A stretch of DNA of 63,775 nucleotides, counting the filler, from Collodictyon triciliatum (taxonomy: Eukaryota), in assembly GCA_043381765.1 (NCBI GenBank). It is 9 parts of 9 records of this genome, joined end to end, with 100 filler letters (N's around TTAATTAATTAA, not from the genome) between each part and the next. Parts side by side here need not be neighbours in the genome. Positions count along the whole stretch, not along the records: positions 52,039 to 59,510 come from JBHJMP010003883.1; 8 more parts are not named here. One strand, given 5' to 3'. Of this stretch, positions 1 through 63,775 are shown piece after piece. The stretch's first letter is position 1; each line of letters starts with the position of its first letter. The translations under genes and the position numbers were made by a program. Below the pieces are notes generated by a model. It had not been told where the DNA came from and ran no database searches. It worked only from the letters and a program-made list of their open reading frames with translations.

Positions 1-14292: not shown

Positions 14293-14471
14293 GAGGAAGT
14301 GAGCCGCCGTCTATTTGCCTGTGCGATAAAACCCTGCCTTGCCTTGCCTCGCCTCTTTATCGGATGCGGCTCGCCCGCGGCCTGCGAGTCATGTGGCGGG
14401 CGTTTATGTGGTGGGGGGAGGCGCTACACATGATACAGGGGCAGAGAGAGGGGAAGGCGCCGCTTATGCGG

Positions 14472-14862
14472 TCATAGATACAGGGTCCTTTTCAGGTAGG
14501 CGAAGGGGGCGTCCAGGTACTGAAGCAGGGTGACCCTCTCCTCGCCAATCACGGGGAGAATGATGCTCGATGCAGACACGAGGATTTGGCCGGCCTCCTT
14601 GAGCCGCCTGGGGGTGGGGACGGGGAGCAGATGGCGGCCCATGCCGTAGAGGGCAACCGAGAAGAAGTGGAAGGCAAGGAAATTTGGAGACGGAATCAGC
14701 CTGGAGGCGCTTTGTCGTTAGCATGCGGCTGCCAGAGGCACGGGCAGGATGGGGGATGGGAATGCTCATACCCGCAAAGGAAGCCAACTGGGCCGGCAGA
14801 GTAGTAGCCCCCCTTCTTCAGGTAGTCGAAGCAGGCTGCTCTCATGATGGACATGCCAGGAG
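14472..14862 (-). CDS. SQLE: Squalene monooxygenase (epoxidase), last two exons only; 5' part is off the contig
   Basis: Exons 14862-14772 and 14700-14472 splice to MRAACFDYLKKGGYYSAGPVGFLCGLIPSPNFLAFHFFSVALYGMGRHLLPVPTPRRLKEAGQILVSASSIILPVIGEE, the characteristic squalene epoxidase C-terminus. Not present in the ORF track. Confidence 0.9.
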
Positions 14863-14974
14863 CTGGGATGAGGCGGAGTAGGGATTAGTTGAGTGAGCGA
14901 TTCGGCCCTCCGGGGGTCTCTGTGCCATTGATTGCGGTGTACCAAGTGTTTGGTAGCAGAGAGTGTGTGCTTCG

Positions 14975-14977
<3 letters not shown>

Positions 14978-15072
<95 letters not shown>
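14978..15072 (+). repeat. (GT)n microsatellite at contig end
   Basis: Read directly. Confidence 0.95.
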
Positions 15073-15172
15073 NNNNNNNNNNNNNNNNNNNNNNNNNNNN
15101 NNNNNNNNNNNNNNNNTTAATTAATTAANNNNNNNNNNNNNNNNNNNNNNNNNNNNNNNNNNNNNNNNNNNN

Positions 15173-15500
15173 CCAATCCCAATCCCAATCCCAATCCCAA
15201 TCCCAATCCCAATCCCAATCCCAATCCCAATCCCAATCCCAATCCCAATCCCAATCCCAATCTCAATCTCAATCCCTATCCCAATCCCAGTCTCAGTCTC
15301 AGTCTCAATCCAAATCCAAATCCAAATCCAAATCCCAATCTCAGTCTCAGTCTCAATCTCAATCCCAATCGCAGTCCCAATCGCAATCTCAGTCTCAGTC
15401 TCAGTCTCAATCTCAATCTCAATCTCAATCTCAATCTCAATCTCAATCCCAGTCTCAGTCTCAGTCTCAGTCTCAGTCTCAGTCTCAATCTCAATCTCAA
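15173..15500 (+). repeat. Hexamer array (TCNCAR)n encoding about 54 Ser-Gln dipeptides
   Basis: Variants TCCCAA, TCTCAA, TCTCAG, TCCCAG, TCGCAG and TCGCAA all encode Ser-Gln. The frame stays open into the Ser-rich ORF at 15624-15872. Confidence 0.85.
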
Positions 15501-18500
15501 TTCTTATCCCAATCTTTTTTCAATTCTCGTATTTCCTCTTATATCTCGGTTTCTTCAGAATCTCATGCTCGCACAAATGTTGCGTCTAGCAGAATCCTCC
15601 AACTCACAACCATATCATCGAAAATGCTTACATCTATTTCAAAGTCCCTTCATTCTTCTTCGTCAACGCAAAAATGCAATTCTGTATTCAGTTCTTATAC
15701 GTATCGTGCTCATAGCCATGGAAGAACGGTAAATTATGTATCATCTCATGTGTCCACCTCACCTGATGGATCCCAGTCTTATAGTTCTCTTATCAATGTA
15801 TTGAAGTCAAGCTCATCTGTATCTTTTGAAGGAGTTAAGTCGATGAATAGGTTTGACTTTTATTTTAACTGAAGAATATTTCAGTATTGAATTTTCTGAA
15901 ATTTTGCATCGCCTTCTAGTTACTCGGCTCCAAGTATTTCCTCTTTTAGCACTGTTGGTATAAAAAGGTTTTCTTTCATTCATCTTTATCATGTCATAAT
16001 CATTTACTAATATTGGCAATATATCCTTTTATACAATTCGACGGACATGCTTGTTATCAAGTAATTTTTACTTAATAATATTTATTCATGTTCGATCAGT
16101 ATTTTGAAAATGCACATCATTTTTTTATTTATTCTTGTAACTTGTGGTTTATTTTATTAGGGTTAACTATGGAGGAATGGGCTCGGTCCTGCTTTGAATT
16201 TGACTCATGCCAGTACAAACCGTCCCTGAATCGATCTTCTTTTCCATTTTATTGTCTCATTTTGGTCAAAGTTGACCTATCTTTCCCACTTTTCTCAAGG
16301 ATATCATCAAAAAACGTCAGTGTTTTTGAAATAGACTTTGATGCCTTGATGAAAAGCGAAGGTATCCCTATCTTTTACCCAAACAAGACTTATGGAAAAT
16401 TTTTGTTCTATTCTCAAGCGACTGCCATGTGTGGGGCAGAATTATACGTCACAGGTCAAATAACCAATGAGGTTTGATTTTTTAACTTTGGATCAGTGGA
16501 AAGGATGAAATCTTCTCTTTATCTTCTATATAGATATCTAAATCTAGATGATCTCATCCTTTTTAGATATATGTATACCCCAAACCAAGTTGTGGTGCTT
16601 TTATTGGTGACAACAAAACTATTAGCCTTCAGAATGAAAGTTTTCAATTAGGCCTAAATTTTCGGAAGAATTTGGATGATGAAAACAACATATGTGAATT
16701 TGTGCTTCATATATCGAGCTCCACTTATTTATCAGGATTTATATTTACGCTTCATAATGGTACTTTTGACGGAAAAAAGGTTGCAAATCTACACCTCCTT
16801 TATAAAGATTTAACAAGGTTACAAATTGTCCCACTGAGTAATTGGATCGGCGCTCTGAATATTTTTGTAAATGCTACATGCATGTACAATCAGAGCTTAC
16901 CTAGCTCATGTTTTTTTAATAAACGGCATGTTATTACACCTCCTATTCGAAATCCAAGAGTTTCATTCCCTCTCTACAAGATTGGCACAGTTAATACATC
17001 AATTATTCTGTATTATTACATCGAGATAATTGACGAGCAAAGAATGTCGGTCGCTTTCATAGATAATTTGCCTCTAGATTTAGATGTTACGGGTTTAAAG
17101 GTTTGAAGTTTTTTCTTCAATTAGTTTTCGATTCCTTTGTTCCATTACAATCTATATATAAGCATTTTAATTAAATTTAATGTAAGGCATTGGTTTATGT
17201 TGATGAGTTTGTAAAAATAAGGAAAATGAACTATTTCAAAAGTTTAAGTAATAAAAAAACCTCTTTGATACAGGAAAATTGCGTTTTAGTTCAGAATTAT
17301 GGCAATATTACCATGAAATCCAAGATATCGCGTTCTGTTTTGCTAACTCTTGTGACCAATACGAGCATAGAAAGGTTGCTGTTTCTTCTTTTATTTCAAA
17401 ATTACATTCTTTTTTTGGCACTTCAATAAAAAAATCTAACCTTGACTTTTTTTATCCTCTGTCAGCGATGATCATTTTGTGATGAATCGTCACCATTCGT
17501 TTGTCACTTTTATTTCACCTGATTCAATATCTGAATCAACTGACAGCTCTAATGAATTAGGTCTGCTTTATCATAATGAAAAAATTTCCTTTATTACCAT
17601 AAATAAACTTTTAAATGATATTGATCATTACAATAAGCAGGAACTTTGGAGTCTCCAATTTATATTACAACATCACAGAGCCTTACGATATCTCAACAAG
17701 TTCTAGACTCATGTATAAATCACATCATTTATTTGCAAGAAGCTCTTGTAAATCCTTTATTAATCTCGTGAATTTTATTTATTTAATTTTAATTTTAACT
17801 GCATGCCAATATGATTTTACTGATCGAGAGAATACTTTTTCCTACACATCCTTAAACAATTTGACGTTTTATAGATTCTGTGTGGCTTTTATGCCTTTCA
17901 TTTTCTGCTTTAAGAACGATAGATGCAACAATCGAAATAAAATATCGACTTAGATCAGGAGCTGAGCCTGTAAATGCTTACTTTACTTATTTTGAATCTG
18001 TACATATCTTCGTATAATATTGATTTTTTTATTATTTACTCATTAATTTGAAAATTAAAATAAAATAGGACTTGTTATTTTTGACAGAAGAAATTCAGTT
18101 GGAAAACATTTTAAATTCAGGATTTTCAAAAGCGGAGATTGAGAAAATAGAGTCAGAACGTTCCAAATCTATTATTTGGAACCTTAATGGAACACAAAAT
18201 ATCTTTATTGATAACACAAAGATACCTTTGAACTACACAAGCAAATATTTCATTGGAATCTACGTAACAAATTTATTTTTCATTAAGAAAAAAATCGATT
18301 TTTTTTTTAAAAAAAAATTCTAGTATTAATGGCTCACGACTTTTTTTTAGTCAAAAAAGAAGACATCCCTTTCAACTGAAATTGTGGCGCAAAAAATCAC
18401 TAAATCTTGGAATATATCTCCTGCATTGTCCTCTACCTTCGGGAACGTTGTAACTGCAGCAGGTTTTCAGAATGAAATATTTGATACCTGTAAATTAATT

Positions 18501-21500
18501 ATTCACATGGATTTTATTTATCATTCCTTTCTATCTGCACAGTGTTAATAGGTTTATGGTTCTTTCTTTAAACAGCATTTTTTTAATTCTAATCTCAATC
18601 ATTCTAGTTGTAACGTCTGTTTCAACTGCTGTTGCTTCAAGTGTTGCAAGTTCAGTGGGTGCATCAGTGGGTGCATCAGTGGGTGCATCTGTTGGAACCG
18701 GAACCGGTGCAGGTACCGCCGCAGGCATTGGTTCAAGTGCTGGTGAAAGTAGTGTTGCAAGTGCAAGTGGATTAATGGTTAAATTTATCTTATAATAAAA
18801 AAAAAACATTTGACCATAATGATGTGAGAATATCGAAAACTTGGTCGAGTAATGGAACCCAGTTTTCGATTACAAAAATATCTTGTAAACTCATAAATTG
18901 CTTATATTTCTGTAGAGAGCACTATGTGTTCTTGGACTTAAATTTTGCAAACAAACAAACAGGCTATGATCGGCCACGTACAATTTACAAATGTAATTTC
19001 CAGCACAAAAGCCGACATACCTTCTTCCGCCACTAATTTATCCAACTCTCTTGGTTGGGCGAACATGCAATTCGACCCGCCGTTCAGCTATAGTTTATCT
19101 TCTAATGCCAATAAGGTAATTCAGCTATTGTATATATATATATGGCATATTAATTAATTTCAAATTAAATCCACTTTCTCTCCTATTTTGTTTTACTATC
19201 AACTTATATACAGCTAAATCCAATCCATGAATTATGATTTTAGACTGCTTCCTTGGCAGACAAAGATCTAGTCAATGGAAAAAAAGGTGGAGTAAATAAA
19301 TTTGTAAGCTCTGGCTCGATTGAAAATGAGTCGCAGACAGAAGTCGATAAAAATGCAGTTTTGTTCATTGGAAATATTTTTTGGGTTCTTCTGTCGAGTA
19401 TTGTATTCTGTCTACTCTATATTTGTGCAATAAAATGGTAAGTACATATCAATCTTTATGGAATGAAGTTTATGAGTTCATATGGCTGGTATTTTTCTCT
19501 TCTTTTTTTTTTAACCAAAATATGTCCTGACATATATTGCTCCATATAAGGCACCGAAGAAAAAGACTACCGCTGCCTCCCATATTAGAACCTCCAAAAA
19601 TATTTCTATATGTTCTCCTATTTTTTTACTTTGGTGTTGCAAAGTCAGCTTCGTTAGTTATCATCGGAGATGGAAGTTTTACCAGTAACTTTGCAATATT
19701 AGTAATCATAATTTATCCTGTTGGATTTATAATCTATGTAATTCATTTTGACTTGTATCTGGAGAAGCGGTGGGCATTTTTTGTCTCTTCTGAAGAACGA
19801 ATGATCTACATGAAGAAAAAATATATTTCGAATGATATTGAATCAGGTTATTCGTTTGACAATATCTTGGTCGAAAAATCGATAATATTGGATTTGCCAG
19901 ACGAGAGTATATCTTCATCAACAGATATAACCAGAATAGACTCATCAAATATCACCCATTTGATACCATCTGAAGCTTGTTTAGAAATATCAAACGACAA
20001 GTTCATAATACACGATGATTTACTGATATCAAGAAAGCTGCAGACAGATATTCCTAATGGAAATGGTGGTGGTTCCTGTGACACAGTAGAAATGGTATCC
20101 TCTCGGTGCCATACAAAGCAGTATTATAATGATTACCCCCATATATCATCAGAGAAAGACGATGAAAAAGTAGAAAATGTCACCTGCTTATCCTCTAAGT
20201 TGAATGCAACAGGGCGGATAAATGAAGATGAAAAATGCCTTCCCATGTGGGTCCCTTATTTCGCAAATTACTTGTACTCAGACAGTCTTCGGGATGACGC
20301 TGGAAATCCCATCCTTATTGCAGAGGTTGAAGAACTTGAGTTACCAAATCAGTCCGTACATCAAAGAAGAAAAATGATTATTGAACAGTTTTATGATCCT
20401 AATCCCCCGTATATGAGGTTCATTCTATCTATTTTTTTATTATTTTATTATTATTATTTTATTATTTTATTATTTTATTATTTTATTATTTTATTATTTT
20501 ATTATTTTATTATTTTATTATTATTATTTTATTATTATTATTTTATTATTATTATTTTATTATTTCGGTTTATTTTATCGTGATTTTTTAATCACTCGGC
20601 CGTTTTTATTCTTTCGATAATATCATACAAGCGTTTTGCTATTTTAAGCTTCTTTTTTTTTTGTGTGTATTCGGAAAAAAATGAAGTCATTTATTTATGA
20701 ATATAACCTAGACTTGTAAGAACAAAGCACATATTCAACACAAATGCCCCAGCCGCTGCAGTCATTGGAGTATTTTCTTCTGGACAGCTAGTACATGTTC
20801 GGGACCTCGACAAGGCCGACTTTGAGAACAAGTCCATCGAATTTTACACAAAATCTAGTCACCTTACGAGCTCAGTATTCGAGCGTTATGGCCCTTTATT
20901 TTCGGAAACCCGGGTAAAATATGAGATAACATTATTGGCATTCCTAATTTGAGAGCCATGAAGCTTTTCTTAAATACACTCTAAAATAGAAGTATGTAAT
21001 ATATATATATTGATTTATAATAATTTCAGGGGTTTCGATATGGATATGTATCATTACTCATGGATATATTCAAAAAGTTTGCTACAAGTCTACTTTTGAT
21101 TCCAGTTATTGGTGCCGAGGCTCAATTTTGTGGGATGATTGTAGTTTATCTTTTGCACGCCTGCTTATTCACATACATCAGACCCTTCTACGAGAAGACC
21201 GAGAATATTGTATAGATTTAAAAGATATTACCGCACGATCTTTTTTTTGTAATCCCTCATCCTTCCCGTTTCATGAGTTATTTTCGCGGCTGATCCCATT
21301 TATTCTAAACTAACTTATTATTTGAAATATAACTTTAGGTGGAATCTCTTAGTTTCTTCTCCCAAACAATAACAATTATATCTGCAAGTGTGACAGTATT
21401 TGACAAAACTCCTCACCCGATCATATCAGAAATGATTACCATCGCAAATATGGCAGCCATGGCCATTCTTATTATGAAGTCAATATACTCTTCAGTTGAT

Positions 21501-22449
21501 ACGATTAGGACAGCCATTCCTGTAAGTCACTTCGATGTTTTAAGTTTCATTTTTCTTTATCAAATGTGCATCAATTTAGATATAACGAATTAGATTTTGC
21601 ATGTTAATTTTATTATGATGTAGATTATAAAAGACATTGCAGTTAAAATGTACCGAGATATGCGTATGTTTCTCAATTTTTTTCATACATCAATTTTTCA
21701 ATATTTCCTTAGATTATATTTCCTTGATCTATATATTAGAAATTCTTGATCCCATTCTCTTGTTTGAATGAATAATATGTAACTTGAGTATAATAATGAT
21801 ACCCCTTGAACAGAATACAAAGATCCTGTCGCTGAAAAGGAGAAAAAGTACATGAAAGAGATTGCTGATTCTCTCGAAGCGCCATTTGGAACCCACATAC
21901 GTGTTCATCATGGACATTCGGAGTGGTTTGCGGACTATATTCCAAAAACCACGTTTGGCTACTGCCCGAAGCCGATCAAGGGTACTCTATTCTTTTGTTA
22001 CTCTTTTTTTACAATTTATTTTTGTTTTTTGCTGTTGTTTACTGTACTGCTCTTTATTAATCTTTATTTCATTTTTGATTTCATATTTCTATATCTTCTG
22101 ATCATATTCATTTTTCAATATGATTGTAATATATTTCCTGCGCTTACGCTTATATTTTATAATATGTTTTAATAAGGATATGTACGTTTTATAATATTTT
22201 CAAGATGAACCGAATAAATTCTATATTAAAATATTAGAAATTCGCGCTGCAAGCAAAGAGGACATCCAAGAGCTTTTCATTAGCTTGAATATTTTCATCA
22301 ACCAGCAATCTCGTACACATCAAAAACTGCTTGATGGGGAGTTCTTGGTTACGTTGCAATATTGGGATTTTGTTCAATTATTAGGTCCAGATGCTGCAGC
22401 CCGACTGTATTACACGCTTCACCCTAAGAACGACCAGGACTTTCCCTGA
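15173..22449 (+). CDS. Large multi-exon membrane protein with Ser-rich ectodomain and TRP/FLC (PF06011-like) multi-pass C-terminal region; 5'-partial
   Basis: Small-residue segment VTSVSTAVASSVASSVGASVGAS, then MIGHVQF...LSNSLGWANMQF, several hydrophobic helices, RYGPLFSE and YIRPFYEKTENI. Many GT-AG introns; final stop at 22447-22449. Exon boundaries only partly resolved. Confidence 0.6.
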
Positions 22450-22951
22450 CGCATAAAATGATAATAACAATAATAATAATGAAGATAACTATTGCTCATA
22501 ATATTATATTTATCTTTATTATTAGATGAATATAATATCAGCTCATTTTTATTTTTTTATTTTTTATCTTTTATTTTTTATCTTTTATTTTTTATCTTTT
22601 ATTTTTTATCTTTTATTTTTTATCTTTTATTTTTTATCTTTTATTTTTTATCTNNNNNNNNNNNNNNNNNNNNNNNNNNNNNNNNNNNNNNNNNNNNTTA
22701 ATTAATTAANNNNNNNNNNNNNNNNNNNNNNNNNNNNNNNNNNNNNNNNNNNNCATAAAAAAACATAAAAAAACATAAAAAAACATAAAAAAACATAAAA
22801 AAACATAAAAAACATAAAAAAACATAAAAAAACATAAAAAAACATAAAAAAAACATGAAAAACTAAAAGCCCTATCCACCGTTTTTCGCAACGCGACCGT
22901 TCTTTTTCCCCACCCACGCCTGCGATCACAAGTCTTTAAGGAGGACACACA

Positions 22952-27499
<4,548 letters not shown>

Positions 27500-28334
27500 G
27501 TATTTAGAAAATCGATTTTATTGTGTTCTTTGCACATTTCATTGCATTTTTGAATAGTTTTCTGATTTCGAAAGAAGAAAGAGAAAACAAAAAGAAATAG
27601 AGGGAAAAGAGGGAAAAGAAAAGAAAAAGAAAACAAAGAAAGAAGAAAAAAAANNNNNNNNNNNNNNNNNNNNNNNNNNNNNNNNNNNNNNNNNNNNNNN
27701 NNNNNNNNNNNNNNNNNNNNNNNNNNNNNNNNNNNNNNNNNNNNNNNNNNNNNNNNNNNNNNNNNNNNNNNNNNNNNNNNNNNNNNNNNNNNNNNNNNNN
27801 NNNNNNNNNNNNNNNNNNNNNNNNNNNNNNNNNNNNNNNNNNNNNNNNNNNNNNNNNNNNNNNNNNNNNNNNNNNNNNNNNNNNNNNNNNNNNNNNNNNN
27901 NNNNNNNNNNNNNNNNNNNNNNNNNNNNNNNNNNNNNNNNNNNNNNNNNNNNNNNNNNNNNNNNNNNNNNNNNNNNNNNNNNNNNNNNNNNNNNNNNNNN
28001 NNNNNNNNNNNNNNNNNNNNNNNNNNNNNNNNNNNNNNNNNNNNNNNNNNNNNNNNNNNNNNNNNNNNNNNNNNNNNNNNNNNNNNNNNNNNNNNNNNNN
28101 NNNNNNNNNNNNNNNNNNNNNNNNNNNNNNNNNNNNNNNNNNNNNNNNNNNNNNNNNNNNNNNNNNNNNNNNNNNNNNNNNNNNNNNNNNNNNNNNNNNN
28201 NNNNNNNNNNNNNNNNNNNNNNNNNNNNNNNNNNNNNNNNNNNNNNNNACAAACAAACAAACAAACAAACAAACAAACAAACAAACAAACAAACAAACCC
28301 TGCGAATTTTTATCTTTATTTGGGTTCCTTACAT

Positions 28335-29713
28335 TTACGTATGTTCATTAGGGTATTGCTGCTCTTGGGCATGCTGCTTTTGAGACTGCTTCCGTATCCG
28401 GGGAGGAGGAAGCGGCGGAGAGGACTGCATAAAGGTCTCTTGAATCTGTACTTGCGGACTGATGTCTGGCGATACGGGTGGGGTGGATAGCGGAGATGAT
28501 TCGAGTGTCTGATCCGAATAGGGAGGCGATGGAGTAGGTGATGTTGTATCCGAGTCTGTAGGTACATGATAAATCCCAGGTGTGTAGAATGCATGAATAT
28601 CATCGAAATCTGGGATGAGCCATTCCTCCTCTGGGGCTGATTCATTCTACAGAGCGGGGAAATGTATGTTTTAATGCCATATTATGCAGGGAGTCTTGGG
28701 TGATAAAACAACAACAGAAAAAAAAAACGGAAAAGAAAAAAACGTTAACAACAACCCTGTGGTTTTTTATATAAATAATTTAATCCGTTATTACATATGA
28801 CCGCATGAAACATGCAGTTAATTAAAAAGATGAATACATGCGAAAATAAAGTATGGTGTATAAATCAATTATTCGGATGAATCGGCAAATAATCAGCATG
28901 ATATTTAACACACCAGGTTGAGTTTTGATTTTCGATAACGTTGTATATCTGGTTGTGCATCAATACCAAATCTAACATCTGGATTATTTTTGTTTCATTT
29001 TTAAAATAAAAAATTCAAGAATTATGATATCTGAGTTGGTCTGTACCGAGAGAACAACATATGCAAAAGATATTCGCAATACTTCGTCCCACATCAAAGC
29101 CAATATTTTATGGTAATGTGTGGGAGAGTAAAAGAAAAAAATTCACCCCCGACTCTTATAACTTCAAGAGATTCCCTTTGCAAAGGATAACCTGATGGAG
29201 TGATGAATAGACGGCCGACCTGTATAAAATATTATTTTTTTCAAAAAAAAATAATTAAGTTTCAGTAAATGATTGCTTTGATTATCAGGAATGGGAATAT
29301 ATGACAGTATAATTAATTTACACACTATGGAAAATAAGACAAAATTATCCTTGTTTTTGATTAATTCAGTACCGGAAGGTCATTCAGAGAAAAAACCACT
29401 TTTCCAGAACACTTATTTTCAGCATCTACCAAGTGAATCCCTTGTATGATATCATTAATTAAATGATGAGGTTGAACCTCTCAACTGGTGTAAATTGACA
29501 CGAAAAGAAAAAATAAAAGAAAACATGAATATATCTTTCGCTTTGAGTAAATGAATGCTGAAGTAGTAAACTGATCCCCAAGAACCAATACTAACCTTTA
29601 CGGAGCTCGGTTGTATCCTGAAACAGACGAAGTTCTTTTCTGAGGGGCTTTGGAATTGGAACCTCCCCAGCTCCTTCGGATTTACATTTCCAGCGCTGAA
29701 TGATACGCTTCAT
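28335..29713 (-). CDS. Hypothetical multi-exon protein with Pro/Ser-rich C-terminus
   Basis: First exon MKRIIQRWKCK...TELRK followed by a GT donor. Internal exon reads VGRLFITP (GRAM/PH-like, weak). Last exon NESAPEEEWLIPDFDD...SPPLPPPRIRKQ follows a TAG acceptor. Confidence 0.4.
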
Positions 29714-30330
29714 CTTTGGGGGTTTCTCTCTCGATTTTTCTCTTTCTGACCTTACCTTTTGATTTTTTTTTTTTTTTTTTTGCTGTTTAATACACATGGT
29801 TTCTGGAGTTAGTAAGGTTGTTACATATATATGCTTATGTTCATGAATTTTTTAATTCTAAAATCCACCATAATCTCCTAGTATGCATCCTTAATGATTA
29901 TTTCCCAACATTATCTTGCCATTTATTTGCCCGACTCGTTTCGTTTATTGTCTTTTACTTTGTTCCTTATACAATAGCTGCTTATCACTCTACAAACATG
30001 CAACAGTCATGTTTCTCACTCTCCTGTCCACTCCAAATAATAAAATAATATGGAACTGAAAAAAAGGAATATGGACATGCCTTTCGACACACATATCAAT
30101 ATACCAAAAGAAACATACACAGCAACGAATAAAACAAAATCCTTTTTTTTTTTTTTTTTTTTACGGCAAAAAAAAAAAAAGAAAAAATTCAAAACAAACA
30201 AAAAAAGAAGAGCACCAAAAAAAAGATCGTNNNNNNNNNNNNNNNNNNNNNNNNNNNNNNNNNNNNNNNNNNNNTTAATTAATTAANNNNNNNNNNNNNN
30301 NNNNNNNNNNNNNNNNNNNNNNNNNNNNNN

Positions 30331-30430
30331 AAGTAAAAAGTAAAAAGTAAAAAGTAAAAAGTAAAAAGTAAAAAGTAAAAAGTAAAAAGTAAAAAGTAAA
30401 AAGTAAAAAGTAAAAAGTAAAAAGTAAAAA
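30331..30430 (+). repeat. (AAGTAAA)n 7-mer repeat at contig start
   Basis: Read directly. Confidence 0.9.
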
Positions 30431-32451
30431 CTTTTGCCATGTGAATAGTACCCATGCATATATGTAATCGCTAATAGTATGGTTATTTTCTGTAAGTATC
30501 ACTTAAAATAAATTTTTATAAATTTTGATGGGGTTTTATAATGTTTTGTAAATTTCACTAATTACTTCATATGTATCATTCCGCTGTTTTCAATGTAATC
30601 TATCGACTTTTGAGGTACACGTGACATCTTTCTACAAGTTTTAATCATTTTCAACCCTACTTGGTGCATAGAAATGAGCCCAAATTTAGTTTCCGTACCA
30701 AGCTGACCTGTACCCGAAGCCTACTCGTGCTACTACTTTGAAAAAAAAGGCACAGTAACTATGCCAGGCTGTAGAAAAGTACAAAAAACTATTCCTATAA
30801 TGGAATAAAAGGCTTTTGAGCTACAGCATTGTTCATTTCAAATATATAATTGCCTTTGTCATGAATCTCAGTAATGGATTTTAAGAGATGGAATGTCATG
30901 AAAGAGTATAACAATTTTCAGATTCAATCATTTTCCCAATAACAACCAAAAATGAGCAACTGGATAATGAAATATATAGTAAGTAGGCAGTTCAAAAAAC
31001 ATTCAACTTTAGGGCTGCACGAATAAAGGAAAAATACTTTATGGCTCCATAAAATTACCACTGTGTACATAGTTTACTGAATTAAGTGCTTAATTGATGT
31101 TGTTGAATTATTTACGTTCGTGCTCTAGTCAGGTACGCAAAGGTTTTTCTATGGTTGTGTATGAGACACAGAGAAGAAAAGTGATTGATTTGGTATCCAG
31201 TACAATCTGTAGTTCAAGCAAACAATTTCTTTAAGTTTTTCCCCTTTATTCGATCCAAGGGAAGGAAGGATTTTTAGATTTTTCTACAGTCCGACGCGGC
31301 TGTTGTGCTTTGGTTCAAAGCAGTGAGGCGTGTCTATTAAGGGATGCAGGCCAGCAGGATACGGAAGCTGGATTCATGACTCGTCACTATGCAACCGAAA
31401 TGGTCGAGAATAATTACACCTCTAAGGAGCTGCAACTACCAAGGGCCTTGACCTGGATTCGATCACATCGCATTCATGATAAGATAACAGCAACGCCCTA
31501 GTAGGCACGATTAACATCCCAGCGTGCACAAAAAACTCGTAGAAAGAAAAGAGAGCCCCTAAATTGCTTTCTACCCAGCACCAAATTTTAATTCAATACA
31601 TATGTCGAAGTTATATAGTCCTGCCCTTATATGTTTCAGGTTTATATTTTTTTAAAATTTTGTCCTTACGATCGCTTCTAATTATTATGACATGGTTAAG
31701 TGAAGAAAATTAAGTATGGACTACTTTTGGTAGATACCCAATATATTTGAGTTTCGTGCTATGTACACCAGTGCTTTGAGCAGATGGGACAATTGTGCGA
31801 GAATAGAGGTGGTTGCGTACCAAGGTTGTGGGTGTTATGTCTCTGACTTTAGATACACAATCAAAATTTCTCCAATAAGCTAAATTTTGCAGTGCCTTCT
31901 CTTTGTCTATTCATGGAAATTAGAATAAATATGATAGTTTCTTACATTTTGTCTTATGTATATCACCACATGAATTTTTACTTGTATATAATGATGTTGT
32001 ATTGGATTTTTTCTCAACAGCATTTGTATTCCGGAGGCGGAATACAAATGCTTGCTGCACTAGCCAACTACCAGACAAGGAAGTGTTTCTTCCACATAAG
32101 GCTACATTCACAGAACATTTGCCTGGCTCTATGTGGTGCTATTGCTTTCCGTTGGGTAGAATTACTGCGGGGTAGCTTCGTTCTTTTCAAAAACAAAGTC
32201 TGTCAACGAAACCAAAACACCCTTATCATTTTCTATGCGCACCCAAAGTACCCTTCTATCGCCTATCAAATGGCATCACCCACGTGATACCTTTCGGGCA
32301 TAGTAGCAACAAAAACACCCACTGAGCAATACATCAACATATACTTCAATTTTCTCTCCTTTGAATCAAATAAAGGATTTTTTTTTATTTTCTCTTCTGT
32401 ACAGAACCAGGGCTCATTCAATCCGTCTTCGCTTATTTCATTTTTGCCACA

Positions 32452-33533
32452 ATGTCTGGGCAAACTGCGCTCCTTGAAGAGCTACGGAAGATAACTAAGG
32501 ACTTGGATATTCTGGCTCTCCAAAATCGTACGTCGCTGCGTCTTGGTTACAGAAATCTAACATCTGTGCCGCGTGGGGTCTTCGAATTAGATCGCTTAGT
32601 GCGACTTTATCTTTTTTGGAACCAGTTATCGACACTACTGCCAGAAATATCACGCTTGACGAGTCTTCAAGTTCTCGATCTTCGCTTCAACCAGTTGTCC
32701 TCATTACCACCAGAAATTTCGTGCTTGACTAGTCTCACGTTCCTCGATGTTGGTATCAATAACCTGTTGTTGCTACCACTTGAAATATCGTGTTTGACTG
32801 GTCTTGTATGTATTGATATCTATAGCAATCCGGTAATTATTTTTTTTTGTTTATGCAAAGAGGAAAAAAATCATCTAAAAGTAGTATTTCTACAGATCGA
32901 AAAGCTTCCTTCCCATATCACAACGCTCACAAACCTGAAGGAGCTTCGGATAAACGCAGGATTTGGACAGACTATTAAAAAGGCTCCACACGGAATCACA
33001 AATCTCCCATGCTGGAAAAATACAGATAATGAGGATTATAGACATATACGTGCCTTACAACTCTACGCAGTAAGTACCAAAAAAATTCTTATCTAAGAAA
33101 AACATTAAGCATATCAATTATTTTAGTACGCTTTACTTCGATGAGCTTTTGAAAGGAAAAAATATTTTAGGATACACAACAAGTTACACCTCTTACATCT
33201 CTTGTATCTAAAGTGGATGACCAACGGTGCATGTTAGTATCACTAACATCCAAAGTGGATGCACAACAAACTACTCTCGCATCCCTCACATCGCTTGTAT
33301 CAAAAGTGGAGATATTGGAAAGTACACTTGCAGGTTACAAATCCAAAGTGGATATACAACAAGGTACCATCGCCTCCCTTGCATCTATGGTGCAAGAACA
33401 GCAAAGTACTATTGCTTCCCTGGTATCTCTTTTGTCCAAGGTGGATTTAATGATGACTAGAATGAATGACCTAATGCCTCTGATTGAAGAGAAAAAGCCC
33501 AACGCAGGAGTTGAGGGGGTTGACCATCTCTAA
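32452..33533 (+). CDS. Leucine-rich repeat protein with C-terminal coiled-coil repeats, 3 exons
   Basis: Exons 32452-32832, 32896-33069 and 33171-33533. 23-residue LRRs (LxxLDLxxNQLSSLPPEISxL). Tail carries about six xQxxTLASLxSKVD-like repeats. Confidence 0.88.
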
Positions 33534-33636
33534 TATCATTATGTCTCACAAAAATTTTAACATCTCTCTATTTCTTAATTATCATATCGATCTAATAATG
33601 ATAATAATGATAATAATGATAATAATGATAATAATG

Positions 33637-33685
<49 letters not shown>

Positions 33686-33695
33686 NNNNNNNNNN

Positions 33696-33745
<50 letters not shown>

Positions 33746-34963
33746 CCACTCGTAAAACAAATCAAATTTTTTTTTTACAAATCTAATTAAAATGCATATG
33801 CTTCTAGACCGAGTAACCAGGATCTGAATCGATGTGCTGCAATATCTTTGAATAAAATTCAACTTTCATTTTTAGATGATTTTTTGTTAATTGACTTTTT
33901 TTTTAATACTAGATAGGATAAAATTATTGAATAAGCTACTTTAAAAGTTTATTTAAAAATAATTCAATACAAATGCAATGAATGTGGTTTAATGAAAAAA
34001 TGCTATTTATCAGATAAAAATGTAAAATATATCTTACTTCATCAGAACAGAGAAGGATGAAGTTAAATTTTTTATTCGTTCCAAAGGTGAAGTTATAACA
34101 TAAGCATATAAAACTGTTTATTTCTGTATGAATTTTCAAAAAAAATATAGGATATCAATCACTCTTATGAGTTATTTATATTTTAAGCGATTGAATCTCG
34201 AATCAAATAAAGGGAAAAAATTAAGTTATTGAAAAATAAATTATTCAAAATTTTAGATAATAATTTATTGATAAATGAGCAATCGAGGAAGTGCTTACAT
34301 ATTGATGGTAATTAATACCAAAATTTACTTTAAATTAGTCATAAGGGGTTTAAATCAGAAATAAGACTCACAGAGGTATATTTTAGTTCCTTTAATTTCA
34401 GACAATAGTTAATAGACCTAGTAAAATCCAGTTGATAATATCACTTCGTATTTTTATTTTTTTAATTTTTTGCTGTAAAGATCAAATGAGGGCTTCTTCC
34501 ATTTTTACTTCATTATATTTATGATGTATAAATATTTATTCCTTGACAATTTCGTGTGCGATCATTAATAACTATGCTTGAATATAAAAAAATTGGACTT
34601 TTAAAAAAAACTTTAATTCCTTCTCATCACCAAAAGAAAATAAAGGAAAATCCAGAAATTATTCCACATAAGACAATTTTGTGAATTTACATTATTGCGA
34701 AGCATTTGAATTTTTATCAAGGAAAATGTAGATGGAATGCCATTCTTTTCCTTTAAACCACAATACACTAACAAATTGATGGTGCATCTCTTCTTTTTTT
34801 GTGGTCTAAACAAATGCTCGGTTCTTTATTTACTTGGTACTAGTCTCCTTCGTATGCAACAGCAGGATGTGTTACAAAAGAGTATTGCGGCCTACTAACA
34901 CATTGCTTGAATAACCTGTTCTTGAAGGCCAGAGCTCAACCAAATTGCCTTCAATCTATTATC

Positions 34964-36413
34964 ATGGGTAACACCTTTTCAAGTGATGCCACAATCGAAG
35001 AGTTGAATGACTTCAACCAGGGCAGGGGCGCATCTACCTCCCAAAACCGCACAACACTTGACCTTAGATTGAATAATCTGAGATTTGTGCCGCATAGAGT
35101 CTTTTTGTTCGATAGTTTAGTGCAACTGATTCTTTGGCACAACCTATTACCATCTCTTCCACCAGAAATATCGCGCTTGACAGGTCTTACATTTTTCAGT
35201 GCAGGAAGCAATAAACTATCGTCGTTGCCACTAGAAATATCACACTTGACTGCCCTCAAAGAATTATATGTCCACTACAACGAACTCTCATCTTTACCAC
35301 CAGAAATATCTTGTTTGACACGCCTCCAGAAGTTTTTCGTTCAAGAAAATCCGGTAGTATTTTATTTGCATGTGAAAAAAACATGCCTAAAAATAAATTA
35401 TGCAGATTGAAGAGCTCCTCCCACAAATATCTGCGCTGACGAACTTGAAGGTGCTTTGGATCAAGGGCTATGGAACGCAAATCACTATAAAGAGTGCACC
35501 ACGTGGCATTACAAATCTTCCATGCTGGATCAATAGAGGGAACAAGGATAAAAACCATTTACATGCACTTCAGCTCTATGAAACAGTAAAAAAAATTCAA
35601 TTTAGATTACCAAGAATATTTTTAACAAAAAATAAAAGTAGATCGATTCAGTGAAAAAGCCGGAATGGATTCCAACCGACTTTCAAGTCGGGTTTAAATC
35701 CTTGAGTTTGTATGGAATCTATCTTTCTGAACTACCGAAATGCATTACAATCATGCAGAGCCTGACTTACCTTTGTCTTAAAAAAAATTGCGTAATATTT
35801 TTGTTGGAAAATTAATTAAAATAACAGCGTATGTACGACATTATATTTTGAATGTAAAAATAAAAACCATAATTTAATAGTTCTTTGAGTTTCCTGATTC
35901 TGTTTGTTTGATGCATTCCATTATTCGCTTGGATATATCAAATAATAAGGTAAAGTGTACTATTAAGTAAAACAATGTGTAAATTATACCATTTTACAAA
36001 ATATTTTTTTCATATAACATTGTTTATAATATAAATTAGTTAACCAGGATCCCTCATGCGATCAATCAACTATGCAACCTTGAAATACTGGATGCAACAA
36101 ACAATAGGGTAATAAGTGTAGCAATAATAAGAGATCATCTGTAAAATGGTTTATCTACGTCTTAATTTTCCGGTTTTCTGTTCATCGAATTTTTCTTTTG
36201 ACACGCTTTCAGATTTAGAACTCTTTTATTTTATTTTTGTTTAAATTTTCAATTTTATAGTATTCAATAGCTTTCTATATTAAAAAGATAATCGAACTGC
36301 CAAGATTTGAAGAAAAATTAGGCAGCACCAAAAAGCATGCAGAACTTGAAGCTGAAACGGAGGCTGTGGAAACTACAAAAACGAAACAAACAAATAAATG
36401 TGCACTCTGCTGA
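34964..36413 (+). CDS. Leucine-rich repeat protein, tandem paralog of the upstream LRR gene, about 5 exons
   Basis: Starts MGNTFSS. Shares QNRTxLxL, the LRRs, the NP|IE intron position and APxGITNLPCW...ALQLY with the upstream gene. Further LRR exons near 35642-35790 and 36040-36108; last exon ends KCALC-stop. Confidence 0.8.
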
Positions 36414-38130
36414 TACATTATTCATGACTTGTGTTTTTTTGAAATAAGGGAGAGAACAATTGCATTTCCTCTAAAATTAATATGGTTCATTTTGTTATTT
36501 TCTATTAATTATATCCTACTTTTACATAAAATTAACTTAATTAAAGCATTTTGATCTGAATTAAAAAATTACAAAGATTTATAAAAAATTCAAATGGTAT
36601 GGGTACTTGTTCTGTATAGAACTCTTAAAAGTCAACATTTTAGTAAAATATTCTTGAGCTTGATATTGGACCAATATTACTTCTTGAAATAATAAATAGA
36701 TAAAAGTGGATGATGAAGACTATTTATGGCTAAATAGAGTCACCGCTATATTTCAAGCTCGAATGGAGAGAATTAATCAATCTGAAGTCAGAAAAAAGAA
36801 AAAGTTCTTCAATAAAGAAACGTGCCAATATAATAATTCAAGAAAATCAACCAACTTTTAAGCTGAAATAGTATCTATACTGATATAATGTGCTTAAAAC
36901 AATTGCAATCAAGCAAGCTCTTTAATTGAATAGAATAAAAGAAAGGTTAAAAACACTCAAATTTTGCAAAAATAAAAGAAAGAGCAAAAAGTAAACAAGA
37001 AAAGCTAACATCTATGTCTTTGTTTTTGAAATAAGGTGCTTTATTTCTACGCCCATTTTCACTTCATTTGGATGATAGTGATATTTAGATCTTTTATTGA
37101 TGTGAAAAGTATAAAGACTCTCCTCGGGGAAGGGGGAGGGTAAGGGATATGTTTATATTTGAAGGTGGTGGAGTATGAAGTCTGCAAAATCGATGGTTTG
37201 ATGCGAAGAGAAGATTGGTAGAAAAGACTCATTGACACACAGGTTTAGTATATGATATTGATGAGGATGTTTATTGGTAACATTATATCAATAAATATCG
37301 GAGATTATTGGATTGTGATGTTGCTTTTATGATTCAATAGTACAATAACCACCTTCAAAAGGAAAATGAATACTAAAAGGATCGAATTTTTTTATGATAA
37401 TCTAAGATTTTGTTTAATTGTTATTCAATTAAATTCCACTTTGAGTGAAATAAAAGGAAGACATTTCTTAGACTGAATCCCAAAGACATATTGCAATCAT
37501 TTTCCTCTTATTAGATTCAGAATTAGAGCAAAGACTTCAAAAATCTAAATGTGATTGCTAATCTAAATTTTTAAGTGATTTAGTGATAAAAATAAAATTA
37601 TTTACATTTTATTAAGCAAATAGTGTCGAATGCCAGGTTGTCTGCTTCGTAATTTTTTGTGGAAGTATTTCATACGAAGTCTGTTGATACAATCCTTAAT
37701 AATTAATACATTTCTACATAGAGGAGGGCGAGATGGCCATACGGTCGTTCTCCGGAGGAGGAGGAGGAGGAGGAGGAGGAGGATGGAAGTTGAAATTTGG
37801 TCATTGATAGAATCTATGTTNNNNNNNNNNNNNNNNNNNNNNNNNNNNNNNNNNNNNNNNNNNNTTAATTAATTAANNNNNNNNNNNNNNNNNNNNNNNN
37901 NNNNNNNNNNNNNNNNNNNNTATCTATCTATCTATCTATCTACGAAAAAAAAAGCGTCTGTCTATTCATCGAAACTCATCATGTGTATTACACCAGCTGA
38001 AATGATAAGTGTCCAAGTGCATTGTACATATTTTACACACTCATCACCTTGATTCTGATCCTTTATGTGAATAATTGGGTTTACTTACTCACTTGTAAAC
38101 ACCCTCTGTCTATGCATTGCGCGCTAAACA

Positions 38131-40206
38131 GCCCACCACAAATTGGAGAACATTGGGAGTCGAAAATGTAACAGCTTTTTTGAAACATCAGTGTCTGATA
38201 TACCTAGTATTCATCACATCGAGATAAAGCGTTCATGTATACCTCTCGCATGATCTTTCCAAACAGGAAAACCCCAGCAGATGCTTTCTCTCTACTTCCT
38301 ACACATAACCAATCAATTCCCGACTTTTTACCCTCTCATTGAACTACATCTCTGAGTGCAAAGTTGTGATTCATTTCCAGGGCCATCAATTCGTCCTGAT
38401 GGGAACTGCAGAGCCTTCAGCAGCACCCGAGACAGCTCAGGCAGAGGCCAGCTCTGCGCCTGTCGTTGAAAAGCCGAGTGAAGTTGTGGACGTCAGTTTT
38501 CCGTACTTTCTAGCGATTAATCAATACATCCCATGGAAGCTTTTGCCGGTTTCTCTAAAGGAATTCCAGCATCTCAGGTAGAAGAGAGAAAATATCCTGT
38601 TGGTCTCATGAATCTGGGAAACACGTGTTATATGAACGCTACTCTTCAGTGCCTGGCTACAGTTTCGGGGTTGATTCAGGCCATGGCTTGGTTCACCAAT
38701 AATTACGAGACTCTTTGTTGTTGCTGCGATTGATTGAGTAGATTAGGAAGTTAGTTTTACATATGGTCATTATGTTCCATTTAATGAAACACCTCAGCCG
38801 CATGCCCTGTATATTAGATGTTTTATGCGTATTTGAGAAGGGTATCTATGTGCCCTAAATCACTCACCGTACAGAATGCCAGCCGACGCTCAGGGGCTCG
38901 ATGGAAATACTCGCATTGTGGGCGTGTTGTCTCAACTTTTCAGGGATATGAAAACTGCTCAAAATTCCATCCCTCCATTTGTTTTCTGGACGGTAAGAGT
39001 TTAAATCACCTCCTTCATTTCTTATTCTCGTTCTACTTTTAGTCGCCATCATTGTGCCATAATCATCTCCAACATCCATTAAAGTTATACTCGTGAAACA
39101 TGCCACTCTCTCGGAGTTTTACAGAAAATCCAATCCTTCCATACTTTCTTGTCCCTATTTACCTTGCTTATTCCTCTCTCTTTCAAGAAATGGCAACTGC
39201 GTTAATTATGTGCATATTTGCTACATAAGAGGTGGTTTGAGGCTCATATTCTTGTTCTTGTCCCAATTCCCATATGCGTTGAAGCTTGTGTTCCCTCAAT
39301 TTTCGCAAACAACACCTGCTGGTCAGCCCATGCAGCAGGACGCAGAAGTAATGCTGGAGTCAGCTTGTCACAAGTGTGAAACAGCGCTTTGGCCAGTCAG
39401 TAGAAAACGCTGTCGATCGATTGTTTGGCGGCGAATTTGAAACAGAGTAAACAGCCTATGCCTCTTGAACATTTGTCGGAGTTTCTGACCTTCCCATTTG
39501 AAATGAATGCGCATGTGCTCAATGGATGTTTATGAGCAGGGTTGTTTGTACCGAAGGCAGTGAGGCTCCCCAAGCAGGTATCGATACTATTTTCAAGCTA
39601 TCCTGTCATATTAGCGTCTCCACAAATCACCTTTTGGAGGGCCTCACAGAAGTAGGAGTTATATCTTCATATTGCCAATCCACTGTTTCCTAGGTTCATT
39701 CGTTTATATACTTATTTCACTTTTTTCTTTTATTTTAAATGGTACAGCCGATTGATGATCAGCTTTTCTAATACTTCCTTTGCTTTCTTGCAGGTTCTTG
39801 AAGAGCCAATCACAAAGCACTCTCTTGCACTTGGGCGAGATGCATTATGCAAGAAGGTAGGAGACGCATTCTGACCCATTCATACGATATTCTATTCATT
39901 TCTTCTCATCATGCATGGAAATCGACTCGGTGAACTGCAATCTATTGATGACAGTCACCAACCGTGTTGCTAAAATTATTTTACTATCCCAGTCCTCCCG
40001 TATTTCGAAATTGCCGCTCTACTTGACCGTCTCTTTTGTGCGGTTCTTTTGGAAACCGAAAGAGCGTGTGAAGGCAAAGATTCTCCGGGCTGTTCGGTTC
40101 CAGCACACACTCGATGTCTACAAATTGTGCACAGAAAGCCTCAAAGCAAAGTTGCAGGCGAAGCGCCAGTATTTGCGAGACCTGGCCTATGCAACAACAA
40201 AATCTG
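38131..40206 (+). pseudogene. USP14: USP14/Ubp6 ubiquitin-specific protease, disrupted and 3'-truncated
   Basis: End of UBL domain (FVLMGTA), Cys box GLMNLGNTCYMNATLQCL, FPQF...MQQDAE, KLSCHIS, LPLYLTVSFVRFFWK..KAKILRAVRF. Lesions: TGA formed across the 38690/38875 junction, AT in place of AG acceptor at 39274-39275, +1 insertion at 39349. His-box exons are absent. Confidence 0.85.
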
Positions 40207-40489
40207 TATGTTTGCCGCAAATTGCATAGCAATACATCATCGCCTCGTTTTATTAGTGATTAATTGCGTCCCTATTTTACACGGCACTACTATACCGCAG
40301 CATATCCAACCCCTGCTACCCACGCAGCCTATCAACCAGTTGGGTCGCCCACCTGACCAACTCGCTATCACTGATTTCTTTCCGGTGCTACCCTCTCCAC
40401 GGTACTGTCTTCCCCTACTCGCGTTTGCTCTCTACCATGCGCACCTATCTCGCCCCTTTGTATGGCATAACCTTGCTACACTTTGAATG

Positions 40490-41612
40490 GAATAAAGGAA
40501 TTTTTTTCTTGTTTTCGTCTGTGTGAATCAAAAGATACATTCTGTTTGAATTCGTTACAGATACAACCATCTCATTGTTTGTATTCATAATACTATACAT
40601 GCAATTATTAGTTGTATAATTGTTGCATCCCTTTTATGAATCACAACATCATCTGACACAAGTGTATCTTTCATTACGTCCGCAAATTCTACACCATCTT
40701 TTCTCTTATATTCCTTCATCAACATATAAATTTTGTTATCAATTATATCATTAAACGTTCCAAACAATTCCTCCATCTTGGACGTCTTTGATCCATAGCA
40801 CGTTCCAATAATTCTTTTTAGTAAAAAAATATTGCATAAACAAAGACTTACATGTGTCCTCGGTCTGCGAATACAATACCATCGCCGTGTGGAAGCTGCC
40901 CATATCTTGCGGTTCAAATAATAGACGCACCAACCACTGAACCATCTCGTTAAACACCTTGGTTTCTTTTATTCTTCCTTTCAATTTTATGTAGGATGGT
41001 GGAGATGTTGGATTTGGTTCGCTAGCCATTGTTAAACACCTTGATATTAAAACTGCTAAACTTTGTCATCAGCTGATGAATTCGATTGTTATACAGTTTA
41101 TCAGTGATATCCTCGTCACTTAGCATTTGACGAATTTTACCCACCTTCTCAATCACATATCCTCAAAATGTATTGTACGTAGTGGCAGGTAATGTCTCGG
41201 GCCAATCTGGACGCAGCACCAGACATAGTATTTGTCTCTTTTGTTTGTCCTCCGCCCACTTATCCAATACATTAAAACATTTGTCGCGATGCGTGAGCTT
41301 TAAATGTGCATACTGGCACTCAGTATCAGTTTCATTGTAAAACTTGAGTGTGTAATTATCCATCACCAGCGCTAGTCTGCCGTAGAACTGAAAGCTATCC
41401 ATTTCAAACCCCTCTTTCGTTTTCTTGTAATGTATCTCCATGCTGTTCTTCCAATCTCTTAAGAACCTCGCTGAATGTTAAACTCAACAAATACTTTTTA
41501 AACAAGCAGCAAAGACTTGTACGTAATTTTTTTTTTGTCTATTGATTCCCTTGGATATTCTCTCTCTTTTCAAGCTGTTGAGTGGCATTCGAGTTACTGT
41601 TGTCTGAAACCA
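40490..41612 (-). pseudogene. D5/SF3-type (DUF5906-like) primase-associated helicase remnant
   Basis: Read across frameshifts: KWAEDKQKR...YNTF*G, MVQWLVRLLFEP, decayed Walker A MVLYSQTEDTCKS, LFGTFNDIIDNKIYMLMKE (Walker B region), motif C IMNTNNEMVVSVTNSNRMY. Confidence 0.75.
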
Positions 41613-42952
41613 TCGCGCTTATGGATAGTCACGTTGCCTCTAGATAGCGTACCATTTCATTTACCAAGACAAATCCAATCTTGAGCCGCCCGTCGTAGTC
41701 GCCAGACATCTTACGACATTGTGAATCTTCTAGCGCCACAAGAATCAAGTACTATATAATTTCATCTGTGAAATTGCGACTGAATTTGTTCATTTTTATT
41801 TTTAAATGTTTTATGGTTTATTTCCTCCTGAAATTCTTCAATCATTTTGCGCTTTTTATTTTCATACAAATGAAAGACATCTGCTGACTTAAATTCTGAT
41901 ATCTCATTGTGAAATATCTTGTCTGGATGATCCCTCACATTCCTCTTGAATCTTATAATGTTGACAGGAATCTTTGGAATAAATGCATTTAAACCCTCGT
42001 ATTTAGCAATATAATTTAGGATCTCGCACACAAATGTGAAACCTCTTCGTGTTACCATCTATCCAGCACAACGAATTGTTATTTGCCGGCAAACCCCATA
42101 TTTTGCTCAGTTCGTCCGGGTCTTGGATATTTTTATCTCCATAGTCGATGCGCACAATATCTGGACCATATCTCAAAAACAATGACATCACTCATACAGT
42201 CTCTCTTTTCCTCTTTTTTCAGATATCTTTAGCCCACTTCAGTTTTCTCTAAACATGAAATTGATGTTTCTTTCCATTCATCTTAATAAGTACCTTTCAC
42301 ACTTTTTTTTTATTACTATAATTTCTTTGCCCTCTTTGGTTACATAATACCAGGGATAGGCTGACAAGCCAACATCTTCACCATCCTGCACAAAATTGAA
42401 AGGAAGAATAAAAAAAAACCAGGGATAGGCTGACGGAATGTCGTTCTTACTAATAAAGGTCTTTGCGTTCATCTTTGCTAGCTCGTTCATATGCTTATTT
42501 TTAGGGATGGTTTAAAGTTGCAATTTTTTCGTACTATCTTCCCTCCTTAAACTTGCCGCCCGCTTCACCCCATGCCACCCTGAGGGTATGGCACGAGCTG
42601 TTTTTCGAGGCCCAATCTTCTAAACAATCATTTTACTTTTAAATTTTTTTTATAAAAAACACATTTATATAAAAAAAAATTGAAGGGAAATAAAGCTTAT
42701 TAACAATCTCCAACCCCAGCAAAAGATAAAGCGCGTGGCAAGCGTCTGGAGAGGGTGGGTCGTCAGTCCTCAAACTTGATAACAAAAGACAGATCGGCTA
42801 TCACCTATTAGATTGCATCCATAGTCTTTTTCTTTGGCCTCTTCCTATTGGTATTGTCCAGAGAATACAAGTAAAGCTAAAAGTCCTCCAAGTATTCAAA
42901 TTCATCATGAACATCATCGATAATTAGTTTGAACATAATAGTTCAGACATGT

Positions 42953-43641
42953 TTATTTGAGATAGTAAACGATCTCTGAGCTAAAGTTCTTGTATATCTT
43001 CGGCTTTCTGGGTGCTGCTTGCAAATCGGTAAATATGGAACAAAAGTTTCGTCCGTGCAATATTCCAGGATTTCATCGAATTTAGATTGCGAGAGATTCG
43101 TCAACCCTTTGAGCGCCTCCCGTTACCGTTGGTTGCTCGTATGAAACGAAATCAAGTGATTTGCATTCTAAAGCGGCTTCGCATTCGTCAGTCATATGGC
43201 CTGGCTCACAATTATGATGCTGAGATTGTAATGCATGTGCTTGAGAAAGTTCTTGAGCATCTGTTTGGTCTGACGTTCAAAGACGGTGGGCAAGTCGCCA
43301 AGAACTAAAATATACGGCTCTCCTTCCAATCGTCATCCTTGGTTATATATTGAAGAATTGTGTCAAATATCTCATCAGTAAAATTATCAGAGCTACGTGC
43401 TTGTGTAAATCTGGTTCACTGATAATCACGTCCGACATTTTACCATCAACCATACTAATAGAACAAAAAAACACCTTGCATAATACTTGTAATATAATTC
43501 TTTTTTCCTAAGCAAATTTGCTATCAACATCCTTTTGCCCGACCCCATTTTTGCAGATATCAGCATCAAGTGAGGCGTTGACTCTCCGGGGTCTAGCAGA
43601 GCCCCCAGCATAATCTGCTTTCTTTTTTTAATTACAACCAA
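42953..43641 (-). pseudogene. A32/FtsK-HerA-type virion packaging ATPase remnant
   Basis: Walker A LMLISAKMGSGKRMLIANLL, Walker B YILVLGD, KHMHYNLSIIIVSQ (decayed RH...SQ motif), FDEILEYCTDE and IYKNF near the end. Contains internal stops. Confidence 0.85.
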
Positions 43642-43748
43642 GCGCTTGACTTTGAACTAGTTTACTTTTATTCTTCCTTCCAACTTTGTGCAGGACCGAG
43701 GGGGGTTTGTTGGCTTTTTTCCTCCATATTGTATTATCGAAATAAATT

Positions 43749-44075
43749 TTATGCGTCAAATACATAAGCTCGTGTTGTTCCTTTATCTACTGCTTCTGCT
43801 AAAGCTTTTTTCTGTGCGCGTTTTTGCATCTTATAGGTCTCTAGCTGTGTTGGGTACTTTACAATTTTGGCCATTTCAGATTTTAGTTCTACTAGATCGC
43901 TTGATGGAGCTGTGGCTTTTTGGTAAATTTTTATGGCCTGAGTCATCTCCTTGGTCTTTTTGACCTTGGTTGCTTTTGGCTGGATTTTTGCAGGGTGGGC
44001 CCTATGCTTTTTCGATGCAACGCGTTTTGGTTTAGCTTTTTCTATGGTATCTATTTCGTTTTATGTCTCGCTCAT
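43749..44075 (-). pseudogene. Small Lys/Ala-rich basic viral ORF next to the ATPase
   Basis: Reads EKAKPKRVASKK...MTQAIKIYQKATAP...QKRAQKKALAEA. Intronless; upstream part appears frameshifted. Confidence 0.35.
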
Positions 44076-44116
44076 AATCATCCGTAGTAAATAGTTTCTG
44101 GGGTAGAATATAGAGA

Positions 44117-44826
44117 ATGCCCATTACCTTCATATAGAATTATCCAACAAAGTGCGCAGTAGTATTTCAGACTTTAATTTTGGAACGACACAAAACAGAT
44201 ACGTTGCGTCCTCAGGCAGAATTAGGACTGAGAGCGCCCAGATTTCCTACATCGTACACAATGTCACGTCTGCCAACAATGAGCTAGCCATTCTCTGTAG
44301 TGTTGGTGGCAGCCCCGTTCCATACTATATTACACGAGTAGATGGACTATTTACATTGAATGAGTAACTGTGTAACATCAAAACTAAAATGAACGTAGCA
44401 GCACCAACACGATTAGTATCTGTTTCTGTTATTCTTATTTCAGGCATACAAAATGTTGCCATCAAAGCAGCTAAACTTTATTGCTACGTGTGAACTGTTT
44501 GTAAAATCGTCAATGTGTCCAGAAGTTAGTGAACTGCAAGCAATGACTGTCACAAGAACGTTTTATTTCGTGTACCCAGTCAGCCCGGATGTGAATCCAT
44601 CGAGTTTAGCCAGTAGTGTCAGAAGCGATTGCACCTTAACAAAGATACCGCTGAGTACCGGGTCACGGTGATGTAATTATTACGAGGCCAAAGAAAACAT
44701 GCTAACAAAAAAGGTATGCTACTCTTCATTCGTTCGTGGAGTATTCAGCCGTCGGGTGGCCTGGCCAAATCAATTATTCAATTGCATGGCTACAGCTACA
44801 CGTTACAGGTAATTCCCGATTTTTAA
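44117..44826 (+). pseudogene. Minor capsid (penton)-like protein remnant
   Basis: SISDFNF...IRTESAQISYIVHNVTSANNEL...ITRVDGLFTLNE*LCNIKTKMN, and C-terminal TLTKIPLSTG...IIQLHGYSYTLQV, resemble PLV/virophage single jelly-roll penton patterns. Confidence 0.6.
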
Positions 44827-45495
44827 ATGTTTGGTAAAGTAATGCTTTTTTTAAAATAAAAAAGAAAAGTTTCGGAATTTTTTTGAGCAGACGCAAAAGT
44901 ATTAAAATTGGATTTTAACGGATTTTCTACACAATACTTCAAGAAATTTACAGTATGGTCATTTCAGTTTGGCCGGATGGCAGTAGTTGGTGGTCTCCCA
45001 TCAGTTAATGGCACAGGTATGGAATGGTGCGTTGTCTCTCGAGCACAAAGTGCATCTTCGGGAAAAGATGAGGTCACTCATTGATCGACGACGATTCAAC
45101 TGCCACTTGGACAAACATGAATTTGGCTTAGGACCCCTCCACTGAATTTCATAATGGAACGAGCACCATCGTTCAGACGGATATCTACTATCTAAGATAG
45201 CGTGTATTTTTTTAGTGGGAAATCATATTTCGTATAAGTGTAGATATAAATGACGGTGTCGTCTCAACCGCGATGAACCCTTGAGGCGCTTCGCGAGCTC
45301 TGAATTGTATTTATATTACATTTTTCCATTTCGCCCTTTTGGGCTGCTACACATTTTCTTGAGCTATCTGAAATCTCTTATTTTTATCCTATTCTNNNNN
45401 NNNNNNNNNNNNNNNNNNNNNNNNNNNNNNNNNNNNNNNTTAATTAATTAANNNNNNNNNNNNNNNNNNNNNNNNNNNNNNNNNNNNNNNNNNNN

Positions 45496-47955
45496 TTTTT
45501 TTTTTTTTTTTTTTTTTTTTTTGGTTATTCATGATACTGATAAAAAAAAAATGTCTCGCGTTAGAATCGAGCAAACAAGAAAAGAAAACCGAGGAACCGA
45601 AGCTTGTTATTAAGAAGGAAGGGCTTTCACTCGATGCTTTCGATACTGGGAACATCGACGAAGACTTTTTCTCCAGCGGTCAGTCATGTCATCATAAACA
45701 ACATTCCTTTCTAGTCTTGCCAGTTTTTGTGTATTTGAATCATCTTAAAAAAATACTTCTTTTGTCCTCCTGCATACATCGAAAATTAATCATATTATCC
45801 TTCATCCCCCGTCGAAATTTTAGATGAGAGTGTCGAAGAAGAAGGTACTTACATATTCTTTGCTTGATATTTTCGTGTGACCTTTCCACAGTCAAACATG
45901 AAATTTTAATACATCTACAATACGCACAGATGGAAACGATGACGAGGAAACAGATGATGAGAAAGTAGCCGATGCAGTTGATGTCGACCTTGATGATGAG
46001 GATTTGAAGCAAATCGCCCCACGCAGGATTTCTTCCATCGGCTCACGACACGGCCTAACTGCTTTGACCATCTCACAAGAGACCCAGCCCACTATCGAAT
46101 CACCCGAATCAAAGAGTCCAAAAGAATCTGAAAGCAATTCGAAATCTGCTGTATCGCCATATACTGATTCGGCTTCAAAGGGGACTCATCAAGAAACTAA
46201 TATCGCCTCGGCAGATGATTTCCAACCTGAAGGAGAATTGCAATTTTCTGATGATGAGCCTGAAAATGAACAGCAAAAACAGCAGCAAGAGCAGGCACAT
46301 GACGATGCAAGGGAGACACAATCATCGTCTAATGGCAAAGCGACTTACAAAGGCAGAGAAGCAGAGGACCAGGATGAGTCAGTCATCGAGATTGTATCAA
46401 GATATGAGGATGTGGAGGTGGAAGAGAATATCATCAAGCACACAAACGGTAATATTGACAACCACGTCTCTTCCAAAGACGAGAATATAGCCTTTCTTGG
46501 TCGAAAGCAGGAATCATCTACGACTCAAGTTGCTTCTATTGACGATTTTCAACCAGAGGGAGAACTAAGATTTTCTGATGAGGAGGAAGATGGCTCAGGT
46601 ATTGTCCAATCAAAATACAAAGACGACTTCCATTCAGAGAATAACTTGTGCTGGATTTAACTATTTTTTTTTATTGTGCATCATGCTGCCGAAAATGAAG
46701 AAAATGATGTAATGAATGAAAATACCGCTACTGCAGAAGGTAATGTTCTATTTTCAAACCAATACTTATCAGTTGAAGGTGTGCCTATTTTGATGAGATA
46801 TATACCATCTTTCCTAAAATACAAGTAGTCATTAGTATGGGTTGTTTGGTAATTTAAACTAAGATGCAGGAGCAGGCGAAGTGGTCGCTGAAGCACTCCA
46901 CGAAATGCCAGCCCAAGAATCACCAAAGATGAGTGGGGTGAGTGTGACAATTCAACTCATGCAAATTCTGTCATCTTTGACACTCATTCATATCCTCATC
47001 ATGTGATTCTAATTCTAAAGCACATGCGGTCTTCATGCGATTTATTGCCTAGACTAAGATGAACACGGCCAATCCGAATGAACTGGAGGCATCCTCACCT
47101 GAAGTCAGTGGCGCAGATGGCCAGCATCAAAGTAGTGAGGATGAAGAAGGAGAAAAAAATACTCATGAACTATCTGACAGTGCAAGACCGCATCTTTTCT
47201 CACCAGAAGAGACGAACAGAGAAAAAAAAGTGATACCAAGCCTACTCTCTGAAGTTGGTCAGAATGCCGAGCACAATAAGGGCACTGAGAAGCCCATCGA
47301 GCAAAAGAAAGAGAAGCCGAAGGTTGGTGACGAAGAGGAAGGGAAGGAAAAGAAGAAAAAGAAATCCAAAGAATCTAAAGAAGCCAAAGCAGGGGATGAG
47401 GAAGGGGCCGAGAAAGAAAAGAAAAAGAAAAAGAAAGAAAAAGAGACTAAAGAAGGGAAGGCAGAAGATGGCGAAGAAAAGAAAAAGAAAAAGAAGGAAA
47501 AAGAAAGCAAACCGTCTATGTCAGAATATGAAGACTTTACTGAACTTGCGGACGAGGAAACTACAGAACCAAGAAAGTCTAAAGTTGAAAAGGCCCACAA
47601 GAATGGCTCTGAAGACAAAGAAAAGAAGGAAAAGAAAAAGAAATCCAAGGAGAGCGCCACCGAAGCACAAGCATTATTCACAACAGCAAAGACAGACTCA
47701 TCGGAAATTGCGATTATTGCTGCAAAGGAGAAGAAAAAGAAGCCAAAGCAAGAATCAGAATATGACAACCTTTCTGAGGAAACAGAAAAGAAAAAGAAAA
47801 CAAAAAAGAAGGACAAAGACGCAGCTGACGAAGTATCCACGAAGAAATCAAAGTCAAAGAAGAAAGTTGGTGAAAAGTCACAAGACCAGACCCGAGGTGA
47901 TGCCAATCCCGAGGATGATGACGAACTTTCCAGCTTTTACGCGGACGTCAAGTGA
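45496..47955 (+). CDS. 3' part of a gene for an acidic / Lys-rich low-complexity protein (weak resemblance to the RABL6 tail)
   Basis: Spliceable exons near 45550-45678, 45930-46600, 46860-46937 and 47053-47955. DDFQPEGELxFSDxE occurs twice; multiple poly-Lys tracts. Confidence 0.55.
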
Positions 47956-48481
47956 AATGTCAAGACTCATCAGAGTTCACTTAACCACTCTCGCTTCGGG
48001 CGTGATGGTTATCTCAAATACTTTTCATCAAGAATGCGAATAAAAGAGAATAACCAACCTTCCAGAAAGCCTGATGGAAAAATCAAAACGTTATGTATAC
48101 TTACGTTTGTGCATGTTTTCGTTTAGATTTTCTAAAGAAAAATAACCATATAGAGTGTCTTAGTACCCAGGATTACAAGCATTACAACACGGGTAGTGTG
48201 AAAATAGTAAATAATAATAATTGGATTTTCTTTATTGCATGTAAGAGGGAAGCGCTCATGGTATTCAATTATTCTTTGTACATATAGAGTAATATAATAT
48301 CAACTCAATACTTTAAGACTCTTTCGTGACGAAAGTAGTACATCTTTTGTCTGTTTGTTTATTTTTATCTATTTGCGATGAAAATCGACCCATAAAGATA
48401 GGATAGAGTGAGTGCAGCCTGATTCTTAGGTGCGAGGAAAAGGAAAAAGAGGGGAGTATGAAGACAAAGCGCTCAAAAGGT

Positions 48482-50682
48482 CTATATCAGGACGCTTAGT
48501 CCCACAAGCATGCAGTCGATTCCAACAACCAAGACTACAGACATCACGAGGCACAGAAGCCAACCAATAAAAATGACTTTCAACGTATTCCACTTGACCC
48601 GCTCCGTAGTGGTGTTGCCCAGCCCGATTCCAGCTATGGAGCCGACAATCACTTGGGTGGTGCTGATTGGAATCTGAATCAGGTTGTTTATGAGAAGTGC
48701 TATGGCAGCCGAGAGCAAGACTACAAATCCTCCAGAAGGTGTTAACTTAGTGATTGACTCGGCCATCGTGTGCGTCACTCTGGAGGAGAAAAGGATAATC
48801 CCCAGTGCAATAAAAGCTCCGTAAACGAAGATAATCCACATGTCCACATCACCCAACTCATCCTCGCGCGCTTCTCCACTTGATGCGACTTGCAGTAAAA
48901 TAGATAGCGGAGCCGCTGTGTTGGCAACATCATTGGCTCCGTGCGATAGACTGAAAAATGCCGCGCTGATTAGCTGTAAAATGCAGAATATCCTTTCGGC
49001 ACCGAGTCTATCGGCCTATGTAACGCACATTGAAACCTTCGAGGTGAGTTTGGCTTATAAAAGAGACAAGATTTAGCTGGACTAATTGTAAAATGTGCGA
49101 TAAAATAGAACCTTGCGAATCAAATCATCTGATGAGCCATACTTCAGAACATGCGTTGATACAATCAATGATGATTTCTCTATTAGGGGACTAATCCGGA
49201 ATGAAAGCTGTACAAGCCACTCGTGTAGAACAAAGTGTGTCATAACCATGGCCTTAGTGATGATAAAATATTTTTATTTTGAATGAAAATTATTCGTATA
49301 GTCTACAAATGATTGGATTTTAAAAAAGTGCAAGAGATTGATTCACAATTTTGGTCAGGTATATTAATAATGACATTAAGATAAAAATGAGGAAAAGTGT
49401 AAATATTATGTTCATTAAAAAACAACAGCTGTTTGAGAGGTTCGTTTTCTTTAATTTACTTACAATCAGCATTAAACCAAGAGATATAAAAACAAGAAGT
49501 AAGGAAGTAAATTGGTTATCTGCCCCGAACATAGCTAGACCAACATACATCGGAAAGATAAAGAAAGCTATTCCAAACATGATTGGCATGAATTTCCGAG
49601 CTCTCCTTTCGGATACACCTGGTGATATGACGATTATACATTTAATCTGTATGAGCTACATATTCGGAACTAAAGTCAAAGGAGCTGATGCGTAGCAAAA
49701 ATCGCTCAATAGGCGATGAATACAATTAATCATACATCAACACTAGTATGGTGAGAGACTGCTATAGGCACGTAATTATAAAAGTGTATTTTGTATGCAT
49801 GCAATTCAAATTACACAATCTGGACAAGATAAATTACCTGGCTGAAGAATGTATTTAGCCAACATATTTGAGAGAAGATAAGATAGCAAGCCTCCAACCA
49901 AAGGAGAGATTAGCCAAGATAGAACAATGTTTTGCATTTTTGAGCTGATTCCGCCTCCTTGCCCCTATGACGTAAACCACCGAACACAGATGAGTTCTTG
50001 CAAAAAAAATTCTTTGAAATGAAATAAATAGAAATATCTGACAACGTGAACATAATTTGCTTTATTCATACAAACCTCATTAATAAGTGCCATGATCATC
50101 AATGAAGTTCCAGTCACTTGCGTTGTAGAGATAGGTAACTTCCAGTAGCTGAATAGAAATATAATAAAAGAAGAACCAATCATGGTGGACAGAATCCCTA
50201 AAAATAGCAACTTTTCTTCTCCCTGTAAACAATTTAATTAGTGAGAATCTACAAAATATTCTCATTTTGATTGAATTGAAGACATAATAGCTGGAAAGAA
50301 AGATAGAATGACCGAGTTTCGAAACATACGAGCAATTTTGATGAGATATTGACATTTACAATAATTATGATTAATAAATGACAATGATGATAATAGTAAT
50401 GGTAATAGTGATAGTGATAATGTAATAATGTGGCGAAGAATGTGAAACCTCAAAAGCGTCAATATCAACATAAGTAGTTTTTGATGATTTCGTTATTTCG
50501 CGCCCTATTGAGAAAGCGCCAACCAGCTCGAAAAAAACCATGTACCGTGTTGCCGTCTTCATCGACAAAGACCCGCCGCCAACCGTGACTCCGAGGACAT
50601 TAGCTCCATCATTGGCCCCGATAGACATCGCATGAAGCGCCCCAACAATGCATGTGGCTATGGTTAACCCTTCAAAGTACAT
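48482..50682 (-). CDS. PiT/PHO4-family (SLC20-like) inorganic phosphate transporter, multi-exon
   Basis: Both signature repeats present (IGANDGAN and HGANDVAN), two LPISTTQ/IPISTTQ motifs, KLTPSGGF, many hydrophobic helices. Confidence 0.93.
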
Positions 50683-50879
50683 TTTCTGCTGAATACGCTT
50701 GCTCTATTTTGCGAGAACTGCTTCGGCACTAAGGTATTGTGGCCAAAAAAAAAACTTTGAGTTCGAAAGCGAACACAAGAAAAGCACAGTATAATTCATG
50801 TGTTTGAATAAAAAAAAATAATTAAAATTTCACAGCTTCGGGAATGAGCGACGAAAAGCAACATGAGCATCATGTTGTT

Positions 50880-50966
50880 AATAGTAATAGTAATAGTAAT
50901 AGTAATAGTAATAGTAATAGTAATAGTAATAGTAATAGTAATAGTAATAGTAATAGTAATAGTAAT
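50880..50966 (+). repeat. (AATAGT)n hexamer microsatellite
   Basis: Read directly. Confidence 0.9.
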
Positions 50967-51567
50967 CATAGTCATATTAGAATGTCTTTGTTTCCATCAA
51001 TAGTGTTTTCTGTCTGGATTTCGCTTACAATAAAAAAACACAAAAAATTATGATGTACGACGCTTAGTACTAATAAATGTTACAAAATATCAACGACAAA
51101 GACAACTTCAAAATGCAGAATACGGAAGAATACGAAAGAGTCATTCTTGATATTCCTCCGACTTTATTGATACCATTCCGCCTTGTGTGATATTTTCTTC
51201 TTCGCTGGTTGTGGTTCCTGATACTCTGCGGTGCTTCTCGACGCTGCCAAACAGGAATGAAAGCTGCAGACTCTTACAACGCCTTCATGCACAGCTCGTT
51301 CCCAAGAAATACCTCGCCCCTTCCCAATGCCCTTGAAACACCAGTTTGTTCCCTATCGTATCTTAAAATAGAAAAGATCTATCTCCTTTTAAGATTATAA
51401 TTTTTGGAAAATATGATATTACTTGATTCTTAAGCCTTGTTTTCAGAAATGTTACACATTTTCTCGAATAGTTGTTCACAATAATCCATTATAACTTAAT
51501 CGATAGCAATAAAGCTATTCATCGCATTATATTTGCGTGAGATGGCCATCTTTTACACATTGTATGT

Positions 51568-51938
51568 GTGGCGTCGAAAGCTTTGCAAGTTGCAGCCAGA
51601 TCATTATGTTCCAACGCTGGCGCAAGAAAACCCCGAGTTGCACGAAAGTCTAGGAAGACCCGTGCAAGGAAGCCGCCTGCAAGTTTCTCTGAGCGGACAG
51701 TATTTTTGCACGGGGTCGAGCAAGTCGTTTACAACAAGAACAAGGCCCACAGACTCACAGATGCGCTCGCCTCCTTCTTGAAAGCGAACAAACTTTGAGA
51801 AGAGTCCATCCAATTGCGCTTACCGGACAGCGAAGGCCTTTGCCTGATCGCCTTCCGCACTGCGGAAAACGCCCGAAAGCTTCTGGAACTGAGGCAGGTA
51901 AGTTTGATCGATACTACGATCAGCTTCAGCAGAAGTAA
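51568..51938 (+). pseudogene. Intronless RRM-like ORF remnant with an in-frame stop, possibly a non-LTR retroelement ORF1
   Basis: Basic N-terminus, then RTVFLHGV...LASFLKANKL*EESIQLRLPDSEGLCLIAFRTAENARKLLE; cut by the contig end. Confidence 0.3.
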
Positions 51939-52038
51939 NNNNNNNNNNNNNNNNNNNNNNNNNNNNNNNNNNNNNNNNNNNNTTAATTAATTAANNNNNN
52001 NNNNNNNNNNNNNNNNNNNNNNNNNNNNNNNNNNNNNN

Positions 52039-52134
52039 AACAAACAAACAAACAAACAAACAAACAAACAAACAAACAAACAAACAAACAAACAAACAAA
52101 CAAACAAACAAACAAACAAACAAACAAACAAACA
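52039..52134 (+). repeat. (AAAC)n microsatellite at contig start
   Basis: Read directly. Confidence 0.92.
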
Positions 52135-52441
52135 GCTAAAAAGCAAGATAGAGTGAGCATTGTAAACGGGCTGCGGCGTTGGGTGATGAGCGCCAGCTTC
52201 GGCCGCGCAAGATCCTGTCGGGTGGGAAAAGTGATTTAAACGAAAAAGGGAAACCCAAAGGAAGAGGGGACGCTAACCCATAGCTGCTGTAGCGTCATAT
52301 TCTTTTCTGGATGGACTGCGCTGAGGGTGGAAGGGTCAGGTGGGGTTCTTGCGCTATTTATCCTCCATCTCTTGCGGTTTATTCAAACTCAACCTTTTTT
52401 TTTATTTATTTTTTTTATTCGCGACAGACTTGTATTCAAAC

Positions 52442-55400
52442 TCATCCGTCGTGGTGGTAAGTGTGCCTGTGTTTTGTTGTTTTGTCGGGGCAATTCGGGC
52501 CTAGTCGACATGGAATCATTACTGATGGAAGTTGGATGTGAGCAAAGGCTCTTCTGTGGGCTCGGTCGGTTAGTAAGCTGCAATTCCCTCCCTTCGGGCA
52601 AGGTGGTTGGTCATCGTGATAGAAATCAGCGTGATGCGGATACGCACCAGCATCTTTGCAAAGGATGCCAAAGCGGCAAGGATGGCTGTACTCCTTCGTG
52701 TGGGGGTGGTCCTTGGTGAATTGATAATGGCACGCCTGTAAGTGTGGACAGATTGGTTTGAACTTGTGTCTGAAAGACTCTCTGTGGCTAAGTGTTCCAT
52801 AATCTTTGCAGTGGTATCCATGAATACACTCCGGTGGCTCTTCATGCGCAACGTCGAGGCTTCTAGACCTAGAACCCGAGTGATTGCGGACGTCAGATTC
52901 AGACCGTGTCCCTGATTGTGAAAAAGGAGATAAACCAGGGGTTTTCGAAAAAGGGGTTGGCTTTTCGAGACGTGAATAATGCTCCTCGATCAATTGGTAG
53001 GGAATTTGACCCACAACACGACAGTCGGCAGAGGGTCCCAATGCCAAGCAAGAAACTGTCATTCCAGGTGATATGAGGACAAGTGAAACCCGGATTGAAG
53101 AAGCCACCCATCTCGAGGTAAAACTGAACTCCCTCTTGTTGAAAATATAGCTTGTGCGCCCGAAAGATAGACCGAGTGTATCGCCTTCGATTGTGAAGAC
53201 GTAATTTATAGTGGACGAAGCATCCAGAAACATCCCAAAGTCCTCTTTGACAAACAAAATATCCTTAGACTGGATTGGGGCTGAAAATGTATCTGGAACA
53301 TAACCCAAAAGAGTCAAACTGATAGACCGTGACACATCCACCACTAAGGTCATTCCAAACCCTCCATGCTCATGACTCTCTCCTCCTTCCAATAAAAGAG
53401 CAAAATTTCCACCATGTAGTCCAAACTCTATGAAGAAATTCTGGTGGCAACCATCTCGAATAAAGTTAATTCGTTCTTCAACTTCCGAACTCCTGAAGGA
53501 TAAGCCGCTCTGAAGGAATGGAGGACAGATTAAGTCTCTTCCTGGGGAGCCAGAAAGTTGTTGGCGTCTAGGTTCCTTGCCGTCTATTGTGACACGAATA
53601 CCATGAAAAGCGCTTGCAATTAAGACAGCCTTCATTGCATTCAACCCATAAGAAAAATCCTAGCCGAATAGGAAGAGAGAATGATTAATAAGGGGAAAAA
53701 GTGGGAAATAAGAGGGAAAAATATTCATGGGTTATAAAAATATAAAAATAAAATAAAACTAAAAATATAATAATACCAATACTAAAAATAGCAATAATAA
53801 ACATAAACATAAACATGTTGCAAGAAAAAGAATCTATTAATTGACATGTTGAATTTTATAACTTTGAATGCACGCAAGACAGTACGCGGTCACTTATAAT
53901 ACCTGCTGTAAAATAACTTCATCGACATACCCCGGCGGCAAGCATGAGTTTAGAGAACATCTTATCCTCTTCCTATCATTCGTTGCCATAATTAGTCCAA
54001 CTATTTGCTCCTTTGTGAGTCTCTCTGAACTCTCTGTGGAGATAATATTTTCGTAATGATGGACCATGTGACTGGTCAAATCTCTGCATATTGAACTGAG
54101 CATAATGTAATGTCCTTGCATCTCGATAGGTTTAGTTTCTTGTCCTGGAATAAGCATGACAGTTTTTGGGTGCATCAGATACTCTTTTTTGAAAATTATT
54201 GTGACATTTTTTTTACCCTAAAATAGTCCCAATGAGTAATCAATCATAACACATAAATAACAATATTCCAATAAATTTAACTATTTTTCTTTTAAAAATG
54301 TATCATGCAAAAAAAAAGTAAAATATACAATGGGTCCATGTAATTCGCATGTCAGTGATTTGAAATCAAAATCTCTTTTTTTCGTTTGAATACGGACTAA
54401 TAAATCAATGTAGAAAATTGCTAATTCTTTTAGTAATGTCACCACGTTAATGGGTAACTTCATCTCATTCAAATATTCGGATAGCTTTTGAAAGCCATCC
54501 TCATTTGGGTGATTTAGATGTACATTTGCTGCCTGAGAATAATATGATATTCTTGATAATAACGATTGATGAATGAATCCCTTAATAAGACTCCATACTT
54601 CACAGGGATTTCGTGGAAAATATCTACCAATTAAATGTGACAGGAAAGCAAATCCCTCTACAAGATCAAGGTCGGCCACATTGGTTGCCTCATCAAAGTC
54701 TTTAAAGATAGAGAATGATTGAAATACTAGAAATATGTCCAGCAAGTTCGAATCAAGGTGCAAAACAGGCCTTGAGCTCTCGATTATTTCCAACAAGATG
54801 TCATACGTCTCTGAGGTTTGTGGGCTTGGGTGATGTGTTTTTTGAAGACTGTGTTCTACAAGTGTATCATAGTTGAAAGTTGCCTCTTTGAAGCATGAAT
54901 GTGGGATTCGCGGGGTATAATGTGCAAACTCTGACAAATGAGCAAATGATAAATCGACACAGCTCATTTCTTGGGGGCATTTTTTTCCAAAATTTCCCAG
55001 TCGATGATCAAATTGATTTCCGTGATGGATATTATAAAGCAGCTGTTTGCATTTGTATGAAGCGTCACACTTTGGTAGGTATATATGAATGTACCTAGAA
55101 ACATGAGCTGGATTGTCCAAACTATCACAGAGTTCCCCTTTTTCACAAAGGTGGCTTAAATTCGAAGAATGTGTAGGAGAGTTAATTTCCTTGCATTTAA
55201 GCAAGTTGGGACATACCGGGGCGAATGGGTGTGTATGTGTCTGCATGTGCAAAGGGTTTGAAAAAAAAGTGCAAAAAACACCATAAGGACACTTCTGTTT
55301 GCAGTGACGAAATTGAGATTCATGCTTTGCTGATGACTTTTTGTCACATAGGGTGCCATATGCACACCTTTTCCGGTGCCAAAAAAGCATGGCATGATTC

Positions 55401-58400
55401 ATATCCTCCATGCTGCAGTCAGCTTCATTGGGGCATGTAATTGGATGCAAAAAATATTTATCGTGTACCTCTTCCACTATCCTATCCAAGCACAGCCCTC
55501 CTTTAGGACATGCAATTCGGTGCTCGAATAACGTGGTGTGCATAACGCTATCTAATAAAGGACAGTTAGATTTTTCTGGACATTCTGGAATGATCCAATC
55601 TCGATCGTAGAAATCAAAAATTCCTTTTTGAAGCCGGTCTCGCTTTGCGTTTTTGTTCTCATAGAATGCGGTGAATGGCACTGTTTTAAGGGATCCATAT
55701 GTCGAGTCAATTTTCTGTAGTAAAGCTTCGTATTCTGAGTGAGAGCTCGAATTTTCAAGAAATATGTGTATTTCATCAAAGTGGTTGTAATATGACCGAA
55801 GTGATTCCAAAAGAAACTCCGGGTTGTGAGGAACTTGTGTTGAGCGATCGTACGTTCCAGTTACAATCAGATGCGTGCAACCAGACTTTGCTAGTTCATG
55901 CATCATAAATTCAACCTTTTCACGAGAGAGGATCAAATCTAGGTTATCTGAGATATCTTTTTTGTCGATATTTGAGCACCTTAAGCGTGACATGAAGAGA
56001 AGAACATTTATTTGGTCTTTCAGGTACTGGTAGCCTTTGACAATATCATCTCGAAAGATGCAAATATCGATTTTATACGTACAGTTTCCCAGAGAGTCTT
56101 TGTTAACATTAGAAATCCTCTTATTCATATCTGTAGGATTTTTACACTCACGAAATACATGAGACAAGTTCGACATCCGAGTAAGCTCCTGTAAAAAGCC
56201 TTTTGATGCAAGAATTTCCGCTGCTGGAGGAAACCCTCCCAAATCGAGGATACCGATCCTCTTCTTCTGCCTTTCAAGATTTCGTATGACAGGAAAAGCC
56301 GACCAATTCTGGATTTGAATAGGACCGCGACGATGAGCTTCTTTAATATCTGGCCTTGACAAGATTTTGATACATTCCATACTTGCTGGGTTGACCTTTT
56401 GAATGTTTCCAAGCGAATTTATATACTCTTCTTTGTAAAGTGTGCTAAATGATCGAACGAAGGAGAAGTACTGAATTAATTGCCTAAAATTCCTTGGCAA
56501 ATGACTTTCAAGATCTTTATTATTGAGAATTTCGATAATGAGCTCATGGTCCCAAGGATAGGATTTCAGGTCAGGATTTTCTGAAAGGCCTAGTGAACGC
56601 TCCAGATCCAATAGCAAATCCATAAAATATTTTACTGTTTCTACTCGAATCCGTCGAGGATTCGAGAAGATCACACAGCCACTACTAAGGGTGGTCGGCT
56701 TTATAGTATTTATCTTTTGGACTTCATGGCTGGGCACCAGAATGTATATTTTGTCTTTGTCTCTTGATACATGGCCAAGCTGATATGAATCTAGGTTCAT
56801 TTGTGAAGCTATATGGCTGTCCAGAACATCTAATTTCTCCAAATACTCTACAGACTCAGTTTTTATACAAAGAACAGCTGGGTGGTTTGGGAGAACTTGA
56901 ATTGGAAATGAGTATATCTGGTTCAATCTGTTCAAAACTGTCATAATAGACTGCAAACATGTTGTGTAAACCTGCAAAAGAAAGGGGCACTCTTTTTCAA
57001 TTAGAGAGAACTCATCGCCGTCAATAATCGATGCGACATCATCAGTTGAATCGAATCTCGATGAATTTGTATAAAATGTCAACGAAAATATATCAGAAAA
57101 AAACATAGTTGCTTCTAATTCTGGCGATTTGCCGTACGAAGCCTCTGTGTGTGTTTCTCTAAACAAATTGATTGATGAAGGTCGGCAATAATAAGATGAA
57201 ATCGACGAAAACGCGGTATGATGATGGATTGGAGGAGAATATTGAAGAGGATGGCTCTGCAGCACTTTCCAATCAGTAGAAGACGTGACGAACGAAACTC
57301 TAATTGGATGAGCTGGGTAAACATAGCAGTTGTTGATCGGGCGGTTATGATATTCAGCTACAAATTTACAAGCCAAGATTTTGTCCTTGGTGCTCAGAGC
57401 AACGATGCAATTTTGATGTGGTATTGGGATAAGATCGAAAGAACTATAAGGCGGATTCAAGGAAAATTCCTTGAATGCCGTGGCATTCTCACCAACGAGG
57501 TAAATAGTTGTGGATAGTGTATTATGGCTCATATGAGGTAGGAATAAAACTTTGTAAGTTGCCAGTCTTGTCTTCAATATTTCTCCAGAGAATATTAATT
57601 TTACCAGGCCACGAGGTGCAGAAAACAGTACTCGAAAATACTTGTGATCTTGGTTATATATCACGAGATGATAGCCAAATCTTCGTTCCAGCTCCATCAA
57701 AACTTCTTGGCGATGAACTGGAGGGACATCCTCAACAGAACAGAAAATATAGCCATCATTTTGCAAATGAATGTCTACAGTGGTAGCAAATTCTGCGAGA
57801 ATAATATGTGGTATTGTTTAACTGATTTTTGCAAAAATTTGTCACTTAGTATATTCAAAAGAATTTAAAGTAGACGTTAGACAAAGAAGTGAACCTTTCT
57901 GTATTTCTCCTAAATTATTTCTTTTGTGAGAGACAGGCAAATTATTAAGTGGCAAAATTGTCACGATATTAAAATAACTACCTATGCTGTTGGCGACTGT
58001 TTGGCGAGCAGACACGGAATTAGCATAATTTTCTTGCAAGGGATCACCCTACGTAGATTAAGAAGACCGGAGTCATTCTTTCGAGCCATATTTTACGCTT
58101 TTTTTTTTTGGATTGATTTCGCTTGATTAAATTCTAATATGCAAAAAAAAAAAAAAAAGAGAACAAAAAGAAATTAGAAAAAGAGGCAAAATAATTCGGT
58201 CAGAGGATTTACATTTAACCCATTAATTCTACATTTAGCTATCTTCTTGATCCTTGGAGCCTGAGTATCATGAACGACTAATGTCCTGCTATTGGCAAGA
58301 TAAATAATGTTCGGGGGAACATCGAGCAAATTGCAGTGTTGCTCATCTGAATCCAGGGCCATAGTAAACATATCCAATATGTCGATGTGAGGAATACTAG

Positions 58401-59436
58401 TATCCTCATGTTTGAATAAGAACAGAGACGATGACGGTGAAAGCAATCCACAAATGGCATAGTCATACACCACGAACTATGTAGCATAAAGAAAAAAGAT
58501 ATGGCTCGTTAATCAAGTCGAAAAATAAGCTATTTGACTCGCAACGTTTTAATTGAAAACACTATCCTTAAGAAGACATGTATCCCTTCATTTTGTGCTT
58601 TGGCTAATGAGAATTTGAGAGGCTTTTTTTACTTTGCCTTTTGTATAAAAAATTGTAAAAAATAGAGACAGACGCACAGGTGCATGGTTGCTGTTCGGAT
58701 TGGTCAGGAATGAAGTCATCTGAAGGAACCCGTCTGTGGTTGTGGCGAAGAATTCTACTCCTGGATATACAGGTGGGCCGATAGGAACAAATGGAATATT
58801 GATTACATTTGAAATCAAAGTGACCATGCTCCCCCGTTCTTCAGTCCAGAAAGGAGATAAAACTCCGAAAATCACTGGGAAGATACGAGCTATGCGATCC
58901 ATTGGAATGACCTACGCGAAGAATAAGTAATTGAGATGTAATGAGCAAATGAACGGGGAATGTGAGAGTTGAAATAGAAGTACTTTGCATCATAAAAGCT
59001 ACGGAATATTATTTAGTTGTATCAAATCATCCTGCTAATGAAGGATAAGGACTCAGTAATTCGAAACATTAATGCCATGGCATTACGCTGGATAACAGGT
59101 GGGTAGTTGAAACATGTGACGCCGTATAGGGAGAAATATTACGTTTCTATCACAGGTTGAGAAGATGCTGTTCGTAGACGTCACGACGGAGAAAAGCCCT
59201 TTGATTGAGGGGCAAATCTGTGGGGCCGGTGATGTGCACACAATAGCTCTGTTTTCCTTTTCCATGCACCGCGCAAGGTGGGACTGGAACGTGGTTGCTA
59301 CTACCGGGGCATCACGGGAGTAGGCCGGGACGATCAGGAATCGATCAGGCATGTCAGGATCCATGCTAGGTTTTCTTCCCTTTTTCACTTTCTGCAGGTT
59401 GATTTTTTGCAACTTTTTCGGCGGGTCGCTATTCAA
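52442..59436 (-). CDS. Paralog of the 274-7112 gene: degenerate PARG-like macrodomain + 9 PBZ-type fingers + degenerate ART-like domain + beta-rich domain + 5 C-terminal PBZ-type fingers
   Basis: Core exons about 57792-54329, 54217-53903 and 53659-52442 join in frame through GT-AG introns. Upstream exons from 59436 can be joined in frame (tentative). VTIIFKKEYLMHP aligns with ITIIFKQELLYHP of the first gene. CCHH arrays at 54920-55582 and about 52450-52828. Confidence 0.82.
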
Positions 59437-59462
59437 AGGTGTTTTTTTGTTTTTTGTTTTTT

Positions 59463-59510
<48 letters not shown>

Positions 59511-59652
59511 NNNNNNNNNNNNNNNNNNNNNNNNNNNNNNNNNNNNNNNNNNNNTTAATTAATTAANNNNNNNNNNNNNNNNNNNNNNNNNNNNNNNNNN
59601 NNNNNNNNNNACGAAAACCAAAAACCAAAAACAAAAAAACAAAAAACAAAAA

Positions 59653-59736
<84 letters not shown>

Positions 59737-59844
59737 AAAAAACAAAAAAAACAAAAAAAACAAAAAAAACAAAAAAAACAAAAAATAAAACAAGAAATAA
59801 ACTGACATTCCGGCACAAACTTAGAAGGACACTAATCTTCAGAG

Positions 59845-60868
59845 ATGGCTGCCAAAAGCGATCAAACACTCACCGCAAAGGATGCGGCTGCATACAAAGA
59901 TTTGGTGGTTTGTATTCTTTTCTTTTCCTTTCTTTTCCAGTCTTTTCTTTTCTCCTGCCGCTCTCTCTCTCTCTGTCTCTTTTTTTTTTTTTTGGCCTTT
60001 AGGTCATCTGTCGTTTCGTTGTGAGTCTGTATTTCGAAATATGTTGAATACATATCCAATCTTTATCTTTGCTTTATTCAGCGCTTCTATGAGGAAAAAA
60101 GCTACAAGAAGGGACTCAAAGTCGCCGACACGATTCTTGCCAAGCATCCAAACCATGGAGGCACTTTTTATCACTGTTATTATCAAACTATTTTCAACTT
60201 TTGTCTCAATCGCTCATTCTTACACTCGCTCTTGTCGAATGTGCCAATCAGTCATTACATAGAGTATGATAAAGAGTTTGTTTATTTCCATAATTGCATG
60301 TCTATTACGCAGAGACTCAGTCCATGAAGGGTCTATTACTAGTCTCACTCGATCAAAAGGAAGAAGGAATGCAGCTTGCAAAAGAGGGCCTAAAAAACAA
60401 TATGAAGAGCCATGTCTGTATCCAGAACATTAAAAAATAAATCAAGAAGAAAAAAAAGGAAGACATAATAGTATACAAGTGAAGCATAATTCATGCAGTT
60501 TTTTTCTAATTGTTAATGTGATTTGTATATATATCGTTCATAATTCTTTGTGTGATGTTTGTTATTATCTGTAAGTAAATTTGAATGCTTCCTTCTTGAC
60601 ATCAGGTGTAACATTATTCTTTCAATTATTTTTTTATCCTTTACTTGCTGCTTTCGCATTTGACTCGATATTCTTGGTGCAATCACATTTCGTCGCCGAT
60701 CTTTTGCTATTCCCATCGATTGAATAGGCTGGCATGTGTTGGGAATTGTGCACCGCATCGCTAACGATTTCCAGGAAGCTAAAAAATGTTTCCAACTCGC
60801 ATTGAAGAGGGATCCAGTAAAAATATTTTAGATATATGATAAGCCGTCGCAGTTTTACTTTTCTTGAA

Positions 60869-60942
<74 letters not shown>

Positions 60943-63775
60943 GACTGATTGCAGTGATTTCCCAATACTTTTTCATTTTTCATTTTTTTCAATAAATTTT
61001 CTTGCTTTCCCTGAATGGAAGTACACTTGCACTCACTACATCATGAATGCTGTCGCATTTTTCAGGAAAATATGACCATTATTCGTGAACTTTCCGGCCT
61101 GCAAATCCAGTGTCGTGACTATGCTGGCTTCGCGGTAATTGATCCAATCCCACCTCAATGCGCACCTAAACTAAATGCCTGTATCAACTGCTCCTCAATT
61201 ATGTTTTCTTTCCTTCCATTCATCGTCAAAAATAAGACATCGTCAACACACGATTCCGCACACAGGAAACACGCCGCAAATTGACCATTCAATACCCCAA
61301 CAAACGAGCCTCGTGGATGTTGCTTGCATTTGCCCATCACTTGGCTAAGGACTATAAGGCTGCTCTGGAGTACATCTCCACCTGCGAGAAAGTCATTCCG
61401 GTTTGCCATTTCATTTGCAATACATGTATTACATATTCGGGATTAAATCTATATTTGAAAATTTCTTTAATATTTTGTTTTAAAAAAAACTGCATAGGTT
61501 CCGGGGAAAGATGCCAAAGTTTGTCAAGAATGATATATAACATCAATGTTCCATCTACTTTTAAAATTGATTCACTATTCACTCCCCTTTTCTTTGCGAT
61601 ACAAACCGACATTTGGTTATCACGATAAGAAATTCACATTTTTTTTCAGAGTTTGGATAGCCAAGTTGAATACAGCGAATCGTTGCTCTACAAGAATCAA
61701 GTTAGTTCCATTCGTAATGGCTCCGGCACCCTTAAAATGATGTTTATAGGAATATCATTTTCCTAGGGATATTTATTGCATGTACTTCTCTCAGATCTCC
61801 AGAGCGTCTGTGAACAATTTATTTCGCCTAGGTGATATTTGATAGCGGTGACTACAAAGCAGCTATGCAGCATTTGGAGCAAATCAACTCCGATGTCCTT
61901 GATAAATCTTACGTGCAGTACCAGAAAGGTATTTGTAATCCAATTCAATATTATTATTATTAATATTAATATTATCATTATTATTATTATTTAAAAAACA
62001 TATTTCAACAAGACTCTTTACATTCATGAACCTTACTGAGCCATTTCTTTCATCATATAATTTACTTTATGTGATGTCGCAGGGCGCATTTTGATTAAGC
62101 TTGGGCGTTTTCCAGAAGCATCCACAATCGTTTGTATTCCACTTATCCCTACGTATCATTCAACTTTTTTGGAAGTTTTCTTTTGTACTGATTCAGGAGA
62201 TTCAGAATATGGAAAAAAGGACTATTTCTTTATCCGAATTTCATCGTATGAAAGCGCGATGCTATGTCATCATCGAAATTCCTAAATTTATGCTGCCAAT
62301 CAGTTTATGGTACTGTTGAAGCGCAACGCCGACAATTATTCCTATCACTTTTGCTTGCAGTCTTGCTATACCAATGGAAATGAAAACGGTAAAAATTTGG
62401 CACATTTTCATCATTTACAATCGTATCTCTTTTTCCTCGCGTCTATGATTTATCCGCAATTTTTTCTTCACAAATTTCTTTATAAGAATAATTAAGCATT
62501 CATACATGCTTTGTAGCCGAACAGGAATTAATATATTCTGTTTCTTTCCACAAACCACTATTTTTAAACCTACCTCATTTTTTTTAGTTGACGGAAATAT
62601 TCCACAAGAATATTATGACAAGCTTGTTGAGATCTATGATGATTTATTCCAAAAGTTTCCAAAGTCAGAAACATGCAAACTCCTTGCGTTGAGATTCTAC
62701 AAAGGTCTAAGCGTCAGCCTCAAGCATATTTATTTTATTTAGGACTTTCTCGTCCATCCATTTTTTTTTTTCATCTGTCTCTTCCCTCATGTCTCGATTC
62801 ACTTCTTGATTCTTAATTTTCCTTCTTTCAATTCTTTCCAAATAACCAAACCCATTCACCTTATAATCGCGTTTAGGAGAGCACTTCGCCACCCGAGTCC
62901 GTGATTTTATGCTCCGATCCCTTCGAAACGGAATCCCATCGCTTTTTTCCAACCTAAAGCAGATTATCAAGAACCAAGATAAAGTGCGGATAAAAATTTT
63001 AACAATTACTTGAGAAAAAAAAATTACTCTTACCTCTTACACCAAACCAAAAATTCACTTTGCTTTTGAAGTTTGCTTATGTAGCACTTTATTTCTTTAG
63101 TGCGAACTTGTTGAGCGAATGATTCTCGAATTTATTGAAAGCCTTCGAAAAACTGGGAAATATAACGAATCCGGTATTTTGTTTTATTAAGAAAATCGAA
63201 GTATAATTATTTAATAGTATCAGGAAATACAAGTGTGTGGAAATATCATAAAAGTCACAGTATCATCTCATGGTTTGTTACAATTTTTCGAAAATACTGG
63301 AAATACAACCAATCAAATGAATCGACCTATCAAACGACAGACGAGGAAAGAGAATCGCCAGCAAGTTTGCTCTATGCTCTCTACTTTGCTGCCCAATTTT
63401 TCGACAAGAAGAAAGACTCTGTCAGAGCACTTGCATTCATCAACGAGGTGATGAATATTTCACTTTTTGCATTACAAATACCGCTTCACTTTCATCCACC
63501 CACCGTGTACTTATTCTAATTGTCTCTCATAATAATTCGTTTTCAAGGCCATCGAACATACACCAACATTGCCGGATCTGTACTTGACAAAGGCTCGAAT
63601 TTTCAAGGTGAATGCTCCTGCTTTCTCCATGAAACTTCATAAACTTTCTCTTGGCCCCCTCTTTACCCTCCATAATCCCCGCTTGTTCAATATTTTCTTT
63701 GCCTTTTCATTCTAAGCTCCTTTTTTTTTTTTTTTAAACCACTTTGGTGTTTTGACAAAACCTCGTAAATTTAAA
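59845..63775 (+). CDS. NAA15: NatA N-terminal acetyltransferase auxiliary subunit (TPR protein), 3'-partial, more than 12 exons
   Basis: Spliced: RFYEEKSYKKGLKVADTILAKHPNHGETQSMKGL...GLKNNMKSHVCWHVLGI...IIRELSGLQIQCRDYAGFAETRRKL...AIEHTPTLPDLYLTKARIFK. Confidence 0.95.

Follow-up and report, generated by a model that had tools for sequence, protein, structure and literature searches.

A segment of at least 4.3 kb in the window (the whole stretch of 63,775 nucleotides analysed here) is very probably the non-functional remnant of a Polinton-like virus (PLV) lying in an intron of the host USP14 gene, truncated, decayed and subsequently hit by retroposons. It comprises four broken intronless genes (40501-44823) in the order primase/SF3-helicase (minus strand), A32-type packaging ATPase (minus), small basic protein (minus) and penton (plus). 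The same four-gene order is found on a 4.8-kb metagenome contig, L005, and the genes display collinear homology with those of L005 and two further contigs, L006 and L007. The window is made up of nine unplaced contigs of about 7.5 kb, with linkers of the form N44-TTAATTAATTAA-N44 between them; the contig concerned spans 37921-45395, and the following features were recognised on it:

38167-40205, plus strand: USP14-like host gene, exons and introns, from spliced contigs of the public sequencing run X1 (7 joints)
40298-40500, plus strand: 3' part of a dispersed host repeat, ending in AATAAAGGAA, from X1 depth and loose ends
40501-42472, minus strand: primase/SF3-helicase pseudogene, 3'-truncated, with the helicase core at 40966-40508 (HMM and tblastn)
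40962-41030, minus strand: retroposon fragment 1, 69 nt, ending in AATAAAAGAAAC, with a 13-nt direct repeat GTTAAACACCTTG at 40949-40961 and 41031-41043; X1 depth 210
42366-42418, plus strand: retroposon fragment 2, 53 nt, ending in AATAAA and an A-run, with a 16-nt direct repeat CCAGGGATAGGCTGAC at 42350-42365 and 42419-42434; X1 depth 368
42473-42954, no strand: spacer that separates helicase from ATPase and holds no recognisable gene (at E<=0.01 the 2026 ORFs gave just two short matches of 12-21 residues)
42955-43712, minus strand: pseudogene of an A32-type (FtsK-HerA) packaging ATPase, broken but of full length (phmmer, tblastn, HMM)
43660-43705, minus strand: retroposon fragment 3, at least 46 nt, at the start of the ATPase gene, either just within it or upstream; X1 depth 90
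43737-44078, minus strand: gene of a small basic protein, about 110 codons long and broken by a single in-frame stop after codon 6 (tblastn, HMM)
44110-44823, plus strand: penton (minor capsid protein, single jelly roll) pseudogene, full length (tblastn; fold of the L005 relative)
44887-45084, plus strand: possible N-terminal remnant of a fibre-like protein (pairwise BLASTP with residues 17-80 of a 480-aa protein of L007, E 0.002 for that single comparison)

The host portion of the contig is delineated by the exons between 38.2 and 40.2 kb on the plus strand, whose 7 joints are seen in X1 contigs (4 of them listed as GT..AG). The exon match at 39978-40184 corresponds to residues 309-377 of the 494 residues of human USP14 with an E-value of 3e-15, as against 5e-9 for yeast Ubp6. 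A search of the Atlas with a 1219-aa ORF of the host returned no usable match. The last USP14 exon recognised runs to about 40205, where the sequence continues with the donor letters GTATGT; about 110 codons of USP14 are missing downstream of it, and a search across the window recovered no C-terminal motif or exon of this protein. From about 40501 onwards the sequence reads as short stop-to-stop frames on both strands; the abrupt switch from intron-rich host DNA to broken intronless ORFs, which had been described in the earlier note on this DNA, is confirmed. The viral fragment is situated after the GT donor of this exon and adjoins the 3' end of the dispersed host repeat, and hence appears to lie within a USP14 intron. 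The repeat itself reaches a summed X1 depth of 680-1090, as against 2-23 on the USP14 exons, and is marked by X1 loose ends before 40298 and behind 40500, where the X1 contigs continue as an A-rich run; it has no second copy in the window and no Rfam or tRNA match.

At this junction the possibility has to be weighed that the viral part does not belong to this locus, or not to this host at all, the 7.5-kb contig being either mis-joined or containing DNA of a virus or some other organism in the sample. Consistent with this, the window is a chain of unplaced contigs, no X1 contig bridges the host-virus junction at 40500, where the host repeat abuts viral DNA without an A-tail, and X1 is the one public run listed as sharing words with the contig (share 0.05; no RNA run is listed). 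The viral genes are uncovered in X1, and the uncovered part constitutes no evidence either way. However, the viral DNA contains three fragments of a repeat family that is common in this same USP14-bearing run, two of which are flanked by perfect target-site duplications, and the dead, retroposon-bearing state of the genes is not expected of free virus DNA, making such an origin very unlikely. The retroposon fragments argue for residence in the host genome rather than for the exact locus.

All three retroposon fragments possess an AATAAA signal followed by an A-run and share a common 3' end with differing 5' truncation. The two flanks of fragment 1 are identical to each other, as are those of fragment 2, forming exact duplications of 13 and 16 nt respectively, and fragment 3 has no clear target-site duplication. 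The X1 loose end before 42366 (...GCGAACCA) is the 5' extension of fragment 1, indicating that fragment 2 comes from the same element and is truncated further at its 5' end, and one X1 contig joins 43705 to 41006. Thus, the hallmarks of LINE-mediated retroposition, namely a poly(A) signal with an A-run, 5' truncation and target-site duplications, are all present; neither an Rfam family nor a tRNA-like head was found in any of the three repeats. The fragments interrupt two genes, and on account of fragment 3 the small gene and the ATPase gene stand about 56 nt apart here, compared with 6 nt in L005. An interpretation of these repeats as a viral promoter or coding module was rejected, given that none of the 83 related loci contains them, that many X1 copies occur without viral genes and that two copies have target-site duplications. 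The presence inside viral DNA of these 5'-truncated copies, two with perfect duplications, shows that the fragment truly resides in the host genome and that its decay is real. Within the window the three copies fall in 2.7 kb of viral DNA and the family is absent from the other approximately 55 kb, while it is present in many X1 contigs devoid of viral genes. This clustering provides a small, testable hint that retroelements might prefer viral DNA. A more far-reaching proposal, in which a PLV of a clade so far only metagenomic entered an intron of a housekeeping gene in a host that may be multicellular, and in which three hits within 2.7 kb by one retroposon family point to targeting by a LINE-type retroelement, is, taken as a whole, unlikely.

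Turning to the viral genes, the ATPase was identified by a phmmer search with its C-terminal 130 codons (X at stops) against 1.84 billion proteins, which recovered 8 matches at E<=1e-3 (best 1e-17; 43656-42956, minus strand); 6 of the 7 matches tested contain Pfam Pox_A32 above the curated cut-off. A tblastn search with the L005 ATPase yielded an E-value of 7e-36, and HMM fragments in three frames together run from position 10 to position 239 of the 240-position profile, with a probable start at 43712 (MEEK). The Walker A motif reads AKMGSGKR and Walker B reads ILVLGD. Of the 13 columns conserved in at least 85% of the relatives, 8 are kept, 3 are changed, including the Walker B Asp, which is replaced by Gly, and 2 could not be placed; of the columns invariant in the 10 nearest relatives, 14 out of 46 are changed. 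With this substitution in Walker B, three internal stops and at least four frame changes, the ATPase gene is dead. In the ATPase tree the window sequence is sister to P0004, L005, L006 and L007 (support 0.92), on a terminal branch of 0.71, six times the median of 0.12, and its identity to the nearest relatives, all on metagenome contigs, is 41-44%. Used singly as the query against viral contigs, the ATPase remnant recovered nothing.

The SF3 helicase call of the earlier note was recovered by an HMM of 9 relatives, which matched three in-order fragments in three frames at 40966-40508 on the minus strand (profile positions 503-546, 546-609 and 608-649 of 868; E 1e-3, 2e-9 and 0.02). Searching by tblastn with the 837-aa protein of L007 aligned residues 522-610 (E 5e-6), and additional weak pieces are collinear with the same protein (residues 129-147, 150-214 and 266-316, E 0.004-0.007; 366-487, E 1.3), so the N-terminal primase part is matched weakly. 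The gene may have started at 42472, as suggested by a weak match (E 5.4). The position of its Walker A motif reads SQTEDTCKS and is unrecognisable as such. The helicase relatives match Pfam DUF5906 (5e-12), PriCT_2, VapE-like families and a PHROG DNA primase.

Many stops in endogenous PLVs have been attributed to assembly artefacts, and error correction removed those in a Hydrurus element, according to Bellas et al. (2023; PMC10120064). The present contig is short and unplaced, and its stops and frameshifts might likewise have arisen from the collapse of near-identical copies in a short-read assembly, in which case the underlying copies would be young and intact. The state of the genes nevertheless speaks of real decay: substitutions affect the Walker B Asp and further columns shared by at least 85% of the relatives, along with nearly a third of the invariant ones, the helicase has lost a recognisable Walker A and is truncated, retroposon fragments interrupt two genes, and the ATPase branch is far longer than the median. 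This explanation is accordingly highly improbable, and the fragment is dead, with no function today.

Upstream of the ATPase gene lies a fourth gene that is absent from the earlier note, coding for a small basic protein (44075-43737, minus strand). It was detected by tblastn with the 109-aa protein of L005 (E 5e-21) and by an HMM (E 1e-19); among the related loci it occurs only in L005-L008, and it belongs to no Pfam or PHROG family.

The penton gene was delineated by tblastn with the 256-aa penton of L005, which matched in three pieces (residues 1-123, 129-214 and 226-254; 44110-44820, plus strand, E 6e-43) interrupted by at least two frame changes and two in-frame stops. The penton family profile matches PBCV-1 chain 8h2i_bG, deposited as 'P1v1' (E 1.3e-5). 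An AF2 model of the intact L005 protein (pLDDT 82) has the mavirus penton as its best solved match (E 7.7e-9), with the Sputnik, adenovirus and PBCV-1 pentons also recovered; proteins of Tetraselmis viridis virus S1 and minor capsid proteins of giant viruses are among its neighbours. Homology thus verifies all three motif calls of the earlier note (SF3 helicase, A32 ATPase and penton), the penton remnant being recognised through its match to L005 and its fold through the model of the L005 protein. Viral contigs scanned with the close clade of pentons gave no match.

The earlier note had reported no major capsid, polymerase, protease or integrase, and none of these was recovered in the contig by any of the 2026 ORFs of the 83 related loci. 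In particular, no capsid-candidate family of these loci that might represent a double-jelly-roll major capsid matches the contig, and such a gene may have its place past the truncation point or off the end of the contig. Integrase HMMs and ORF searches yielded no rve or tyrosine recombinase in the contig; neither a protein-primed polymerase B (pPolB) nor an adenain-type protease was found in the contig or in its nearest relatives L005-L007, and neither a virophage-type capsid protein nor a cysteine protease in the fragment. HMMs of the fibre, integrase and other genes of L007 matched nothing in the contig at E<=0.01, and when every ORF was compared by relaxed tblastn with 42.2-42.96 kb and with the part past 44.8 kb, the result was only noise. 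The spacer between helicase and ATPase has a counterpart of 510 nt in L005 (1878-2388). The remains of a fibre-like N-terminus at 44887-45084 are a possible but weak identification: they sit where a fibre-like gene follows the penton gene in L007 and L006, and a two-sequence fibre HMM found nothing in the contig at E<=1. These results also refine the bounds of 40490-44826 given previously, in that the viral genes do fall within them, but the left edge near 40500 is a truncation cutting the helicase gene at its 3' end near 40508 rather than an element end, and the right edge, at least at 44823, may extend further. The virus itself shows neither terminal repeats nor a target-site duplication, as must be the case with its left end truncated.

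Scanned directly against Pfam and PHROG, 18 fragments of the window and three read-throughs (X at stops) yielded no significant match, and every assignment therefore passes through intermediate unnamed relatives. Regarding the earlier concern that reconstructed proteins might match cellular or bacteriophage genes best, these databases gave only generic phage-type matches for the ATPase and primase of the intact relatives and none for the penton. All 20 ATPase and all 10 penton relatives listed are unnamed proteins from metagenomes or read assemblies. Among the related contigs, L007 (10.4 kb) carries an rve integrase (6e-9), a DUF5906/PriCT_2 helicase, the ATPase, the penton and fibre-like genes. 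More distant relatives lie on contigs of 10-16 kb with rve integrase, terminal inverted repeats and a capsid with a double-jelly-roll-like fold; for instance, L020 (15.6 kb) has 69-nt terminal inverted repeats with 91% complementarity, and a weak rve match (1e-4, below the Pfam cut-off). One capsid candidate is common to L001, L013, L015, L016 and L020, and its model, of low confidence (pLDDT 51), matches double-jelly-roll capsids only, with that of Sputnik best (1.5e-13), alongside iridovirus, PBCV-1 and mavirus, the giant-virus capsids scoring nearly as high. No solved structure was found by sequence for the capsid-candidate profiles A3 and A4, and no capsid gene is evident in the nearest contigs L005-L007.

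The A32 ATPase, D5-type primase-helicase and penton are core genes of giant viruses too, so that all three recognisable genes might derive from an insertion of a giant virus (Nucleocytoviricota). In addition, the relative L001 is filed under a giant-virus bin name in the viral collection, minor capsid proteins of giant viruses make up many of the penton's structural neighbours, and a continuum from 15-kb PLVs to giant viruses is described in a 2026 preprint (10.64898/2026.06.19.733378). Against this, four genes are packed into 4.3 kb in the order seen on a contig of 4.8 kb, the relatives are 10-16 kb contigs with rve integrases, one of them with terminal inverted repeats at both ends, and no giant-virus gene other than the ATPase, helicase and penton occurs in the contig, which is itself too short to exclude a larger insertion. 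The dispersed core genes of a large Nucleocytoviricota-type insertion (polymerase B, VLTF3, RNA polymerase subunits) are likewise lacking, and a giant-virus source is very unlikely. PLVs are small DNA viruses with a double-jelly-roll capsid, and the hallmark genes, taken together with relatives that have rve, terminal inverted repeats and a double-jelly-roll-like capsid, point to a PLV as the source. Among PLV features the fragment retains the penton, the A32-type ATPase and a replication module other than pPolB (primase/SF3-helicase), and lacks the double-jelly-roll capsid gene, integrase, terminal inverted repeats, target-site duplication and a size of 14-40 kb; the Maverick/Polinton set of pPolB, rve and adenain-type protease is absent, the replication gene being a primase-helicase.

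The PLV origin suggests the following probable order of events. A virus with a primase/SF3-helicase replication gene and an ATPase/penton morphogenesis module, or an integrated copy of it, would have entered the host germ line or nuclear genome, most likely via an rve-type integrase as in its relatives, and its DNA would have ended up at what is presumably a position in a USP14 intron. One end was apparently lost later, cutting the helicase gene at about 40500, where the host repeat now adjoins, and the part beyond the penton gene might have been lost or may lie off the contig. Stops, frameshifts and changes of catalytic residues would also have built up, and 5'-truncated copies of a single host retroposon family probably inserted on three separate occasions. 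The earlier note's view of an old endogenous virus thus holds, possibly one of an undescribed lineage, given broken hallmark genes collinear with virus-like contigs and retroposon fragments with perfect target-site duplications. The fragment records that a virus lineage otherwise seen only in metagenome contigs once infected the host lineage; by tying a host genome to a clade of anonymous environmental contigs it offers a host assignment for that clade, and the retroposon fragments nested in it both prove from within that it resides in the genome and offer a means of dating it.

Protist genomes are now known to carry endogenous PLVs and virophages commonly, but in animals such elements are rare once the Maverick-Polinton groups are set aside; should the host be an animal, the fragment would join a short list of reported PLV-type insertions. 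It resembles preprint-reported animal cases in having a PLV-type ATPase gene in a eukaryotic genome outside those groups. In the study on protist PLVs (PMC10120064), endogenous elements have minor capsid/penton, A32 ATPase, primase-helicase and rve or tyrosine recombinase genes, are integrated in the nucleus, are frequently fragmented and have retrotransposons in or near the insertions. The present fragment shares the nuclear integration, fragmentation, embedded retroelements and an overlapping gene kit, but differs in being a truncated piece (at least 4.3 kb) that has no capsid gene, no integrase and no terminal repeats, and in that its substitution-level decay is real.

For the penton model, two proteins of Tetraselmis viridis virus S1, a PLV of the Aquintoviricetes type, rank near the top by structural similarity (E 1.9e-12 and 5.9e-11), and such viruses further resemble the source virus in having small genomes with a primase-helicase module. 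The penton fold and an integrated copy in a eukaryotic genome interrupted by retroelements are also reminiscent of mavirus-type virophages and the EMALEs of Cafeteria. However, the EMALEs, as described by Hackl et al. 2021 (PMC8547959), are mostly intact, possess pPolB, a cysteine protease and a virophage-type capsid, and harbor 6-kb Ngaro elements, whereas the retroelements here are polyadenylated fragments of 50-70 nt. The proposed LINE-type targeting would parallel the known preference of Ngaro elements for virophage DNA in Cafeteria. Maverick/Polinton elements and adintoviruses of animals share the virus realm, the penton and ATPase folds and rve-mediated integration, but replicate by a protein-primed polymerase B in place of the primase/SF3-helicase, and neither pPolB nor their protease was found here. 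In conclusion, the fragment is an ordinary but well-preserved viral fossil.

From approximately 40501 to 44823 the contig at 37921-45395 consists of short stop-to-stop frames with no splice structure, bearing out the abrupt change to intronless, broken ORFs described in the earlier note. In Pfam and PHROG no family was reached by the window fragments themselves. A search of 1.84 billion representatives (E<=1e-3) with the last 130 codons of the ATPase remnant, with X at three internal stops, recovered eight proteins, all from metagenomes or read assemblies (best hit 1e-17 with 43% identity, followed by 4e-15), and six of the seven scanned matched Pfam Pox_A32 above the curated cut-off. The alignment of these matches was used to retrieve 83 related loci, four from a viral collection and 79 from metagenomes, whose 2026 ORFs (>=60 residues) were searched against the contig. 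Four genes were matched, in the order and orientation seen in L005, a 4.8-kb contig that is one of the nearest relatives along with L006 and L007; these, and a possible fifth remnant, are:

44110-44820, plus strand: penton-like protein (L005, 256 aa, E 6e-43)
44075-43737, minus strand: small basic protein (L005, 109 aa, E 5e-21)
43668-42965, minus strand: ATPase (L005, 240 aa, E 7e-36)
40929-40621, minus strand: primase-helicase, 768-837 aa in the relatives (L007, E 5e-6)
44887-45084, plus strand: possible fibre-like remnant (residues 17-80 of the L007 fibre-like protein, pairwise E 0.002)

The last of these occupies the position after the penton gene at which the fibre-like gene lies in L007 and L006, and a two-sequence fibre HMM gave no match to the region; given this weak resemblance past the penton, the element may extend to the contig end, as far as sequence similarity indicates. 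A capsid gene, an integrase and the element ends are absent from the fragment, and the search with the 2026 ORFs agrees with the earlier report of neither a major capsid nor an integrase.

A helicase HMM built from nine relatives (profile length 868) aligned with three fragments of the contig, one frame after another, covering profile positions 503-546, 546-609 and 608-649 (E 1e-3, 2e-9 and 0.02). As these positions are in order, the core of the helicase survives; the gene itself is cut short at ~40508, with roughly its last quarter gone. Weak collinear pieces upstream correspond to the N-terminal region of the L007 protein (129-147, 150-214 and 266-316, E 0.004-0.007; 366-487, E 1.3). The helicase relatives themselves carry Pfam DUF5906 (5e-12), weakly PriCT_2, VapE-like and the PHROG family 'DNA primase'; in the window version Walker A has decayed beyond recognition, its position reading SQTEDTCKS. 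For the penton, a profile of 23 relatives matched the PBCV-1 chain 8h2i_bG, deposited as 'P1v1' (E 1.3e-5). The L005 protein as modelled by AlphaFold (pLDDT 82, pTM 0.71) has the mavirus penton as its best solved match (E 7.7e-9), with the Sputnik penton, adenovirus penton bases and the PBCV-1 penton also recovered, albeit at low TM-scores of 0.3-0.4 to solved pentons. Among predicted viral structures it matched Tetraselmis viridis virus S1 proteins and many giant-virus minor capsid proteins, as well as adomavirus LO5 and the pentons of virophages and adintoviruses. Thus, by the families and folds of the relatives, the SF3 helicase, A32 ATPase and penton motifs had all been called correctly from the raw sequence.

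All these genes are broken. Three internal stops interrupt the ATPase, which also changes frame at least four times; the penton contains two in-frame stops and shifts frame at least twice, and in the small basic protein gene a single stop follows codon 6. Among the ATPase columns, 13 are conserved in >=85% of relatives, of which eight are kept, three are changed (including the first Walker B Asp, which is Gly in the window) and two are unplaced; for the 46 columns that do not vary among the ten nearest relatives the corresponding counts are 27, 14 and five. Indel-type assembly artefacts have been described for endogenous Polinton-like viruses (PLVs) by Bellas et al. (PMC10120064); judged from these changes, the decay is real and exceeds such artefacts.

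In a FastTree phylogeny of 66 locus-derived ATPase ORFs plus the database proteins recovered with the ATPase remnant, with the window fragments filling 179 of 239 columns and gaps at the breaks, the window version is sister to L005, L006, L007 and the database protein P0004 (support 0.92), inside clades of nine and 11 sequences (0.96 and 0.93). It is 41-44% identical to each of the eight nearest sequences, and its terminal branch is 0.71 vs a median of 0.12. Among the matches listed, all 20 ATPase and all ten penton relatives come from JGI, ENA or Logan, and a pattern scan found no member of the close penton clade in the viral collection. L007 (10.4 kb) also encodes an integrase of the rve type (Pfam 6e-9) together with a fibre-like protein of 480 aa, and no capsid gene was seen on the nearest contigs, including all of L007. 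The fibre-like gene adjoins the penton gene in L007 (7901-9343) and in L006 (first 270 nt). The 15.6-kb locus L020 has 69-nt inverted repeats at both ends, a weak rve match (1e-4, below the Pfam cut-off) and a 571-aa protein whose family is common to L001, L013, L015 and L016. This family had no match by sequence; the listed matches of its model, a poor one (pLDDT 51), are all double-jelly-roll capsid proteins, namely those of Sputnik (1.5e-13), iridovirus, PBCV-1, faustovirus and mavirus. L001 (12.9 kb, viral collection), which bears a giant-virus bin name, has penton, ATPase, capsid candidate, D5_N helicase and ThyX genes side by side, and resembles a small genome of PLV type more than a piece of a giant virus. 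The PLV kit, as described in the literature, comprises a small genome, terminal repeats, integrase, double-jelly-roll capsid, penton, A32 ATPase and primase-helicase (PMC10120064; 10.64898/2026.06.19.733378).

The setting of the fragment is defined by the following features:

7489-7588, 15073-15172, 22654-22753, 30231-30330, 37821-37920, 45396-45495, 51939-52038 and 59511-59610: eight 100-nt linkers, N44-TTAATTAATTAA-N44
38.2-40.2 kb, plus strand: host exons joined in contigs of X1, the only public sequencing run with words in common with this contig (seven joints, four listed with GT..AG ends)
40298-40500: 3' part of a dispersed repeat (another or related one), ending AATAAAGGAA at the helicase cut
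40962-41030, 42366-42418 and 43660-43705: three retroposon copies, spanning 2.7 kb of viral DNA

The linkers split the window into pieces of ~7.5 kb, roughly descending in length, implying a chain of unplaced contigs in which adjacency across linkers is meaningless; as the finding lies within one contig, the others are uninformative on its neighbourhood. Residues 309-377 of 494 of human USP14 match the last host exon (E 3e-15; yeast Ubp6 more weakly), which ends at ~40205 and is followed by GTATGT. Since the X1 transcript contig continues for 313 further letters absent from this contig, and the window as a whole contains no USP14 C-terminal motif, the sequence right of ~40205 is most likely a USP14 intron, the next exon lying out of sight. 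The repeat at 40298-40500 lacks the A-run that X1 contigs show at the same point, which argues for a deletion, rearrangement or mis-join at 40500 rather than a simple insertion; among X1 contigs no molecule bridging host and viral DNA was seen.

Residence in the host genome is attested from within the viral DNA. It holds three copies of a 40-58-nt repeat found neither elsewhere in the window nor in the 83 related loci. The helicase gene is interrupted by one copy and, in its N-terminal part, by a second; the third sits where the ATPase begins. On the A-rich strand each has AATAAA and then a terminal A-run, with a common 3' end and variable 5' extent. Exact direct repeats flank two of them (13 nt at 40949-61 and 41031-43; 16 nt at 42350-65 and 42419-34). 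In X1, from which 160 records were mapped to the contig, depth is 90-370 at the three copies, 680-1090 at 40171-40670 and zero on the viral genes, the uncovered parts being evidence neither way; a loose end before 42366 corresponds to the 5' extension of the longer copy at 40962-41030. Together, the 3' and 5' ends, direct repeats and depth show separate 5'-truncated retropositions of a dispersed host family into viral DNA already resident in the host genome. The endogenous status earlier proposed is thereby upheld.

Elsewhere in the window, two long intronless ORFs on different contigs, 2069-5725 (minus strand, 1219 aa) and 54284-57817 (minus strand, 1178 aa), are paralogous (461 residues aligned at 26% identity, E 9e-35) and have in common a region full of repeated Cys/His motifs; the former includes a PARG catalytic domain of the microbial type (Pfam 4.6e-7), and an Atlas search with it produced no usable match. 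They may belong to a gene family that is lineage-specific or mobile. GC is 0.56-0.61 at 9001-11000 and 14001-15000 vs 0.24-0.44 across most of the window, and the long overlapping frames on both strands there suggest a composition effect rather than genes. Host-type exons on other contigs (11121-11474 and 48485-49015, minus strand; 23991-24326, 32374-33093 and 34844-35407, plus strand) include two leucine-rich-repeat proteins (Pfam LRR_8 2e-10 and 5e-9) and, by eye, a Rac/Rho-like GTPase, a guanylate-binding-protein-like P-loop and a PiT-type phosphate transporter motif.

Taken together, the element is very probably a truncated, dead PLV fragment in a USP14 intron, on an unplaced contig, and of a kind already well known. 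One preprint (10.64898/2026.06.19.733378) reports PLV-type ATPases outside the Maverick-Polinton groups in no more than three groups of animals; an animal host, if true, would raise the interest of the fragment. The three retroposon copies fall in 2.7 kb vs none in ~55 kb of the window, and under even placement the chance of all three lying in 4.3 kb of ~59 kb is near 4e-4 by post hoc arithmetic. There is possibly an insertion bias toward endogenous viral DNA, similar to that in Cafeteria, where retroelements are documented to favour endogenous virophages (PMC8547959); a retrotransposon inside a PLV is noted for Hydrurus (PMC10120064).

Follow-up and report, generated by a model that had tools for sequence, protein, structure and literature searches.

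The window analysed here, a stretch of 63,775 nt from Collodictyon triciliatum, contains two genes of one protein family, and the second of them raises the question of what a gene can still do after the catalytic motifs of both of its enzyme-like domains have been lost. In the following, the gene at 52442–57817 (minus strand) is called the second gene and the comparison locus at 277–7100 (minus strand) the first gene. No other locus in the window matched the family. GBP and LRR genes were found beside the family loci in this window.

The family is eukaryotic, and its layout joins a PARG macrodomain of the microbial type to an array of PBZ-like CCHH fingers, a domain of about 340 residues with a predicted ART fold, and a C-terminal domain. 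An exhaustive HMMER search yielded 115 proteins, the best of which had 28% identity to the second gene. The second gene had no hits in a word-indexed search, and a metagenome scan found no relative.

Gene structure and open reading frame

The second gene has three exons, and its spliced open frame comprises 1673 codons. Exon A (54329–57817) is open from 57817, contributes 1163 codons for the N-terminal region, the degenerate PARG-like domain, nine fingers and the start of the ART-like domain; it ends at 54329 (..LHGPI) with the donor ATT/GTATAT. Intron 1 (54218–54328) is followed by exon B (53903–54217; GKKN..ILQQ) with the second part of the ART-like domain, and intron 2 (53660–53902) by exon C (52442–53659). 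The first part of exon C (52838–53659) encodes the diverged C-terminal domain and the last part (52442–52837) five further PBZ-like fingers and the stop codon. Both introns, as read from the DNA, are of the GT..AG type and in phase 0, and they lie at the same protein positions as two introns of the first gene (..LGPNK/GHYYG.. and ..IIMPK/NIYDSL..). The exons of the first gene were placed at about 7100–6939, 6695–6447, 6165–5959, 5725–2069 (5725 being the upper limit of the open frame), 2032–1652 and 1509–277. The layout is thus shared, as the initial annotation had described, and so are both intron positions.

The initial annotation had described the reading frame as intact, and this was borne out. 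Stop-free minus-strand frames extend over 54284–57817 (1178 codons), 53897–54217 (107 codons) and 52445–53659 (405 codons), together 1690 codons, of which 1673 are used in the spliced model. In-frame stops are absent; read in the two alternative minus-strand frames, the three exons contain 60 and 83, 7 and 5, and 16 and 13 stops. The proposed extent of the gene, 52442 to 59436, could be retained in part: 52442–57817 is covered by the gene model, but 57818–59436 has no significant similarity to the N-termini of relatives. The first ATG of exon A is codon 41 (57697), and putative 5′ exons with a start codon (ATG at 59362–59364) may lie within 57818–59436, where open reading frames are found; the sole hint is a peptide, RKPSMD, that resembles RKPRMD at the start of the first gene. 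A tblastn search of 57700–59500 with the N-termini of relatives and the 5′ exons of the first gene gave nothing convincing, its best match (E 0.008) being in a frame discontinuous with every model. Rfam had no match in the window. In our view, the second gene is most likely protein-coding, with a frame kept open by selection, and presumably a protein is produced from it.

Loss of the PARG motifs

The first gene matched PF10021 (E 4.6e-7; 30.8 bits at a cut-off of 23.5), and its scores were 136 bits with the clade PARG profile and 332 bits with the ART-domain profile. Its PARG motif PGGDYKVGGFGQEEDL was located at 4016–4063, and its catalytic loop, PGGDYKVGGFGQEE, has kept the QEE. At the position of the diphosphate loop it has NPFVNLGNRE, and GCGAF is absent. 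The first gene had been taken for the active copy of the two, but a clear activity could not be upheld: the QEE loop is present, but the GCGAF diphosphate-binding loop is missing.

In the second gene, the degenerate macrodomain was assigned to 55598–56377 (codons about 481–740), collinear in the full family profile. PF10021 did not match the gene at E ≤ 1, and no Pfam domain was recognised in it. The clade PARG profile reached 20.4 bits (E 1.5e-6) in the C-terminal half only (residues 555–688). Common descent with the macrodomain of the family is supported by this clade profile, by the BLASTP match to the first gene and by the collinear placement. A search of the ESM Atlas with the PARG-like part gave no usable match.

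The family equivalent PGGGYxxGxxAQEE of the catalytic loop corresponds to the remnant GGFPPAAEILASKGFLQEL at 56183–56239. The pattern GGG-x(6-8)-QEE is absent and is replaced by P-AAE...FLQ(EL); PGGG lies opposite PAAE in the family profile, whose QEE columns fall on F-L-Q. The peptide that had been singled out in the initial annotation as the lost loop, ASKGFLQEL, is found at 56183–56209. The loss itself stands, with no Glu-Glu pair in either register, but the proposed register is two residues off that of the profile. The diphosphate-binding loop, LGCGAFxNPP in the family, corresponds to IVTGTYDRSTQV at 55832–55867; G-C-G-A/V-F is absent and TGTYDRSTQV is found there. In the solved PARGs treated in the relevant part of PMC6445106, the catalytic and the diphosphate loops hold the ADP-ribose. 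The PARG loops are likewise dead in the Diphylleia paralogs P0010 and P0013, both taken from a transcriptome assembly.

The ART-fold domain and the loss of its triad

The nature of the domain behind the fingers was derived from an AlphaFold model of the approximately 340-residue domain of Diphylleia P0007 (residues 1236–1579; pLDDT 93.0, pTM 0.89). With VIA-align, the model matched OspC3 (Z 12.5, rmsd 3.6, 205 residues aligned), CopC (Z 12.3) and SopF (Z 11.9), with 197–218 residues aligned in these matches, and four DarT entries with Z 10.5–9.5. Eight ART structures were matched in total (Z 12.5–9.5), and the next, unrelated row had a Z of 7.3. The assignment was based on VIA-align and the complete P0007 domain. 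Foldseek found no ART match for this model at E ≤ 0.001, the best hit being SopF (E 0.06, probability 0.96), and it found no match for a model of P0074 in which about 45 residues of the domain are missing. The ESM Atlas gave only sub-threshold leads for the P0007 domain (best 0.87), one of which was a cluster (0.86) with 33% Shigella_OspC members. At the sequence level, the ART-like domain matched neither Pfam nor, by profile, the PDB. As judged from the P0007 model, the post-finger domain of the family is predicted to be an ART fold similar to OspC3, CopC, SopF and DarT. Its identification as an ADP-ribosyltransferase, proposed in the initial annotation, agrees with both this fold and a conserved His/Tyr/Glu triad. 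Its interpretation as a PARP was rejected for want of support: the Pfam PARP domain (PF00644) was found in none of the 53 proteins and exon translations scanned. The best 50 structural rows for the P0007 model also contained no PARP, which by itself would not decide the matter.

Of the 47 family proteins with all three positions covered, 41 have the H/Y(F)/E triad and the other 6 have lost part of it; the triad was mapped to the fold by strand positions in the model, not by residue-level superposition. The first gene has kept the whole triad, in PVHRC (2582–2596), GHYYG (2018–2032) and PELHLP (1700–1717). In the second gene the three positions are occupied by Leu, Lys and Arg. The first part of its degenerate ART-like domain (54329–54892) contains PVLHL (54755–54769) in place of PvHRC. 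The second part, exon B, has GKKN (54206–54217) for G-x-YYG, HPK for HPD, and IRCSLN (53948–53965) for xExHLP. The family profile aligned PvHrc with PVLHL and viEghLP with RIRCSLN, which places an Arg at the position of the catalytic Glu, as had been proposed. All of the motifs quoted earlier for the second gene were found, and the suggested loss of the catalytic motifs from both enzyme-like domains was confirmed, as it has neither QEE and GCGAF nor the H/Y/E triad.

Outside the fingers, similarity of the second gene to the family is close to undetectable. With the ART profile, the score was 8.8 bits (E 0.006), and a BLASTP alignment with P0010 spans the first ART-like part (residues 745–1182 versus 787–1233, E 7e-30). 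The C-terminal domain had no significant match to the family profile (E 0.058), and tblastn aligned residues 1832–2132 of P0008 with 53275–52445 (E 5e-23). The macrodomain and the ART folds may persist in the second gene.

Conservation of the zinc fingers

The second gene contains 14 fingers, as annotated: nine central ones at 54911–55591 and five C-terminal ones at 52445–52837. The zinc ligands C, C, H and H are intact in all 14, i.e. at all 56 positions. Compared with a C-x5-C-x6-H-x5-H frame, the x5 spacing at both ends is present in every finger, and the middle spacing is x6 in 3, x7 in 8 and x8-9 in 3 fingers. A profile built from all 24 fingers of the window matched APLF (2KQB and 2KUO) with E 1.4e-8 and covered both of its fingers; the next match was the CCCH protein TTP (0.011). 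PF10283 had no match at E ≤ 1 for the fingers of the second gene (P0001 and P0003 scanned), and single fingers of relatives passed it (P0053 with 29.8 bits, P0028 with 27.9 bits).

The residues of APLF that contact ADP-ribose, whose roles are described in the part of PMC6264785 devoted to them, were scored as an aromatic residue at C1+2, an aromatic at C2+1 and a basic residue at C2+2. These Tyr/Tyr/Arg-type contacts occurred in 0 of 11 fingers of the second gene that fit the strict pattern and in 0 of 737 fingers of 117 family proteins; inspection by eye showed that the remaining three fingers of the second gene lack them too. Poly(ADP-ribose) is therefore no more than a possible ligand of these fingers.

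The identity to relatives is 28–33% for the central and 35–38% for the C-terminal fingers, compared with 36–38% and 43% in other paralog pairs; the C-terminal cluster has 35% identity to that of P0010 (E 1.7e-25). In contrast, the ART-like part has only 14–19% identity versus 35–36% in other paralog pairs, and the C-terminal domain 12–16% versus 25–26%. The fingers of the second gene are thus selectively conserved, at the level of identity that is typical of the family.

The finger set had been described as expanded, which did not hold. The same layout is found in the Diphylleia paralogs P0008, P0010 and P0013, whose fingers number 10+5, 10+5 and 10+4, and central as well as C-terminal fingers are present in 21 of the 43 family proteins longer than 1200 residues. 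The C-terminal cluster is therefore ancestral, and its interpretation as an expansion was rejected. The count of nine central fingers was correct for the second gene, but they had been described as the kept set, and the first gene has ten, so that the second gene lacks one, namely the first finger. By this comparison, the C-terminal cluster was lost by the first gene, and one central finger by the second.

These results also bear on whether the second gene could be a pseudogene or an unexpressed relic, in which the enzyme domains have decayed and the open frame is left over. Its extreme divergence would fit, with a terminal branch of 3.1 versus a median of 0.7 and no relative above 28% identity, and so would the lack of a recognisable Pfam domain, of an ATG at the start of exon A and of recognisable 5′ exons. 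However, stops would have accumulated throughout the 1690 codons during neutral decay to 12–19% identity, and none was seen, compared with 5–83 per exon in the other frames. In addition, both introns have remained GT..AG and phase 0, none of the 56 zinc ligands is lost, and the identity of the fingers is about that between functional-looking paralogs. Only a very recent death of the gene would fit, and this would leave the old divergence unexplained. We consider a relic unlikely.

Relationship of the two genes

BLASTP of the second against the first gene gave 26% identity over 461 residues, in an alignment that starts inside the macrodomain (residue 577 versus 598). In the tree, Diphylleia P0007 is the partner of the first gene (support 100); the second gene, on its long branch, groups with Diphylleia P0010 and P0013 (support 90, unstarred). 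A sister relationship of the two window genes was rejected by an AU test (p 2e-5). By this phylogeny, they are ancient and distant paralogs.

The initial annotation had favoured a pair of an active and an inactive copy, the latter with an expanded finger set and acting as a decoy, sensor or scaffold by analogy to PARP13/ZAP. Read as a recent duplication, this would mean that the second gene gained fingers and serves the first as a decoy or sensor. The two genes indeed share a strand, with 45 kb between them in window coordinates, they have architecture and intron positions in common, and neither QEE nor H/Y/E is lost from the first gene. Nevertheless, such a pair is very improbable, as the rejected sisterhood and the pairing of the first gene with P0007 speak against it, the C-terminal fingers are common to P0008, P0010 and P0013, and the first gene itself is without the PARG diphosphate loop. 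The analogy to the PARP family is not sustained either, with no PARP catalytic domain in the proteins scanned, OspC3, CopC, SopF and DarT as the nearest folds, and fingers of the CCHH rather than the CCCH type. PARP13/ZAP combines a PARP-type domain with CCCH RNA-binding fingers; its triad is degenerate, and it works through its zinc fingers. The likeness would be one of concept only, namely a protein of a transferase family with a degenerate triad that acts via its fingers. In contrast, the family of the second gene has an OspC/SopF/DarT-like predicted fold and CCHH PBZ-like fingers, and the second gene has a dead PARG domain in addition.

Proposed role of the second gene

We lean towards a reading that we hold to be somewhat better than evenly supported: the second gene would encode a non-catalytic, finger-based binder, a scaffold or competitor, with both enzymes dead, and would be a family member maintained by selection. 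The family unites an eraser (the PARG macrodomain), a PBZ-like finger array and a writer (the ART-fold domain with His/Tyr/Glu). Of these, the second gene has lost the catalytic and diphosphate loops of the PARG as well as the ART triad and kept its 14 fingers. Because both catalytic centres are gone, its protein most likely neither removes nor adds ADP-ribose. It most likely acts through its fingers, as a scaffold or by competing with its catalytic paralogs for a ligand or target that they share; only a binding or scaffold role would be left, because the catalytic residues are lost in both domains and all 14 fingers are kept. A role as decoy, sensor or scaffold is plausible. The whole finding on the second gene is derived at the level of the sequence.

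It is conceivable, although rather doubtful, that the clade forms a single-chain writer-eraser-reader system of ADP-ribosylation for cell-autonomous conflict or immunity, and that the second gene is a reader-only derivative, which would regulate or antagonise its catalytic paralogs or act as a decoy for their targets or effectors. A role in conflict or immunity would fit, because the ART-like domain is fused to GBP, Roc-COR-LRR, RING or WWE modules in relatives and the window has GBP and LRR genes.

Re-tooled domains that bind ADP-ribose or NAD+ without catalysis, or that use non-canonical residues for another reaction, would agree with the open frame over both domains, with the remaining His and Pro of HPD (HPK), with a His in PVLHL directly behind the position of the lost triad His and with the partial loss of the triad in 6 of 47 other members, but are highly improbable in view of the missing glycine-rich loop, Glu-Glu pair and diphosphate loop, which hold ADP-ribose in the solved PARGs mentioned above, the unrelated residues at all three triad positions and profile scores near background.

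If the second gene is indeed a finger-based binder, it would be a natural separation-of-function allele, useful for finding the ligand of the finger array and for studying its stand-alone action. Moreover, pseudo-enzymes would have evolved repeatedly within this one family, as the PARG is dead in P0010 and P0013, the ART in P0011, and both in the second gene.

Comparison with known systems

Writers, erasers and readers of ADP-ribosylation are usually separate proteins, and this family has all three in one polypeptide; the nearest known folds of its writer are those of bacterial effectors and toxins. In the toxin-antitoxin pair DarT-DarG, DarT is a DNA ADP-ribosyltransferase and DarG a macrodomain protein that reverses its action. 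The family resembles this pair in its ART fold (Z 9.5–10.5) and in the pairing of a writer with a macrodomain eraser, but here both are fused in one eukaryotic protein and the macrodomain is of the PARG type. The tandem PBZ fingers of APLF (2KQB, 2KUO) share the C-x5-C...H-x5-H pattern, the Gly after the first Cys and the aromatic residue before the last His; unlike in APLF, the spacing from the second Cys to the first His is one residue longer in most fingers here, and none has the Tyr/Tyr/Arg contacts.

The best structural matches of the post-finger domain were the bacterial effectors OspC3 and CopC, which are arginine ADP-riboxanases, and SopF, an ADP-ribosyltransferase. For CopC, the section of PMC9239266 on this enzyme gives an H-F-E triad, of the diphtheria-toxin class, which resembles the H/Y(F)/E of the family. 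In contrast to all three effectors, the family domain has a helical insert some 110 residues long (70–183 of the model), no match at the sequence level, a eukaryotic host and a fusion to PARG and fingers, and the triad is lost in the second gene. For eukaryotes, no description of an OspC3/SopF/DarT-like transferase was found in the literature searched, nor was one of the ART-like domain in these PARG-finger proteins, which may have been mentioned earlier in reviews of ART diversity.

A PARG-PBZ protein of the bdelloid rotifer Adineta vaga reportedly goes back to Slade et al. 2011, the source given by Perina et al. In the passages of Perina et al. (2014; PMC4245714) that deal with it, a PARG of the bacterial type is combined with repeats of PBZ fingers; in the present family, too, repeated PBZ-type fingers follow a microbial-type macrodomain in eukaryotic proteins. 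These passages mention no transferase, and the family differs by the addition of the ART-fold and C-terminal domains, and the second gene by the complete loss of the PARG signature. Another rotifer, Didymodactylos carnosus, has a protein, P0066, that belongs to the family and contains both PF10021 and PBZ.

Loss of both catalytic centers in the second gene

From its sequence, the second gene (minus strand, 52442-57817) is predicted to be a family member in which both catalytic centers are gone, and it would represent a new form within the PARG+PBZ architecture. In the family-profile alignment, the columns of the PARG catalytic loop (family PGGGYxxGxxAQEE) read P-AAEILA-SKGFLQEL, and the QEE columns fall on F-L-Q. 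The initial annotation had recognized the loss of the catalytic residues, but in a register that differs by two residues; the Glu-Glu pair and the glycines are absent in either register. The diphosphate loop, LGCGAFxNPP in the family, reads IVTGTYDRSTQV. In solved PARGs, as described in PMC6445106, the catalytic loop carries two Glu, and the pyrophosphate is held by the main chain of Gly-x-Gly-Val-Phe. In the ART-like domain, the family motifs PvHRC, G-x-YYG, HPD, and xExHLP are replaced by PVLHL, GKKN, HPK, and IRCSLN, respectively. Clade profiles for PARG and ART, built without the two window genes, scored 136 and 332 bits with the first gene and 20.4 and 8.8 bits with the second. On these losses and scores, the proposed double pseudo-enzyme stands as a prediction.

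The window is eukaryotic DNA; its introns are short and of the GT..AG type, and G+C measured in 2-kb windows lies at about 26-52%. Stop-free minus-strand frames were found at 54284-57817 (1178 codons), 53897-54217 (107 codons), and 52445-53659 (405 codons). Read from the DNA, exon A ends at 54329 (..LHGPI) with the donor GTATAT, exon B extends from 54217 to 53903 (GKKN..ILQQ), and exon C runs from 53659 to the stop codon at 52442. Joined in phase 0, these exons give a spliced model of 1673 codons. The frame had been annotated as intact, and this was confirmed: the three exons contain no in-frame stop and the two introns are intact, whereas the two alternative frames on this strand contain 60/83, 7/5, and 16/13 stops, respectively. 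The first gene is interrupted by introns at both of these protein positions, between ..LGPNK and GHYYG.. and between ..IIMPK and NIYDSL... The large exons of the two genes aligned over 461 residues (26% identity, E 9e-35), the alignment of exon B with its counterpart was limited to 15 residues, and pairwise comparison of the last exons gave no alignment. In exon A, no ATG occurs until codon 41. An upstream candidate start is the ATG at 59362-59364, whose context RKPSMD resembles RKPRMD at the start of the first gene. The annotated span had reached 59436; the gene was recovered at 52442-57817, but a tblastn search of 57700-59500 with the N-termini of relatives and the 5′ exons of the first gene revealed no convincing 5′ exon.

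Zinc fingers and domain-specific conservation

The first gene encodes 10 fingers. The second encodes 9 central and 5 C-terminal ones, the total of 14 that had been annotated; each of them has Cys, Cys, His, and His, which leaves its 56 zinc ligands complete. When the 24 window fingers were combined into a profile, it matched the two APLF PBZ fingers (E 1.4e-8), and the runner-up was a CCCH protein (0.011); therefore, the window fingers are classified by profile similarity as PBZ-like. In contrast to canonical PBZ, the spacing between the second Cys and the first His is one residue longer in most fingers, and the Pfam PBZ model was reached by none of the second gene's fingers. The Tyr/Tyr/Arg residues that contact ADP-ribose in APLF, according to PMC6264785, were found as a set in 0 of 737 fingers from 117 family proteins. 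In P0074, a 436-aa protein of the fungus Jimgerdemannia flammicorona, the ART-like domain is likewise preceded by PBZ-like fingers (PF10283 at E 0.002, which does not reach the cut-off); the P0074 gene model apparently skips about 45 residues of the ART-like domain. According to two reviews (PMC13720257; PMC4245714), PBZ had not been found in fungi.

Domain identities were calculated from a six-sequence alignment. Between the second gene and its relatives they were 28-33% for the central fingers and 35-38% for the C-terminal fingers, versus 36-38% and 43% for the other paralog pairs. In the ART-like part and the C-terminal domain they dropped to 14-19% and 12-16%, versus 35-36% and 25-26%. Taken with the uninterrupted frame, the two intact introns, and the full set of zinc ligands, these identities agree with purifying selection on an open frame and on the arrays of fingers, with constraint on the enzyme parts lost or changed; this is agreement, not proof. 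The main rival explanation, an unexpressed relic, has the decayed enzyme parts on its side and the open frame and finger ligands against it, and is considered quite unlikely. On balance, the product would be a non-catalytic, finger-mediated binder or scaffold. The likeness to PARP13/ZAP drawn earlier is an analogy of concept only.

Family membership and the first gene

A Pfam scan of the second gene matched neither PF10021 (microbial-type PARG) nor any other family, and a word-indexed protein search returned no relative. An exhaustive search yielded 115 proteins at E <= 0.001 (top identity 28%), nearly all matched through the fingers; the best two also span the second half of the macrodomain. 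Among 28 relatives, 14 list PF10021, 13 of them above the curated cut-off; of 18 further relatives, 9 list it. Against solved structures, a profile of 28 family members matched the Thermomonospora and Deinococcus PARGs (E 1e-29 to 1e-27) as well as the fingers of APLF; no further chain scored better than E 0.9. For Adineta vaga, PMC4245714 notes PBZ repeats joined to a PARG of bacterial type; the present family adds an ART-fold domain to that architecture. Some relatives carry fusions: GBP and VWA (P0025), Roc-COR-LRR (P0089), RING and RanBP (P0066), or WWE (P0018).

The first gene (277 to about 7100) occupies the opposite end of the window and contains PF10021 (Pfam, E 4.6e-7). The databases contain one close relative of it, the 1864-aa protein P0007 (39% identity, 98% coverage), which was assembled from Diphylleia rotans transcriptome data. 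Additional 5′ exons, at least three in number (5959-7100, minus strand), match P0007 residues 7-60, 59-141, and 154-224; therefore, the start of the first gene lies near 7100 and not in the large exon. The catalytic-loop columns read PGGDYKVGGFGQEE in the alignment to the family profile (PGGGYxxGxxAQEE). At the diphosphate-loop site (3677-3706), the first gene has NPFVNLGNRE and P0007 has DGFLEDRKSPYP; GCGAF is absent in both, and the QEE loop is kept in both. Without this diphosphate-binding loop, the presumed active copy may not be a PARG of the normal kind.

A predicted ART-like fold in the post-finger domain

The domain of about 340 residues behind the fingers has the conserved motifs P-x-H-R-C, GTNxHVFSILGP, G-x-Y-Y-G, H-P-D, and E-x-H-L-P. 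With the post-finger part of P0007 as query, phmmer matched 63 of 114 other representatives (E <= 0.01), 3/3 exon translations of the first gene, and 0/3 of the second. By sequence, the domain matched nothing in Pfam or the PDB. A model of P0007 residues 1236-1579 (41 aligned sequences; pLDDT 93.0, pTM 0.89) was compared with 48,161 chains using VIA-align, and the top eight rows were all ART-fold enzymes: OspC3 (Z 12.5, rmsd 3.6, 205 aligned; second entry 12.2), CopC (12.3), SopF (11.9), and four DarT entries (10.5 to 9.5). The first unrelated row had Z 7.3, and Tpt1 reached 6.9 and 5.8. Comparable Z values can arise by chance for partly helical models, and the fold was assigned because the top eight rows share one fold and nearly the whole model is covered. 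Foldseek ranked SopF first and OspC3 next, but with E values of 0.06 and 0.097. The model of the P0074 domain, about 45 residues short, had no structural match.

The near-invariant His, Tyr, and Glu lie in or adjoin model strands 45-49, 213-217, and 313-316, and by these positions their order is predicted to be that of the diphtheria-toxin-class triad. H/Y(F)/E is kept in 41 of the 47 family proteins covering all three positions, compared with H-F-E in CopC, as given in PMC9239266. A PARP-like reading of the domain was not supported: the Pfam PARP domain is listed in none of the scanned family proteins, and the top VIA-align rows are OspC3, CopC, SopF, and DarT. No description of the ART-like domain in these proteins was found in the literature searched, whose coverage did not include the main survey of ART diversity.

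History of the paralogs

A tree was built from 22 family proteins (LG+G4, quick search, 1540 columns). It unites both window genes with the four Diphylleia proteins in a single clade (support 100). The first gene groups with P0007 (100) and next with P0008 (91). The second groups with P0010 and P0013 (support 90, not starred), and its terminal branch measures 3.1, versus a median of 0.7. This position was already present in the best tree; the AU test bore on sisterhood of the two window genes, which was rejected (p 2e-5), so that a recent pair is not upheld. The grouping of the second gene is supported by BLASTP against P0013, which gave a single collinear alignment (746-1642 / 989-1962, E 1.5e-40) that begins in the fingers and extends into the C-terminal ones.

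The Diphylleia proteins P0008, P0010, and P0013 carry 10+5, 10+5, and 10+4 fingers, and the supposed expansion in the second gene is thus not borne out. In P0010 and P0013 the PARG loops are degenerate and PF10021 gave no match, but the ART triad is kept. From the tree, the finger layouts, and these loops, the C-terminal finger cluster is read as ancestral, with its loss on the branch that leads to P0007 and the first gene; the PARG decay is probably older than the split from Diphylleia, and the ART decay appears specific to the second gene. The relative P0011 (1269 aa) shows the reverse of the P0010 and P0013 pattern: its PARG loops are canonical (AGGGW..AQEE, LGCGAF), whereas none of the three triad residues is kept (V, T, and S stand in their place), a loss read as independent of that in the second gene. 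Therefore, pseudo-enzyme forms would have arisen more than once in the family.

Surroundings in the window

The stretch between the paralogs contains a GTPase of the GBP type (PF02263, E 3e-14 and 8e-17) along with two LRR genes (23991-24769, 32374-33093, and 34844-35407, all plus strand); together with the family fusions, they hint at an immunity-type gene neighborhood. Two other neighbors are on the minus strand: at 11121-11474, an exon of a small GTPase of the Ras family (PF00071, E 8e-13), and at 48485-50703, a phosphate transporter of the PHO4 type (E 2e-43 and 1e-10). Eight pairs of 44-base N runs, split by 12 bases and adjoining simple repeats, recur about every 7.58 kb (7489-7588, 15073-15172, 22654-22753, 30231-30330, 37821-37920, 45396-45495, 51939-52038, and 59511-59610), a regularity that looks like masking and not biology. 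Further N stretches are a 595-base gap (27654-28248) and a 10-base run (33686-33695).
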